From a virus, in IMG/VR virus record IMGVR_UViG_3300042731_005935, positions 19,164 to 83,163 of that record: DNA of 64,000 bases; one strand, given 5' to 3'. The translations under genes were made by a program, and so were the position numbers. The notes under the pieces were generated by a model. It searched no databases, had not been told where the DNA came from, and was given only the letters and a program-made list of their open reading frames with translations. Position 1 is the first letter of the stretch. Every line of letters starts with the position of its first letter. This document shows positions 1-64,000 of this stretch, one piece after another.

Positions 1-213
1 ATGAAGACCTGTTGTGATTTCGGTCCGGAAGACTTGGTTAAGTTGACTCCTTCTCAAATTCGCGAAATTTACGATGGTTTCAAAAAAGTGAATTCGGATT
101 TTTTATCTTCGTTAAAAGCACTGGGGGTGGCGGAAGCCCTGGTAAATATCAGGGACGTAGCTCTCAATCGCTTTTCAAAAATGCTTGTCACCTTGTTGAA
201 TCAGGACATGTAA
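1..213 (+). CDS. Tail assembly chaperone (lambda gpG-like), 5'-truncated by the window edge
   Basis: Lies directly upstream of the tape measure gene; has a VNSDFL motif containing a T TTT TTA slippery heptamer. Confidence 0.7.
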   Translation: MKTCCDFGPEDLVKLTPSQIREIYDGFKKVNSDFLSSLKALGVAEALVNIRDVALNRFSKMLVTLLNQDM

Positions 214-365
214 ATGTCTTCCAATACGGCTTTTCATTTTTTCTCCAAGCGTTGAATGAGCATCAAATTATTTCCAACATTCAACGAAAAAACATGGCTA
301 TTGCCATGCGGGTTGCCCGATGGGCGTCTGATAGAGAATGGAAGAAATTCATGAAAAGGAAGTAA
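99..365 (+). CDS. -1 frameshift extension of the tail chaperone (gpGT-like)
   Basis: The -1 frame is open from TTTTTTA (99-105) to TAA at 363-365, 1 nt before the tape measure ATG; it encodes ...ACHLVESGHVNVFQYGFSFFLQAL... Confidence 0.7.
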   Translation, partial: FFIFVKSTGGGGSPGKYQGRSSQSLFKNACHLVESGHVNVFQYGFSFFLQALNEHQIISNIQRKNMAIAMRVARWASDREWKKFMKRK

Positions 366-366
366 A

Positions 367-3300
367 ATGACCGAACGACTGGATATAATAGTCCGGATTA
401 GAGATGCCGCCCAAGCTGGAGTGCGGTCGGTTAAAAAGGGTCTTGCAGGAATCGGAAGTACTGCTTCAGCAACAACTGGAGCAATCCGTGGAATGTATGG
501 ACAACTTGCAGCCGTCACCGCACTCTTTGCCGGTGGAGCATTTCTTGGCAGCGCCGTCAAAACTTTTACCCAGTTTGATGATGTAATGAGGCAAGCTGGT
601 GCTGTAACAAATGCCACCAAGGGAGAAATGGAGGCGATGACGGAGCAGGCAAAAGAAATGGGTAAGACAACTCGTTTTACTGCTTCCGATGCTGCCAATG
701 GTTTGCGTTTGCTCGGTATGGCGGGGTTTGAAGCCAGTGAATCTACCGCAGCACTTCCTGGAGTACTTAATCTCGCTGCCGCTGGTAGTATTGATCTTGG
801 AACTGCGGCAGATATTGCAACGAATGTCTTGGCTGGCTTTGGTTTAGAAGTGGAGAATTTAGGTCAGGTTAATGATGTTCTGGTTCAAACTTTTACTTCT
901 TCAAACACTACCATCACCGAACTTGGCGAAGCGTTTAAACTTGTTGGCCCAATTGCAAAAGGTGTTGGATCAAATTTTGAAGACTTATTCGCCGCGATTG
1001 GAAAGTTAGGTGATGCAGGTCTGAAAGGAACACTTGCCGGTACAGCATTAAGAGGAGCAATCAACGCCCTATTGAATCCAACCAAAGAAGAAGAGAAATT
1101 AATGGAAGGATTGCAAAAACGTCTTGGCGGAGTTGCTCTAAAAGTCAAAGATGCCGAAGGAAATTTTATTGGCTTTACTTCGATTATCAAGCAATTGGAG
1201 GATGCTGGCTTAAAAGGAGATGAAGCCCTCAAGCTTTTTGGATTGAGGGCTGGGCCAGGTATGGCAGCATTATTAAACCAGGGCTCGGAAGCACTTGCAG
1301 AACTTGAACGTAAAATAAATAATGCTGGTGGAGTAAGTGAAGAAATTGCTGATAAGATGGAGTCAGGAATCGGTGGTGCGGCACGTGAGGCGGCCGCAGC
1401 ATTTGAGGCGGTAAAGATTGCTATCGGAGAAGCATTTTCGGAAGATATTATTAAGGCAATTAGAGGGTTCCGCGATCGGATGCTTGAGGTTATTGATATT
1501 ATCAAGCAATTAAAAAAAGAAGGAACCCTTAAAGCATATGTTGACGCGGTGTCCGCAACATTAAATTTTCTTGGCAGGAGAATTGAAGAAATTACAACCG
1601 GATTTAAGGAACTTACCAAGGTTATAGTTGCGGGAATTGCTGCAATAAATGGAGATTTAGGAATAGCAAAGGAGGCATTAAAAGATATTGGGTCTGATTT
1701 CGATAGACTTCTTGTTAAGAGGGGTTTACTTGAATCACAAACCAAGAGAGAGTCAATGGCAATAAAGGAGCAAATTAATGCCATTCAAAATCAAATTGTT
1801 ATCTCTGAAAAGAAAATAGAGCAGGATAAAGAGGATCTGAACGGTTGGAGGGCCAAAATTGCAGGTTCCAAAGTTTATCAGAAACAACTTGAAAAACACC
1901 AAAGGCAGTTACAATCATTATATGATGAGCTTGACAAACTTAATAAGAAGAAAACACAAATTGATGTTAAATTAAATATTGAACAAATAAAAGAGGAAGG
2001 GGAGTATATTGATTATTGGGCAAGAAGTGTTGGTAAAAAATTAGAAGAAGAGTCAAAGCCAAGCGGTCCGATTGGAACCGGCGGGAAGAAAGTTGCAGAG
2101 ACAATTGCGGAGTCAATTGTTCCTGATTCTCCAACAATGGAAGCATTAATGAAAGCCGGTCTCACCAAACTCACTGCTACACTTCAGACAGAAGCAGCAA
2201 AGATTGAAGGCCAGTATGACCAGAATTTGATTTCTCTTGATGAATATTTCAATCAAAGGCGAACATTGATTGAGAGGAGAATTCAACAGGAACTCGCTCT
2301 CCTTAGAGCCCAGGCGGAATCGGAGACTGATACCGACAAACGTGCCTTAATTAATGCTCAGATATTCGCCAAAGAGCAACAACTCCAAACAGCCTTACTC
2401 CAGTTGGAGAATGAACGCTATGAGGAACAAGATCGATTAAAACAAGATCAACTCCGAAAAGAGGATCAACTCAATAACCTCCGGTTAAAAGCAGAGAAGG
2501 CATTTCAGGATCAAAAGGCTCGGGTTGCTGGTGGTCCTTCGTTTGGTCTTGAAGCTACATTCTTGGAAGAACAAGCAAAACTCCAGCAGCGTCAGAATGC
2601 GGAACTTGCAGCAATCCAAGAATTTTATTCCCAAAAACTCCAATTACTCCGGGAGAATAAAGCTGCCGAAGCTGAAATCGAAGCAGCTTTTCAGGAACAG
2701 AAGGCTTCAATTGAAGAACAACACAGGTTACAACAGAAGGAGAAGATTAGATTAACGCAAGACCAGGAACAACGCCTGGCCGAATATAGACTCAACAATA
2801 TTGCTCAGACAGCGCAAGGAGTCTCCCAAATCTTCACCCAATTGTATCAGTTAACTGGGAAGAAACAGAAAGAATTCTTTTACATTGCCAAAGCGGCAGC
2901 AATCGCAGAGGCAACCATAAATGTAGCACAAGGTGTTACTAAAGCTTTAGCGCAGGGTGGCTTCTTTGGAATTATTACGGGTACTCTTGTCGCAGCCGCA
3001 GGCGCAATTCAGATTGCTACAATTGCAAATCAGAGCCTTGCTGAGGGTGGCCTTGTTGCTGGTAAATCTCCAACGAAATCTTCGGATGATAAATTGATTA
3101 ATGCAACATCTGGAGAATTTATGCAGCCGGTTGATGCAGTGAATTATTATGGTCTCGGTGTTATGGAAGCAATGCGCCGAAAATCAATTCCTAAAGGAAT
3201 CTTTGATGGATTTTCTATGCCTGGGGTTCGATACGGAACGAGCCACTTTGCAGAGGGTGGAGCAGTTAAAGCACAAAACAGTGGTATTGGAGATACCAAG

Positions 3301-3462
3301 AATGATACGAAAAAAGGACAACAAACAAATATTGTAAACGTACTTGATCCGGCTGTGTTTGAGCAGTGGTCAAGCAGTACTCCCGGCCAGCGCAATATTT
3401 TGAATGTATTGTCTCAAAATATCTTCGAAGTCAGGCAGATGGTTTTTGATAACCAAAGTTAA
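367..3462 (+). CDS. Tail tape measure protein (TP901-like core)
   Basis: 1031 aa, Ala/Gly-rich helical; MGKTTRFTASDAA, LPGVLNLAAAG and GLKGTLAGTALR motifs; C-terminal FAEGG. Confidence 0.95.
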   Translation: MTERLDIIVRIRDAAQAGVRSVKKGLAGIGSTASATTGAIRGMYGQLAAVTALFAGGAFLGSAVKTFTQFDDVMRQAGAVTNATKGEMEAMTEQAKEMGKTTRFTASDAANGLRLLGMAGFEASESTAALPGVLNLAAAGSIDLGTAADIATNVLAGFGLEVENLGQVNDVLVQTFTSSNTTITELGEAFKLVGPIAKGVGSNFEDLFAAIGKLGDAGLKGTLAGTALRGAINALLNPTKEEEKLMEGLQKRLGGVALKVKDAEGNFIGFTSIIKQLEDAGLKGDEALKLFGLRAGPGMAALLNQGSEALAELERKINNAGGVSEEIADKMESGIGGAAREAAAAFEAVKIAIGEAFSEDIIKAIRGFRDRMLEVIDIIKQLKKEGTLKAYVDAVSATLNFLGRRIEEITTGFKELTKVIVAGIAAINGDLGIAKEALKDIGSDFDRLLVKRGLLESQTKRESMAIKEQINAIQNQIVISEKKIEQDKEDLNGWRAKIAGSKVYQKQLEKHQRQLQSLYDELDKLNKKKTQIDVKLNIEQIKEEGEYIDYWARSVGKKLEEESKPSGPIGTGGKKVAETIAESIVPDSPTMEALMKAGLTKLTATLQTEAAKIEGQYDQNLISLDEYFNQRRTLIERRIQQELALLRAQAESETDTDKRALINAQIFAKEQQLQTALLQLENERYEEQDRLKQDQLRKEDQLNNLRLKAEKAFQDQKARVAGGPSFGLEATFLEEQAKLQQRQNAELAAIQEFYSQKLQLLRENKAAEAEIEAAFQEQKASIEEQHRLQQKEKIRLTQDQEQRLAEYRLNNIAQTAQGVSQIFTQLYQLTGKKQKEFFYIAKAAAIAEATINVAQGVTKALAQGGFFGIITGTLVAAAGAIQIATIANQSLAEGGLVAGKSPTKSSDDKLINATSGEFMQPVDAVNYYGLGVMEAMRRKSIPKGIFDGFSMPGVRYGTSHFAEGGAVKAQNSGIGDTKNDTKKGQQTNIVNVLDPAVFEQWSSSTPGQRNILNVLSQNIFEVRQMVFDNQS

Positions 3463-3472
3463 GGAGTAAATT

Positions 3473-4786
3473 ATGCCTTTAAATGGAGCAATTCAGACAG
3501 GAACAGTCACCAGTTTCTCCGGTGCAAACGGACTTTTGCAGGCTTTGTTGGATTTTGTGGCTGGAACAAAAGTAACAGGAGCAACAACGACTGGTTCTGG
3601 CTCAGGACCATACACGGCAACCTTGACCACTACTGTTGGTTTAGGATCTGTTATCATCAATTATACAGTTGGCGGGATAGATTTCGAGGCACAAGATGAT
3701 GGTGCGAACGGCTTAAATGATGCAACAGATGGATATATCTCTTCAGGATCGATTGATTATGGAACCGGAGCGTTTACAGTAACTTTTACCACAACACCAG
3801 ATGCAAATCCAACAATTGATTATGTACACGGAGATGATGGTCAGGACTGGGAAATTAAATATCAACGTAATACGAGAGATAGCGATAAGTTAACACCAGA
3901 GGAGCCATTCGGAAGTGATTGTGAGGAGGTTATTCTACACAACCGTGGACTATCTGGTGCTGAGAATGTTCTGATTGGTATCCGTGAATGGAAGTATGTT
4001 GCTGGCGCTGCATATGGTTGGGATCTTACTGGCTATCAGGCATACACGGATGGGATGTATTGGGGAAAGACAATCATTGATGATTTGTCTCTTGATTATG
4101 ATTCATTATGGGATCATTTTGATGATACTCCAATCCTCCCGCTCATTGATGATACAATGTACTACTGGTTTTATAGTAACCGTCAGCGCATAGTTGTTAT
4201 AGTAAAAGTACAGAGCAATTATGAATGTTGTTACATGGGTTTCGCAAACCGCTTCGGGAATCCAGAAGATTATCCATATCCGCTTGTTATTAAGGGTTGT
4301 GGATATGGTAATATCAACAACACAAGTACTTCACAAAGTAACCATTCATATATACCGTATGGACCATCTAATGGAACAGAAATGCTCCATAATGTTCTTC
4401 CTAACAATGCTTGGAGTATAAACTGGGGAACAGGATCGACCTACTTTGCAACATGGCTGTTCCCAACGGCGAATTGGGCAGATACAGGACAGATGTACGA
4501 GGCTCCGGCTAAGAAGGAAGTAATGATGACTCCTGTTATTGGTATGAATGCGCTAATAAATGCTGGACTTTGGGAACTGGATGGAGTATATCATGTTTCC
4601 GGTATCGGTGTCCAATCCGAAGACTACATTCGGGCGCATGATGGAATAAAGTACCGGGCTTTTCAGGATATTGCCAGAATAGAATACGACGATTGGATGG
4701 GTGTGGCAGAAATAGAATTTACTACCACAAGCACTTCTACAACCACAACAACTACTACATCAAGTACCACAACAACTACAGTATAG
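3473..4786 (+). CDS. Virion/tail structural protein with C-terminal poly-Thr/Ser tail
   Basis: Follows the tape measure gene, RBS AAGGAG; beta-rich; ends TTTSTSTTTTTTTSSTTTTTV. Confidence 0.7.
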   Translation: MPLNGAIQTGTVTSFSGANGLLQALLDFVAGTKVTGATTTGSGSGPYTATLTTTVGLGSVIINYTVGGIDFEAQDDGANGLNDATDGYISSGSIDYGTGAFTVTFTTTPDANPTIDYVHGDDGQDWEIKYQRNTRDSDKLTPEEPFGSDCEEVILHNRGLSGAENVLIGIREWKYVAGAAYGWDLTGYQAYTDGMYWGKTIIDDLSLDYDSLWDHFDDTPILPLIDDTMYYWFYSNRQRIVVIVKVQSNYECCYMGFANRFGNPEDYPYPLVIKGCGYGNINNTSTSQSNHSYIPYGPSNGTEMLHNVLPNNAWSINWGTGSTYFATWLFPTANWADTGQMYEAPAKKEVMMTPVIGMNALINAGLWELDGVYHVSGIGVQSEDYIRAHDGIKYRAFQDIARIEYDDWMGVAEIEFTTTSTSTTTTTTTSSTTTTTV

Positions 4787-4790
4787 GAGA
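4757..4790 (+). repeat. 34-bp exact repeat, copy 1 (end of Thr tail + stop + RBS)
   Basis: ACATCAAGTACCACAACAACTACAGTATAGGAGA, identical to 11345-11378. Confidence 0.9.
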
Positions 4791-4798
4791 AGCGAGTC

Positions 4799-5740
4799 AT
4801 GCCGTATGTACTTTCAGAATCAATACACTATAATCCGACTGATACAAAAGAAGCTATTGACTACATACGCCAGTTTGCCTTATCCGTTGGGTGGACCGTA
4901 GATACATGGGTTACCGGAGAGCCGACGCAATTACAATTGTGGTCTCCTGGTTATGTTGCACAAGAACTTTGCTACCGAATCCAGGTAGTGGATGTTGATG
5001 CTCAGGAGCAAACATTATCATTGAAGGGGGTTGTGCCCGGGTATCGTTCAACAAGTTTTTCAGTTACAGACTCAGTATCTACCTGGGGTGGTAACAGTAC
5101 ATCATATTACAACACCTCTCTTACAGCCTCTTTTTTTGATGCGTTATATTTGTATGGTAATAAGCATTTTATTTGCGCTATTTTCCATGTAGATCCGATT
5201 GCTGTGATTACTCTTCAGATTGGTTCATGGGATCTTTATCCAAGTTGGTGGTATTATAGCCCTGGTATAAACTTTGTATACAACCCACAGGATAATTGGG
5301 GGTCTTCCTCTACATATAAATGGTATAATATGACAAGTAATCCGACTCGTTGGGCACCACCAATGTCCCAGAGATGGTCTATTTCGTTAGGGTCCAATGT
5401 GTGGTATGAAGGAGCAAAGAGAGGATCATCAGATTATGCTTGTAACTACAGGCCAGCAGCCGATATTTCTCTTGGTTTAGAAGCAGGAGAATTTAATCGA
5501 GCGAAAGGAATCTTAACCTATAATAGTTATACAGCAAAGAGGATGGCTTTTCAATCATCCTTCTTTGTTAGAAACCCATCACTTGGTATTTGGTACCCAG
5601 TTGGTGTTAGTCCATTTGCATGGATAAATGGTAGGAACCTGACTATTGGAGAAGTAGTTAAGTTTGGAGCAGATGAATACAGATGCTTCCCAGGGGTATT
5701 CAGTACTTATGAACACTGGCAAGCGTATAGGATTGCATAA
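4799..5740 (+). CDS. Virion/tail structural protein
   Basis: Tail operon context; aromatic and beta-rich; coupled to the next gene (TAATG). Confidence 0.6.
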   Translation: MPYVLSESIHYNPTDTKEAIDYIRQFALSVGWTVDTWVTGEPTQLQLWSPGYVAQELCYRIQVVDVDAQEQTLSLKGVVPGYRSTSFSVTDSVSTWGGNSTSYYNTSLTASFFDALYLYGNKHFICAIFHVDPIAVITLQIGSWDLYPSWWYYSPGINFVYNPQDNWGSSSTYKWYNMTSNPTRWAPPMSQRWSISLGSNVWYEGAKRGSSDYACNYRPAADISLGLEAGEFNRAKGILTYNSYTAKRMAFQSSFFVRNPSLGIWYPVGVSPFAWINGRNLTIGEVVKFGADEYRCFPGVFSTYEHWQAYRIA

Positions 5741-6840
5741 TGGCAAATGATGGAGCTATAAACTCAATAATCAATGGGATTGAACGCACTATTGTTCGGA
5801 AGAATTATGAGCAGCAGTATGCTGATAGAACACCTGTGCTTCAAAATCCAATTGTTAATAAGATCTGTGCCGTGTATACAACAATAGGAGAATCTGAGAA
5901 GAGAAGACAAACTCCTGTCATAACACCAGCTCAGGACAATCATGCTGGGCTATTTTCTACAGACCCTGGCGGAGGCTTTTTCTTTGAGAGGGTTTGGGTA
6001 GAACCCTTGCTTTTTGCTTTACAATTTATTACAGAAGATAACGAATATGAAATCAAGATCTGGAACGCATACCGTTCAAAGAATGTTCAAACCACTTCTG
6101 TTATCGTTCTAAATCAGGAAGGTACTAATTTAACATATCCTACACTTCCTGATACAATTAATATTTTTGGTGATACAATTTACACACTTGACGTCTATGG
6201 AGATGGACCACCGCTACAGGACACTTCTTATACCCTTACTATTGACGGTGAGGAATATGTAATTGAAATAACTGGCATTCGGATCATTCCATTTGATCTT
6301 GATCCGAATTGGGATGAAAATTTGCAATTTACATATGATTTTGCTACAACCATCTGGTCAAATGATAGATTCACGGAACAACGGAGACCTTTGAGCCGAG
6401 AAAGTTGGTTTACAATGGTTGCATCTTTTGACGCTTCTGGTGCCCGTAATCGGAAGGTGATGAATCTTCTTGGATATGGAAAAGATAAAGTATTTGGTAT
6501 TCCAGTCTTTACAGAGAAGATGACGCCAGTGTCAGCGGCGGCTGAATCTTCAACTATAATAGTAAATGAAGATTTTACATACTTCTACAATTTAAAGAGT
6601 CGGGCTGGATATATTATCATTGTTGATCATAATGTAGGGCAAGCGGAGATTAAAGTGATATCGAGCCTAACAGGAACAAACCAGATTGACCTAACCCAGC
6701 CGATCTCCGCAACATTTGATTTGAAGTATACATATATATATCCATGCATGTTTGTTATCATTAATTCATTTTCAGGCAATAATATTACGGATGATTTTGA
6801 TAATGTGAAGATAAACTTTAAGGAGTTTAAAAGTGGTTGA
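5740..6840 (+). CDS. Tail structural protein
   Basis: Tail operon context, overlapping start/stop codons. Confidence 0.6.
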   Translation: MANDGAINSIINGIERTIVRKNYEQQYADRTPVLQNPIVNKICAVYTTIGESEKRRQTPVITPAQDNHAGLFSTDPGGGFFFERVWVEPLLFALQFITEDNEYEIKIWNAYRSKNVQTTSVIVLNQEGTNLTYPTLPDTINIFGDTIYTLDVYGDGPPLQDTSYTLTIDGEEYVIEITGIRIIPFDLDPNWDENLQFTYDFATTIWSNDRFTEQRRPLSRESWFTMVASFDASGARNRKVMNLLGYGKDKVFGIPVFTEKMTPVSAAAESSTIIVNEDFTYFYNLKSRAGYIIIVDHNVGQAEIKVISSLTGTNQIDLTQPISATFDLKYTYIYPCMFVIINSFSGNNITDDFDNVKINFKEFKSG

Positions 6841-7471
6841 TAGTCTTCTTGACATCGGTGGTGAACCTGAATTCCCACTATCCATTGATTGGAGTAGCCA
6901 GCCTAGTTATAATTTTCAAATCAGCAGGTACCTATTCGAAGGGCGCGGAACAGCATCTAAGATTGAGGAGAAAAACCCGGAGACACCAATTAGCTTTGAA
7001 GCAAAGTTTTATGTTGGGGACCGTGAGACTGAATATGCTTTTCTGGACTTTATTCATACAACTGTTGGAAGAACAAACCGCTTTTGGCTTAGATATCCAA
7101 AACAGTCGTTTATCCCAACGGAAGGACTTTCAAACGGTTCTATGATTTTAAAGGTTGAACCAAATAATTTTGATCTATTTCACGTTGGACATGAACGGAT
7201 ATATATCCAAACAATTTATGGGGATACAATAACAAGGCATGTTAGTAATGCGACTTATGATGCAACATTTGATGAAATAAGTCTCCAGTTGCTAACTGCA
7301 ATTGATAGAGATATCTCCTTGGATGAATTCTTAATAATTGGGAGATACTTGCTTGTAAGGTTTGATCACGATGACTTTAACATAAATGTTTTAACTGAGG
7401 ATAAATTTGACTTCTCATTAAAGTTTATTGAATTAATAAGAGATTATTCGGATCTTGCGGCTAATCCATAG
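6833..7471 (+). CDS. Tail protein (distal-tail-like)
   Basis: Lies before the DUF2163 hub gene; VGRTNRFW and LVRFDHD motifs. Confidence 0.55.
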   Translation: MVDSLLDIGGEPEFPLSIDWSSQPSYNFQISRYLFEGRGTASKIEEKNPETPISFEAKFYVGDRETEYAFLDFIHTTVGRTNRFWLRYPKQSFIPTEGLSNGSMILKVEPNNFDLFHVGHERIYIQTIYGDTITRHVSNATYDATFDEISLQLLTAIDRDISLDEFLIIGRYLLVRFDHDDFNINVLTEDKFDFSLKFIELIRDYSDLAANP

Positions 7472-7480
7472 GAGTAGAAA

Positions 7481-8290
7481 ATGGCAGAGTATGAAGAAAA
7501 TTTAGAAGCTGTACAACAATCTCCAGTACCTGAGTTTTTTCTATTCAATGCGTCAGGAACCGTTGAAAGATATACATCATACTCCTCTTCTCTTACGTTC
7601 CTTGGACAGTATTGGGCGGCTGCATCTATAACCCGTGGTGGTATTAAGCAAGATTTAAACTTTGGTGTGACAACACTTAACATTACTACTCCGATCACGC
7701 CAAATATTGCAAAGTACATCCCGAATCAGCCGGTTGAACCGGTAGATGTGACAATCTACCGTAGCCATATTGATTACCTTGACCAGTATGATATTTTTTT
7801 CAGAGGTAAGGTTAAATATGTTCAGTTGAAAGGGAAACTGGCATCGGCTCAATGTGAGGCAAAGAATAAGTATATGGCAACGAAGATTCCAAATATTATC
7901 TACCAGTCAAATTGTAACCATGATATATATGATGATGGATGCGGAGTTGACGAATTTGCATACCGTCGAACTGCGAACGTATCAAATATTGTTGGTAGTA
8001 AATTGTATTTCTCCTTCACAGATGGTGGTAGCCCTGTCTCCACCGGATACTTCACAGGTGGAAAAGTTAAATATGGCAATGATCTCCGGTTCATAACCTA
8101 TGCAACTAATACATATCTTGATCTCCATATTCCGTTTGATAGTAAAGTTGCAATTGGTACAGAAGTTTATATATATCCTGGTTGTGATGGCAATCCTGCC
8201 ACATGCGTTGGAAGATATAACAATTTGAATAACTTCTTGGGAATGCCATATATTCCTGAGACAAACCCGGTAATCTGGGGGTTTAAATAA
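7481..8290 (+). CDS. DUF2163/BR0599-family tail hub protein
   Basis: Diagnostic Cys pattern CNHDIYDDGC ... YPGCDG..TC..RYNNLNNFLGMPYIP. Confidence 0.9.
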   Translation: MAEYEENLEAVQQSPVPEFFLFNASGTVERYTSYSSSLTFLGQYWAAASITRGGIKQDLNFGVTTLNITTPITPNIAKYIPNQPVEPVDVTIYRSHIDYLDQYDIFFRGKVKYVQLKGKLASAQCEAKNKYMATKIPNIIYQSNCNHDIYDDGCGVDEFAYRRTANVSNIVGSKLYFSFTDGGSPVSTGYFTGGKVKYGNDLRFITYATNTYLDLHIPFDSKVAIGTEVYIYPGCDGNPATCVGRYNNLNNFLGMPYIPETNPVIWGFK

Positions 8291-8805
8291 TGTGGACGCC
8301 TTATTTTAATGATGATGCCATCTGGAAGAAGTATAGGGATGAAGTATTGTCCTGGGAAGGTACGCCGTATAAGCATTTGAAAATGGTAAAGGGAAGGGGA
8401 GCCGATTGTACAATGTTTATTGGGGCTCAATGGTTGTATATGGGTATCCTTAAGCAGGTGGAGTATGACTACTATCCGAAGGACTGGTACATCCATAAAC
8501 CAACAGAGTTCGTCATTCAACAATTACACTACCATTGGCAGAATTACTCAGCACCGGGTTTTGACATTTTGAAGATAGACACCCGTTATGAGAAAGACTT
8601 CATAAGAGGAGATGTGCTTTGTTTTGCTCTATCTACAACCGGAGTGACGAACCATGCAACAATTTGGTTTGGGTATTTTGATGAGACGAGGCAGCGCCGG
8701 CAAATGTATAATTCAATAAATGGTCATGGAGTCTGCAGAATGACATATGGTAGTTTTTGGAGAGATAAACTGACAACTATTTTCAGGGTGATGAGGGACG
8801 TATAA
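8290..8805 (+). CDS. NlpC/P60-family tail-associated peptidase
   Basis: WEGTPY..KGRGADC and GD..F...NH motifs; GTA-like gene order. Confidence 0.88.
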   Translation: MWTPYFNDDAIWKKYRDEVLSWEGTPYKHLKMVKGRGADCTMFIGAQWLYMGILKQVEYDYYPKDWYIHKPTEFVIQQLHYHWQNYSAPGFDILKIDTRYEKDFIRGDVLCFALSTTGVTNHATIWFGYFDETRQRRQMYNSINGHGVCRMTYGSFWRDKLTTIFRVMRDV

Positions 8806-8806
8806 G

Positions 8807-11374
8807 ATGGTAACTGGACTAATTATAGCAATTGTCGTTCTTGTTGCTGGTTTGTATATGGCATCTATGAATAGGCCTGATACGGAGCAACAAGATATGT
8901 CTCCAAACACCCTGGAGTCATTTAAAGCAACAACAAATCAGGAAGGTGCTGTTGTTCCTCTTGTCTTTGGACAGGCAAGAATATCCGCTAATCTTTTGTG
9001 GTATGGAAATCTTGAGACCGAAGAAGTAACAGAAGAGGTTGAAACAGGTGGTAAGGGTGGTGGCGGCGGAAATAAAGAAGATGTTACTGTTGGATATAGA
9101 TATTACATGGACATATGGGAAGCGCTCTGCATTGGTCCTGGTGTATCAGTACTTGGGACTTTTGTTAATGACAAGTTTGCCGGTGGAGCACTTGGAACCC
9201 TTAATCCAGGTGATACAACTTATTATCCGACGGAACCTGGTAGTTATGCGGCGCCTTTAAACCCGGTCGCACATGTTTTCATGAAACGCCAATATCTTGG
9301 TGAAAATGTAGCATCAGTGCCAACCTATCATTGGATAGTAAAAAGGCTTAGTGATGCGCCTTTAACACATGCTAACCTATCAAACGGAGTTAATCCAGCC
9401 GCAGCTATCTATGATATGTTACGGATGTCTGGTGCCGAACCTTCTGCATTTGTTCTATCTACCTTTCAAGATGCGGCTACTTATTGGTATACCAAAGGAT
9501 ATGGAATTAACATTACTCTCTCCAGGCAGGAGGAGACAAGAAATGGAATTAAAAGGATCTTTACTTATGTTGATGGCAATCTTCGGGTGGATAATCAAGA
9601 CCGCTTTGAACTAATTGCATGGAAAGATACAGATACATATCAGTATACAATTGATCAAAACGATATCAAGGAATTTAACTTCAGGCGACGGAGTTGGTAT
9701 GATGTATATACAGACTTCAGGGCAAACTTTATAGATAGTACACGTTCATATACTCAGCGAACAATCAGAGTGCGCAACACAGCCGTTCGGGATATAACTG
9801 GACAAGATCGCCAACTAACGGTAGATTTGACAGCATTCATTGACGTAAATACAGCAAGTAAACGCCTTTGGGAGATTATGAAGCAAATGTCTTATCCAGA
9901 AGCGGAAGTGTCAATGAAGGTAAGTTGGAAATATATTGGTGTTCGGGTTGGTGATGTTGTTCGTGTAAGCTATAATGATTATGGGATATCAGATCTTGAT
10001 TTCCGCATTATTGGTATAGATATATCCAAAGCTGATTCCAATGAAATAACATGGACTTGTAAGCAACTTTTAAGCACTCTCTTTGATGCAAATTTTGAAT
10101 TAGGAGGAGATCCACAATGGGTTGCTCCAAGTTATTCTCCACAGGTTCCATATGCGGCGCAAGTATTTGAATTACCCTACAATGAATTCACCGGACGTTC
10201 TCCTGCTTATTTACTACTCTGTGCCAGAAAAGGAGCGGAGACTGGCTTCAAGTGTATGTTATCTATAACCGGAACGGATTATGTAAGTAAAGGAACCTTC
10301 GGAACATTCACCCAACATGGTACACTGGATGAGACTTATCCAGCAACAACGTATACAATTGATGATGAAATAGGCGTTCTATATACTCCAGATAGGGAAG
10401 ATCCGCTATTTGATGATCTTGATAGAGCAGACCTTTTTTCAACAATGCGCTTTGTGATTATAGATGATGAAATTATGGCTTTCCAGAATGTTGATTATGA
10501 GGGTGGTGCTGGAGCTATAAGACTGACTGGAATTATTCGTGGAATCCTGAATACTACTATTGCCCAGCATAACTCCGGCGCTCATATCTGGATCACTGCT
10601 CTTCGGAATAATATCTTGAAAAACGTTACATCAACAAATTTTTATATTAAGATGTTGCCATATTTTGGAACAGAAGTGGTTGACGCCTCTTCGGTTAGTC
10701 CAATATCTGTAACCTATGAAGAGAAGGCTGTGACACCTTGGACTCCATGGAATGGTGTTGCAACTCGCTCTGGCTCAGATATCTCCGTTGTCTTGAATAA
10801 TACTACACAAGAGATCCTTGGAGCTGGAATGAGGGCCGCTGAGAATCAAACGCTTGAGGAGGTTCATCAGATAGAAGGCTTCATTCAATATGGTATTAAC
10901 TCCCAGGCAGCACAATACGAATCGGTAACAGCGGAGTTTTCTTATGTCCAGGCTGGTTCACATTATCTTTATATGCGGCAATACCTTGAAGGAAGATATA
11001 CCAACTGGGTAAGTATCTATGTTGGTGCGGCAGATGGTGATTACTATGTAGCTGCGAATCAGCTTACAAATACAGGTTTGGAGAAGGTTCAATGGGGGTC
11101 CCAGGGATTTATCGAAGTAATAAACAGAAATCTTTCAAGACTTAATGATGAATTACTTCTCGTATCGGGACTCCTTGATGTAGACCTTTCTGGCCTTGCA
11201 GATACAAATGCGTTGACGTGGAATGAATCAGCGCAAAAGTTTGAACCACTTGATTTTGAGGTTGCATTTTCAACTACCACGACAACAACCACCACCACAA
11301 CCACTACAACCACAACCAGCTCAAGTTCCACAACCACAACAACCACATCAAGTACCACAACAACTACAGTATAG
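8807..11374 (+). CDS. Tail tip/central fibre protein with C-terminal poly-Thr/Ser tail
   Basis: VVPLVFGQARISANLLWYG, NPAAAIYDML and LTGIIRGILNTTIAQH motifs; ends in a run of about 33 T/S residues. Confidence 0.88.
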   Translation: MVTGLIIAIVVLVAGLYMASMNRPDTEQQDMSPNTLESFKATTNQEGAVVPLVFGQARISANLLWYGNLETEEVTEEVETGGKGGGGGNKEDVTVGYRYYMDIWEALCIGPGVSVLGTFVNDKFAGGALGTLNPGDTTYYPTEPGSYAAPLNPVAHVFMKRQYLGENVASVPTYHWIVKRLSDAPLTHANLSNGVNPAAAIYDMLRMSGAEPSAFVLSTFQDAATYWYTKGYGINITLSRQEETRNGIKRIFTYVDGNLRVDNQDRFELIAWKDTDTYQYTIDQNDIKEFNFRRRSWYDVYTDFRANFIDSTRSYTQRTIRVRNTAVRDITGQDRQLTVDLTAFIDVNTASKRLWEIMKQMSYPEAEVSMKVSWKYIGVRVGDVVRVSYNDYGISDLDFRIIGIDISKADSNEITWTCKQLLSTLFDANFELGGDPQWVAPSYSPQVPYAAQVFELPYNEFTGRSPAYLLLCARKGAETGFKCMLSITGTDYVSKGTFGTFTQHGTLDETYPATTYTIDDEIGVLYTPDREDPLFDDLDRADLFSTMRFVIIDDEIMAFQNVDYEGGAGAIRLTGIIRGILNTTIAQHNSGAHIWITALRNNILKNVTSTNFYIKMLPYFGTEVVDASSVSPISVTYEEKAVTPWTPWNGVATRSGSDISVVLNNTTQEILGAGMRAAENQTLEEVHQIEGFIQYGINSQAAQYESVTAEFSYVQAGSHYLYMRQYLEGRYTNWVSIYVGAADGDYYVAANQLTNTGLEKVQWGSQGFIEVINRNLSRLNDELLLVSGLLDVDLSGLADTNALTWNESAQKFEPLDFEVAFSTTTTTTTTTTTTTTTSSSSTTTTTTSSTTTTTV

Positions 11375-11378
11375 GAGA
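11345..11378 (+). repeat. 34-bp exact repeat, copy 2
   Basis: Identical to 4757-4790. Confidence 0.9.
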
Positions 11379-11415
11379 TAACCTAATATTATATGCGAAA
11401 GTGTAGGTAAACAAA

Positions 11416-11625
11416 ATGACAGTACTATCTCCAAGCGGACTTGAAACATTTGACTACGGGACACCCGGATGGAACCACATTTACAATCGTAATATGGATC
11501 TTCTTGAGAATCAGCTATTGAAACTGGCTGCTTTGCAGGATGTAGATGTAACAGGCTTAACCGATGAAGATGTTTTAATCTGGAGTACTTCTGCAAATAA
11601 ATGGATTAGGACGGAGAGGTATTAA
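11416..11625 (+). CDS. Small tail-fibre-like module protein
   Basis: LSPSGLE..G..WN...N..LLKL..L.DVDV...L.W; paralogous to the next ORF and to the tail-tip C-terminus. Confidence 0.65.
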   Translation: MTVLSPSGLETFDYGTPGWNHIYNRNMDLLENQLLKLAALQDVDVTGLTDEDVLIWSTSANKWIRTERY

Positions 11626-11626
11626 T

Positions 11627-11839
11627 ATGTCTATAAACTTGAACCCATCAGGACTTGACCAGAGTGAGGTTGGTGATAGTAATTGGGTAAATACGCAGAA
11701 TTCGAATATTACTTATCTCAACAGCACCTTGCTTAAATTAAATTCACTCGGAGATGTTAATGTTTCGTCTCAACAGGATTTTGATGGATTGCAATGGGGT
11801 GAAGGTGCTGGTGAATGGGTGAATGTACCAACTATATAA
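11627..11839 (+). CDS. Small tail-fibre-like module protein
   Basis: Paralog of 11416-11625. Confidence 0.65.
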   Translation: MSINLNPSGLDQSEVGDSNWVNTQNSNITYLNSTLLKLNSLGDVNVSSQQDFDGLQWGEGAGEWVNVPTI

Positions 11840-11853
11840 GGATAAATGAACCT

Positions 11854-12123
11854 ATGTCTGGATCAATTGACAAGGGTGTAGCGGATGTCGCCACTGGGAT
11901 AGCTAAATTGATTGGAGATCCTGTGTTGATTGTACTTACAATCGTTATTATTTCTCTTATCATCTTGCTATTCCTTATGACGAAATCTATGGAAAGGAAG
12001 GATAAAGCTCATAAACAATCAATAAAAGAACTTACACATGAATTGCATGAGAATAGTCAAACTCTCATGCGGCTTGCTACTTTAATCGAGGTACTTGTCC
12101 ATGGAAGAAAACAAACTAGTTAA
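11854..12123 (+). CDS. Single-TM membrane protein, possible holin
   Basis: One hydrophobic helix followed by a coiled coil; lies after the tail genes. Confidence 0.45.
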   Translation: MSGSIDKGVADVATGIAKLIGDPVLIVLTIVIISLIILLFLMTKSMERKDKAHKQSIKELTHELHENSQTLMRLATLIEVLVHGRKQTS

Positions 12124-12139
12124 TCAGGAAGGCAGCACT

Positions 12140-12364
12140 ATGAATATTTTTAAAATGTTAGCAAATACAATACTCTATAAAGGATCTAAAGTTGCTGATT
12201 CAATGGTGATAGAGGCCAAGAGTAGAGCCAAAGAAGCCAGAGATGTTACACAACAGAAGATTGAAAATGTTTACGCACAACTGAATAGTTGTGTTGAGCG
12301 CGGAGATAGATGGTTTCTTGTACCGAATACTCCAATTGATGAATGTGGTAGAGAAGATAAATAA
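12140..12364 (+). CDS. Hypothetical protein
   Basis: ORF with RBS, in the operon. Confidence 0.5.
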   Translation: MNIFKMLANTILYKGSKVADSMVIEAKSRAKEARDVTQQKIENVYAQLNSCVERGDRWFLVPNTPIDECGREDK

Positions 12365-12460
12365 TTTTACCCCCGCATAAATAATATTTCAAAAGAATAG
12401 GAGGTGAAAAAAAAGTAAAATTGGTGGCAGAAAACAATTACTTTGAAAAGGAGAAAAATA

Positions 12461-12853
12461 ATGCTTCAACAATTTACCATGTTTGTGGTTAACGCCTTGC
12501 TGTCCGTTTTGACACCTGAAAAGGTACGTGGATTCCTTCAATCCGGTATTGCCAAAATCAAGGAGTATGTCAGATCGACGCCAACCGATATTGATAATTC
12601 CCTTGTTATTCCGGCTTGCAATCTGGTGCTTGCTGCCCTTGAAATTCCCGGCCCAGACGGACAGATTGACATTAATGGAGAACTCAGAAAATTGTTTGAC
12701 GCTCTGGGTGATCTGAAAACAATTTTTCTTGATGCTGGCCTGGATTATATTGAAGATAGGGTGATTGCCTCGGAGAACAAAGTTGACAATGCACTTATCC
12801 TGCCGGCGTGCAGTTTGGTACGTACCGTTCTCCGCGTACCCGATAATGATTAA
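12461..12853 (+). CDS. Hypothetical protein with internal duplication
   Basis: RBS AAGGAG; STPTDIDNSLVIPAC / SENKVDNALILPAC repeat. Confidence 0.65.
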   Translation: MLQQFTMFVVNALLSVLTPEKVRGFLQSGIAKIKEYVRSTPTDIDNSLVIPACNLVLAALEIPGPDGQIDINGELRKLFDALGDLKTIFLDAGLDYIEDRVIASENKVDNALILPACSLVRTVLRVPDND

Positions 12854-12879
12854 CTAAAATGGCAAAAGGAGGGACTCTA

Positions 12880-13269
12880 ATGTTTCAAAGAAAACAATTC
12901 ATAATGCTCCTGGTAATGTTTATTACCATGGTATTTCTCTTTGGCTGTCCAATGATGCCAACTGGAGCGAAATCGGTTTCCCAGATGACACCGAAAGAAA
13001 AAGTCACCTGGATGTATGGAGTCTACAATTCGCAGTATGCGGATTATCAATCGATGACTGGACATATCTGGGACGATACATCAGAGACATGGAAGAAGAC
13101 TTCTTCTCCAACTTTGTCGGAAGATCAAAAGGAAATTCTGCGGAAACGCAAAGAAATCCTTACCAGGGTATATCCAATTATTAAATTATATGATTCTATG
13201 TTGAACAGCGGTGCTGTGCCGGACAGGGAGACCGAGCAAAAGATCATTGATCTTTTGAACGGATTGTAA
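12880..13269 (+). CDS. Lipoprotein
   Basis: RBS AGGAGG; basic N-terminus, hydrophobic stretch, lipobox LFGC. Confidence 0.7.
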   Translation: MFQRKQFIMLLVMFITMVFLFGCPMMPTGAKSVSQMTPKEKVTWMYGVYNSQYADYQSMTGHIWDDTSETWKKTSSPTLSEDQKEILRKRKEILTRVYPIIKLYDSMLNSGAVPDRETEQKIIDLLNGL

Positions 13270-13282
13270 CTGATATAATCCG

Positions 13283-13311
13283 TTCCAAAACCTTGTAAAA
13301 TATAGTATAAT
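13283..13311 (+). promoter_or_regulatory. Sigma70-like promoter upstream of the glycosyltransferase cluster
   Basis: TTCCAA-N17-TATAAT; the same TTCCA -35 variant occurs at 48595-48600. Confidence 0.55.
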
Positions 13312-13346
13312 GGAAGTATAACTTTAGAAGCAAAGGAGATCGAACC

Positions 13347-13514
13347 ATGGCCGATCCGGCACTTGTTGTAATTGAAGGAGGCAAATTAATCCTGCAAGCG
13401 TATCTTAATTATATGCGGCAGGCGGGCAAGACGGAGGAAGAGGCTGAGGCACTCTACCGATCGGAAAAATCCCAGTTTGATTTCAATAAGCCGTCCAGCC
13501 TGGAAGACGTCTAA
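13347..13514 (+). CDS. Small hypothetical protein (55 aa, not in the ORF track)
   Basis: RBS AAGGAG; MADPALVVIEGGKLILQAYLNYMRQAGK...EDV*. Confidence 0.65.
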   Translation: MADPALVVIEGGKLILQAYLNYMRQAGKTEEEAEALYRSEKSQFDFNKPSSLEDV

Positions 13515-13534
13515 ACCCCCACACACCCATCGAA

Positions 13535-13556
13535 TGCCCCGGGTTCGCCCGGGGCA
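13535..13556 (+). other. GC-rich hairpin with UUCG loop
   Basis: TGCCCCGGG-TTCG-CCCGGGGCA; no U-tract, so not a clear terminator. Confidence 0.55.
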
Positions 13557-13672
13557 ACTAAGGAATAAATTATAAAAAATCAAGATAACCAATTAATATA
13601 TCCACCTAATCTTTTAAATATCCATAATTGCTCCGCTTGGCGGAAAGTAAATGGAGAAAAGAGGAGTAGAAA

Positions 13673-15163
13673 ATGAAAAAGAAAGATAAAAGAACCATTG
13701 GCATTTTCACGAATTTTCAAGAGTTTAATCCTGGTTATAGCCTAACCGGCATTGTTGTTGATCAATCATTAATGCTCCTGGAAAACGGACATGATGTTCA
13801 TGTGTTCGTCAATGAAACCTTCAATTCGAAATACAATCAGGACGCAAGAATCTCCTACCTAATGAATAAATTCAGAGGGAAATTTCATTTACATAAAGCG
13901 ACCAAGTTTATGCATTTGATTGATTATGAAACAAAATCCACCCTTACGGAAGACCACAAAAAAGCCCTAATCGATGCTGCAAAGATCTTTACAGATAGCA
14001 TTTTAAAATTTGACATTGATCGGATTTATACCCACGATTTTATTTTTACTGGATGGAATCTTCCGTATGCTCTTGCAATAAAAGAAGCAAGCAGACTTCT
14101 ATCCATAGCTGGCAAACAAGTTTATTGGCTCCATTGGATCCATAGTGTGCCAGGATCCCATCGGAGAGATTGGTGGGATATTAATCAGTATGGGGATAAT
14201 CATCTGATTGTATTTCCAAATAATATTGAAATTAATCGGATATGTGAAACATTTATGACAAATCCGTCAAGGGTCCGTATGATTCCACACATTAAAGATA
14301 TCCGTACATGGTACGATTTTTCTGATGAATCGTGGGAATTCACAAAACGGTATCCTCAGATAATGGAAGCAAATGTGGTCCAAGTTTATCCTATCTCAAC
14401 CGACCGCATGTCAGCAAAGCAATTACAATTGGTGATCAAAATATTTGGTTATATGAAACAAGCCAAAGTTCCTGTTTTCCTGTGTGCTGCAAATCAATGG
14501 GCTACCGGTCGCCGGCGCAAGGAAGATGTTAATAAATACATCCTTCTTGCGGAACATTGTGGTCTTGAATATGGTAAGGAATTTGTCTTTACTTCTGAAT
14601 ATTCATATGATCCAGTACTTAATGATATTATCGAAAGCTCGGAGAATTTCGAGGAATTAGATCAAAGATTACCGAAATGCGAATCTTCCGGAGATGAAAA
14701 AGATGATACATATGGGCAATTCCTAAAAGGTATTAAATGGGATGGTGATTTTGCGGAAGAAAAAGTCCGACTTCTGCAACTCTCCCAACCATATGCTACA
14801 GGTATCAGCCGCCGGATGCTTCGCGAACTTCAACTCCTATCTAATTTATTTATTTTTCCAACCCGTGAGGAGAGTTTTGGATTGGTTGGGCCAGAGGCAG
14901 CATTTTCAGGTGCCTTATGTATTATTAATCGAAGCTTAATTATGCAGTTTGAGGTTATGGGTTCAAATGCTCCGGCGTTTGACTTTGGTTCACACTATAA
15001 TAATACTCCAAGTATTAATGATGAAAAATATATCCGTGGAGTCTCCTTTGCGATTCTAAATCGGATTTATTCTAATGAGGCGATCACGACCAAAATCCAT
15101 TGTCGCCGGCGATACAACATGAACTCGATTTATAACCGGTATTATGTTCCCAATGCAATATAA
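13673..15163 (+). CDS. Glycosyltransferase (GT-B/GT4-like)
   Basis: ENGHDVHVFV; FIFPTREESFGLVGPEAA (EX7E motif). Confidence 0.85.
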   Translation: MKKKDKRTIGIFTNFQEFNPGYSLTGIVVDQSLMLLENGHDVHVFVNETFNSKYNQDARISYLMNKFRGKFHLHKATKFMHLIDYETKSTLTEDHKKALIDAAKIFTDSILKFDIDRIYTHDFIFTGWNLPYALAIKEASRLLSIAGKQVYWLHWIHSVPGSHRRDWWDINQYGDNHLIVFPNNIEINRICETFMTNPSRVRMIPHIKDIRTWYDFSDESWEFTKRYPQIMEANVVQVYPISTDRMSAKQLQLVIKIFGYMKQAKVPVFLCAANQWATGRRRKEDVNKYILLAEHCGLEYGKEFVFTSEYSYDPVLNDIIESSENFEELDQRLPKCESSGDEKDDTYGQFLKGIKWDGDFAEEKVRLLQLSQPYATGISRRMLRELQLLSNLFIFPTREESFGLVGPEAAFSGALCIINRSLIMQFEVMGSNAPAFDFGSHYNNTPSINDEKYIRGVSFAILNRIYSNEAITTKIHCRRRYNMNSIYNRYYVPNAI

Positions 15164-15847
15164 GTGGGCGCCATGCATATTGCTATTATACCAACAATGG
15201 AGATGGATCGTTGTCTCGATCTTGTTTACTCTATAAATAAAGGGAAAATTAAACCAAGCAGAATTATTATTATCAATAATTCTGGTTCTGTTTACACTAA
15301 GGATTTATCTTTATATAATACTATTGTATGTAATTATTCTAAAAATATTGGTGTAAATGCAGCATGGAACATTGGTTTAAAACTTGCCAAAGAGCAGTCC
15401 TCGCATTTATCTATATTAAATGATGATATTCTAATCAAAGAAGACTTTTTCAAAAGGATCAATCTCCTTCTTTCCATTAGATTATTACTCGATGTTCCTG
15501 TCTTTTGCCCATCTACAACTCATGATAAAACTTTATTTGATCGGTCGGAAGTAAATAATCATACAAGCCGGACTCATTATATGAGGAAGAAAGAAGGTTG
15601 GGCTTTTACAATCCGAGACCGGTTTGTTAAAATGATCAAACCGATTCCAGAGGAATTATTTGTTTTCTGTGGAGATGATTGGATTTGGAATGAAACGGTT
15701 AAGTATGGTACGATGTGGGTAAAAGATGAAAGAAATATTATCTACCATACGGTTGGAGCAACTTTAAAAAATAACCCCAAACTCCGTGCTTTATTGAAGC
15801 ATGAGAAAAGGATATTTCATGGGAAGGGTAAGTCTTGGAAGGCATAG
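15164..15847 (+). CDS. Glycosyltransferase (GT-A/GT2-like)
   Basis: IIIINNS, NIGVNAAWNIG, ILNDD, FCGDDW. Confidence 0.85.
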   Translation: MGAMHIAIIPTMEMDRCLDLVYSINKGKIKPSRIIIINNSGSVYTKDLSLYNTIVCNYSKNIGVNAAWNIGLKLAKEQSSHLSILNDDILIKEDFFKRINLLLSIRLLLDVPVFCPSTTHDKTLFDRSEVNNHTSRTHYMRKKEGWAFTIRDRFVKMIKPIPEELFVFCGDDWIWNETVKYGTMWVKDERNIIYHTVGATLKNNPKLRALLKHEKRIFHGKGKSWKA

Positions 15848-16331
15848 TTATGGAGATATTAAAGTAATTGGACAACGTTGCCATGTCTATGTTGGTAACT
15901 TTTGCTCTATTGCTGACCATGTTAAGGTGATTGTCCTCGGGCATGATCCAAACAATGTTTCCACATATCCTTTTAATAAGAAAAACTGGCAAAGGGCCGC
16001 CGATTCAAAAACGCATCCGGTTGTTTACGGAGATGTCCATATCGGGAATGATGTTTGGATCGGTTACAATGTAACGATAATGGGTGGAGTAAAGATTTGT
16101 GATGGAGCAGTGATTGCTGCCGAATCAGTTGTAACGAAAAATATTGAACCTTATACAATTAATTATGGTGTTCCAACCAGAGTAAAACGTTTAAGATTTA
16201 CTCCATCAATTGTTTATAAATTATTAAATATAAAATGGTGGGAGTGGCCGGATGAAAAGATCGCCGAAAACGCTCATTTGCTTTGCAGTAAAAACATTGA
16301 TGAATTCATAAGACTTCACGGGAGGAAGTAA
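15819..16331 (+). CDS. Hexapeptide-repeat O-acetyltransferase (CatB/Vat-like fold)
   Basis: VGNFCSIA, IGNDVWIG, DGAVIAAESVVTK, IKWWEW. Confidence 0.9.
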   Translation: MGRVSLGRHSYGDIKVIGQRCHVYVGNFCSIADHVKVIVLGHDPNNVSTYPFNKKNWQRAADSKTHPVVYGDVHIGNDVWIGYNVTIMGGVKICDGAVIAAESVVTKNIEPYTINYGVPTRVKRLRFTPSIVYKLLNIKWWEWPDEKIAENAHLLCSKNIDEFIRLHGRK

Positions 16332-16332
16332 A

Positions 16333-16905
16333 ATGGCAATCAAGACACCGAGGGAATATCGGCAGATGGAATTCAGGCAATTACTTTTCGAATTGGTATG
16401 CCTGCTCAAACCACATACTTATGTGGAGATTGGAGTAAAAGACGGGTGGACATTCAATAAGATTGCTCCACTTGTTGAACGCGCCGTTGGTGTGGATATT
16501 GTAGCGTCTCCAGTAGAAAGACTTCCACATGTTGAATTTATCCATGATAATTCTGCCAGGTTTGCAAAAACATGGAAGGATCCAATCGATTTCCTTTTTA
16601 TTGATGCATACCACGAATGTGAAGGAGTCTTACTTGATTTCTACCGTTTGCATCCTTTCGTTCGGCCAGAAACCGGAATGATTTTTCTCCATGATACATA
16701 TCCTGTGAAACCGGAATTACTTCTTCCAGGTTATTGTCACAATGCATGGAGAGCGGCAAAGACGATCCGGGAGAAGTTTGTTGAAGAATTTGAAATTGTT
16801 ACACTCCCCGGTCCGTGGGCAGGCCTCTCAATACTTCGGAAATTGAAAGATGGCAGGCACGGGTGGATGGACAAAGATGCCTTCGCTGGAGGGAGAGGAA
16901 GATGA
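16333..16905 (+). CDS. Class I SAM-dependent methyltransferase (Methyltransf_24-like)
   Basis: YVEIGV, IDFLFIDAYH, GMIFLHD. Confidence 0.85.
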   Translation: MAIKTPREYRQMEFRQLLFELVCLLKPHTYVEIGVKDGWTFNKIAPLVERAVGVDIVASPVERLPHVEFIHDNSARFAKTWKDPIDFLFIDAYHECEGVLLDFYRLHPFVRPETGMIFLHDTYPVKPELLLPGYCHNAWRAAKTIREKFVEEFEIVTLPGPWAGLSILRKLKDGRHGWMDKDAFAGGRGR

Positions 16906-18044
16906 CTAAATTACTTTTTCTTTTTATGAGCCAAGGGGCAGCATCTCCTGGAACGACTAAACGGGTGTATCCAACAAATGATTGTGGAACAAAATATATG
17001 GATGCATTTGCAGGAGAAGGCTATTTCAAGATGCTGGATGTACTCCTCAAAAATAAAGTGATTGATGACTTGAAGATTTTCTTTGAGTCGAATGTCCAGC
17101 CCGGCATAGCGTCCTGGGTGAAGGGCCCTTCAACATATTGCGAAGTAATTCCGGAGATTCGTTTTGTTGAGGAGTATATTGAGGAGGACACAATCATCTT
17201 TGTCCGCGGCGGGTTTAAACACTGGCATGATTTACTTTTGAAATACAAAAATAAAAATTGGCTTTTACTTTATGGTGCAAATACCGGAAGAGAAAGATGG
17301 ACATGGTGGGATATTATTTTTGATGATATCTTGTGTAAAAATGAAATTGATCGGCATGGAAGATATTGGTTTCCTTTTATCAAACCAATAAATGAGGAGA
17401 TGTTTTTTCCGGAAGATACGATACGGCAGCAACCAATTCCTCAATGGGACTTTTGCATCGGAGCATCTCATATTCATGACAGGAAAGGACAATGGAGAAT
17501 TTTTAACGCTATACTGGAATATAATAAAAAATATGGAGAACTTCATACGATTATGCCTGGCGGACCGCGACGTGGATTGAAAACGCTTGAGATGATTAAA
17601 AATCTTCCGAATGCAAAGTATGTAGAAACGCCCGGTCATGTTCATCGAACCGAACTTCAGAGAATTTTTAATGATTCAAAATATTTTATCCACTTTGGTG
17701 CTCATGGACAAAATGACCGCGGTCCGATTGAGGCACTTGCATGTGGGACACCTGTAGTAATTGGTTCTCCGAGTTATCATGCACCATTCTTATCTGATAT
17801 ATGTTACACGGGTTGCAATATTAATGATCCGGTTTCGATAGCAGAGAGTTTGAAGATATTACTTGAACGCTGGACAATTGAGGAGAAAAGTAAAACATAT
17901 TGGAAATATAAGAAGAAAAGTGGATTCAATGAAATAATTATTCCAAGGATGATAATGCTATTTTCTCTCATAAAACACATGAAACCAACAATAAAGGCAA
18001 AACAACTTATAATGGAGGAGGTAATGAATCATGCGATCAGTTAG
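16902..18044 (+). CDS. Glycosyltransferase (GT4-like)
   Basis: RKGQ and PIEALACGTPVV motifs. Confidence 0.8.
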   Translation: MTKLLFLFMSQGAASPGTTKRVYPTNDCGTKYMDAFAGEGYFKMLDVLLKNKVIDDLKIFFESNVQPGIASWVKGPSTYCEVIPEIRFVEEYIEEDTIIFVRGGFKHWHDLLLKYKNKNWLLLYGANTGRERWTWWDIIFDDILCKNEIDRHGRYWFPFIKPINEEMFFPEDTIRQQPIPQWDFCIGASHIHDRKGQWRIFNAILEYNKKYGELHTIMPGGPRRGLKTLEMIKNLPNAKYVETPGHVHRTELQRIFNDSKYFIHFGAHGQNDRGPIEALACGTPVVIGSPSYHAPFLSDICYTGCNINDPVSIAESLKILLERWTIEEKSKTYWKYKKKSGFNEIIIPRMIMLFSLIKHMKPTIKAKQLIMEEVMNHAIS

Positions 18045-18657
18045 TAAAATGTATGGTGATAGTTTCTTCCATCGTAGGAAGAAGTTGATTTGGCGCGCTC
18101 CAATACTTTGTGAAATTATTAAAGAAATATTTCCTGGTGCAAAAAGTATCATTGATGTTGGTTGCGCCATTGGAGAGTTTGTACATCAATTCCAAAAAAT
18201 GGGGATATCTTCAGAAGGTATTGAGGGTAGTGAAAGTGCATTAAAGTACGCATCTCCAGAGACCGGTATATCATTATGGGATATTAGAACACCATTACCT
18301 ACCTCAAAAACCTGTATTGGTAAAACATGGAATTTGTGCATGTGTCTTGAAGTTGCAGAACATATCGAAGAGGAATATACAAATATATTTATTGATAATC
18401 TTTGCTTCTTATCAAATACTATTTTGATATCTGCTGCACCCCCAGGACAACAAGGATACGGTCATTTTAATTGTCAAAAAATGGAATATTGGGAAATCAA
18501 ATTCGGAATTAGAGACTACAGGAGAAGAGTTGAAAAAGAAAAGCGTTTTAAAAGTCTCCTTGAACCTTACAAGAGGAAGAAGGGTTTGAGTGGATATTAT
18601 AACAATATCATGATTTATGAACATAATGATATTATATTGCATAAATATTGGGGGTAA
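18031..18657 (+). CDS. Class I SAM-dependent methyltransferase
   Basis: IIDVGCAIG, CLEVAEHI, SAAPPGQQG.GHFN. Confidence 0.85.
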   Translation: MRSVSKMYGDSFFHRRKKLIWRAPILCEIIKEIFPGAKSIIDVGCAIGEFVHQFQKMGISSEGIEGSESALKYASPETGISLWDIRTPLPTSKTCIGKTWNLCMCLEVAEHIEEEYTNIFIDNLCFLSNTILISAAPPGQQGYGHFNCQKMEYWEIKFGIRDYRRRVEKEKRFKSLLEPYKRKKGLSGYYNNIMIYEHNDIILHKYWG

Positions 18658-18658
18658 A

Positions 18659-19429
18659 ATGAATAAGGAAATATTTGATATTACTTGTACAGCAACACTT
18701 CGACCAGGACTCCTCGATAGAACACTTTCTTCATTTACAAAGAATTTATTCAAGGAAAGGATATCTTGTGCAAGGCTTATTATTAATATTGATATGGCTG
18801 GTGCAGAAAAAAGCAGAGAAAAACAGAAATTGATTGATGTAATCAATGTAATAGATAAATATCCTTTTTGCAGAAGAGAAATTAGGATTGGAAGAGAGCC
18901 GCATTTCCCAACAGCTTTTACTTGGTGTATGGATGAAGTCTACAGCAAGTATTTTTTTCATCTTGAGGAAGATTGGGAATTGCTTTTTCCTATCGATTTT
19001 GAAGCAATGTGGGGTTTACTTGACAAGTATGGAGACCTTGCCCACCTTCGATTATCGCAATTTACTTCCGAAGAGTTTCGGTGTAAAAATTGGAACAAGT
19101 TTCTTGTCTGGAACGGAGAATTCTTTGAAGTGCCGCTCGATGAAAAATTGGTGATCGGATGGGCTGGCCATCCGTCGCTCAATCGATCATCTTTTATAAA
19201 AGACTGTCTACCATACATTGATCGAATGGCAAATCCCGAAAAGCAGATCAAAGGCAAGATACATCCATGTATAACTCAATCAATTAATGCACACAGGTTT
19301 GGTTCATTTCATCCACAAAACTCGCCGAATTCAATTGTGGATATCGGGCGAGAGTGGATGGTCAATAATGGGTGGAGTAAAGCAGGCAATAAAGCCTGGT
19401 TCACCAATTGGGAAAGGAGTAATCAGTAA
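18659..19429 (+). CDS. Glycosyltransferase (GT-A-like)
   Basis: RPGLLDRTLSSF, YFFHLEEDW, HPSL. Confidence 0.75.
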   Translation: MNKEIFDITCTATLRPGLLDRTLSSFTKNLFKERISCARLIINIDMAGAEKSREKQKLIDVINVIDKYPFCRREIRIGREPHFPTAFTWCMDEVYSKYFFHLEEDWELLFPIDFEAMWGLLDKYGDLAHLRLSQFTSEEFRCKNWNKFLVWNGEFFEVPLDEKLVIGWAGHPSLNRSSFIKDCLPYIDRMANPEKQIKGKIHPCITQSINAHRFGSFHPQNSPNSIVDIGREWMVNNGWSKAGNKAWFTNWERSNQ

Positions 19430-20469
19430 TGGATTTATCTATCATCATTCCGTTTGTTGGAGAATACCCGCAAGTATTATGGACAATTCAATCGATTGCA
19501 CAAGGCTTGATTGAAACGGAGATTGAGTTTGAAATTATTGCAGTGGATAACTACTGCGAACAGGCTGTCCGTCAATGTAATGTGGCAACTCAGAAAGCAA
19601 TTGACAAATTGAAACAGATTTACTTCAACGAAGGAAGAGAAATTGAGGCTTCCGATATGTTTGAAATCCATGACATGATCCCGCCAATTTATAAAAATAG
19701 AAGCGGAGAGGCAATCAAGGCTTGTGCGCGTGGGAATCCGTGGCTCCGTTATGTTGAATATCCTGACAGTTTATCACATTGGCAGGCAAAGCGTGTTGGT
19801 GTTCAAGAATCAGATGGAAAAGTTCTCCTGTTTGTTGATGCACATACCATTCCGTCGGTTGATGCAATTGAAGAAATGTTTTTAGAATATACACGTGGAT
19901 CATACAATGAAAATGGAACAATGCATTTACCTTTAACATACAAGATCCTTGAATGGCACCGATTGATCTACAAGTTTTTTGTTGAGAATGAATTTTTCTA
20001 CAGTTATAAGTTTACTCCTTTCAGACAAGCCAAAGAGCCGTACGAGGTACAATGCATGTCAACTTGTGGCATGATGATCTCCAGAAGTATTTATGATCAA
20101 CTCGGCGGCTGGCCAGCAACTCTTGGAGTTTATGGTGGCGGAGAAAATTTCATGAATTATACGCTGGCAGTATGCGGTTTTAAGAAGTGGATATATCCGC
20201 ATGGGACGCTTTTTCATCATGCGGATAGACGTGATTACCATTGGTATGGTGATAATTTGATTTATAACAGGATGCTTGCTCATTATCTTTTCGGGGGTAA
20301 AGACTTGTTGGCGAAGTTTACTTCTATTTGTAAAGGTAGACCATCTACTCTGCAAATGTTTGCAGAGATGGCCCTTAAGGAAGGTTTCGATCAACGGCAG
20401 CAAATCAAATCAATTCAAAAAATGACTATTGAGGAATGGGCGGAGAAATGGAGAGAAAATGAACTTTAA
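19429..20469 (+). CDS. Glycosyltransferase (GT2)
   Basis: LSIIIP, IIAVDN, LLFVDAH, LGGW....YGGGE. Confidence 0.88.
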   Translation: MDLSIIIPFVGEYPQVLWTIQSIAQGLIETEIEFEIIAVDNYCEQAVRQCNVATQKAIDKLKQIYFNEGREIEASDMFEIHDMIPPIYKNRSGEAIKACARGNPWLRYVEYPDSLSHWQAKRVGVQESDGKVLLFVDAHTIPSVDAIEEMFLEYTRGSYNENGTMHLPLTYKILEWHRLIYKFFVENEFFYSYKFTPFRQAKEPYEVQCMSTCGMMISRSIYDQLGGWPATLGVYGGGENFMNYTLAVCGFKKWIYPHGTLFHHADRRDYHWYGDNLIYNRMLAHYLFGGKDLLAKFTSICKGRPSTLQMFAEMALKEGFDQRQQIKSIQKMTIEEWAEKWRENEL

Positions 20470-20878
20470 AGATTACCTTTGTAAATTCGAAAGACAAGTA
20501 ATTTATACAGGGTTTATGATGGGTCGTTTCGGAGAACGCAAGGAAGAGATTGTGCCTCTCCGATATGGAAAATTATCAAAGTCGGAATTTGGAGAATTCA
20601 TTGAAAAGACATTTGATGCTGGTGTTTTACTTGCGATCAATTATTATGGACTTTTCAAACTATCGACTGAAATAATTAAAGCGGCTGAATCTGTGAGACA
20701 TATTTTTGGAGAAATTCGATCCATAAAATCTCCAGTTGTTCATTTTAATTCCATAAAAATTGAGGATGTTAAGGAACTTGCACCAGAGTTGTTTCCGGAT
20801 TATCTAGAATTCAAGAAGTATATTGTGGAATTGAGATGGGGCCAGCGTGATGCCAGCCCAGATTTAAAGATTATTTAA
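20459..20878 (+). CDS. Hypothetical protein, last + strand gene
   Basis: ORF whose end overlaps the convergent - strand ORF. Confidence 0.5.
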   Translation: MNFKDYLCKFERQVIYTGFMMGRFGERKEEIVPLRYGKLSKSEFGEFIEKTFDAGVLLAINYYGLFKLSTEIIKAAESVRHIFGEIRSIKSPVVHFNSIKIEDVKELAPELFPDYLEFKKYIVELRWGQRDASPDLKII

Positions 20879-23800
20879 GAGAGTTCAGGAAGTTAATGAA
20901 TTTCTGAAACATTGCAAACCATTTTTCACGAATAAGCCCGCCAAATCCATTTGTCCAGAATTCATTGTTAGCTTGTTGAATTCTTTCCTTATCTGTTTCA
21001 TATTGCTTCACATAAGGCGGCCAGTTTGGTGTATTTCCATAGATGGAGATGAGTTCATTTATTTCTGCTTTTGTTTTACAATCAATCAACGGCCGTTTGA
21101 AATTTCTGATAAAATTTTCTTGTGCAAGTCTGATTTGAAGACCAAAACCATCATTGTAAAAATGGGCTTGGTAATGTTCATCAGTCGGTGATACAGGTTG
21201 GAGAATTTGAGCTGCTTCTGCCAATGTTTCCTTATTGAAATATTTTGGTTTCATTTGTTTCTAAATCTCCTTTGTTTAAAACTTTTTAAGAAATGTACCA
21301 GGATTGATTGCGGTTATAACTCTTTTCAGGCATTCAAGCATACCTTGAAAAGAAGGATGTACGAGGATCATAATAGCTACATTAAGTTCGTGACCACAAC
21401 CTATGCAGTTATCTCTCCATATTTTGGTTACGTCCTTGTCGAAGATACGAAGGTCAATCTTCTGAACCTTGCCGCATTTCGGGCATTGCACCATTGGGGT
21501 TCTTTCTTCTTGTTGGATTTTAATTAGTTCGCCCATGTTTTCTCCTATTCTTTGAATGCTGTAGGTTTGATTTCGGATTCGATTGGCAATTGCTCCAAAC
21601 GATGGATTAAGTTCAGGAATTCCGAGGAGATTTTGTTTACATCAATCTCCTCCTTGATTAACCTGGCAAGTGTACGTCGGCCTTTCTCGATATGCTTCCT
21701 GGCACCAGCACCGCCAAATTTGGTGCGTTTTTTCATTACTTCGGTTATAAGGTGATAAGTGTTCCACCAGTAGGCGTAGACATAGACAAAACGACGACGA
21801 AGGTTGACAAGTTGTTCATCCTTTTCTAAATCCAGGTCTTTTATTTTCGCTCGGAGTATTTTATTAAAATGATGACTCCAGATCCCAAATTCGGTTTCAA
21901 TGTCTTCCCACATCAACATCCATTTGGCCCTGGATGCGCGTTCTTTTTTCTTTGCACCCGTCGGTTTTCGAAATGGCAGGATGTATTTTTGCAAAGTTGC
22001 AGTTACCAAATCAACCTGTGCCATCATATCAATAGGATGCATTTCTTTTAACTTATCTTCATCCCACTCCATGATATTTTCAAGACCAAGTGTGTAAACA
22101 AATCCAATTGACTCGATCATCTCCAGTGGAGTTTTTCTTTTTTCCTCGGTCGTCGTTTCTTCCATTATCGCACCCTTTCACGTTGTTTGATTATCTTCAC
22201 ATTCCGCCTTACCTGCATAATAACCTGGAAAACAAGATATGGCCAAATAAGGCAGAAGAAAACTATTAACACGGCGACCCAGAAAGGTTTCTTCCCACGA
22301 AGTATTGGGTTACCGATAATTCTGATAATCGTGGCAACAAGCCCGATCACCGCTATCGCCAAATAGATTTTTAGAATAAGAAATAACATGGTTTTACCTC
22401 ATAAGTTTATTTGATTTGGATATCTTGGTAGATTTGTATAATAATCTTTGTTTTCAGGTTGACAGTTATCTCCGTCCAATAACGGTGTTTGACACTACCA
22501 CTTGATACTTCAAATTCCAGAGAATACTTTAGATATTTATCATTCTGATTCCATTTCTCACTTCCATCGATGACTCTTACATCTCCACCAGATGCAAGTT
22601 GGAATTGATATAAACCACGCATCATGATTCGCTTGGTTTTGGTATAAATATCTTCGGCGTCCGCTCGTCCGTGAAAAATCACAATCAAAAGAAGTATTAC
22701 TCCGATTGTGATGATTGATAATGCTTTAGTAAGTTTTTCCGGTGTCATCTTAATGTTCCTTCCTGAAGAAGTCATAATCATAAGTGTTGTCAGTTTCATC
22801 TTCATCTAAGATTCCATATTTTTTTCTGAACTGATATTCTCGATCAGCAGCCCAACAGATCGCTTTGTTTTGCTCTGAATCTTCCCGCCAGTTTTCTGCT
22901 ACCCATTTAAGATACCAAGATGGACATTTGGAGACTGGAGTCCATACTTTTTTAAATGGAATCTTTATCTCCTTCGGTTCAACCTTCCTGAGTTTCTTCC
23001 GTTTTTCCATTAATTGGCTCCTGTAGCTTATCAATTGTTGTTTCAATATGGATTTCTCTAATGCCAATCCCATCGACAAATTTTCCTAAAGCCTTGATCG
23101 ATTGGTGAATATAGGCATCAGTGGATATTGACGTAACATAACATCCAGACCGTTCTTGGAAGCGTTGGATAGCTTGAAGGATATCACCTTCAAATATTTG
23201 CTTTGCTTCATCATATGCTTGTTTGGGGTTGATATTCCTGAACTTCTCCTTGATCCGCTCAGCATATACTTTTGAACCATAAGGGGTAACTGGAATAATA
23301 TCTTCGGAAGCCTGATCCCAGAAGAAATGATTATCCAATTTAAATTCATTCATTATTTGACCGCTTGTGCCGAAGTTTATCCTTTCTCCTGTATCAATAT
23401 TTTCCATTGTTAGTGATGGACTGGAACAGTATGCACAAACACGCCAGAACCCTTCTCCCTGGTAACTGTAAACTCCTCTTTGCAATGTGAAGTCCTTTGA
23501 TGGTATCATTATTTCCTCACTTTTTTGGAATTTCTAATACTTTCATACCGAAAACTTTTTCAATGCATTGTTTGCCACTTCTGTATGCATTTATTTTCGA
23601 TTGATATTCCTTTTTATCATTCGGTTTAATAACATAATCATGTGTGGTTATTTCGTTTCCTCTTCCTCTTATTCGACAAACATATGCAATCCATGAAAAA
23701 TAGAAATCTCCAGGCTCCTTTGACCTCCTAATTTTTACTCCTTCGACATGGCAGCCGCGTTTTATTTTTATGCGATGGTTCTTTTTCTCCTGGTCGCGGA

Positions 23801-23885
23801 TAGCCGTATTTACACATTGAGTAATCCGGTTTGCTTGGGTGTTTGACATACTCATAACCCTCCTCGTTTTCCTGATATAATCCAC
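20871..23885 (-). other. Run of small hypothetical CDS (20871-21254, 21276-21536 Zn-finger, 21545-22165, 22165-22389 membrane, 22407-22749, 22750-23010, 22979-23509, 23517-23885)
   Basis: Tightly packed co-oriented ORFs with RBSs. Confidence 0.6.
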
Positions 23886-24573
23886 GGAAGTTTATAATTC
23901 GATTGCCACCATATCTCCCGCGGTTCCATATTTTCCTTCTCGACGATAAAATGTTGACCTTCCGAAAGAAAGCATTTGGTGGACACCAATGGAGAAAATC
24001 TTCAAGTCTGAAAATATGGAAGTTAAGGTGGAAAAGTAATATTTGACAAGACTGTCCATCTGTCATTGTAAAATTCCGGTAATTATTTCGGAGCATTTTG
24101 TAAGTATGATCCATAATTATAATGCAGGAGACTTTGCGATCACGTCGGAATATAATGATCGGATGATCCTTTTTGTGCTGTTTTGCTTCTTTGATTGCTT
24201 TATCGATCCAGCGTAGTAATACAGGACCCCTTTTTAGTTTTTTGGAAAGAGGTGCGTCAAGCATATTTAAAATGGATATTCCATTATTTGTATGATCCGA
24301 ATACCCACGTTTTAACTCAATCATACAAATCCTGGTAAGTTTTCTTCCGATCCGATGCAAGGCCATTACATCTCCACAGGAATTGGCAGTTCTAATATCC
24401 TTTTTCATGCGAACGGTTGCCCTCGCACCGGATGCGGAAGTTCTCCAAAATATATCGTCACGTGGTTCACCAAATGATTTTGAAAACCACAGAGAGAGTT
24501 CCTTGCATGTGGAACGTTCGTATGCTCCACCTTTTTTTGGATTACCCTTCTTCTTTTTTTTCTTTTTTGGCAT
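23728..24573 (-). CDS. PD-(D/E)XK nuclease, Holliday junction resolvase-like
   Basis: KGGAYER..CKELSLW, RTSASGA, GDV, IELKRG. Confidence 0.8.
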   Translation of the reverse strand: MPKKKKKKKGNPKKGGAYERSTCKELSLWFSKSFGEPRDDIFWRTSASGARATVRMKKDIRTANSCGDVMALHRIGRKLTRICMIELKRGYSDHTNNGISILNMLDAPLSKKLKRGPVLLRWIDKAIKEAKQHKKDHPIIIFRRDRKVSCIIIMDHTYKMLRNNYRNFTMTDGQSCQILLFHLNFHIFRLEDFLHWCPPNAFFRKVNILSSRRKIWNRGRYGGNRIINFRGLYQENEEGYEYVKHPSKPDYSMCKYGYPRPGEKEPSHKNKTRLPCRRSKN

Positions 24574-24609
24574 CTTTCAACCCTTCTTATGCTGCGAACT
24601 TCTCTTCCA

Positions 24610-25230
24610 TTATAACATGTTTTTGCGGATCACCTTGACCCGGGATTTGCCTTTTACATGTTCAATTTTAAATACTTTGTCGGCAATTTCAATTAGATCG
24701 TCATCATGTGTAATTAGGATAACCTGGAATCGAAGTTTTTTGGAAAGTTCTTTCATTATCATTCCGGTTAAGGAGATAAGTTTGCCAGTCCACTTGAATG
24801 GTTCGTCAAGAATAAATACGTTCCGTGTTTTAGGAGAAGACATATGCCACAAGATAATTCGAAACGTGAAAGATATTATATCTATAATGCTGCCACCAAG
24901 ATCATCTTTAGGATCGAGTTCCTCTCCATTCTCTTTTACTATAATCCTGGATTCAATTTCATTTCTTTTCACTTTGTAAACGAGTTCAAAGGATAAATCC
25001 CTATTAAATATCTGCCGAATCGATCTTGTTACTGTTGCTTCGATCCTATTTTTAAATTTCTTGTGGATAATTTCAATTGCTTTATTGAGTAAATTCCTGG
25101 CATCAATATGATCTTTTATCTTCCGCCTTGTCTTGCGGATTTTCCTGGTAAGTTTTCTTTCCTCTATTAGGAGGCTTGCCTTCTTTGCAAATAACCTATC
25201 GTACCGATTTTTAATATCTTCGAATTCCAA
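24610..25230 (-). CDS. Rad50/SbcC-like ABC ATPase, C-terminal half
   Basis: LGGS signature, Walker B ILDEPF, H-loop ITHD; no Walker A. Confidence 0.85.
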   Translation of the reverse strand: MEFEDIKNRYDRLFAKKASLLIEERKLTRKIRKTRRKIKDHIDARNLLNKAIEIIHKKFKNRIEATVTRSIRQIFNRDLSFELVYKVKRNEIESRIIVKENGEELDPKDDLGGSIIDIISFTFRIILWHMSSPKTRNVFILDEPFKWTGKLISLTGMIMKELSKKLRFQVILITHDDDLIEIADKVFKIEHVKGKSRVKVIRKNML

Positions 25231-25231
25231 T

Positions 25232-25483
25232 TTATATCTCCAATGTAAATTTTCTGTATCTTATATAATTATATAAACATGTTGGAAGACCTATAGGTAT
25301 CCAAAAAACAAGAATCATTCCCGGTAATATAAGATTCATAAATGGAATTATTCCAAAAAATACAGATATAAAATAATGAAACCAGTATTGTTTTCTACCA
25401 TCCATATCATTTATAGTATAAATAAAAGCAATCCAAATTGGAATACATATAACACATGATAAAATATAATAAAGTAATTCCAT
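25232..25483 (-). CDS. Small membrane protein
   Basis: Hydrophobic, very AT-rich. Confidence 0.5.
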   Translation of the reverse strand: MELLYYILSCVICIPIWIAFIYTINDMDGRKQYWFHYFISVFFGIIPFMNLILPGMILVFWIPIGLPTCLYNYIRYRKFTLEI

Positions 25484-25716
25484 TACCTAACCTTATCCAG
25501 AATACGTCTTGCTTTCTCTTTGAGGGTTTTCGCCCTACTGGAGAGTTCTTTTAGTTTGTCGTCAATCCTCTCCAATTCTTTTTCAGCCTTCTGTGGAGTA
25601 CTAAGATCAAAATCACCAAGTTCTGATTTCTTCTTCTTGATGATTTCATCCTTTACACCGATTTGAATTTTTATATCCTGCAACTCCTTGGATAGTTCTC
25701 TAATATCAGTTTTCAT
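25483..25716 (-). CDS. Coiled-coil protein, possibly a Rad50 fragment
   Basis: Heptad pattern; lies between the Rad50 halves. Confidence 0.55.
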   Translation of the reverse strand: MKTDIRELSKELQDIKIQIGVKDEIIKKKKSELGDFDLSTPQKAEKELERIDDKLKELSSRAKTLKEKARRILDKVR

Positions 25717-26018
25717 TTTCTTCCTTCTTATTTGGTGATGGGTCTGCAATTAATTTCATTCTACCAGATTTTCCGCATTGACCACAAAAAGAATCTTCAT
25801 CATTTAAAAAAGTAAGACAATCCCACGGGATATCATATTGATTTCCACATTCGCATCCAACTAATACAGTATCAAGGTCAGCTTCATTTGGTTTCCAATC
25901 AATTTTCTCCCTTTTTTCTTCAACTACCTTTCCATTTTTAAATCTTGTTGTAATTAATTCACCTGGTTTTATATTTTTTTGGAACGATATTCAATAGATA
26001 ATCTATTATTTTTTTCAT
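25706..26018 (-). pseudogene. Zn-ribbon ORF frameshifted at an A7 run
   Basis: The ATG (26018) frame stops after about 19 codons; deleting one A at 25974-25980 joins it to a frame encoding CECG...CGQCG. Confidence 0.55.
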
Positions 26019-26203
26019 TTTAAAATCCTTCCACATCAATTCCAAGGTCTAATGCTTTTTGAATTATGTTTAGGTAGCATTGGGTAAGTAGCCTAGATTT
26101 ATATGACCTGTCTTCTATCTTGTGGGCCCTTATTTGACCAAATCTTGACATGTTAAGCCTTATCGCCATGCATAAATCCGTATACTCCAGTAAGTTAAGT
26201 TTA

Positions 26204-27142
26204 TCAAATACTATCGGTTTCAATATCAATCTCCTTTGCTACCTCAGCGAGGACACTTTTGATCCCGCGTTTATTTTTTGCTTTCATTAGGAGCATTTCG
26301 ATAACCCTTAAAATGTTAACTTCTTCAATTTGTTTAGTACTTATATACAAATCACCGAGGGTTTCTTCGGTGACAATTTCTTCATGGACACCAAAGTTTA
26401 AAACATCTCTGGCTGGAGCAACCGGGATATCAACAACATCAAAATTCCTATCCGTCGAATCATAAACTACCACACGTGGTTTATGCTCTTTCATGTAGTC
26501 TGTGACCTCAAGACGCATCATTGGACCAGTGTTTGCAAAAACTCCCGGTTTTTGGCTTTTCGTATAGTAGTAATGCATTGATGATCGATGGATATCTCCC
26601 ATTACAATAAAGTCAAATAAATTGCCGTATGTATCTATCCACCTGGTTGTCTTCTTAAATTTGTGTCCAGGAAATAGGGAATTCCTTGTTATTGGAGCAT
26701 GAGCAGCAAGAACATTCCTATATGGGTCCCTTCGGAAATGCTTCGGGACAGGAAATTTATCTCCCCAATTACATCCATACAAAAAACAATTTCCACATTT
26801 TATTGGTTCACTTCCGAGTAATTCGATTACTCCAGAACGCGCCAGAATCGCAAGGTTATTGATTACTTTTTTATTCCTCATATACATATCATGTTGACCA
26901 TAAACAGTATAAAAGGGAACGTCTGGGAACCGCATGGTGATGGATAAAAACTTAAACAAGGCGAGAATATCCCGTGGAGAGTTAAAAAGATCACCCGCAC
27001 AAATTATTGGAGCGTTCCCCAAATCCGATGCAAGTTTGAAGACAAACTGCATTTTATTCCTGAAGTCAGAAAGTGGATTACCAAGTCTACCTCTTGGAAT
27101 CCTGCTCGTACAATGTGGATCACTAATGCCGATTAATTTCAT
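26204..27142 (-). CDS. Mre11/SbcD-like metallophosphoesterase nuclease
   Basis: SDPH, AGDLF, YGQHD, GDIH, NTGPMMR. Confidence 0.9.
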   Translation of the reverse strand: MKLIGISDPHCTSRIPRGRLGNPLSDFRNKMQFVFKLASDLGNAPIICAGDLFNSPRDILALFKFLSITMRFPDVPFYTVYGQHDMYMRNKKVINNLAILARSGVIELLGSEPIKCGNCFLYGCNWGDKFPVPKHFRRDPYRNVLAAHAPITRNSLFPGHKFKKTTRWIDTYGNLFDFIVMGDIHRSSMHYYYTKSQKPGVFANTGPMMRLEVTDYMKEHKPRVVVYDSTDRNFDVVDIPVAPARDVLNFGVHEEIVTEETLGDLYISTKQIEEVNILRVIEMLLMKAKNKRGIKSVLAEVAKEIDIETDSI

Positions 27143-27252
27143 TTTTACTCCTAATTTATTTTACAAGCGATTGTAAAAAACGACCAATAAAACTCCCAAG
27201 TGATAATGAAAAAAATGTTAAAATAATTATTCCCATAATGAGTAATTCAAAT

Positions 27253-28218
27253 TTATTTTTCAATTTCATTTCGTATTTCCTTAATCCTCTCTGCGGTGAT
27301 TCTCGAAAGACAAGTTGGACATCTCCTCGATTTTTTTAATTCTTTTATGTAACTATTAAGCTTTTTAGAAAATTTCTCCCGAAGTTTTTCAAGTTCCGAT
27401 TGATTGTCAAGTAAGGATATAATTCCATCCTGTTTATCTTCCAAATCCTCAAGTTGTTCTCCAATTTTAATCGCTTCTTTAATTATATCTTCAGCTTTTA
27501 AAGCTCGCTCAAGTCTTCTCTTTGCCTGCTCTGCTGCTTTAATTTCAGCCACTATTGATTCTATAGTATAATATTTTCTTTCCAATTTTATTTGTTGTTG
27601 TTCGATTTTCTGGAGTTCTTCCATTATTGGTTCAAGTTTCTCCAGGTCTTTCAATGCGGCAATATCTTCTCGGACGCTTTTGCGTTCCTGAACGGCATCA
27701 TCTAATATAATAGATAGACTTTTAACGTCCTGGTTTATTCGTTTGATCCAATTATCTACCGAACTAACTTTTGTTATGTCGTTAATGATCTTTGTTACCT
27801 GACCGGCAGAATTGGAGACAATGTAAGGAAGATCAAGTTGACTTTGAAAGTTTATCTCCTTTAGATTTAATGCATCTTTAACCTCAGATGGAACTGTTTT
27901 ATTTATCTTCCTGAAAGTTTGCGTTTTACCTGATTTATTCTGCAAGGTATAAACCGGTTTTGATTCTCTTCCTTGTTTTAAATTAACAATAAATCCATCC
28001 GATGTTTTAAGTTCAATTTCAGATAGTGTATTTTTTGGAGCAAAGTGGCTCATAAACTTGAGATTAATCGGACGAAAATCTTTTATCCTTCTGATTGCTC
28101 GTAGGATGTTAGACTTACCTGCCAAGCCTTCTCCAATGATAGCATTGACTCCACGGTGGAAGACAAATTTTTGATCCTTATAACTTCGGAAATTTTTAAC
28201 TGTTAATATTTTTAACAT
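27253..28218 (-). CDS. Rad50/SbcC-like ATPase, N-terminal half
   Basis: VKNFRSY, Walker A GEGLAGKS, Q-loop, coiled coil, terminal zinc hook CPTC. Confidence 0.88.
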   Translation of the reverse strand: MLKILTVKNFRSYKDQKFVFHRGVNAIIGEGLAGKSNILRAIRRIKDFRPINLKFMSHFAPKNTLSEIELKTSDGFIVNLKQGRESKPVYTLQNKSGKTQTFRKINKTVPSEVKDALNLKEINFQSQLDLPYIVSNSAGQVTKIINDITKVSSVDNWIKRINQDVKSLSIILDDAVQERKSVREDIAALKDLEKLEPIMEELQKIEQQQIKLERKYYTIESIVAEIKAAEQAKRRLERALKAEDIIKEAIKIGEQLEDLEDKQDGIISLLDNQSELEKLREKFSKKLNSYIKELKKSRRCPTCLSRITAERIKEIRNEIEK

Positions 28219-28600
28219 TTTTTCGATGCTTTCTTATTCGCCTGATTATTGCTGCAAATTCCCTGGAAAAAGAACTTATTTTGTGAAGTTTTACTCCTAA
28301 TTTCCTCGCTGGTAAATCTCTGCCTTGGTTGAAACTGGCTACATTTTTGGATAAGTCATCTACCATCAAGATTAATCGTTTGAACAGGTGGTCAATATTA
28401 TCCTTTTTTATTGTCTTTTCAATTTCTTCTTCCATGTTTTGTATGACTCGCCTACGTGGCATATTAAAATCTCCTTAGCCAGTTATTAAATTTATCCAAT
28501 GATGATTTGTGAATAAATTTCCAAATAAGTATAATTAAATTACTGGTGTATTTGCGAAAGCAAATCAAAAATAATCCAATAAAAAGATAATTAATTGAAT

Positions 28601-29500
28601 TCACCTCAAGAAAACTCTTTCCCACTGATCGAAAGTCTCCTTTTCAAGAAAACTCTTAAAATGATATTTATCGAAAACCTGGATAAATTTCTTGCGCGTA
28701 CATTTATCCCGGCGGATAAAAGGATCTTTCATTTTTTCTGGCATATATGGAAGAGTAACGATTGGAAGATTTTTCTTTATTATCTTTTGACCTTCGTCAG
28801 AAGTAATTCGATCATATATAACGCCTGTTGATATCTCTCCGCGGACATATTGCATGGTACGACTTCTTGGACCCTTTTTCATGTCTTTCGGGTCTCCACA
28901 ACCTTTAATGCCAATAACATTATCTCCAGAACAACCGCCGATTGATTTGCAAATTGGCCATTGTGACGGAAGCACTTTATAAATTGAAATAAACTTCTCC
29001 GCCGTCATCCGTTTAAATGTTGTTGGGTTTATAATATCACAATGATCTAAACATTGCCACATGTCGTTGTCCGCTGTTACCATCAAGACTTTCTTTGTTT
29101 TGAGTCGTTCAGCAATTACCGCCATAAAGTCGTCAGATTCGTAGCCTCTTTGTTGGAAATGGTTCATAAATCCCATGTGATGGAGTGTGGAATCTTTTAA
29201 TTCGTTTTCTTGTTTGAATTTAAGTTTATATTCTTCCTCTTCTGTTGGGGTAAGATCTGTTCGGCGATTAAATTTATAAATTGGATAAACTTCTTTCCGG
29301 AAATTAGTTGGGTGGTCCCAGCAAAATAGGATATGGCGGGTCCTAAATTTCTTTCCTAATTGTAGAACTTTTTTTAGAAATCCATAGATTACTCCAGTTG
29401 GTTTATTGTTATATGTTAACACCGGTCCGAATGCAAAGAAAGCAGCATAAACCAAACTGGAGCAATCAATTACCAAATGATTTTTATTAAAAATCTTCAT
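28601..29500 (-). CDS. 5'-3' exonuclease/flap endonuclease (RNase H-like)
   Basis: LVIDCS, PTGVIYGF, GYESDD, TADNDMWQ, GDNVIGIKG. Confidence 0.9.
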   Translation of the reverse strand: MKIFNKNHLVIDCSSLVYAAFFAFGPVLTYNNKPTGVIYGFLKKVLQLGKKFRTRHILFCWDHPTNFRKEVYPIYKFNRRTDLTPTEEEEYKLKFKQENELKDSTLHHMGFMNHFQQRGYESDDFMAVIAERLKTKKVLMVTADNDMWQCLDHCDIINPTTFKRMTAEKFISIYKVLPSQWPICKSIGGCSGDNVIGIKGCGDPKDMKKGPRSRTMQYVRGEISTGVIYDRITSDEGQKIIKKNLPIVTLPYMPEKMKDPFIRRDKCTRKKFIQVFDKYHFKSFLEKETFDQWERVFLR

Positions 29501-29673
29501 TTTTTATGATATCTTTCATCGGTTAATATTTCATCAAGAAGAAGTTTTGCATATTCCGGTTCTTCTGGAAGTTTTCTCATTGCTTCATCAATCTTATTGC
29601 ACATCCAATTGATTGTTCGCTGCAATTCAAGAATATGGTTTTTTCTTTTTTCTGCCTGCTTATAAATATCCAT

Positions 29674-30783
29674 CTATAATTCCTTGCCACCAAGTTGATC
29701 AATTTCTCCATCAAAAGCTTCCTCAACTCGGTTCCAAATTCTTTCGACTTTTCTGGAGAGTTTATCCTCAAGACCGCGTTTCTTAACTTCCGATGCAAAC
29801 TTCAGCCAGTTTGCTTCTGAAGTATCGAGACCTTTCCATTTTTCGATCTTGTGCTTTTTCAGGTAATTTGCCATGGCGATAACATCACTCATACCATGGT
29901 TTCGAATAATGACAAATTCTTGAGTGTTGAATGCCGGCCCAACTTTGCTTCTTTCAACATTAACTCCGCAAAGTGTTCCATAAACCCTGTATTCTCCGAG
30001 GCGTTGTTTGGAGAGTTTCTTGATTACTCTTATCCATGGCACCAGGTGAGTGTAGAAGTTAAGAGCATCTCCACCACTCCTGTATTGTTTCTTTCCAAAT
30101 GTAATGCCGATCCTTGATTTTGTTTGACTGATGATAATCAAAGTGGCGTCCACCTTGTTGCTTTCGATAAGTTCACAAACATCGGCGAAAAACTGCCAGG
30201 CAAATTGTTGCTTTTTCAGTTTCATGCTTTTGGCAATATCTTCATCCTTTGTTTCCCTGATCTTGTTATCATGGATCGATCGGAAGGAATCCCATGAATC
30301 GATGATATAAAGAAGAGCCTCTCCTTTTTTGAGTTTGTCCGCCTCTTCAAGAAAGTCCCGGCCGGCGGATTCAATTGTTTTACTCCTCCGCCATGTTATC
30401 ATCTTTTCGAATTTCTCTCCATACATGCGTTTCAATGGAAAGTCCATAACTCCCTCTCCATTATTATACACGACTTTAGCTTTTTTTACCTTGCCAAATA
30501 TGTTGCTTTTGATGGAGTAAATGAATTTCAGGAACCAGAAGACAAGTTCAAGAGCAAGCAATGTCTTTCCGCTTGATCCATCTCCTACAATATTTGAAAC
30601 TCTGGCACGTGGCCACCCAAACTTTGCTAAACCAGTTAGAGCAAGATTGAGCATTGTGGCACCAGAAGTAAAGAACTCAACCTTTTTGCTCCTCTCCCTG
30701 GAACCTTTCTTCGATTTCCCTGACAATTTCACGGACTTTGCGAGAGTCTGCGTTTTCTTCCTCCGTTTCGGTAATACCTTCAT
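29674..30783 (-). CDS. recA: RecA/UvsX recombinase
   Basis: TSGATMLNLAL, GDGSSGKT, IIDS, SGGDALNFY. Confidence 0.9.
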   Translation of the reverse strand: MKVLPKRRKKTQTLAKSVKLSGKSKKGSRERSKKVEFFTSGATMLNLALTGLAKFGWPRARVSNIVGDGSSGKTLLALELVFWFLKFIYSIKSNIFGKVKKAKVVYNNGEGVMDFPLKRMYGEKFEKMITWRRSKTIESAGRDFLEEADKLKKGEALLYIIDSWDSFRSIHDNKIRETKDEDIAKSMKLKKQQFAWQFFADVCELIESNKVDATLIIISQTKSRIGITFGKKQYRSGGDALNFYTHLVPWIRVIKKLSKQRLGEYRVYGTLCGVNVERSKVGPAFNTQEFVIIRNHGMSDVIAMANYLKKHKIEKWKGLDTSEANWLKFASEVKKRGLEDKLSRKVERIWNRVEEAFDGEIDQLGGKEL

Positions 30784-31890
30784 AGTTCCTCCCATTTCTT
30801 ACGCCGCGCTTTCCTTTGTTAAATTCAATCATACTTCTTTTAAGGAATTCAATACTGTTAATTAAATCCCTCGTGGTGAACTTTTTGGAGTTATCTCCAA
30901 TAATAGATTCATTCCTATAGATTTCCTCGGAAAATCCTTTGCTTGAGTAAATTCCAATTTTAATATCAATCTTCGGCATCTTTTTCTCCAATTTCTTCAA
31001 AGCTAACCGTAAATACTTGGAGGACGACATACTTTTGACCAGGAACGGTTAAATCTATTATTGCGGCATTAATTTCGTCTTTACTGCCAGATTTTATAAA
31101 TTGGAGCCTTCCTTTTGTATGGATGCGGAAGAGTCCAAGTTCTGTGTGATATTGGAAATTCAAAGGTTCTGTAGGCATATCCATTTTCCTTATATCTTTA
31201 ATGCTTCAGTAAGTTGCTCCGGCCATGGATGACCAGACTCTGCCAGATAGTTATTTATTAATGCTTTGATATCAAATATGCGTTTATTGGTGGAAGCAAA
31301 GTCTCCGTGGAAAAGTGAGAGCGCCCGATACATTCCAGCTTCAAGTTCTCTCCTGAAATTTGAATTTGGATTTATGTCATAGAAAGAAATTTCGTAAAAT
31401 TTTTCACCATATTTAATAATAATTTTAGTAGGAATATTGCCCATTATTTTCTCCTCCTTAGAATGGAATATCATCCTCCCTATCTTCTACTTTCTTATCA
31501 TATTGGTAAAATTTTCTATCATAATCCTCATTTATCTGTGGTTTCGGTGTTCTTTTTACTTTTGAATTTTTAATGTATTTTAGAATCCCGGTTGCAGCAG
31601 CTTTCCAATGGTCTCTCCTTGGGATCTTATTTGCTGGTTTGGATGCTCTATCAATAATCCGTATAAGTCTTTTATATAGGTAGTTTGGGATAACATAGCA
31701 TTTTATCCTCGGAGTATAATTCATCGCTCGATTAATAGAATTAAATTCTACATCTGTATAGAAAATTTGAGCAAGAAAAGCGCCAGGCTTCTTCTTCTCG
31801 GACATGCGAGTTAAAACTTTAGTTGCGCCTTCCATTTTCTTCACTTGCTCTGGAGTTAATTCGATTTCAATTTGCAGGATTGGTTTCATT

Positions 31891-32259
31891 TTATTCTTTC
31901 TTGTAACGAAGATATTTCCTATTGTAGTGAAGATATTTCCACACTTTGTGGCTTTTTAAAATCATTGACCGTTCAACATTATTTGTAGAAATATCTCCTC
32001 TTTGTGCCATCAAATGGATTGCAAACATCAAATGTCCGAGTTCCGTTTCAAGATCTCCACGGTTGTTATACTCAATACCTTCGAAACTCGCGTGGTAACC
32101 GTGTCTCTGGATTTTACCGATTATTTGTAATACTTCACCGATTTCTTCCACGAGAAGTGAAAATCGTTCGTATTCTTCCGGAGTCATCGTGTCATAGCCA
32201 GATGGAGGTGGATGATTTTTCATTGAATTGTTTTTCCTTCTTTCACAATAAGGTTGCAA
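31891..32259 (-). CDS. MazG-like nucleotide pyrophosphohydrolase
   Basis: LVEEIGEV...KIQRHG...LETELG. Confidence 0.75.
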   Translation of the reverse strand: MQPYCERRKNNSMKNHPPPSGYDTMTPEEYERFSLLVEEIGEVLQIIGKIQRHGYHASFEGIEYNNRGDLETELGHLMFAIHLMAQRGDISTNNVERSMILKSHKVWKYLHYNRKYLRYKKE

Positions 32260-32392
32260 AGTATCGCCTCATTTTCATCGATATTCCGGTCAAGATGACA
32301 TTGACACCTCCAGTCTGGTTTTTCTTCTCCGACCGGGTTATTGCGGAATAATGGTTCATCAAAACAACTGACATAGCAAACAGAGCAATGCA

Positions 32393-32938
32393 TCACAACC
32401 TCCTATCGGAAGTAAAGGACATTATGATTCTTTTGATTTGGTTTATTTCGGAATGTGTGAAATGGATTTCTTCCGTTTCAAGTTTATATTCCTCTGCCTT
32501 CTTGAGCCAATATCTATCGCGTTCCTCGTCATCACTCTGGTAAATAAGTTCATAATATATTTTAGTGATTCCGACTCGTTTGATATTCTTTAGACAGTGA
32601 ATGCATGGGAATAAAGTGCAGTAAAGAACAGAACCACGGAGACCGATTCCGCCGAATTCTGCTATTTGGTTGATGGCGTTTTGTTCTGCATGAATCGATG
32701 GGCAGTCCTGGTACTTTTTAATTCCGGAATCATCTCTTCCAAGTTCTCTCCGCAAACAGAATTTGGGCCCTTTATCCGTGCATTGCGGCTCGCCAGGCAT
32801 ACTGCCATTATAGCCGGTTGCAACGACTCGCCTACCGGAAACAATTACTGCTCCGGTAGGACGAGAGTTGCAACCGGACCTCACGGCGGCCAGTTTTGCC
32901 AACGCCATGAAGTACTTATTCCAAGGAAGCCGGTTCAT
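32393..32938 (-). CDS. dCMP deaminase
   Basis: ATGYNG, HAEQNA, PCIHC. Confidence 0.92.
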   Translation of the reverse strand: MNRLPWNKYFMALAKLAAVRSGCNSRPTGAVIVSGRRVVATGYNGSMPGEPQCTDKGPKFCLRRELGRDDSGIKKYQDCPSIHAEQNAINQIAEFGGIGLRGSVLYCTLFPCIHCLKNIKRVGITKIYYELIYQSDDEERDRYWLKKAEEYKLETEEIHFTHSEINQIKRIIMSFTSDRRL

Positions 32939-33261
32939 TAATCTGCCGCTCTGGAATACGGAAATTTCCGCATCCGCAGGGCACATTCAAAAGCATCGCG
33001 GAGTTTTTCGTCCGAAGCATGGAAGTTTTCTTTGATCCATTCAAGGACGATTCTGGGCGACGAAGCATCTTGGGCCCGCAAGGTAAACATTTCCTCATCG
33101 TCTCCAATTTTAACCAATGTTGGACATGTTGATTTAAGTGCCATATTTCTTCTCCTTTCTTTAGTTAAAGTATATCATATAAAGAACCCCTAATGATATA
33201 CCAATCCATATTCCGGATGAAAAGCCTTGCCACCAAATTTTCCAAAAATCTTTTTTGTTAT

Positions 33262-34017
33262 TCATTTAATTTCATCAATCCTTTTCTCCCTGGGATTCTT
33301 CCGAAGATAAGCTGCTACCGCTTCAATCTGATAATGATAACAGTGGAGTCCTTGGGAGTAAAACGAAAGTGGGCCGGGTTCAATACCGAGTTGGTCGGCG
33401 ATGTATTGGTTAAGGAGTGTAAATCCTCCCATATTCTCCGGGAACCCAGCATATAAGTCCCATGAACGGTAAACAATGCCAAGAAGTACTTTCTTGGCTT
33501 TGACTTTGATATCAAGACCTCGAAGACATGGCGATGTCCTCCGCTCGGTTTCAGTCGTGTAAGGGATATCATAATTGAAGTTGATTCGTGGGTCGCCAAC
33601 AGTAATAAAACAATGGTTGTTTCCGAATCCTTTGGTGGCAAGATGTCTAATGCACCAATCAAGCTGAGTGATCATTGCTCCGCTGAATGGATGTGCAAAG
33701 TGACCATTGATCCATGTAGAATACCTGTACTCCTCATTTGGATTGAGTTCAGGGTCCATAAGATAGTTGGTGAAGTACTTCTCGATTTCTTCATCCGTAG
33801 TGGTTGCAGGAATGCCGGTTGGCATGATTGGTGCAAGCGGACGGGTATGCGGGTAGTGAATGAATCCAGCGGCGACCGGGAATTCTAATCTTCCGCCGCC
33901 CTTGCCTGAACCTTCATCAATAGCGATATTGTATCCGGTTTCGTAGCATTTTGAAATCAATTGGAAGTATGCTTCATCCAACGTCATTGCTTCGACAAAT
34001 GCTGGGACGAATTTCAT
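33262..34017 (-). CDS. thyA: Thymidylate synthase (short, archaeal-like type)
   Basis: Catalytic PCL, RSWD, FPEN (Asn implies dUMP specificity), LHCY. Confidence 0.8.
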   Translation of the reverse strand: MKFVPAFVEAMTLDEAYFQLISKCYETGYNIAIDEGSGKGGGRLEFPVAAGFIHYPHTRPLAPIMPTGIPATTTDEEIEKYFTNYLMDPELNPNEEYRYSTWINGHFAHPFSGAMITQLDWCIRHLATKGFGNNHCFITVGDPRINFNYDIPYTTETERRTSPCLRGLDIKVKAKKVLLGIVYRSWDLYAGFPENMGGFTLLNQYIADQLGIEPGPLSFYSQGLHCYHYQIEAVAAYLRKNPREKRIDEIK

Positions 34018-34383
34018 TTTACCTCCTCCTTTTTTTCAAGAACACCTCCGCAACAACATAAATCTCCGTCATCAAACGGCGCTGATTCCTCATAGCCACA
34101 GTTTTCACAACAGAGTAAATCTTTCATTGAAATCCGATTTGAAATTGTTGCGGATATTTTTTGCTAATGCTTCTTGCATATCATGAAGACAAGCGGAACA
34201 GATTCTTAAACTCCTACTCCGGTTATTTAATTTTGTATCCATGAAGGTTGTTTTTGGAATACATAGAACTTGTGAAGCAAACCGCTGGCAGAAGTCGCAT
34301 GGATATTCCATGCTAAAGCTGTTTGCTTCTGTTCGCTTATTTCGAAGGATATTGAATTGGGTCATTTCCCCTACCTTTTATGG

Positions 34384-35559
34384 TTAATCATTGATTCCGA
34401 GTTCGTCGCAAATTTCATCCCGGAGGTCATCAATGCTGTCCTTGTCATAATCATCGATATCAACGTCCAGGCCTTCTTCTTTGATTAACTTCTTCAGTTT
34501 AACCCAGGACATGTCGTCAATATCGTCCCGGTCGTAATCTGGCTCATTGTCATCTCCGCCGCTATTTTCTTCCGCTTCTTCCAATCTCTCCTTCAGATAG
34601 GCAATAACCTTCTTCTTCTCCTTCTTAAACCTGCCTTTCTCATCGAAGTCAGCATCATCCAGGTCATTATCATCAACAAATTCCTCCAATTCGTCCATTT
34701 TATCGATGTCTTCCAATTCATCGATCAATTCCTGGATTTCTTCGACGGCATTGGCGACGCCATCTTCAGTGCCACCTTTCGGTTCGCCTACGTCGCCATC
34801 TTCGAGACAGGATGCATCTTTGATTTCGTCATAGGTTGCAATTACAACAATTTCATCCAAGACGAAAGCGGCATCCAGGATATCGTCATCAATTTCATAT
34901 TCCCGGTCATCAAAAGAGTGGCCAACAAAGGATGGAAAGTCATTTTTACTTTTTGCAGGCTCGATGGTAAACGTAATGGACTTGCCATCTTCAGGATGGA
35001 CAAAGTTAACTGTCTTTTCCTCTTTGCCATCCCGACTCGGTTTGCGACTAATAGCCATCAATTGTTTTTCGAAGTAATACCATGAAACATCCCAAATTTG
35101 GACACCCTTCTTTGCTTCCTTCTTGTCGTCGTATGAAATAACGTTGTAAAGATTACGAGTCTTTGGAAAGTAATCTTTATACCGGTCATCATCCTTATCC
35201 CGAAGTTTTTGGCGATATTCGCAAATCGGACATTTTTTATCAAACATTGCCGGGCAAATATATTGCTTATTGGCAGGGCCGACGTTCGTATGGACTTGGT
35301 ATTCAAAAGTATAAGTCGGACTTCCTTCCTCAGTTGCAGGATCACGTTTGCCGGCCAGGTAGGGAATAATATCAATAATATGAGTCCCATCCTTCGGTTT
35401 CCAGATCGGAAGACTTTTGTCCTCCGGGAAGATATTCGAGCGGCGACCTTTTGACTTTTGTTGACCGGTCTTTATCCGTTTCTGAAGACCATTACCTTTA
35501 AATAATCTTGCCTTCCGACTTTCTTTTGTTGATTTCTTTTCTTTGCGATTTCTTTTCAT
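34384..35559 (-). CDS. ssDNA-binding protein (T4 gp32-like) with acidic C-terminal repeats
   Basis: H...ICP..FDKKCPICE zinc site, RNLYNV, GVQIWD; very acidic tail. Confidence 0.75.
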   Translation of the reverse strand: MKRNRKEKKSTKESRKARLFKGNGLQKRIKTGQQKSKGRRSNIFPEDKSLPIWKPKDGTHIIDIIPYLAGKRDPATEEGSPTYTFEYQVHTNVGPANKQYICPAMFDKKCPICEYRQKLRDKDDDRYKDYFPKTRNLYNVISYDDKKEAKKGVQIWDVSWYYFEKQLMAISRKPSRDGKEEKTVNFVHPEDGKSITFTIEPAKSKNDFPSFVGHSFDDREYEIDDDILDAAFVLDEIVVIATYDEIKDASCLEDGDVGEPKGGTEDGVANAVEEIQELIDELEDIDKMDELEEFVDDNDLDDADFDEKGRFKKEKKKVIAYLKERLEEAEENSGGDDNEPDYDRDDIDDMSWVKLKKLIKEEGLDVDIDDYDKDSIDDLRDEICDELGIND

Positions 35560-35721
35560 GGAAAATTCCTCCTTTTCTACCCCGTTTTAGGTCTTTAGCT
35601 TGGTAAATACTTTTTGCAATTGCTAAGGTTAGAAGTCTTACAAATATGTAAACGATTGCTACACATACAAGCAATGCGCTAAATGCCATAAATCCGTTTC
35701 CGATTATTTCAATTATATTTC

Positions 35722-36252
35722 TCATTTATATCCTCGCCGCCGTTTTAATTTTCTGTTTCCACTTGGTCGGTAAGTCCCACGTAATTGATTTTCAATATCC
35801 TTGCGTGTGTCTTCACTCATACGCTTTTGCTCTTCACGCGGTACACGGACATCTCCTTCCATTTTTTTATTCCGATAGTAAAGATAGGCTTCAAGCATAC
35901 GCTTCCGCTGTTCAAATGCTTTCTCTGCCTTTTTCAATAGATTAAAGTTTGTCCTTGCGTGTGTCCACTTGCGCCGGGCGCGTTTTACTTTGCTGTTAGA
36001 ATTAAGGGCGGATTTGATTGCGCCTTCGGTAATATTCGAATCGGAATCGAAGTACTTATCAGGATTTGTTCTGATATCATATTCCACATCGATCAAAACC
36101 AGGTCATAATTATCTTTTGCATCATCCCGTTCAACTTCTGCTTCCGCTGTGGCCTGGGCCCAGTCGTAGTACTTTTGTGGTTGCTCCAGCAATTCATCGT
36201 CCAAACGGTGCTTGTTGATTCTCAAATCCGCCCTATATCTATTTTTTGCCAT
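35722..36252 (-). CDS. UvsY-like recombination mediator
   Basis: DLRINKHRLDDEL.EQP, ITEGAIKS, AFEQRKRML; lies near the SSB gene. Confidence 0.65.
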   Translation of the reverse strand: MAKNRYRADLRINKHRLDDELLEQPQKYYDWAQATAEAEVERDDAKDNYDLVLIDVEYDIRTNPDKYFDSDSNITEGAIKSALNSNSKVKRARRKWTHARTNFNLLKKAEKAFEQRKRMLEAYLYYRNKKMEGDVRVPREEQKRMSEDTRKDIENQLRGTYRPSGNRKLKRRRGYK

Positions 36253-36410
36253 TATTCGGTTTCTCCAGCCTCTTGCGCGTCGGCGTCAATGTAGCCTTCA
36301 TTCCAGATTTTAATATCTCTTTCCTTTGTATAAGGACAGGAATCGGAACTTTCCCCTTTTCTGAATGCTTCCGCGCCTTTGTAGTAAATATTCAATTGCT
36401 TTTTATTCAT
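36252..36410 (-). CDS. RMF (ribosome modulation factor)-like small protein, 52 aa, not in the ORF track
   Basis: RBS GGAGG; YYKGAEAFRKGESSDSCPY......WNEGY matches the RMF pattern G..A...G.....CPY......W..GW. Confidence 0.6.
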   Translation of the reverse strand: MNKKQLNIYYKGAEAFRKGESSDSCPYTKERDIKIWNEGYIDADAQEAGETE

Positions 36411-37495
36411 TTTCCCTCCTTAATCTTGTTTTCGGTTTTCCTTGCTAATCTTGTAGCACCAAGTGGTTTGAATACATTCTTTTGGTGTGCAACCTTGATC
36501 ATATGGATAATTAGTGCAGGGTACCATGTGGCAGGCAAATTAGAAAGAATATTTATTAAGTTATCCCATCCGAGAGCATCAATACCAGCGCATTTTGGAA
36601 GTATTTGATCTTTACTTCCAAAATGCGCCTCACCAGATTTCTGATCACCTCCTAAGATTATATCTCCACAATGAAAACATCTGTAATGTTGGGCTTGATA
36701 ATCGATTGAAAGTGGATTGAAATGGCATTCCCATGCTTGATGGTCATTATCTCCGCAGACGGCGCAGCAATTACCATCTGGTTTTAATTGTTCCATGGCA
36801 AGTTTGCATTTATGTATTATTTCTACATAGTCGCGTTCTGTCGGCAATCTTTTCGGTTTAGGTATCTGCATAGCTAAATCCTAAATGTTTCTTGCTTAAT
36901 ATTGTTTTTCTCCGCTTTTTTCTTCTGGGCAGCATTGATTTTGCGAAGTTTGTGTCCGCATTTCCGGATGAAACGCATTCGCCTTTGAAAAGTCTTCAAG
37001 GTATACATTTCACCAACGCGCAGGACAAATAATTCATCATTTTCTTTCTTATCGATAGTGAATAGGGCGTCGACCTTTCCTTTAGTGGTGATGTATGTAT
37101 CACGGAAGACATTATAGGATTGATTGAGGTACTGGTTTGGTAGTTCTTCGCGGCGTAATGCTTCAATTTTAACCACCTCAATTTTCACCGACGGAGTTGT
37201 CAACATTTGATCGCTGTGGAGTTTTCTTTGATATTGTTTAGCTTTTATTATTATTGCCATTTTCTCCCTCCTTTTAGTTTTTTATTTCATGTATTTTAAA
37301 TTTTATTCTTAAAAATGGTTTAATATTTTCGGCAAATATTTTTGGATTAATATTTTCAGTCCCGGATGTATGACTAAGTTCCTGAATCGGATGAACCTGT
37401 CTGTGTTCAAGTATTATTTCCTCGATTATAACGTCATTTCTCGGTCTGGCATAATCGATTACTTCATTGATTAATTTGTCTATTATTTTCATTTT

Positions 37496-40400
37496 TTATC
37501 TCCTTCTCTTCCTATTATATACTGTTTTATCAGAAAGTCCGGGCGCTAATATCCGCATTAATCGGAAGAAATTTTTCATCCCTGCGATATAAAATGATTT
37601 ATTATCAGGATTATGGAATGTTGCTGCTGGATGTAAACACCAAGCAATCCAACAACCATACTTTTCATTCCATGTAGTTCTGCCGCTCATTCCGGTAATA
37701 CCAGATTTTATTCCTTCAAAGAATTGAAGAGAAGTGTTACCAAATGCAAGAATTAAAACGGGTTTAATTTGCTTTAATTCATCATTAAGATATCTGGAAG
37801 TACATTCTTGAATTTGCTTTGAGTTTGGTTTTCTACTTTTGCTTGGATAGCATTTATTGATATTGGTTACATGAAATAATGATCGTTCATATCCTTTTCG
37901 ATTTATATCTCCCCAGAGTAACCCTCCTGCCGGTGCTTCTTCGTAAAAACCCCAACCAAATTGGTCTTCCTTTGGACCAGGTGCTTCTCCAGCTAATACT
38001 ATATTATATTTTCCTGGGCTGGGCATAACAGGTCGATGGCATTCATTTCTCAATTTGCAAGCAGTACAGGATTGTAGTTCATAATATCCATATTTCTTGA
38101 ATCTTCTCCTTTTAACTGCATTGCCGCCAAGTTTTTTAAGTTCTTTTGTCTCCCCATTCAAAGTATTATCAAGTCGATCCAAACGGATACTACCTCCAAA
38201 GAGATTATAAAGATTTTTGTAATTCTCTTTTGGATTAGAAACCACTCTAAAATCAAAGTATTCACGCATTTCTTCGGTAATTGTTGTGTCAGTTGGATCA
38301 TATGCCTTGATGGCATCGAGTTTCTTTCCCAGATCACCAGGATGTCTTTTTATCTTTTTAACTTTCATTTTATTTTCCTTATTAAAGAATTTAGTAATTC
38401 CAGGATCATCGTCTTTTATTCCACCACCTCTTGCTGCCTCAACTGCTTTGACAGGTCCAAGTCCTCCAACTTCTTTAAATGGAATAAAAAGCATATTATC
38501 ACGCGCAACCCACTTGGTAGCATGGCTGATACCAATCTTCGGCAGTCGCATTACAAGTCCGAGCCGATATGCTTCTTCCACAATCTCTCTTTTTTTCTCT
38601 TTTGCTCCAAATGTTAATGATGCACAAATAAACTCTGTCGGATAGTAATGCTTTATCCACATACACCACATTCCAAGGATTGCATATTCCACAGCATGGG
38701 CCCGGTTGAAACCATATCGTGACCACTTTTGCAAACCAGCCCAGAATTGCGTTGCTTCACGTTCTGAGAATATCTTCGTTTTCCGGCAACCGCGCATGAA
38801 CTTCCGTTCGAACTTCTTAAATTCTTTGGCATCACGTTTCTTACCAATAATTTTTCGGATTTTATCTGCCGTTTCATATGGTAGACCAGCAACCTTATTA
38901 ATTACTGCCATAATCTGCTCTTGAAAGACAAGAAGTCCGTAGGTATCAGAAGTTAATTCTTCATAAACATGGTGCATTTTGTCCCAGTGTTCTCCACGTT
39001 TTCTCTTTATATAATTATCGGTCATTCCCGATTCAGTTGGGCCGGGTCGTACGAGAGAGATTGCATGGGCTATATGATTAAACTCTTCCACACCCATGTC
39101 TTTGATCAAATTTGTCATTGCCCAAGTATTTATTTGAAATGCTCCTACCGTATTGCCCTCACTTATCTCCTTTAGCACTTGTGGGTTTTCAAGTTCAAGG
39201 AGATCAAGTTCGATGTTTTTGTTGTGGTTCTGTTTAATGAGTTCGATGGCATGGGATAGAATAGAGAGGAGTTTTAATCCAAGGGAGTCAAGTTTCATCA
39301 AACCGACAAATTCTGTATCATCCTTCTCCCAATTAATGTTTCTTCCTTTTTTGGTATCGATAAGAACACAACGACCAGACTTGCCGATTTCTTGCATGGA
39401 AACAATGATCGCCGCGGCGTGCTTTCCATAGTTCTTTACCTGCCCTGCAAGTTGTTTTGCATACTTAATTATCCTCGGATAATTCTCTGCAAACTCTTGA
39501 CAGACCTGGTATTCATCAATAGCGTTTTGAATCTTTTCCGCTTCGGTACCAGGGAACTTATCATCAATCATTTTTGTAAAAGAGTTCGCTTCACCTTCGC
39601 TAACCTCAAAAACTCTGGCGACGTCTTTGACTGCCGCTTTTGCTTTCATTCTATTGAAAGAAGAAACACCGGAAATATTTCCTTCCCCATATAATTCTTC
39701 CAAATGTTCCTTAATAAGGTGGCGCTTTGTGTCTTCAAAATCAATATCAATATCCGGATAGTCAATACGATCTTTGTTAATAAATCGATCAAAAATCAAA
39801 TTGTGTTTTATTGGATCAACAGAAGTAATTCCGAGGAGATAAGCCATTAAACTTCCGCCAACAGAACCGCGGCCGGGTCCAATTAAGATTCCTTGTTTCT
39901 TGCACCAACTGCATAGTTCCCATACAATTAGAAAGTATCGTGTAAACTTTTTCTCCACGATAAGGTCGTATTCCATCTTTAATCGCTCTTTGTATTCAGT
40001 ATTATGGGAAACACTTCGATGGAATCGATCCCTATAACCGTCCACGCAAAGTTGCCAAAGTGTTTTGTTTTCTTTGTCTGGATCAATACCTGGGACATGT
40101 GGAAGTTTAATGTCTCGTTTTGGGATTCTGTAGTCCGAACATTTTTCTGCAATCTCTAAAGTATTAATAAGGAATTTTTCATTATATATTCCAACCGCTT
40201 TCATTGCTCGGATCATTTCGTTAGTTTTACGAAGATGAAGTCCGTGGAATCCAAAACTCCATCTTTTAGGATCATTCCATGTTACCTTACGCTGAATTGC
40301 GAGAAGTACATCATGGACTTTCCAATCAGACCGATCAATATAATGGCAGTCATTAGTGACGATTACTTTTACTCTTGTTTCTTTGGCAAGTTTCAGGATT

Positions 40401-40930
40401 CTTTTGTTATGCTCCGCCTGGATTTTAATATCATGAGGCATTAATTCCAGATATAGATCATCTTTCATTCTTTTATGGAGTTTATGAAAGAAATCAATAC
40501 CGCCTTCAACATTAATGAAACTCATAACACAAGCAGTTCCAATAACCAGTCCGCGTCTGTATTTCATCAAAGTTTTGAAATCAATTCTTGGTTTGTAGTG
40601 ATAGCCCTCCAGATTTGCTATGGTTAGCATTTTGCAGAGATTTCGAAATCCGGTGTTATTTTTTATCCATAAAGAGACGTGACCTCGGACCGCTTTCTTC
40701 TTCCATTCATTGACCAGGTAACCTTCGCAACCGAGAATTGGTTTGATTCCTGCCTGGTCACATGCTTTCTGGAATTTAATAAGTCCATCGATATTACCGT
40801 GATCAGTACAGGCCAAGAATTTCTGACCATTAGCCACGGCCTTCTCCGCATATTTGGACGCAGAGCCGAATCCATCAAGTTGAGAATATTCGGAGTGGAG
40901 ATGTAAATGGCAAAAGTCTTCTTTATTCAT
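37496..40930 (-). CDS. dnaE: DNA polymerase III alpha fused to a C-terminal family-4 uracil-DNA glycosylase domain
   Basis: PHP HLHSEYS..DG; GRGSVGGS, PDIDID, KLDSLG, YGFNRAHA; then CTAC..., GEAPG, HPAA. Confidence 0.92.
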   Translation of the reverse strand: MNKEDFCHLHLHSEYSQLDGFGSASKYAEKAVANGQKFLACTDHGNIDGLIKFQKACDQAGIKPILGCEGYLVNEWKKKAVRGHVSLWIKNNTGFRNLCKMLTIANLEGYHYKPRIDFKTLMKYRRGLVIGTACVMSFINVEGGIDFFHKLHKRMKDDLYLELMPHDIKIQAEHNKRILKLAKETRVKVIVTNDCHYIDRSDWKVHDVLLAIQRKVTWNDPKRWSFGFHGLHLRKTNEMIRAMKAVGIYNEKFLINTLEIAEKCSDYRIPKRDIKLPHVPGIDPDKENKTLWQLCVDGYRDRFHRSVSHNTEYKERLKMEYDLIVEKKFTRYFLIVWELCSWCKKQGILIGPGRGSVGGSLMAYLLGITSVDPIKHNLIFDRFINKDRIDYPDIDIDFEDTKRHLIKEHLEELYGEGNISGVSSFNRMKAKAAVKDVARVFEVSEGEANSFTKMIDDKFPGTEAEKIQNAIDEYQVCQEFAENYPRIIKYAKQLAGQVKNYGKHAAAIIVSMQEIGKSGRCVLIDTKKGRNINWEKDDTEFVGLMKLDSLGLKLLSILSHAIELIKQNHNKNIELDLLELENPQVLKEISEGNTVGAFQINTWAMTNLIKDMGVEEFNHIAHAISLVRPGPTESGMTDNYIKRKRGEHWDKMHHVYEELTSDTYGLLVFQEQIMAVINKVAGLPYETADKIRKIIGKKRDAKEFKKFERKFMRGCRKTKIFSEREATQFWAGLQKWSRYGFNRAHAVEYAILGMWCMWIKHYYPTEFICASLTFGAKEKKREIVEEAYRLGLVMRLPKIGISHATKWVARDNMLFIPFKEVGGLGPVKAVEAARGGGIKDDDPGITKFFNKENKMKVKKIKRHPGDLGKKLDAIKAYDPTDTTITEEMREYFDFRVVSNPKENYKNLYNLFGGSIRLDRLDNTLNGETKELKKLGGNAVKRRRFKKYGYYELQSCTACKLRNECHRPVMPSPGKYNIVLAGEAPGPKEDQFGWGFYEEAPAGGLLWGDINRKGYERSLFHVTNINKCYPSKSRKPNSKQIQECTSRYLNDELKQIKPVLILAFGNTSLQFFEGIKSGITGMSGRTTWNEKYGCWIAWCLHPAATFHNPDNKSFYIAGMKNFFRLMRILAPGLSDKTVYNRKRRR

Positions 40931-42273
40931 ATTTTTTTTCACTCCATAATAAACAGGGGCCTTGTCCTGAACCAACAATATACCATCCTATTTTTTTATG
41001 CCTTCCGATGCCAATAAGTGGCTCGGAGTTATCAACTACTTCCTTGCATTCTTTTGGCATTATGTCATAAAAATGTTTCCATAATTCAGAAGGAAGCATT
41101 ATTTTTTCAAGTTCTAAATATCCAGTTTCTTTTGTTCTCATAAGAAGCATTCCTTTTCTTCCGTATTGAATTCCGGATTGTCGAACGTAAAGTAAATATT
41201 GTTAAGTCCAAGAATCTCAATCAACTCCATGGCCGACATCTCTTTCAATCGATCAATTGTGAAACCTGATATCGCTCCTCCGGCTTTATGTATTGATTGG
41301 AGAAGACTATGGAGACAAGCCGTCCTTGAAACCAGGACGTATTTATTCTTGATCATTTCCATCATCCTTTCCGAGCAATTCTTTCGCCGCGATGTTTTTC
41401 CATTGTTCTTTCCATTGTTCTTTGTTTTTCTCAATCTCTTCTATTATATCATCCATTATATCATGCTTTAAAAAATATGCCGTGAACGATTTAAAAGCAA
41501 TTCCAATCCATGACGCCAGTAATGCGTTTCCTTTGGTGATCTCCTCAAGTCTCTTGGATATCTTCGCATATCGAGACATGAACCGTTCTTGATTGTTTTC
41601 GGTGATTATAGCTATATGTGGATGTTCAAACCTTAAATCTTCTACTATGTTTCCTTGGGCAATCTTCCATATCAATTCATACCTATCCGTGTAGTATTTC
41701 CCCCAGTTCTTTTTGATTCTCTCCCATACTTCTTCCGTGTAGTTGTCGAATACCTCTTGGATAACTTCGTGAATATTGGTACAGGAGAAGAAAACGCGGG
41801 AGCCAATTGGTGGGATATAATTTGGAGTGAATCGATCATGACTCCAATTAATGTGTTGCATCGTGCCACGACAGAAAGGACAACCAACCATGAATGGTGT
41901 TACTCCGTCACGGCTATTCCAGATGATTTCTACCTTGCCGCATTCCTCGCATCCATACTCCATCAAGGCAAATGCTTCATGTGGATATTGAAAGGAGTTT
42001 TTCATTTGGATATCCATGAATGGCGGTTCTTTGATTGTTAATTCTACAGACGGTTTGTTTTCCATTTCCTCACCTCACGGTTTTAAAATATAAAGTTTTT
42101 CGGCAATATCGAGTAGGCGATCAAATTGCTTCTCGGTCACCTTCATTTTCTCTCCATGCAGGCGAAACTTTTGGATCAAGTTGTTAACCAGGTCTACCTC
42201 AAATTGTGTCATCATTACCGTGTGAGGGTGGAGGTCCCTCAGAGTGATGATAAGGTCAGCAACTTCCTCCTGA

Positions 42274-42780
42274 TCAATATTTTTGTCTTTGTCTTCTTTT
42301 GGGTAATATGCTGCCATGTTTTTTACTCCTTATTAAATTGTTAATTGTTACGCGCCGGCACATTACCAGCCCCTTTATTATATTGTTCTTCCATGCAATA
42401 TCTCCTACTTTCCGAAACCGATTGCGTTTGTAGAATTTAATTGCCTGGTAATTATCTGCTTTGACGTTTAGGAAGACAGTTCTACCGTGGCAAAACTTCT
42501 CTATAATTTGGTGAGCGTAACCGCTCTTTGGGGATGTATTGATTAATTGGTGGAGCATGTAAGAACCTTTCGGAGCAAGTACTGTTCCGAGTCTTACCGC
42601 CTTGACGTATTTCTGGAAGACTATGACCACGCCTTTTTCAAATATAACCAAGTCATTGTCGATCATACGCTGGAGATAATCTTTACGAATATGAGAAAAG
42701 ATATCCCTTAATTCGGTCATCCTTTTAAAAATAAAATCCAGATCTTTCTCCGTTGCCATTTTAAACTTTTTGGAAGACAT
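42274..42780 (-). CDS. GNAT-like acetyltransferase
   Basis: LNVKADNYQAIKFYKRNRF. Confidence 0.65.
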   Translation of the reverse strand: MSSKKFKMATEKDLDFIFKRMTELRDIFSHIRKDYLQRMIDNDLVIFEKGVVIVFQKYVKAVRLGTVLAPKGSYMLHQLINTSPKSGYAHQIIEKFCHGRTVFLNVKADNYQAIKFYKRNRFRKVGDIAWKNNIIKGLVMCRRVTINNLIRSKKHGSILPKRRQRQKY

Positions 42781-43783
42781 ATATTTTCTCCATCTTTTTC
42801 GGTGTGTCTTCACAACCAAAAAGACTATTCATCGGAAGCGCCAATATCTCTTTTAGGTTTCCGAATATTTTTGTGCCAAATCGTTCCGCATCTCTACCAC
42901 AAGGATAATTTTTACCTTTAATATTTATATCTGCAATATTTATTATAAAATAACCACCAGATTTTAACAGTTTGTAGCAGTTCTTTATGGTCTTGCGAAG
43001 GAAGAAGATTCTCCACATGTCGTAGGTTGGGTATTTTTTAAAAGATTGCTCATTGTCTTCCGAGTAAAGTTCTTTGCAGAAGTAGGGAGGAGAAGAAAAA
43101 GCAAGATCGATAGTGCTATGGAGTTCGTTTGGACAAAATGCTTCAGCAATAGTTTTGTGTATAACCGCTTTATTCTTTGCATGGAGAAATCCTATCATAT
43201 TATTGAGGCCATCAACGGCCGGGGTTGAAGGGTCAACTCCAATATATTTCGAAGTCCTGGCATACTTGCTTGCAAGAAATCCAGAAAGTCTCCCGCCGAA
43301 CCCAGCGCAAAAATCATAGGCGACCGAACCGTTTCGGAGATACCGTTCATATATTGCTTTTGCTGCGGCTGGCCTAAAGTTTGTTGCAAATTGATGCCAT
43401 TCTATTCGTGACAAGTACGAGCGGACCGATGTGTTGGTTATCTTTCCACTGTACTGGTATGCCATTCTTATTGATTTTCGGAGAAGTCTTCTTTTACTGA
43501 ATGCATCAACTGGACTTCCCATCGAGCCGAATACCTTCACGGTGTATTGGTGTGGCATAAAGTGTTTGCAGAATTCAATGCCAGCAAGGCCGGTTCCAAC
43601 TGAGTAGAAAAGTCTGCCTTTATAGTCATAGCGTTTTGTGATGACTGGCTTTGATTCCAGGAGTTTTTTAAAGTCTACCAACAATTCGTGAGGAGTCAAA
43701 GAAACAAAAGGGAAGCCGACGCACTTATAATAATTGTATGCTTCCTTTAATATCCAGTGGTCAACGTTTTTTACTTCAATCAT
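42761..43783 (-). CDS. DNA amino-methyltransferase
   Basis: YDFCAGFGGRL and FSSPPYF..E.YS. Confidence 0.85.
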   Translation of the reverse strand: MIEVKNVDHWILKEAYNYYKCVGFPFVSLTPHELLVDFKKLLESKPVITKRYDYKGRLFYSVGTGLAGIEFCKHFMPHQYTVKVFGSMGSPVDAFSKRRLLRKSIRMAYQYSGKITNTSVRSYLSRIEWHQFATNFRPAAAKAIYERYLRNGSVAYDFCAGFGGRLSGFLASKYARTSKYIGVDPSTPAVDGLNNMIGFLHAKNKAVIHKTIAEAFCPNELHSTIDLAFSSPPYFCKELYSEDNEQSFKKYPTYDMWRIFFLRKTIKNCYKLLKSGGYFIINIADINIKGKNYPCGRDAERFGTKIFGNLKEILALPMNSLFGCEDTPKKMEKIYVFQKV

Positions 43784-43973
43784 GATAGAATATCCTTATA
43801 TTTTTGCAATAGTACTTTCCGCCTATGTCCATTTTTAAATTTTATTTTAATTCCACAATTCGGACAATATTTATAACTGGATAAAATTTTGTCACATGTA
43901 CATTTAGGACAATTAAACCACTCGGTATATAATTCGTCATATCCAGTACTATCATCAATATCTATTTTTATTA

Positions 43974-44357
43974 TCATTTCGGCTTCTCCATTCCAAATAA
44001 TGATTCTGGTTTTATGTTCATCCTGCGATACAATTCAATGGTTTGGCGTCCATGTTTGCTATTACAATTGAATGCACGGCAAATCTTCTGGAGTAAAATT
44101 GGTTCTTGTTTCGGTTTTTTCTTTGGGTACCGAACCCATGGAGCATTTTTAGTGCCGACAAATTTCCGATAAATCAGAAGCAAAAGTTTGTTTGGGATTC
44201 GACCAACGAATTGATTGCATATAATGGAGATAACAAAATCATCCGTTAATGACATTAGACGGTTGGCCATAAAAGGAGAGGTTAAATCCATATCGTCGTC
44301 GGATTCAAATATCTCCTTAAATTCAGCGAATATCGGATTACCCTTTTTGTTTATCAT
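43974..44357 (-). CDS. Clamp loader small subunit (gp62-like)
   Basis: SPFMANRLMS, WVRYPKK; lies next to the large subunit. Confidence 0.7.
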   Translation of the reverse strand: MINKKGNPIFAEFKEIFESDDDMDLTSPFMANRLMSLTDDFVISIICNQFVGRIPNKLLLLIYRKFVGTKNAPWVRYPKKKPKQEPILLQKICRAFNCNSKHGRQTIELYRRMNIKPESLFGMEKPK

Positions 44358-44358
44358 A

Positions 44359-44847
44359 TTAGTTATTCCATCTTTTATTATTAATTATTAACCCAACATG
44401 ACCGGTTGAAACCATAAATACTTTCCCTAACTCCTTTTGTGTATACTTACCAGTCTTATATAAATTCCTTATCCATTTTACTTTCTTTTTGGTTAGTTTG
44501 GATTGGGAATTATTCTCACCATAACTATTCCTTAAACCAATTTTAAAAGCGTGAATTTTATTATTTGAAGATGTTACCCACTCCAAGTTTCCTATCCAAT
44601 TAAACGACTTATCTCCATCTTTATGATTACATTCATGAATTGGAGATGGTTTTGTCGGACCGAAGTATTCCAGGACGAGTCTATGAATATAAAATGTTTT
44701 CTTTTTACCAAATTTTGATAATGTTATTATTTTATAATTCCATTTATTTTTGCTTTGTTTTAGAATTATTTTGTTTCTGATAGACCTAATCCTACCAAAA
44801 TTCGATACTTTGTAATGCCAACCCGATATTTTCTTCCATTGTTCCAT
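44359..44847 (-). mobile_element. Free-standing NUMOD4-HNH homing endonuclease
   Basis: YKVSNFGRIRS, IHRLV, NHKDGDK..N...NLEWVT...N..H. Confidence 0.9.
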
Positions 44848-44850
44848 ATT

Positions 44851-45777
44851 TTAAAAAGTAATATTTTTAATGTCCATATTTTGCATAATTTCAATTATAC
44901 ATGCTGTTGCATTGATTTCTCTATCAATAACCGAATTATCTTTTAGCATATACTCCGCAACGGTGATTGCTGATGCCGCTGCCGCTTGATTATCTTTCAA
45001 TGCTGGAATAAATTCATCAATCAAATACTTCCATAGCCACCTGAATGAAACCGTACCAGCCCATTTTTCTCTTATTGCTCCAATCTTGCCAAGTTCAAGT
45101 AAAGACTTCAGCAAACCCAGATCAATATCACCTTCAAGCAAGTGGTCGAGGTTCATTTTACCACCGATAGAGCATGACTGGAGATTGTTCAATACGGTTC
45201 TGATATCAGGAAAGAACTTATCAACGATGGTTTGGACATCCTCCTTTGAATGCTTTACTCCTTCAGATTTCAAAATCTTGGCGCAGTACCGGACGATTTT
45301 CTTTTTCGGAATTTGTTCAAACTGGAAATGTTGACACCTGGAATATATTGCTTCATCGATTGCGCCGAAGTCGTTTGCTGTAAAGATAAAGCGGCAGTTT
45401 TTGACGTACCGTTCGATGGTATTCTTTAGACCACGCTGGGCGTCACGGGTTAAACCGTCCGCTTCATCGAAGAAAACAATATTTGTCTTGTCTTTCTTCC
45501 GGCGCATTGAACCAGCGAAATGTCTTACTTTCCCTTTAATGACACCGACACCACGATCCTCGCTTGAACCATTCAATTCCAATTTAGAACTTGCACAATG
45601 ATCAATCAAAATCATAGCAAGAGTTGTCTTCCCGCTACCTGGTGGCCCAGTAAAGAGTAAATGTGGAATCTGTTCTTCCTCAATATATTCTTCCATTTTT
45701 GCTCGGCATCGATCATCGAGAGAAAGAGCCGACAAATCCTTCTGCCGATACTTTTCGTACCAAATCAGTTCTTTCAT
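44851..45777 (-). CDS. Clamp loader large subunit (RFC/gp44-like)
   Basis: WYEKYR, PHLLFTGPPGSGKT, DEAD, SRC, FPDIR. Confidence 0.92.
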   Translation of the reverse strand: MKELIWYEKYRQKDLSALSLDDRCRAKMEEYIEEEQIPHLLFTGPPGSGKTTLAMILIDHCASSKLELNGSSEDRGVGVIKGKVRHFAGSMRRKKDKTNIVFFDEADGLTRDAQRGLKNTIERYVKNCRFIFTANDFGAIDEAIYSRCQHFQFEQIPKKKIVRYCAKILKSEGVKHSKEDVQTIVDKFFPDIRTVLNNLQSCSIGGKMNLDHLLEGDIDLGLLKSLLELGKIGAIREKWAGTVSFRWLWKYLIDEFIPALKDNQAAAASAITVAEYMLKDNSVIDREINATACIIEIMQNMDIKNITF

Positions 45778-46036
45778 TTCTTATTCCTTTCTAACGGAAA
45801 TGCATTTGGATAATTGATCATTCTTGGAGGACCATCAACGAAAGGAACCGTTTTATCTCCAGATTCATATCTATTGTATAAAACAGCATGAACACCAAAC
45901 ATTAATGCTTCCTGCTTTTCTTTTGATATGTCGTGGCAGTTATCTGTAATTTCAACAACTATATCTAAAAGTTGCTTACCGTTCAGTTTATGAATTTGCA
46001 AAACTGCTTCGGCAATTATTTTGATGTTTTTGATCA

Positions 46037-46834
46037 TTACTCTTCCTCCTCGGTCTCTCCTTCAGCGGACGGGAGTAATGCCCAAATGGTTTCCGAGTCA
46101 GTAATAAGTACCGGCTTAGAATCACCAATCCATAGTTGCGGTGGGTTTTCTTCATCGATTTCGATAGTGGAAAGAACCTTGTCAAGAAAATCTCCATTGA
46201 CCTTAAGGATGATATTCTCTCCATTGCCGTCAACGTCTTCGACCTCACCATCAATAGTAATGGAAAATTGATGCTCAATATCAGAGCCGATGGTTATAGT
46301 GATTTCCGACCCGTCGTATGCAACCTCGGTTGTTTTTGACTTCGAAAGCCCAACATAGGAATGGAAGTCCTGTATGACTTCACGGGTCAAAACAACTTTG
46401 TATTCCTGCATACCGCGGAACAATTCCGCTGTGTCTTCTTCTGGGTCATCTTTATCCAGGACGGTAGCAATCATTGACGGATCGGATAGAAGATACTTCA
46501 TCTGGCGCCGCTTGTCTTTGCGTATAAAGATCAATTTGTTTTCGCTCAATGAAGTATTGATCACCGGCTCCTTGATTGTTCCAAAGAACTTAATCAACGA
46601 ATCGATGCCACCGAGACCGAGTTCAAGCTCGTTGCTTTTCTGCTTTGAGATGGTAGCAGAAGTCACAACTACCAGATTGTTTGACAAGTCAACCGCTTCA
46701 ATATAACATTTCTTACCATTGACCACTGCCACAGCGTCTTCAATGATGCCGCCCAAGTGAACACGCTTCAATAGTGCAATGAAGTTTTTTGTGCGAATGG
46801 TTAGCTTGCCGGCACTCTTATTCCGACGTTTCAT
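46037..46834 (-). CDS. Sliding clamp (gp45/PCNA-like)
   Basis: Size, beta-rich pattern and position upstream of the clamp loader. Confidence 0.6.
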   Translation of the reverse strand: MKRRNKSAGKLTIRTKNFIALLKRVHLGGIIEDAVAVVNGKKCYIEAVDLSNNLVVVTSATISKQKSNELELGLGGIDSLIKFFGTIKEPVINTSLSENKLIFIRKDKRRQMKYLLSDPSMIATVLDKDDPEEDTAELFRGMQEYKVVLTREVIQDFHSYVGLSKSKTTEVAYDGSEITITIGSDIEHQFSITIDGEVEDVDGNGENIILKVNGDFLDKVLSTIEIDEENPPQLWIGDSKPVLITDSETIWALLPSAEGETEEEE

Positions 46835-47031
46835 GATACTTTTCCTTTCAATTATAAAGATTGAATTTGTAATAATATGCAATCATGACTTCCTTTGCCA
46901 TATCATATGCTCCGATCAACATGCAATTGTACCAGATACGGAAATGGATAGACATGTCATAAGCAAGGATATTTCGCCGGACAATTATTTGAAGTACTTT
47001 TGGCGATATGTTTTTTCATATATTCCACGAT

Positions 47032-47064
47032 AAAAAAGGGCGTGGGATAAACACCCACGCCCTT
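47032..47064 (-). terminator. Rho-independent terminator
   Basis: AAGGGCGTGGG-TGTTTAT-CCCACGCCC followed by TTTTTT on the - strand. Confidence 0.85.
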
Positions 47065-47109
47065 CGGTTTTGAGGATTTAATTTGTTCTTACTTCAGGGC
47101 GCTGCCGAT

Positions 47110-48249
47110 CTAATCGTCGTCGGACGCGATGGAGACTTTTCCATCAGACAGATCACCGGAGTTTTTATACAGGATATTGATGGCACAAGATTTGGCAATA
47201 GATTTGGCGATGGTGCGAACGGCCATGTTGATGCATTTGTCGGCGTCTTTTTTCTTCTCTTTGCCGATCAGTTTGGCAATATCCATGATGGACATTTCAC
47301 TTTTCTGGAGTTTTTCATAGATCTTGGCCGGTAGTGAGTCTTTCCGCATTCCTTTCGGAAGTTTCCCACTTTTGTCTTTATCGGCCGCCTTGCCCTTGCC
47401 TTTACCACCTTTATTGGCTTTATTGGATTTGGTGGATTCGGCCTTCTCTTCCATGGCGTCCAGGATTTCCTCGATGGCATCTTCGGACTCATCCTCCCAA
47501 TCTTTTTTCTTGGGGAGGTCTACTTCAAGACCATTTTCTTTCACGAAGGCCTTGACCTCTTTATACTCCATGTCGCCGAGTTCTTCTTCCAGGGTGTCGC
47601 GGTCGAATTTGCCACCGGCATCGCCGGCATCACCCGATTTGGCCTTCTCTTCCATGGCGTCCAGGATTTCTTCGATGATGTCTTCGGATTCATCTTCCCA
47701 GGCCTTTTTCTTGGGCATATCGATGTCAAGGCCGTTGTCTTTGATATAGGCCTTAACCTCTTTATACTCCATGTCGGTCAGCGTTTCTTCCAGTTCATCC
47801 CGGTCGAAATCGCCGGCGGCGCTCTTGGCATCTTTCGTACCACCCTTGGCATTGCCGCTCTTGGATGACAGTTTCATGATTTCATCGATAACTTTGGAGA
47901 GATTTTTCTTGGTCACTTTGGTCTTGATTTCAAGATCATTTTCTTTGATGTAGGCTCTGACCTCCTTGATTTCCATGTCTTCCAGCTCATCACGGAGGTC
48001 ATCGCCGCCGGCTTCGCCTTTAGATTCGCCGTCGAATTGATCCATGACGCGGACATAAAATTTGATAATCTTTTTGTCCACTTCATCAGTCTTGCCATCG
48101 TCATCAATTTCTTCCATGGCGTTCATGAAATCCTCGGCGAGTTCTTCCGAATCATCGGTATCGGTATCGACCGACTCGTCGGTCAGTTCCAACTTGTTCA
48201 ACGCCTTTGCATTTTTCTTTAATTCTTCCAATGTGACTTTTTTTGCCAT
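47110..48249 (-). CDS. Highly acidic repeat protein with C-terminal HTH-like domain
   Basis: Three repeats of (FD)RDELE..L.DME.KEV.A.IKEN.L; GC-rich third codon positions. Confidence 0.75.
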   Translation of the reverse strand: MAKKVTLEELKKNAKALNKLELTDESVDTDTDDSEELAEDFMNAMEEIDDDGKTDEVDKKIIKFYVRVMDQFDGESKGEAGGDDLRDELEDMEIKEVRAYIKENDLEIKTKVTKKNLSKVIDEIMKLSSKSGNAKGGTKDAKSAAGDFDRDELEETLTDMEYKEVKAYIKDNGLDIDMPKKKAWEDESEDIIEEILDAMEEKAKSGDAGDAGGKFDRDTLEEELGDMEYKEVKAFVKENGLEVDLPKKKDWEDESEDAIEEILDAMEEKAESTKSNKANKGGKGKGKAADKDKSGKLPKGMRKDSLPAKIYEKLQKSEMSIMDIAKLIGKEKKKDADKCINMAVRTIAKSIAKSCAINILYKNSGDLSDGKVSIASDDD

Positions 48250-48359
48250 TGTTTTTTCTCCTTTAGTATTTAGTTACGTGTAAATGAATTCAACTTCAAA
48301 TATTAATGAAAAGTATCTCACCTCCTCTCCCACTTCTCACTTCCAAAAATTCATGAATT

Positions 48360-48524
48360 TGGTAGGGTAGATGGGATTCGAACCCACAAAAACATAATTT
48401 CCGCACCCTTTACTCCAGCAGAGGTGGAAAAATAACCACATAACTGGCCGCGCTGGTAGCAGTAATTATGTCGCGTTTTACCGCTGACACAAAAGCCGCC
48501 TTTACCATTTTTGGCAACTACCCC
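48360..48524 (-). ncRNA. tRNA-like RNA, 165 nt, with non-canonical central domain
   Basis: Acceptor GGGGTAG/CTACCCT + A + CCA; D-arm GCC-AAAAATGGTAAA-GGC; T-arm GTGGG-TTCGAAT-CCCAT; 110 nt between the D and T arms. Confidence 0.8.
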
Positions 48525-48537
48525 ACAATTTCCGTGA

Positions 48538-48600
48538 TTTCAAAGAACAATGAACTTTCACTTACAAATATATTATAACATGGTTTATAATTTCATGGAA
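48538..48600 (-). promoter_or_regulatory. Sigma70-like promoter plus boxA-like element
   Basis: TTCCAT-N17-TATAAT with extended -10 TG (48572-48600); TGTTCTTTGAAA at 48538-48549. Confidence 0.65.
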
Positions 48601-48602
48601 TC

Positions 48603-50255
48603 CTAATCATCGGTCCTTTTGGTTTTACAAACTTGGTAATCCTTGGATTTATCCCACCACCATTCTGAGTCAAGAATGACATTACCGGTTTCCAGGCGTT
48701 GTGTCATCATAATTTCCGCTGAATGTAACCGTCCTTTGCGCCTAAAGAGCATCCCAAGACGTTCCAACCCGAGTTCGTATTCAAGTAATGTTTTATTTAA
48801 AGTTAAGCGCATATCAATATGAGCATCTTTAGTTTTACTTTCACTCGTATCCATAACATCCAAGGAACGTTTATTTCTTGCTGCTTTTACCCCTTGATCA
48901 GCCACGAAAATGGCACAATCCAATTCCTGAGATAAACCAGCGATTTTCTTCCAATTATAATCAATATTAAAACGATCCATTAAAACACCTTGAATTGGTG
49001 CCATAATATCTGGATAATCGATTGTTATACCATGAGGTTTAAAATTCTTTTTTCTTATATACCGATAAATGTATTCAATAACATCATCCAATGTAGCAGA
49101 AAATCTTGGAAAACATTTTATCCGATAATTTCCGATTCCGTACGGTTGTTTTGCCTTTATCCCGGAATATAATCGTCTTTCTGTCATTACTTTAATGCGT
49201 TTTGTTTTGAACCAGATTGCTGGAATAAACCTCTTCGTCCGTTTGGCATTTGATCTTGTTCTTTCTTCCCTGCATTTTGTACATACCTGCCAATGTTTGT
49301 TTTCATCATATGCCGCAATATCTTCCGGATAGAGAAGTAAAGCACTTTTATTTAATGGCTTTCTAAGTACTTCGCAAGTTCCATGTTGATTATTTTGACA
49401 ATCAAAAATTGGAAAGACAATTTTTCCAGCATGGTCTTCATCTATTGCAAATCCTGTTTCACGCTGCCAAAAACGTTCCTCTTTATCTTCTGTTGGCATT
49501 TCAAGATTGATATCAAGCCATTTTAATTTATTATAAATCACTCCAGTCCGTCCAATTTCCTGAGCAGTCCAAGTTTTACCTGATTTCTCGATTCCTGTTA
49601 TCGCATATAATTTTGATTTACATATCGGCCCCATAAACTCACCGACGGCGCCTGGCATTCTAAATAAAACATTTTGATCTTTTTCTTCGGAGTAATATTT
49701 CCGAACCGCTTGGATTGAGCCCGGTTTTGCTGTACCAAGATCTGGATCCTCTTCATCGTCAGATATCTGCGTAAATGAATCAACTACTTTTCCAATATCA
49801 TCAACTTCATTTCTCTCCAATTTCTTTGTCAATTGGTCAATAACTAACTCTGCCTCCATTCTTTTCTGGAAGCGTGGTATAACTTCCTTTTTTATAAATT
49901 CAGGATCAATTCCGTCTTCTTTGAATTTTGAAAATTCAGTAGCGAGTCTATCTAAATACTCTGCAATTATATCCGCTGTCTCCTTATTCATTGCCTGTTT
50001 ATTATAATTATAAACTTCTTGTATAGTTTGTTTTGGTGCGCGTTCATATTCTTTGAAATATCGTACCAACCATCGGAATACATGTTGAAAGTAAAGCCCA
50101 AAATGCTTCGTTTTTATCTGACCAGATTTATACTTCCGATAGATATATTGCATGATTTCACTATTCATAATCATGTGGCTGAGGATTAGCCATTCATCCT
50201 CTGGTTTTATTTCGATATGTTCAATCAGGTTAGAAAGTTTCTCTTTAGTAATCAT
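48603..50255 (-). CDS. DnaB-like replicative helicase
   Basis: GIEKSGKT, NLEM, IDYPD, ADQ, SESKTK. Confidence 0.85.
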   Translation of the reverse strand: MITKEKLSNLIEHIEIKPEDEWLILSHMIMNSEIMQYIYRKYKSGQIKTKHFGLYFQHVFRWLVRYFKEYERAPKQTIQEVYNYNKQAMNKETADIIAEYLDRLATEFSKFKEDGIDPEFIKKEVIPRFQKRMEAELVIDQLTKKLERNEVDDIGKVVDSFTQISDDEEDPDLGTAKPGSIQAVRKYYSEEKDQNVLFRMPGAVGEFMGPICKSKLYAITGIEKSGKTWTAQEIGRTGVIYNKLKWLDINLEMPTEDKEERFWQRETGFAIDEDHAGKIVFPIFDCQNNQHGTCEVLRKPLNKSALLLYPEDIAAYDENKHWQVCTKCREERTRSNAKRTKRFIPAIWFKTKRIKVMTERRLYSGIKAKQPYGIGNYRIKCFPRFSATLDDVIEYIYRYIRKKNFKPHGITIDYPDIMAPIQGVLMDRFNIDYNWKKIAGLSQELDCAIFVADQGVKAARNKRSLDVMDTSESKTKDAHIDMRLTLNKTLLEYELGLERLGMLFRRKGRLHSAEIMMTQRLETGNVILDSEWWWDKSKDYQVCKTKRTDD

Positions 50256-50292
50256 AGTCGCCGTTACCTTTCAACTTCTTCAATACGTGGTT

Positions 50293-51561
50293 TTATATCA
50301 AATTTATTCGTTCGTGATGTTCAAACATACCCCATTTTTTAAGTGCATCTGGAATTGTATTCCGCCAGAAATAATCGGTAAGGAGATAATTTGTATTCTT
50401 TACATGAGTATTTTGATCGGAAAGAATAATGTCTTTCAAAATACTTATTAAATCTCTGGCAGATTTTATTCTTGATTGGTTTGCGTCACGGAAGATGAAA
50501 CATTTTTCAACAAACCTAACCAAGTTGTCGTGTTCATGTGACTTGATATCTGGAGACTTTTTGAAATCAAGCCAAATCTTCTCCATTTCTTTAGTGAGTT
50601 CTGGATGTGAATCCTTTTGACGTTTTACAAAATATTCCTCAATGTGGTCCTGCCCTTTCGCAAATTCCTTGAACCATGACTTTACCCCTATCCGCTGAAG
50701 TGCTTTTGATCTATTTATAGTTTCAGTATGATATTTGAAAAACTCATAAACTGTTATTTTCTTCATTGGATTATAGATGAAACGAGGATTGGAGAAATAA
50801 CTATTTCCAAGCCTAAAAATATCAACCAGTGAAGATCTATACCGGCGGTAATGTTTTTGTACGAATTCAAAACTTTTTTTATAGGATTGCGAAGATTTTC
50901 GGTGGGAAACAAACCAGTGGAGTTTCATAATTTCGGCAAGAATCTTTTCTGTGACTTGATCTAAGGAATTATGATTTTCCCTGACAAGTTTTCTTTTTTT
51001 CTTTTTTGTTAAATTGCCAACTGTTTTCTTTTCCGGTAATAGTTCATACAATGCTTTCCGTAATGGAGATTTTTTACGTCTACGGTAAACGAGTTTTCCA
51101 TTTGCTACTAAGGCATCCATCGAATTGTTTTCCAACATATTATGTGGTAACGACGACGGCCCCAAGGCCGGAGGAGTGTTATCTACTTTTTCCGAAAAAG
51201 CCTCTTGACTTGCTTTTTCGTCAAGTAGCATATGGACTATATCTGGAAGATATAGGACACCACGTACACACATACCCCTACGCGTGGAGGAATCCAAGTA
51301 AAATTTTACTTGCAAATATAGGTTTTCCGGAGATTCATCCATCAATCTTGATCCGGTTATCCTTGTTTTAAAAACCTTTTTCTTTTTTGGATCGAAAAGC
51401 CTTACTGATAATTTTATTTTTATATCTTTGAAACCCCGGAGAGTTTTAATTGTATTTATTAATTCTCCGTTCGTTTTAAATGTTCTTCCAATTTCGATAG
51501 TTGTTTTATAAATCATACTATCACCATGTTTAAATTGTTTAATCCTGCTTTGTGCCTTCAT
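50293..51561 (-). CDS. Hypothetical protein in the replication module
   Basis: Long ORF between primase and helicase; start uncertain. Confidence 0.6.
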   Translation of the reverse strand: MKAQSRIKQFKHGDSMIYKTTIEIGRTFKTNGELINTIKTLRGFKDIKIKLSVRLFDPKKKKVFKTRITGSRLMDESPENLYLQVKFYLDSSTRRGMCVRGVLYLPDIVHMLLDEKASQEAFSEKVDNTPPALGPSSLPHNMLENNSMDALVANGKLVYRRRKKSPLRKALYELLPEKKTVGNLTKKKKRKLVRENHNSLDQVTEKILAEIMKLHWFVSHRKSSQSYKKSFEFVQKHYRRYRSSLVDIFRLGNSYFSNPRFIYNPMKKITVYEFFKYHTETINRSKALQRIGVKSWFKEFAKGQDHIEEYFVKRQKDSHPELTKEMEKIWLDFKKSPDIKSHEHDNLVRFVEKCFIFRDANQSRIKSARDLISILKDIILSDQNTHVKNTNYLLTDYFWRNTIPDALKKWGMFEHHERINLI

Positions 51562-51642
51562 GTTGGTTGATCGATATATTAGAAACACAATACAATATAA
51601 GACTTGATAATAAAATTGATCACCACTGCGTTCTCCTCATTG

Positions 51643-51731
51643 GATTACTAATTTGGAAGAAGACTCCAACCGGGTCAATGGTCAGTTGATTTGGTGGGAA
51701 TTGGCTGAAGTCTTCCTCCAAATTAGTAATC
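51643..51731 (-). other. Long RNA hairpin (29-bp stem with 3 G-U pairs, 31-nt loop)
   Basis: GATTACTAATTTGGAGGAAGACTTCAGCC ... GGTTGGAGTCTTCTTCCAAATTAGTAATC. Confidence 0.8.
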
Positions 51732-52643
51732 AAAACCAACGGCGCGTTTTATTTCCTCAACGTGGGTATTTTTTAATTTTCCAGGATCCTTGTATTTATT
51801 CAATTTTAGAATATGAGTTCTCCTGGCAATTGGCGCCAAGATGTTTGCGACTCGTTTTGATTCTCTTCGTCCTGTTTTATCATTATCATAAAATAAATAT
51901 AGGTTATTGATTTTCTTTGCTGCCAATTCCAATATACGTTGTGCAGTGATCTTTACTCCCATAAAACAAAATGTTCCATCACCCATCTTCCAAACATCAG
52001 TTGGACCTTCCACACAAAATGCATCTTTATATGGTTTGATGGAATCAAGGTTGTAAATTGCTTCACGTGGATCGATGACGCAATCCAGGCGTGCCGCTGC
52101 CTTGTATCTTAATTGTTGAGAATCTGTAACATCACGGGAAGTATAGGCGACAAGTTTATTATTTTGATAGATTGGAATGATGATTCGAAATTTGAATGGA
52201 CCGTGGGTATAACAGGCAAAAAGATTATATTTCCGTATAATCTGACGCGGGTTAAACCCACGGCTTTTAAGGTAGCGGAGATGGATGGAAGGGAATTCTT
52301 TTGTTGCCTCTGGAGGTAATTGGGCCCGTTGGAGTACATTAAAAGGAGATTTGGTGTTTTTATTTTCTGACGATTCATCTCCAACGGGTCCAGTTACATC
52401 CAGAGACTTAATAATTTTTTTTGCTTCTTTGAGAGTACAACCAACAATACTCTTAACAACATTGCCGAAATAATGGCTTCCACACTTCCAACAGGAAGTT
52501 TTCAGATCTGATTTCCGAATACCAAGGTGGTTGCTTTGATCATCACAAAACATACAATTGATATTAATCCAACCCTTGGCGACGTTCTTACCGCTCGTCC
52601 AGTACTGTACTCCATATTCCTCAAAGAAGTCTTTTAGATCCAT
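51723..52643 (-). CDS. DNA primase (Zn-finger + TOPRIM)
   Basis: CMFC..H, CWKC, RIIIPI, VEGPTD, YDND, KDPG. Confidence 0.92.
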   Translation of the reverse strand: MDLKDFFEEYGVQYWTSGKNVAKGWININCMFCDDQSNHLGIRKSDLKTSCWKCGSHYFGNVVKSIVGCTLKEAKKIIKSLDVTGPVGDESSENKNTKSPFNVLQRAQLPPEATKEFPSIHLRYLKSRGFNPRQIIRKYNLFACYTHGPFKFRIIIPIYQNNKLVAYTSRDVTDSQQLRYKAAARLDCVIDPREAIYNLDSIKPYKDAFCVEGPTDVWKMGDGTFCFMGVKITAQRILELAAKKINNLYLFYDNDKTGRRESKRVANILAPIARRTHILKLNKYKDPGKLKNTHVEEIKRAVGFDY

Positions 52644-53542
52644 TTAAAATCAATCCTTGCATTTGTGTTCTTGTCCGGCGAAAACAATTTGATTGCATTT
52701 TTTACAGGTGTAAGAGGTTGAATTCATCATAGAATCATATTTATTATGAAATGGCTTAAAACGAATTAATGCTTGACCGTTCATGCAGATCCAAATTCTA
52801 CCGTCTTCGGCGATTTGTATCCCGAAATCTCCATGAACTGCGCTGATTTTCATATCTTGTTCTATGGAGATAATTCCATCCTGGTGTGTTTCATCATATG
52901 GTTTAATTTTCTTCTTTTCTATTGCCATTATTTTATCCTTCTATATTAATTTTATATTGTATTGGTTCTGTTGAAATACTTTTTCCACACGGACATTTAA
53001 ATTCCTCATCTTCATCAAGATAAAAGTATTTTATTTTCCTACCACATGGACATCTTATTATAGAAGATTCAATATTTTCATTAGTTAATAACTGTCCATC
53101 AAATAATGTTATTTTATTTGTGTCTTTCATTTTTCCTCCTGTAAAGTTTACAATTTATTGCTATATCCATCTTCTTGTTCCAGCGTTCTTTGTTGAATAG
53201 TTTAACAGTTAACTTCCATTTTTTCTTCTCACACCCACAAGCGTTTTTCCTCCATGATAATTTTCCGATTGATCGGAAATGTTTACACCAGGCACAAAGT
53301 TTAATATCTGACATAATTAAATTCCTCTTTTAGATATCTCTCCATTTTTTTAAATCTACGGCGTAAAAATTTAAAATACTTTATACCTACTGTATTGTTA
53401 TATTTTTCTTTTAGTGTTTTTACTCCAGCTTTTTCAGGACTGCATAAAATTATATAATGTCCATATTTATTTCCAACTTTGTTGAAGCAAATTTCTGCTT
53501 TATCTAATTTTATATGCCTTATTCCACATTCTGGGCATTTTT

Positions 53543-55006
53543 TCATTTTAACCACCCGAGTTTTTGGTAAATGCCAAAACGGAGAACACTGTGTTCAGCA
53601 AGGTACTTATAAGGATCCATGAAATCTGTTAACCTGATTTTATTTTTATTCTCCGTTGTTCTTAAACCACGACCCATAGCCTGTTTGATTCCTTTTTCTT
53701 CTTTTAGACCGGCAGCATAAATAATATGCCGAAGTGCTGGAATATTGATACCTTCTTTCCACACCTTTGTGCATATCGCTACCATTTTCTTTTCTGTTTT
53801 CATTTTACTTTTGACATTCTGGCGAATAAATCGATCCATGCTACCTCTTACAAATGAGGCATATATCTTCCTTGATTTTAACATGCTTTTGAGGATTTCT
53901 CCATGCTCAATTTTATCCACAATAATTAATACCACTTCGCCAGCTTTGATACTTGTAATAGTATCGGAGACAATTAGTTTGTTCCGCTTTCGGTTTTTCA
54001 CAATTCCATATTGGTAACAATTAGTATATTTCCAACCACACTCCTTATTGGTCTCCACTGAATATGGAACACAAATCAGATTAACTTTAGGCTTTGCAAT
54101 GATGCCAATTTCCACTCCTTCTTCTACCGTCAATTCCGCGATTGTCGGTCCGAACAAACCCTCATTTACAAGTATTTCATATTCCTTGGTTGGCTCGGTA
54201 GCAGTTAAAGCAATTCGAATTGGAGCAAGGTTATGAGACATTAACTTGCCGTATTGTGAATCCTCTTTGGCTGCATGGTGTGCCTCGTCTACAATGACGG
54301 CATCAAAATACGTCATTTGGTACTGCCTCGGCGCTTTGGAGAATGATTGAATCGTGGAGACAAGTATCATTGAATCATAATTATCCAATGATGACCATGA
54401 AATCTTCTTGCCGCCACCAAGCTGGAAGTAATCAAACCCGAACTTGTCAAGTTCTTCACAAGTCTGGGTTAATAAATCTTTTGTGTGACATAGAAACAAA
54501 ATCCTTAACTGTGGAAACATCGACATAAAGCCGAGAGCAATTAAAGTCTTACCGGATCCGGTAGGAGCAATTACTCTTCCACGTTGCTTTATCGCCATTT
54601 TGCGGATTGCTCTTAATTGATCTTTTCGGAATGTGATATCTTTTAAATATGGTTTTTTATGCTTCGGTTTGATCTTATCTTGTTCGCCTTTGAATTTGAT
54701 TTTGATTCCGTTTTTTCTACATTGTTTTTTAATACGAGGAAGAAGGCCGGTGTAAAAGTGACCGGCTGTTCCTTTTCTACCAGTGATTAAGGGAGAGGTA
54801 GTTTCTTCTATTCCACCAGATGATCTAACTTTTTTATTTTTCTTTCCTTTTAGAGACGTTTCTTGGACCCAGCGTCCACGCTTATAGAATGTTGATTTAT
54901 ATGATAGGAATGGCAGGATAATACTTCTGGCATGTTTGTTTGCATGACAGTGAACACTATCTAATATTGTTATTACTGGATTACTATCTAAAACGTTTTT
55001 ACCCAT
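53543..55006 (-). CDS. SF2 DEAH helicase (UvsW-like)
   Basis: APTGSGKT, DEAHH, TAT, EGINIP, QAMGRGLR. Confidence 0.92.
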   Translation of the reverse strand: MGKNVLDSNPVITILDSVHCHANKHARSIILPFLSYKSTFYKRGRWVQETSLKGKKNKKVRSSGGIEETTSPLITGRKGTAGHFYTGLLPRIKKQCRKNGIKIKFKGEQDKIKPKHKKPYLKDITFRKDQLRAIRKMAIKQRGRVIAPTGSGKTLIALGFMSMFPQLRILFLCHTKDLLTQTCEELDKFGFDYFQLGGGKKISWSSLDNYDSMILVSTIQSFSKAPRQYQMTYFDAVIVDEAHHAAKEDSQYGKLMSHNLAPIRIALTATEPTKEYEILVNEGLFGPTIAELTVEEGVEIGIIAKPKVNLICVPYSVETNKECGWKYTNCYQYGIVKNRKRNKLIVSDTITSIKAGEVVLIIVDKIEHGEILKSMLKSRKIYASFVRGSMDRFIRQNVKSKMKTEKKMVAICTKVWKEGINIPALRHIIYAAGLKEEKGIKQAMGRGLRTTENKNKIRLTDFMDPYKYLAEHSVLRFGIYQKLGWLK

Positions 55007-55365
55007 CTTGATATCTCCTTAACCGCGGAGTCGGCAATCAGTTTTGATTTCCATATATCAGAGAAAACCTTGAAAATCATCCTCCGAGAAATCTTACCGA
55101 GTTTTGGAGTTTTGAATAATTCGAGAATTTCTTCTGGACAATTTAGGATTGTAGAAATGATTTCCTTTGCTTCATTTGAAAGCTGATCATATTCTTCCAT
55201 CTTTATCATGAGTCTTTCCGGGTTGATGTCTTGTGACCTGAAAATAACCTCATAACCAGCTTTAACATCATCCGTTTCATTTTCATTCCGTGCAATGCGT
55301 TGAATATTATTTTGGAGTAATTGAAACGCGCAAAGGTAGTTAAAGTAATTGACCTTTTTAGCCAT
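54988..55365 (-). CDS. Hypothetical protein
   Basis: ORF overlapping both neighbours. Confidence 0.55.
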   Translation of the reverse strand: MAKKVNYFNYLCAFQLLQNNIQRIARNENETDDVKAGYEVIFRSQDINPERLMIKMEEYDQLSNEAKEIISTILNCPEEILELFKTPKLGKISRRMIFKVFSDIWKSKLIADSAVKEISRWVKTF

Positions 55366-55993
55366 TTTGTCTCCTTCTCTTTGGGAGTCTTGTTTTCTTT
55401 ATTTCACGACGGCGTGGGAGTTTTGATGATGTTCCAGTGAGTTTGTCCTTTGAACTTCTAATGAGGGTGATTGTGGATCCGTTCGCCATTATAATATCTG
55501 GTTTTTTCTTCCGTCTTCGTGGTAATTTTGAGGATGGTTTGACGATTTTTGGTTTTGATTTCCGCCGAGGCAAGATGAAGCCTTTCGGCATTCCATTTTT
55601 CTTCTTATCCCGCCTCAGCAATTTAAAACCTTTTGGAGTTTTTCTCCTTGGTATTACTGCAACTTGTTTGTCGGTTTTAATTCCATATTTGTCGCACATA
55701 GGCTTGATAATAATTTGATATTGCCGGCACTTTTCACATTCATTGTACATTGCAGGATATTTACCATGCTTTGAATATGCATGTCCATAGAGACATGTTG
55801 ATAAGTGCTTCCGACAATTCAATTTATAACAATAAAAAATTGTCGCTGGCTTGAAACGGCGGCATGGGCGGGAATTGCTTTTAATGTCTTTCCGGCGTTT
55901 TATACAATATTTAGTGAGCTTCTTTTCCTTGGTACGGATACTTACAACCCGGCTGCCCATCCACTGTTCGCAATACAAGCAAGTGTGATTCAT
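55358..55993 (-). CDS. Cys-rich, highly basic protein with LP(R/K)RR repeats
   Basis: RBS AAGGAG; several CxxC motifs; repeated LPRR. Confidence 0.65.
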   Translation of the reverse strand: MNHTCLYCEQWMGSRVVSIRTKEKKLTKYCIKRRKDIKSNSRPCRRFKPATIFYCYKLNCRKHLSTCLYGHAYSKHGKYPAMYNECEKCRQYQIIIKPMCDKYGIKTDKQVAVIPRRKTPKGFKLLRRDKKKNGMPKGFILPRRKSKPKIVKPSSKLPRRRKKKPDIIMANGSTITLIRSSKDKLTGTSSKLPRRREIKKTRLPKRRRQNG

Positions 55994-56066
55994 TGCAGTA
56001 TCTCCTTACGAATAGTGAATCCTGGATTTTCTGGACAACTGACCATTTATTTGTTTATTGACCAAA

Positions 56067-56100
56067 ATTATACCTTAAACGATAATAAAGCAAAAGTCAA
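56067..56100 (-). promoter_or_regulatory. Probable sigma70 promoter of the replication operon
   Basis: TTGACT-N17-TAAGGT overlapping TATAAT, just after a terminator. Confidence 0.5.
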
Positions 56101-56103
56101 GAT

Positions 56104-56140
56104 AAAGAAAAGCGAGTCGGGATAAGCTCCCGACTCTGCT
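56104..56140 (-). terminator. Rho-independent terminator ending the early gene array
   Basis: AGCAGAGTCGGGA-GCTTA-TCCCGACTCGCT followed by TTTCTTT. Confidence 0.8.
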
Positions 56141-56145
56141 CTTGA

Positions 56146-57015
56146 TTAGATATCAAGTCTCCGTTTCAGTTCCAAATTTGGAACATTCTGGATCCGATCG
56201 ATAATCTTTCCCAACTTGCTACCCAACTTTATTCTCACCTGCTCATTATCTTTGAGCACCTCGGTGGAAGTTTTTTTCATTTCACGACGAAGGGAATTGA
56301 TAATATTTTTGAACTTTATCTGATCGACATGACCCTCCCACAAGTCTTCCCATTTTGTGATAAAGTTCTCCACGCTTTGAACGGTCGCAGCATTAATCGA
56401 GCCGCTTTCACACTGGGTTTCCAATGTTTTAACTCGCTTGTACAGGAGATTTCCGATCATATTAATGGTCATCTCTTCCATTTGGGACACCATATTTCGA
56501 AATTTTTCTGCCTCTTTCTTATATAGGGAAGGTGGCAGAACACCGCTGTCCTTATCAGGAATATCAAATTGGAAAAAGTTCCAGTAAAAATAGAACTTGC
56601 TCCGAAGTCCTTGCTTTGATGGATATTTTTGACTCTTGTAATATGCGGGATACCGTTTTCGGAATTCCCTTTTCAAAGCAGAGTAGCGGGACACAAGTTC
56701 CTCAGTCTTCGAATCATACTCCGCTCTGATTTCATTGAACAGGTCGTCCAATTCAGTAATTTTATGCTTTGGAACAAAGAAGACATTATCCACTGGGAAT
56801 GGCATCGAATTCATGAGCAAAGCATATTTGGCGCGCCGTCTCAAGTGCGCCAGATCATTTAAAATTGATCTATCGTGGATCAAATCTTGGCTTGCTTTCA
56901 TGATTTCCCTCGGAACTTTGTCGCCGAATTCATCTGGATTCAGTTTTGTGGAAGCGTTCCATCTACCCATCTTTAAGGAGCAGAGTACTCCTTCCTTTAA
57001 TCTGTCTTGATCCAT
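56146..57015 (-). CDS. DUF3150-like protein
   Basis: VLCSL.MGRW.ASTKL, PFPVDNVFFVP, YPSK..LRSKF; co-occurs with an AAA ATPase. Confidence 0.6.
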   Translation of the reverse strand: MDQDRLKEGVLCSLKMGRWNASTKLNPDEFGDKVPREIMKASQDLIHDRSILNDLAHLRRRAKYALLMNSMPFPVDNVFFVPKHKITELDDLFNEIRAEYDSKTEELVSRYSALKREFRKRYPAYYKSQKYPSKQGLRSKFYFYWNFFQFDIPDKDSGVLPPSLYKKEAEKFRNMVSQMEEMTINMIGNLLYKRVKTLETQCESGSINAATVQSVENFITKWEDLWEGHVDQIKFKNIINSLRREMKKTSTEVLKDNEQVRIKLGSKLGKIIDRIQNVPNLELKRRLDI

Positions 57016-57045
57016 TTTGTATCTCCTCTTCTAAAAGTTACTATC

Positions 57046-57085
57046 ATCTGGCAGGGTCGGCGTATACGCCGACCCTTTACCAGAT
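57046..57085 (-). other. Intergenic hairpin with a 24-bp perfect palindrome
   Basis: AGGGTCGGCGTATACGCCGACCCT (57053-57076) plus outer ATCTGG/CCAGAT. Confidence 0.75.
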
Positions 57086-58365
57086 TATTCCGTCGGATTT
57101 GCATCTGTTTTTGGAATGAAGTAAATATCATCAAATTCATTTTTCATCTGGATGATTTGGATAATCACTCCGACGCGGCGTGTGAGAACGCGAATGGTGC
57201 TGGCAAACTTGCTTTTAGCACGTTTATCATCCATGCCATGTTCTTTCTTGAGGAGTTCAAGTAAAGTGGCCTTCCGGATGGGTTTCTCCTTGATTGCATT
57301 TGCAATCGAATAGATAGGAGTTCCAGCACGTTTGCCGAATAGTGTCTCCGTTTTCTTTCTTCGTCTGGGTAATGTGGCGGATGCAGATTCTTCCTTGTCT
57401 CTCTTCTGGCGCCGCCGGGGCAGTTTCGTTGTTGCTTCTTTTTTGTCCTTTTTCTTGCGCCGCTTTGGTAACCTTGTCAACGTCTTTTTCGGCTCGGGTT
57501 TGTCTTCCGATTTCTTTTCGTCTTTTTCATCGGCCGCTTGTTTTTGCTTTTTCTTGTCTGCCTCTTTCTGCAGTGATTCGGGATAATCACATCCGGCGAG
57601 TTTATGGGCCTGACCGAAGGCTAATCGCGCTTTACTCAAGAATTCTTGAGACGGGAGTGCCTTGCCGTCCCAGGATTCTTTGATATTGTTGAGTAAGAGA
57701 AGCGCTTGGGATACCACTTCATGCTTGACACCATCAAAAAATATCCGATCGCCAGCAACATGCTTGATTCGATACGTGAAATTAGCTTTCATCTCTGCCA
57801 TAAACTGACCCTTGATCGATGAAAGCATATTGGCGAGCATCAACAATTGATTTTTGTCGGGCTCTTCTTTGTTCTCCGTAGCCGCCGGGTCATTCAATGG
57901 TAACTCCGGCTTTTCTTCTTTCGTTTCTTTTATTGGCTTGCTGTCTTTTTTCTTCCCGGCTGGGGCTGATTTCGGTTTTTTCTTTTTCGTCACTTCTTTT
58001 TTTGGAGTCTGCTTTTTCTTCTTTGCCGCTGCCTCTTTTTTTATATCTTTGTGAGTAGCGCCGGCCGCTTTCTCCGCGTCTGAATGATCCGAAGGGTTGA
58101 TCTTGCCAGCCGCTTCTTTCTTCGGCTGTTCAACTTCAATCCCTTCCTTTGCGGAAATTCCGGCTGCTTGAATCAGGCCTTTATAGACGGCACCACGCAT
58201 ACATTTTTTGCATGAAACATTATTCACCGTCTTGTCATCTTCCGGAAGCATTTCTCTTTTCCGGTCGCACAAGGTGAAAACGTCATCCACGATAATGTGG
58301 ACAACTTTACCGTCGCCTTTAGCGTAACCGCTGACCTGACCTGTTTCTTGTTTCTTGTCTGTCAT
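57085..58365 (-). CDS. Lys-rich low-complexity protein, probably DNA-binding
   Basis: RBS AGGAGG; N-terminal H/C zinc motif; LP(K/R)RR repeats; C-terminal wHTH-like segment. Confidence 0.65.
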   Translation of the reverse strand: MTDKKQETGQVSGYAKGDGKVVHIIVDDVFTLCDRKREMLPEDDKTVNNVSCKKCMRGAVYKGLIQAAGISAKEGIEVEQPKKEAAGKINPSDHSDAEKAAGATHKDIKKEAAAKKKKQTPKKEVTKKKKPKSAPAGKKKDSKPIKETKEEKPELPLNDPAATENKEEPDKNQLLMLANMLSSIKGQFMAEMKANFTYRIKHVAGDRIFFDGVKHEVVSQALLLLNNIKESWDGKALPSQEFLSKARLAFGQAHKLAGCDYPESLQKEADKKKQKQAADEKDEKKSEDKPEPKKTLTRLPKRRKKKDKKEATTKLPRRRQKRDKEESASATLPRRRKKTETLFGKRAGTPIYSIANAIKEKPIRKATLLELLKKEHGMDDKRAKSKFASTIRVLTRRVGVIIQIIQMKNEFDDIYFIPKTDANPTE

Positions 58366-58378
58366 GATGTTCCTCCTT

Positions 58379-58424
58379 ATCTAATTTGAATGAATAAAAC
58401 TTAATCTAATTTGAACGAATGAAA
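58379..58424. repeat. Two 21-bp direct repeats, period 25
   Basis: ATCTAATTTGAATGAATAAAA / ATCTAATTTGAACGAATGAAA. Confidence 0.7.
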
Positions 58425-58649
58425 TCTAAAAAATTGGAATGATATACTCCGGATAAAATTGAACTTCATCCTTTTTAATCTTCTTCTTTTTTACCTCCCT
58501 TCTAACTGAAAGTCGATGGTGTTTTGATATCAGTGATACCTCACCAAAATCAATTTGTTTCACAAGCACCGTATGGGTATTTATTTTAATGACCATTCCG
58601 GTTTTTCTTCCAGTAGACGTTTTGAAAGTCGCAAACACGATGCCCTCCT

Positions 58650-60047
58650 TTAATTGATATCAAGTCTTCGTTTAACAACTTCTTCCGCGTTTTTATCTGC
58701 GGGGACACACCTTACTTTTGCCCAGTCACGTAAAGCGTTTATTTCCTGTGACATTGTTTGGGCAATTGGGATAATGAACTGCTTTGACTCTTCGAGGGAA
58801 CATTTTTTCATTCTTGACACGTTGACCAATGCTTCGATTTCAGCACCGGAGAAGTTGCTCATTTCCGGTACACCCTTTGCTTTGATCTTGTGTTTCTTGG
58901 CGTAGAATTGGAGGATGGTCTTCCGTGTTTCATCTCCAGGCAGATCAATATAAAAAGGAGAAGTATCCCAGCGACCAGGCCGGAGATACTCAGGCGGGAT
59001 GCCAATGAAACTGTTTGCAGTTCCGGCAATGTAGACACCTTCAGGGCGGTTTTGAAGAAAATCTAACCATTTGCTTAGTGCTCTTTTGCTTGTACCGTGA
59101 TCGCCATCTCCGCTTCCACCAGCCCCAGCAAATTGCTTTTCAAATTCATCAATTAAGACAAAGCAATCACCAATTGCAGTGATGATGGAAATAACCATAT
59201 CGACATTTTTATCGGTATCACCGATGAACTTGGAGAAAAGTTTTCCCATATCCACAATGAGACCGAACTTTCCAGTTTCGCCGACGATTGCTTCAGCAAG
59301 AGAAGTCTTTCCGCAGCCTGGAGGGCCGACGAATAAAACTCCTTTTGCTGTTGGGTCTTCGATTGTATCAAGTATGAAGTTTTTAACAGCATCATACCCA
59401 ACAACATCGGAGAAATTTCTGTTTGCTGGAATAACTCTCAAGAAACCAGTTTTGGAAAGCGCCTGTGCCTTATATGCGTTAATTGTTTCGGTGTCAATCT
59501 TTTTGTTCCGAATCAGCGACAAGGAGAAAACACTCTCTAATTCCTTGCGTGTCAACCCCTTCGAAAACCGGACGATTTTCTCCAAGTCTTCATCTGTTGG
59601 CATGAATTTTTCTTCCGGAACAATGTGATTGATAGTAGAAACAATTGCTTCCCTACCTGGTAACTCCATTTCCATAACAAGGATATCCTTGTCAAGTTCT
59701 GCTGGGATTTCGATTTTGTGGGAGACAATCACGAAACACTTGCCGGCCGCAGCCCATAGTGGGAAAGCATTTTTGATTGCTTGAATTGGCTGCGGCTTTC
59801 CAATGAACCAGTGATAATTGAAGGCGAACATGACCGAATTGTCATCTCCTTCAATTAGTTTTTTGATCGGTTCCATTGGATCGGGAGATTGAATTAAATC
59901 CCAGTAATGTGTGGAGAAGTTGATTCGATCATAAGACTTGATCATCGGCTCAATTTCTCTTTGCACCCGTTCTGGCTCGTCAGTCTTTAACCAGATTACT
60001 GGGAAACCAGCCCGAAGATAATCAACCATTTCTGTGTGGTGAATCAT
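58650..60047 (-). CDS. Ycf46-like AAA+ ATPase
   Basis: LRAGFPVIW..TDEPER, GPPGCGKT, IDEFEK, TAN, LRPGRWD, FSGAEIE, LRDWA. Confidence 0.88.
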   Translation of the reverse strand: MIHHTEMVDYLRAGFPVIWLKTDEPERVQREIEPMIKSYDRINFSTHYWDLIQSPDPMEPIKKLIEGDDNSVMFAFNYHWFIGKPQPIQAIKNAFPLWAAAGKCFVIVSHKIEIPAELDKDILVMEMELPGREAIVSTINHIVPEEKFMPTDEDLEKIVRFSKGLTRKELESVFSLSLIRNKKIDTETINAYKAQALSKTGFLRVIPANRNFSDVVGYDAVKNFILDTIEDPTAKGVLFVGPPGCGKTSLAEAIVGETGKFGLIVDMGKLFSKFIGDTDKNVDMVISIITAIGDCFVLIDEFEKQFAGAGGSGDGDHGTSKRALSKWLDFLQNRPEGVYIAGTANSFIGIPPEYLRPGRWDTSPFYIDLPGDETRKTILQFYAKKHKIKAKGVPEMSNFSGAEIEALVNVSRMKKCSLEESKQFIIPIAQTMSQEINALRDWAKVRCVPADKNAEEVVKRRLDIN

Positions 60048-60080
60048 AATACTACCTCCTTTAATAATGTGTTATTGTTC

Positions 60081-60143
60081 TGGCTACCATCGTCAGGTCA
60101 TACCCACCACAGTATGACGACGGGTCAAAAGACCCGTTTCGGT
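60081..60143 (-). ncRNA. Type II hammerhead ribozyme HH1 (predicted cut between 60119 and 60118)
   Basis: ACC GAAAC GGGUC-UUUU-GACCC GUC / GUCAUAC-UGUGGUGG-GUAUGAC CUGACGA U GGU AGCCA. Confidence 0.93.
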
Positions 60144-60154
60144 ATTATTCTCCC

Positions 60155-60529
60155 TTAATATATGGTTAACTTCATTTGGATATCGCCGTTTTGCTGTTCG
60201 ATTGTGATATTATCCCAAAGCGTGGTATCGATGTTTTGCTTCACCACCTCCATGTTGTAATCTTGGAGCAGATCGCCAAATTGATCCATGCTGCCTGTTT
60301 GACTTCCGAAATTATCATAATGGATTCGTCCTTCTTCGTCGATGATTAAAGGATACCTCCATTTGGATAACTCGATCTTGGCGACGCCTGAATGGGTCTG
60401 GTCGCGGTAGAATTCTCCGGTCACCTTGCCGTTTGCAACTTGCGTGAAAGTAATTCCTTTTCCAAGGCAAACTTTCTTTAGGGAATTCAGATCGGTGATT
60501 TTGTGTTTGAAAATGGATATGTGGCTCAT
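60155..60529 (-). CDS. DUF1257 (Ycf35-like) protein
   Basis: MSHIS....ITD...L..; lies with DUF2997 and the Ycf46-like ATPase. Confidence 0.7.
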   Translation of the reverse strand: MSHISIFKHKITDLNSLKKVCLGKGITFTQVANGKVTGEFYRDQTHSGVAKIELSKWRYPLIIDEEGRIHYDNFGSQTGSMDQFGDLLQDYNMEVVKQNIDTTLWDNITIEQQNGDIQMKLTIY

Positions 60530-60981
60530 GCTTTACTCCTTTTCCTCATAATGAATTGATCCCCAGAAACACCTGGATGGAATTGAGTCGGCCAGTGGCA
60601 AACAAGTTCGAAGCCATGCTTTTCTTCAAATTCTTGGATTATGGAAAGTAAATCCTTTGACTTGATTTTAAACTTTTTCGAGAAGTCAATTGGCATCGAC
60701 CATGTTCCGTTGCCGTCTGCAATTCCCCCTTGAACATCTCCCATATTGATATGGAAGCATAACATGGTGATTTTATTTTTTGCCATCTTTACCCCTTTTT
60801 TTGTTATTGGTTCAACCCATGTTTCAAGCGGGAAGTGGCAACGTTCACCACCAAGTCCTTCTCTTCGGAGTAGTTTGAGGACTTCTTCCGCTTGTTCCTT
60901 GGTATCATGTTTATCGGTTGTCATATCATTATAGAATCCGTGACATGGATCCCATTTAGCACATGATTTCCAATTTTTCAT
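60526..60981 (-). CDS. Hypothetical protein
   Basis: RBS GGAGGT. Confidence 0.55.
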   Translation of the reverse strand: MKNWKSCAKWDPCHGFYNDMTTDKHDTKEQAEEVLKLLRREGLGGERCHFPLETWVEPITKKGVKMAKNKITMLCFHINMGDVQGGIADGNGTWSMPIDFSKKFKIKSKDLLSIIQEFEEKHGFELVCHWPTQFHPGVSGDQFIMRKRSKA

Positions 60982-60991
60982 AGAACACCTC

Positions 60992-61204
60992 CTATCCGCA
61001 CCAGCCAGAGGGAAGACCGTCAGTTCCGCAGATGATCTGCTTTTCTTCTTCCTCATAGTAAGAGGGTTTGAGGTTGTGTTCCTCGGGTTCGCCAAAGATC
61101 CGTTTCAGGAAAGCAGTTTTCTCCAGACACTCACTACCTTTAAATCCGGTTGCTTCTGCTTTCACCGAGCCATCCTTTCCAAACGTAATAACTACCTGTC
61201 TCAT
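60992..61204 (-). CDS. DUF2997-family protein
   Basis: ITFGKDGSVKAEATGFKGSECLEKT..L...G......KPSYY. Confidence 0.8.
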   Translation of the reverse strand: MRQVVITFGKDGSVKAEATGFKGSECLEKTAFLKRIFGEPEEHNLKPSYYEEEEKQIICGTDGLPSGWCG

Positions 61205-61231
61205 GTTTTTTCTCCTTTCGTGTTAAGTTTC

Positions 61232-61295
61232 TGGCTCCATCGTCAGGGTATGACCACCACGTCATACCGACCGGGAAGTATTTCCCGGTTTCGGT
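61232..61295 (-). ncRNA. Type II hammerhead ribozyme HH2 (cut 61269/61268)
   Basis: ACC GAAAC CGGGAA-AUAC-UUCCCG GUC / GGUAUGAC-GUGGUG-GUCAUACC CUGACGA U GG AGCCA. Confidence 0.93.
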
Positions 61296-61304
61296 TGAGT
61301 TCTC

Positions 61305-61505
61305 CTAAAGTTTTGCCGTGAGGTGCTCTGCGGCTTTCATGATAGCAGGACAAACCCAGTACAGAAATCCAAATCCGAATATACCAAGAATAGCAGAAAT
61401 AACAATAGGTGTTAAACTTCTTCTCCTGTTAGCACTTACAAATCCGCAAAGGACGCATAAAGCGGCAAAAAAATATGCCAGCATATAAAACGTTCCGATG
61501 CTCAT
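61305..61505 (-). CDS. Small 2-TM membrane protein
   Basis: Two hydrophobic segments; RBS AGGAG. Confidence 0.65.
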   Translation of the reverse strand: MSIGTFYMLAYFFAALCVLCGFVSANRRRSLTPIVISAILGIFGFGFLYWVCPAIMKAAEHLTAKL

Positions 61506-61515
61506 TTCCTCTCCT

Positions 61516-61794
61516 TTATTTAATGTTGAAATAATCAGTTATTGCCAAAGTGCCCAAAATATCTCCTTCAATATTGTTTTCTTCTCTGATATTATATTGG
61601 AAACAGATCATATAACGTCCGTCCTCTAATTCTATTCCGGTGCAACAATCCGTCCAACATTTTTCACTGCCGCAATATTCAATTAAATGGGCGTTTCCAT
61701 TATGTCTTTCGATTGCTCTTTGAAGAAGTTGGTGGACCGCATTGGTCAATTTCTCCTCATCAAAATTTTCTGGAAGTATCATATGTTTAAACAT
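61516..61794 (-). CDS. Hypothetical protein
   Basis: RBS GAGGAG downstream of HH3. Confidence 0.65.
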   Translation of the reverse strand: MFKHMILPENFDEEKLTNAVHQLLQRAIERHNGNAHLIEYCGSEKCWTDCCTGIELEDGRYMICFQYNIREENNIEGDILGTLAITDYFNIK

Positions 61795-61823
61795 GTCTTC
61801 TCCTCTTGTTTTTTCATTCTAAG

Positions 61824-61890
61824 TGGCTACCTTCGTCAGGTCGTGGTCACCAACCACGACGACCGTGGAGAAGTATTCCACGGTTTCGGC
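61824..61890 (-). ncRNA. Type II hammerhead ribozyme HH3 (cut 61861/61860)
   Basis: GCC GAAAC CGUGGA-AUACUUC-UCCACG GUC / GUCGUGGU-UGGUG-ACCACGAC CUGACGA A GGU AGCCA. Confidence 0.93.
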
Positions 61891-61891
61891 T

Positions 61892-62437
61892 TCATAAATC
61901 TTTAATTATTTTAAAATTATCAATTAAATTTAGATAATCCTTCAGATGCTTCGGATTGTTTTTATGGGTATTTTTGACTTGCTTCTCAAAACTCTTCAAT
62001 GTTCCGTGAAAGCAACCGGTAATTATTTGTATATCATCACCAATCCAGTAAAAGGTTACTTGGTCATTCCTACTGCCAATTGGTTTGCTGACATATCGTT
62101 GCGGATTTGATTTAAATAATGTACAACTATAGCAACTATAGCAACTACAGCAACCATAGCAATCATGGCAACCATAGCAATCATGGCAATTATGGCAATT
62201 ACAGCAACCATAGCAATCATAGCAATCATGGCAATCATAGCAATTATGGCAACCATGGCAATCATGGCAACCATGGCAATTACAGCAACCATAGCAATCA
62301 TGGCAATTATGGCAATTATGGCAATCATGGCAATCAGCTAACGAGTTTGAATATATTATTGCCATTGCCTCTGTAGTAGTTTTTGCATTCCAGGAATTGT
62401 TACTGTCATCAATCCATCTTTCGTTTAATTTCTTCAT
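61892..62437 (-). CDS. Cys-X-X repeat protein
   Basis: About 24 CXX units encoded by a 9-bp tandem repeat (about 62122-62332), then an IGSRND...GCF.GT...F domain. Confidence 0.75.
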   Translation of the reverse strand: MKKLNERWIDDSNNSWNAKTTTEAMAIIYSNSLADCHDCHNCHNCHDCYGCCNCHGCHDCHGCHNCYDCHDCYDCYGCCNCHNCHDCYGCHDCYGCCSCYSCYSCTLFKSNPQRYVSKPIGSRNDQVTFYWIGDDIQIITGCFHGTLKSFEKQVKNTHKNNPKHLKDYLNLIDNFKIIKDL

Positions 62438-62462
62438 TTCATTCTCCTTTAATATGTGTTAT

Positions 62463-62527
62463 TGGCTATCATCATCAGGAGTAAGGCACCACCCTTACTC
62501 GACCGGGAATTACTTCCCGGTTTCGAC
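62463..62527 (-). ncRNA. Type II hammerhead ribozyme HH4 (cut 62501/62500)
   Basis: GUC GAAAC CGGGAA-GUAA-UUCCCG GUC / GAGUAAGG-GUGGUG-CCUUACUC CUGAUGA U GAU AGCCA. Confidence 0.93.
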
Positions 62528-62528
62528 T

Positions 62529-62732
62529 TCATTGCAATTTGCTCAAGTTGACCGTGATTACCTTTTCTTCTTTAGGGGAGTACCATTGTGAATTACCTGA
62601 CACCCATTGGGTTGAATAGCAATAATGGCCACGGTTTGTATCCACAAGATGTTTTGCTGCCCGATTAATATTTTCTTCGTATTCATCCCTCGGATTCGAA
62701 TATCTTTCGAGCATTTTGGTTGCCGTTTTCAT
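62529..62732 (-). CDS. Hypothetical protein
   Basis: Coupled to the upstream ORF; stop codon abuts HH4. Confidence 0.6.
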   Translation of the reverse strand: MKTATKMLERYSNPRDEYEENINRAAKHLVDTNRGHYCYSTQWVSGNSQWYSPKEEKVITVNLSKLQ

Positions 62733-62977
62733 TATTTTTCTCCTTCCAGAACTCGTTTCCAGTTTTTGTAGAAATCCATTGCCGCGTCAGCATTCTTGAA
62801 TTGGAGATAGATAGCATTTTTAATGGTTGGTACTCTATCCCACCTATCCAATTCTTTGTATTTCTTTTTTATACTTTTGAATGTTTCTACGGCTACACTG
62901 AAACCAACTTCTGAATCGAAATAAACTAAAAGTATTTTTGTTTTCTTCATGTAAAAATCAACATACTTTGCTTTCAT
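62732..62977 (-). CDS. Hypothetical protein
   Basis: RBS AAGGAG downstream of HH5. Confidence 0.65.
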   Translation of the reverse strand: MKAKYVDFYMKKTKILLVYFDSEVGFSVAVETFKSIKKKYKELDRWDRVPTIKNAIYLQFKNADAAMDFYKNWKRVLEGEK

Positions 62978-63005
62978 TTCGTTCTCCTTTTTAATTGTAT
63001 TGTTC

Positions 63006-63072
63006 TGGCTACCATCGTCAGGTCGTGGTCACCAACCACGACGACCGTGGAGTAATACTCCACGGTTTCGGC
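63006..63072 (-). ncRNA. Type II hammerhead ribozyme HH5 (cut 63043/63042)
   Basis: GCC GAAAC CGUGGAGU-AUU-ACUCCACG GUC / GUCGUGGU-UGGUG-ACCACGAC CUGACGA U GGU AGCCA. Confidence 0.93.
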
Positions 63073-63504
63073 TTATTCGCAGTATGGAAGTGGATCTGCT
63101 TCGTAAGTAATCGTTCCGCATTTTTTACAATATTCGATTGGTTCACCGGCAAATCCGTTTGATTCTCTTAATTTATGAGAACCACAATTTGGACATTTTA
63201 CTCCGGCCGCTTTCAACCGTTTATCAATGATATACTCTCGATGCATATCCATAAACAGTTTAATTGGGTTATGTCCAAAACGAATATTGATTTTCCATAT
63301 GTAGATATGGAGACTAGTATAAGGATCTTTCCAACTGCCGGAGAATCCGATCCGAAACAATTTAAGATCTTGCCAAGAATGGGCGTTTCCATATCTCCAC
63401 ACCTCAACAAGAGTTCTGCCGTTATGTTGAAGTAACTTTGCCATTTGGATATGAGGAATTCTCCATTTTATCCACAGGTAAATTCTTTTTACTTTTTCTT
63501 TCAT
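63073..63504 (-). CDS. Hypothetical protein with C-terminal Zn ribbon
   Basis: CPNCG...CKKCG; RBS AAGGAG. Confidence 0.65.
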   Translation of the reverse strand: MKEKVKRIYLWIKWRIPHIQMAKLLQHNGRTLVEVWRYGNAHSWQDLKLFRIGFSGSWKDPYTSLHIYIWKINIRFGHNPIKLFMDMHREYIIDKRLKAAGVKCPNCGSHKLRESNGFAGEPIEYCKKCGTITYEADPLPYCE

Positions 63505-63528
63505 GTCTTTTCTCCTTTTTAATGTTAT

Positions 63529-63594
63529 TGGCTATCATCGTCAGTACCATGGCACCACCCACAGTAGACGGGCCCCCCGCAGGCCCGTTTCGAA
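63529..63594 (-). ncRNA. Type II hammerhead ribozyme HH6 (cut 63567/63566)
   Basis: UUC GAAAC GGGCC-UGCGGG-GGCCC GUC / UACUGUGG-GUGGUG-CCAUGGUA CUGACGA U GAU AGCCA. Confidence 0.92.
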
Positions 63595-63759
63595 TTATTT
63601 TAAAACAATATCTCCCGAAGTGATTATATAATAAGCTTTGCTTTCGACTAATTTTTTAGCTGTTCTAAGATCAATCAGTCCAATGTCCCGACCACGTTTA
63701 TCAAGTATATTAATATTATCGCCGAGTAAATTATCTGGATTCATCATTGCTTGATTCAT
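63595..63759 (-). CDS. Hypothetical protein
   Basis: RBS GAGG; stop codon abuts HH6. Confidence 0.55.
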   Translation of the reverse strand: MNQAMMNPDNLLGDNINILDKRGRDIGLIDLRTAKKLVESKAYYIITSGDIVLK

Positions 63760-63787
63760 GATTTTACCTCTCTTTAAGAAAGTTTTT

Positions 63788-63988
63788 TTAAACAAATCCC
63801 TCAAGTTCAGCCACGAACTCTTCCGGAGTCATCCCACACTCAAAACTTTCATGGGCGTTCATGGGTTGGATGCTATCGTTATAGGGGTCGATGTTGGCAC
63901 CAATAAGTTGCTGAACCCTTTTCCACCATTTTCCAAAGTCTCTATAATACAACTCCGCATCATTGAAAATCTGTTTAAATAATTTCAT
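63788..63988 (-). CDS. Hypothetical protein
   Basis: RBS AGGAG at the window edge. Confidence 0.6.
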   Translation of the reverse strand: MKLFKQIFNDAELYYRDFGKWWKRVQQLIGANIDPYNDSIQPMNAHESFECGMTPEEFVAELEGFV

Positions 63989-64000
63989 TGTTTTTCTCCT

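Follow-up and report, generated by a model that had tools for sequence, protein, structure and literature searches.

In a tailed phage recovered from a wetland metagenome, eight type II hammerhead ribozymes make up a single array that heads the early/replication arm. Six of them lie in the window, that is, the whole 64,000-nt stretch of DNA that was analysed, taken from an 83-kb phage record. We consider it probable, at roughly 75%, that these six elements are active-type, pseudoknot-stabilised hammerheads that cut the early transcript into insulated units. Self-processing of a polycistronic early mRNA is the most likely function because the elements are, by sequence, true type II hammerheads, lie on the gene strand, are strictly intergenic and head the early/replication arm.

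Results

A search of the whole window on both strands at Rfam gathering thresholds returned exactly six matches to RF02276 (Hammerhead_II; gathering cut-off 37 bits), all on the - strand, with scores of 41.6–54.8 bits and E-values from 1.5e-8 to 4.3e-5 (Table 1). The same model matched none of 14 control genomes (0/14). The original prediction, made from the sequence alone, had placed six hammerheads on this coding strand and called for such a search; all six are found where it put them, each above the cut-off. Its cut positions match those that we recomputed for the starts of the 3′ products, and the units of 524, 542, 640, 592 and 1150 nt that it derived from them, with one to three genes each, came out identical on recalculation.

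Its guess that the array might run past the window edge, for which it proposed scanning flanks and related phages, was also borne out. Two further RF02276 copies lie upstream of the six, at record positions 365-287 and 82-16, and a DNA contig links the record end to the record start, so that all copies belong to one array of eight. Genome-wide, 8/8 copies exceed the cut-off (41.6–56.2 bits). The array extends over 4.9 kb, begins in the 5′ leader and ends at the replication genes, and its copies are compact (67–79 nt). Every one of the eight is intergenic and on the gene strand, with a narrow range of distances both from the upstream stop codon to the hammerhead start (−1 to +10 nt) and from the hammerhead end to the next start codon (19–30 nt; 30 nt between HH6 and the AAA ATPase gene). 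A crude consensus scan of the - strand found no terminator-like sites within the array and only weak promoter-like matches between its genes.

Table 1. Hammerheads, the units between them and the first gene past the array, in window coordinates
Feature	Coordinates	Strand	Rfam score (bits)	First nucleotide of 3′ product	Remarks
Unit after upstream copy HHb	63595..63988	-			ORFs of 66 aa (63988-63788) and 54 aa (63759-63595)
HH1, type II hammerhead	63526..63595	-	52.9	63566	Stem II of just 2 pairs
Unit HH1-HH2	63073..63504	-			One 143-aa ORF; weak C-terminal zinc-ribbon match, below Pfam cut-offs
HH2, type II hammerhead	63003..63073	-	44.9	63042	90% identical to HH4
Unit HH2-HH3	62529..62977	-			Overlapping ORFs of 81 aa and 67 aa
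HH3, type II hammerhead	62460..62528	-	46.8	62500	
Unit HH3-HH4	61892..62437	-			181-aa protein; phrog_15341, 5.9e-19
HH4, type II hammerhead	61821..61891	-	41.6	61860	
Unit HH4-HH5	61305..61794	-			ORFs of 92 aa and 66 aa
HH5, type II hammerhead	61229..61296	-	51.9	61268	
Unit HH5-HH6	60155..61204	-			DUF2997 protein of 70 aa (PF11211, 3.1e-11), 151-aa ORF, 124-aa ORF
HH6, type II hammerhead	60078..60144	-	54.8	60118	Last of the array
AAA ATPase, 465 aa	58650..60047	-			First gene past the array

The genes between the hammerheads are small. No family was matched by the two ORFs that follow HHb or by the two between HH4 and HH5. The 181-aa protein contains consecutive Cys-(His/Tyr/Cys)-x tripeptide repeats coded by a 9-nt tandem repeat. 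The AAA ATPase gene is succeeded, on its own strand, by DUF3150, helicase, primase and DnaB-like genes.

Core, stems and pseudoknot

All six window copies show the order of elements originally described: stem II 5′ strand, GAAAC, stem III hairpin, GUC, stem I hairpin, CUGANGA, an extra nucleotide, stem II 3′ strand and a GCCA tail. Stems I and III are loop-closed and stem II is open, giving a three-stem junction. We checked the core for C3 U4 G5 A6 N7 G8 A9, G12 A13 A14, the A15.1-U16.1 pair and H17 at the cut site and found all of them in place; CUGANGA, GAAA, GUC and the A15.1-U16.1 pair are invariant in 8/8 genome copies, in keeping with the intact catalytic core claimed at the outset. The copies themselves have diverged: apart from HH2 and HH4, which share an identical run of 33 nt, every pair is 51–75% identical.

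Stem II has two to four pairs (two in HH1 and HH5, three in four other copies). Pair 10.1-11.1 is G-C in all eight copies, and at the second pair six copies have C-G where two have U-A, which is the covariation noted in the original prediction. Loop I pairs with the 3′ tail in every copy, UGGU facing GCCA (GCUA in the first copy), to give a predicted pseudoknot of four pairs, one of them G-U. Given this G-U pair and the shortness of stem II in several copies, some copies may be slow. The extra nucleotide falls between A9 and G10.1; seven of the eight copies have U there, and the remaining one (HH4, after CUGACGA) has A. At the same place in a viroid hammerhead, U made cleavage 3–4 fold faster, A made it moderately slower and C or G were harmful, according to the available text of PMC3705267.

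We counted pairing over 42 copies, 31 of them distinct, drawn from this phage plus six relatives. The paired fraction is 100% in stem III, 98% in stem I and 65.6% in stem II, where the inner two pairs hold and the outer two often fail, and 17/22 pairs show two-sided changes, in an alignment that was fitted to the model structure and thus favours pairing. The covariation score of 0.747 compares with 0.176 for shuffled alignments (0/500 shuffles reach 0.747); slid partners score no more than 0.114. Among the 31 distinct copies, the core-adjacent pair 10.1-11.1 (columns 4 and 112) is C-G in 29, U-G in one and a gap in one. The pseudoknot helix is 84.8% paired over the same copies, with one pair changed on both sides, and by eye the relatives' copies show other complementary loop/tail pairs. 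In a related salt-marsh strain, stem III of HH3 has another sequence and keeps its pairing. Stems I and III are present in the minimum-energy fold of 8/8 copies, even when ~40 nt of flanking sequence is included at either end. Judged by sequence, then, the elements are true type II hammerheads with a putative loop I/3′-tail pseudoknot.

Punctuation of the same junctions in relatives

We compared nine relatives with ATPases 43–50% identical to that of this phage. RF02276 matches occur in 7/9, with 3–14 copies each, and all 52 matches lie on the ATPase strand; most copies are letter-identical in L011–L013. Two complete relatives, G007 and G008, have zero RF02276 matches, so hammerheads as such are dispensable in this phage group. 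The junction just before the ATPase gene is nevertheless punctuated in 9/9 relatives, by a hammerhead in the same seven as well as in this phage. In L016 it holds a pistol-like element, whose first hairpin has apparently shifted to the 3′ side, and in L015 a conserved, uncatalogued internal-loop hairpin with CUGCUA opposite NAUGGAG; L015 carries long hairpins at the same junctions. A new finding here is that corresponding gene junctions carry hammerheads in some sister phages, and in others pistol-like elements or an uncatalogued hairpin with an internal loop.

Among 15 proteins searched by tblastn against the nine relatives, four matched: the DUF2997 and 124-aa proteins of the HH5-HH6 unit, the ATPase and, downstream of the latter, a 426-aa protein. 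Nothing was found in these genomes for the other 10 array proteins or for one downstream 70-aa protein.

Discussion

If the array is read as a single transcript and cleaved in vivo, as we infer, each hammerhead would fold during transcription by RNA polymerase and cut itself after GUC. The transcript would thereby be divided into pieces of 280–1150 nt, with one to three closely spaced or overlapping genes apiece. Each piece would begin with a 5′-OH and a stem I hairpin of 8 bp tied to the GCCA tail, behind which an unstructured, A/C-rich leader of 19–30 nt would carry an AGGAG ribosome-binding site, and would end ~30 nt past the stop codon with a stem III hairpin and a 2′,3′-cyclic phosphate. 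The likely benefit to the phage would be insulation, small early gene blocks being translated and degraded independently of their neighbours and of the 5′ leader. Against self-processing stand the possibly slow copies, the two relatives that have no hammerhead, and the position of the upstream stop codon right next to the ribozyme, where a ribosome ending translation would open up any copy still uncut.

Hammerhead and leader could instead, or in addition, act as the joint of a gene-cassette system, with the repeats providing homology for gain, loss and swapping of small early genes; RNA cutting may then have been the original job and shuffling its consequence. We regard this as possible, though with the balance tilted against it. 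In a 598-nt contig from the related salt-marsh strain, 62504 is fused to 62738, and 62973 to 63518; the contig is without the 67-aa gene and without the 143-aa gene plus HH2, and its breakpoints fall at HH3 and just 3′ of HH1. A second contig from the same run departs HH4 into an HH1-like stem I. Whole-gene differences of this sort in a related strain, with their breakpoints at hammerheads, are likewise new, although the strain evidence consists of single metagenome contigs at a depth of ~4–5 with 90–99% likeness. The scarcity of protein matches (11/15 tested proteins unmatched in nine relatives against 4/15 matched), the 90% likeness of HH2 and HH4 with its 33-nt run, and the letter-identical copies of L011–L013 point the same way, and the promoter-stem-loop (PeSL) cassettes of T4-type phages provide a published analogue (PMC2839356, PMC4122927). 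However, the remaining six of the eight copies, at 51–75%, would be a poor substrate for homologous recombination, the same pattern is expected from any conserved intergenic repeat without selection for it, and intact catalytic cores are left unexplained. A more general form of the idea, that ribozyme plus leader is an exchangeable punctuation mark serving at once as RNA processing site and gene-cassette joint, can be put forward only tentatively. If true, phage early regions would be assembled from self-insulating, swappable units, and the uncatalogued L015 hairpin would be a new self-cleaving class or a site for a specific nuclease.

The self-processing reading also has to be weighed against three explanations in which cutting serves another end or none. 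Constitutive or regulated cutting might tag early messages for fast decay, shutting off host-takeover genes, or set expression through differing cleavage rates. The array is confined to the first 4.9 kb, with its small, poorly conserved genes, and ends at the replication genes, and rates may differ among copies with two to four stem II pairs. We nonetheless think this unlikely: both new ends would carry stable hairpins after the cut, and a 5′-OH is a poor entry for 5′-end-dependent RNases. Regulated cleavage of phage hammerheads was raised by Perreault et al. 2011 (PMC3088659), but no ligand-binding or switch domain is seen in these 67–79-nt copies. Copy numbers of 0–14 among relatives and the identical L011–L013 copies, suggestive of recent spread, are what selfish or relic repeats filling intergenic gaps without gain for the phage might produce. 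Such an origin is nevertheless quite improbable given 8/8 own copies on the gene strand and 52/52 relatives' matches on the ATPase strand, fixed spacing to stop codon and ribosome-binding site, intact cores in 8/8 copies, and punctuation of the same junctions at 43–50% ATPase identity, even by a different element. The type II topology would give ends (5′-OH and 2′,3′-cyclic phosphate) that carry half-ribozymes, and stem II strands are alike between copies, so excised units might be closed into circular mRNAs, as in viroids and retrozymes, either by the ribozyme itself or with the help of an RtcB-type ligase. This we find scarcely credible: hybrid stem II of neighbouring copies would have 1–3 pairs on hand comparison, and the available text of Perreault et al. 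2011 (PMC3088659) describes a search for spliced or circular products that found none.

For self-processing itself, this phage is a clean test bed, with eight well-formed copies at fixed spacing, a defined start (the 5′ leader) and a defined end (the replication genes), and with relatives that carry other elements at the same junctions, two of them without hammerheads.

Comparison with known systems

The early polycistronic mRNA of phage T7 is cut by RNase III at structured intercistronic sites, and the resulting units retain terminal hairpins. There the cutting is done by a host protein enzyme at double-stranded hairpins; here the RNA is predicted to cut itself. RiboJ, an engineered hammerhead insulator placed upstream of the ribosome-binding site, strips away the variable 5′ context so that a hairpin and a standard leader remain; it is used singly, whereas the present array is natural.

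With the type II hammerheads of RF02276 and of a crystal structure (in the text available of PMC11300833), the elements share core, topology, short stem II and the 4-bp UGGU/GCCA pseudoknot. They differ in the extra nucleotide after A9, present in all eight copies, missing from the RF02276 consensus and absent from most copies of the relatives. PeSL cassettes of T4-type phages, as outlined in PMC2839356 and PMC4122927, are likewise repeated regulatory motifs that bound small, variable early genes and mark gain and loss between close strains; those motifs are promoters and terminators, while here they are ribozymes. HHphage of haloviruses HF1/HF2 precedes a helicase gene, the first of the early genes, by 13 nt, with a mapped transcript 5′ end no more than 3 nt from the cut site (Perreault et al. 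2011, PMC3088659); unlike the present copies it is single, in an archaeal virus, and has a variant core.

The closest precedent shows that this organisation, for which the original prediction could name no characterised example but allowed for earlier reports, is not new. In the available text of Perreault et al. 2011 (PMC3088659), clustered hammerheads flank prophage genes in the same arrangement, cutting of a long phage transcript is already proposed, and cleavage is shown in vitro for three triple arrangements and in E. coli for one. The transcript-processing idea was repeated in a 2019 review, which also calls the bacterial roles of self-cleaving ribozymes "largely elusive" (PMC6765202). 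Common to those arrays and ours are one-strand, type II hammerheads with a pseudoknot around single genes or short blocks of variable identity. The arrangements tested in that text were triple, whereas here eight copies in 4.9 kb open the early arm in a genome that is complete and of lytic type, starting from the 5′ leader. The array thus adds size and regularity, but no new principle, to a layout known since 2011.

Results

Eight type II hammerheads punctuate one strand of this phage genome. Six had been predicted from the sequence, and an Rfam search of the whole window at curated thresholds returned exactly six matches to Hammerhead_II (RF02276) at the predicted places (HH1 to HH6, see table), all on the minus strand and scoring 41.6–54.8 bits, where the gathering cut-off is 37 bits. 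At gathering level no other Rfam family was found in the window, a hammerhead model built from eight copies (R1) detected no extra copy there at E ≤ 1, ARAGORN found 0 tRNA genes, and positions 40000–64000 held no further repeated intergenic element. RF02276 matched 0/14 control genomes. Every copy has the predicted order of elements, namely the 5′ strand of a short stem II, GAAAC, a stem III hairpin, GUC, a stem I hairpin (loop GUGGUG, or UGGUG in HH2 and HH4), CUGANGA, one extra nucleotide, the 3′ strand of stem II, and a GCCA tail. The proposed cut sites and the lengths of the units between them (524, 542, 640, 592, and 1150 nt) are exact. What the original prediction had observed held in every detail, and the array proved larger than it had seen.

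Structured elements at gene junctions of the phage and of other phage contigs
Element	Sequence	Position	Strand	Basis
First hammerhead of array (extra)	whole record	365-287	-	Rfam whole-record search
Second hammerhead of array (extra)	whole record	82-16	-	Rfam whole-record search
HH1 hammerhead	window	63595-63526	-	Rfam RF02276
HH2 hammerhead	window	63073-63003	-	Rfam RF02276
HH3 hammerhead	window	62528-62460	-	Rfam RF02276
HH4 hammerhead	window	61891-61821	-	Rfam RF02276
HH5 hammerhead	window	61296-61229	-	Rfam RF02276
HH6 hammerhead	window	60144-60078	-	Rfam RF02276
Pistol-like elements, six	L016 (IMGVR_UViG_3300014204_000018)	6482-11557	+	same junctions as hammerheads
L015 hairpin, seven strong copies and one weak	L015 (IMGVR_UViG_3300033148_005588)	4819-9777	+	pattern scan, model
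L015-type hairpin, five copies	L137 (unrelated 54-kb contig)	1694-8060	-	pattern scan, model
L015-type hairpin, single copy	L138	2475-2554		pattern scan, model
L015-type hairpin, single copy	L143	10471-10542		pattern scan, model

It had been suggested that the array may pass the window edge, and a search of the whole record (L006; 83,163 bp, CheckV completeness 99%) found eight hammerheads, the two extra copies lying near its beginning. A 24,930-nt wetland metagenome contig, from an assembly separate from the IMG/VR record, spans window positions 63023–64000, then three letters, then the record's first bases, and in its continuation the second of the two extra hammerheads appears as its complement (compared with the record by eye). 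The metagenome run behind this contig may represent the sample from which the phage came. Because this contig joins the end of the record to its start, the genome is either circular or permuted, which places the extra copies immediately upstream of the six. The IMG/VR record is without three bases (TAA on the plus strand) at this joint, between window position 64000 and record position 1. The full array comprises eight copies in ~4.9 kb, with added units of 280 nt and ~493 nt (490 and the three letters at the joint).

The first copy sits in a 5′ leader, downstream of ~1 kb without a convincing ORF, and the last, HH6, lies 30 nt before an AAA ATPase gene. From this ORF-poor region diverge a plus-strand arm of tail genes, including the tape measure, and a minus-strand arm encoding the ATPase, DUF3150, helicase, primase, DnaB-like helicase, clamp loader, DNA polymerase, and SSB. 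Given this layout, the earlier label of an early operon is apt, although the early timing is inferred. The ORF-poor region (L006:366-1440, minus strand, record coordinates; 1075 nt), between the arms and upstream of the first hammerhead, bears T-rich direct repeats of the type TTTTTGTCAGTTTTTTGA and may hold promoters, operators, or an origin. At E ≤ 1, Rfam returned chance-level matches only, beyond the hammerheads, in the 1.9-kb upstream locus.

Sequence variation among the copies preserves the ribozyme fold. The catalytic core, predicted to be intact, is invariant in 8/8 genome copies, and the stems vary as claimed while keeping their pairing, with pairwise identities of 51–75% save for HH2/HH4 (90%). 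In an alignment (A2) of 42 matches, 31 of which differ in sequence, drawn from this phage and from six relatives, 90.4% of cells are paired vs. 60.4% in shuffles, with stem III paired in 100% and stem I in 98%, and 17/22 pairs show two-sided changes; the alignment used for pair counts was fitted to the model, which favors pairing, but the margin is nevertheless large. The covariation score is 0.747 vs. 0.176 when shuffled (0/500 reach it) and at most 0.114 for slid partners, and the pseudoknot helix is paired in 84.8%. Minimum-energy folds with genomic context retain stems I and III in 8/8 copies. Stem II has 2–4 pairs; a short stem II is usual among pseudoknot-type type II hammerheads, and an active hammerhead with a one-pair stem II was studied by Perreault et al. 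2011 (PMC3088659). After A9, the additional nucleotide is U in 7/8 copies and A in 1/8, and C or G in none. At this point in the hammerhead of chrysanthemum chlorotic mottle viroid, an added U increases the rate 3–4 fold, an added A moderately reduces it, and C or G is detrimental (PMC3705267, which cites De la Pena and Flores 2001).

The hammerheads occupy precise positions between genes. Relative to the preceding gene's stop codon, each copy starts at −1 to +10 nt; it ends 19–30 nt ahead of the next start codon, and the spacer that follows it is A/C-rich and G-poor with AGGAG at its end. Genes inside one unit overlap or lie 10–28 nt apart. Consensus scans, which are weak evidence, found no terminator-like site on the minus strand within the array and one weak promoter-like site ~90 nt upstream of the first copy. 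On the opposite strand, at window 63566-63590 (+) and L006:64-80 (+), the stem III complement, GTTTCG, and a T-rich stretch together score as terminator-like, and the hammerheads might also stop antisense transcription.

The array houses fast-changing genes. It contains 12, with products of 54–181 aa, among which are one DUF2997 protein, one with a weak zinc-ribbon match, and one with a run of Cys tripeptides; the others are unmatched. The 181-aa protein (window 61892-62437, minus strand) matches phrog_15341 (function unknown), and its middle consists of ~24 Cys-(His/Tyr/Cys)-(Asp/Asn/Gly/Ser) tripeptides coded by a 9-nt tandem repeat, which gives false promoter-like matches. We base the assessment of rapid change on tblastn with 15 queries (the 12 array proteins, the ATPase, and two proteins of 70 and 426 aa encoded beyond the ATPase), because only 4/15 have matches in relatives: the DUF2997, 124-aa, ATPase, and 426-aa proteins. 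Fast-changing genes were likewise noted in hammerhead clusters by Perreault et al. 2011 (PMC3088659). The DUF2997, 124-aa, and ATPase genes (window 58650-61204, minus strand, and L009–L017) are kept together in all lineages. In L010 and L014 the small pair follows the ATPase rather than preceding it, and the block boundaries carry a punctuation element whichever side it takes.

Related phages carry structured elements at the same junctions. In a search for cultured relatives, blastn with the 4-kb array gave no match among 50,697 phage records, and tblastn with the ATPase found only distant ones (23–27% identity). Nine IMG/VR contigs (L009–L017) encode an ATPase 43–50% identical; among them L011–L013 are near-identical phages and represent one lineage. 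Seven of the nine have RF02276 matches, all on the ATPase strand, with counts per relative in whole-record searches at E ≤ 0.01 (number over the cut-off in parentheses) of 14 (9), 10 (9), 9 (9), 7 (7), 5 (5), 4 (1), 3 (3), 0, and 0. Of the 17 rows that L011–L013 contribute to alignment A2, 16 carry one of three repeated sequences, the most frequent of which accounts for 8 rows; these letter-identical hammerheads point to gene conversion or to a recent spread, whereas our phage has diverged copies. All nine relatives have punctuation at the junctions flanking the conserved genes. A hammerhead stands directly before the ATPase in this phage and seven relatives (that of L017 was recognized only by reading the sequence), and both hammerhead-free relatives, L015 and L016, bear other elements there.

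In L016, six pistol-like elements take the hammerhead junctions. Four were scored, at 21.5–29.1 bits, below the Rfam pistol cut-off of 34.5. The linker, P2, P3, and GU site are present and the 5′ P1 hairpin is missing; each element has a variable 3′ hairpin with an invariant loop, GCAAGA. Because this loop is complementary to an invariant junction, UCUUGU, the arrangement suggests a permuted pistol.

The L015 element is a long hairpin, not a plain double strand, in which a conserved internal loop, CUGCUA opposite NAUGGAG, separates two covarying stems. It sits between stop codon and ribosome-binding site at junctions that have hammerheads in our phage. In a model built from eight copies, 92.2% of cells are paired vs. 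78.7% in shuffles, and 16/26 pairs change on both sides. A motif pattern scan gave 18 stretches, of which folding kept four as structured (L136, which is L015, and the contigs L137, L138, and L143); the other 14 were dropped as probable chance or coding matches. The window holds no such hairpin. Against Rfam ribozymes the hairpin had no match at E ≤ 1, and we know of no convincing likeness to K-turn, sarcin-ricin, hairpin-ribozyme, or hatchet motifs. The hairpin may be a site for a nuclease, or else an unknown ribozyme.

Close strains appear to differ by whole gene units with breakpoints at ribozymes. Sequencing runs found to contain the stretch comprise four of DNA and none of RNA. The comparison is of DNA contigs only, over the stretches covered by a salt-marsh strain (X2), a related phage whose contigs are 90–99% alike. 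One contig, of 598 nt, opens with the 3′ half of HH3, followed by 24 other letters that make a different, still pairing stem III. It passes from HH3 directly to the 81-aa gene's end, with the 67-aa gene left out; beyond that gene's start, 17 other letters lead to a position immediately past HH1, and the 143-aa gene and HH2 are likewise absent. A second contig switches from HH4 to an HH1-like stem I. Because the salt-marsh contigs are single metagenome contigs of low depth (~4–5), this pattern is a lead, not proof.

Discussion

Self-processing of the transcript by the hammerheads is the most likely mechanism, at a probability of roughly three in four. Cutting ~30 nt beyond the stop codon would leave the upstream message its stop codon and a 3′ hairpin, and the same cut would give the downstream message a hairpin at its 5′ end and leave its ribosome-binding site free. 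The occurrence of different structured elements at the same junctions is the strongest indirect support found here for a role in processing. Circular and spliced products were raised as alternatives by Perreault et al. 2011 (PMC3088659), and were undetected there; the same paper reports that three triple arrangements cleave completely in vitro and one in E. coli.

The self-processing idea is not new, and the novelty first suggested for this operon organization does not stand, since Perreault et al. 2011 (PMC3088659) already describe the arrangement and propose processing into operon- or gene-length mRNAs. A 2019 review by Weinberg and colleagues (PMC6765202) repeats the processing idea and calls for more work. 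In the literature searched, apart from Perreault et al. 2011 (taken without its supplements) and reviews, we found no report on phage arrays with at least six hammerheads, nor on how such arrays are processed in vivo. Scanning IMG/VR with a strict type II pattern gave at least 118 stretches; among the 80 matches listed, 41/49 loci searched have an Rfam match at E ≤ 0.001 and 3/49 have six or more matches (6, 9, and 11). Three added leads might repay further work, namely the interchangeable elements at shared junctions, the hairpin motif of sister phages, which may be new, and the strain differences that follow gene cassettes. The phage array itself is a large, regular case of an arrangement already known.
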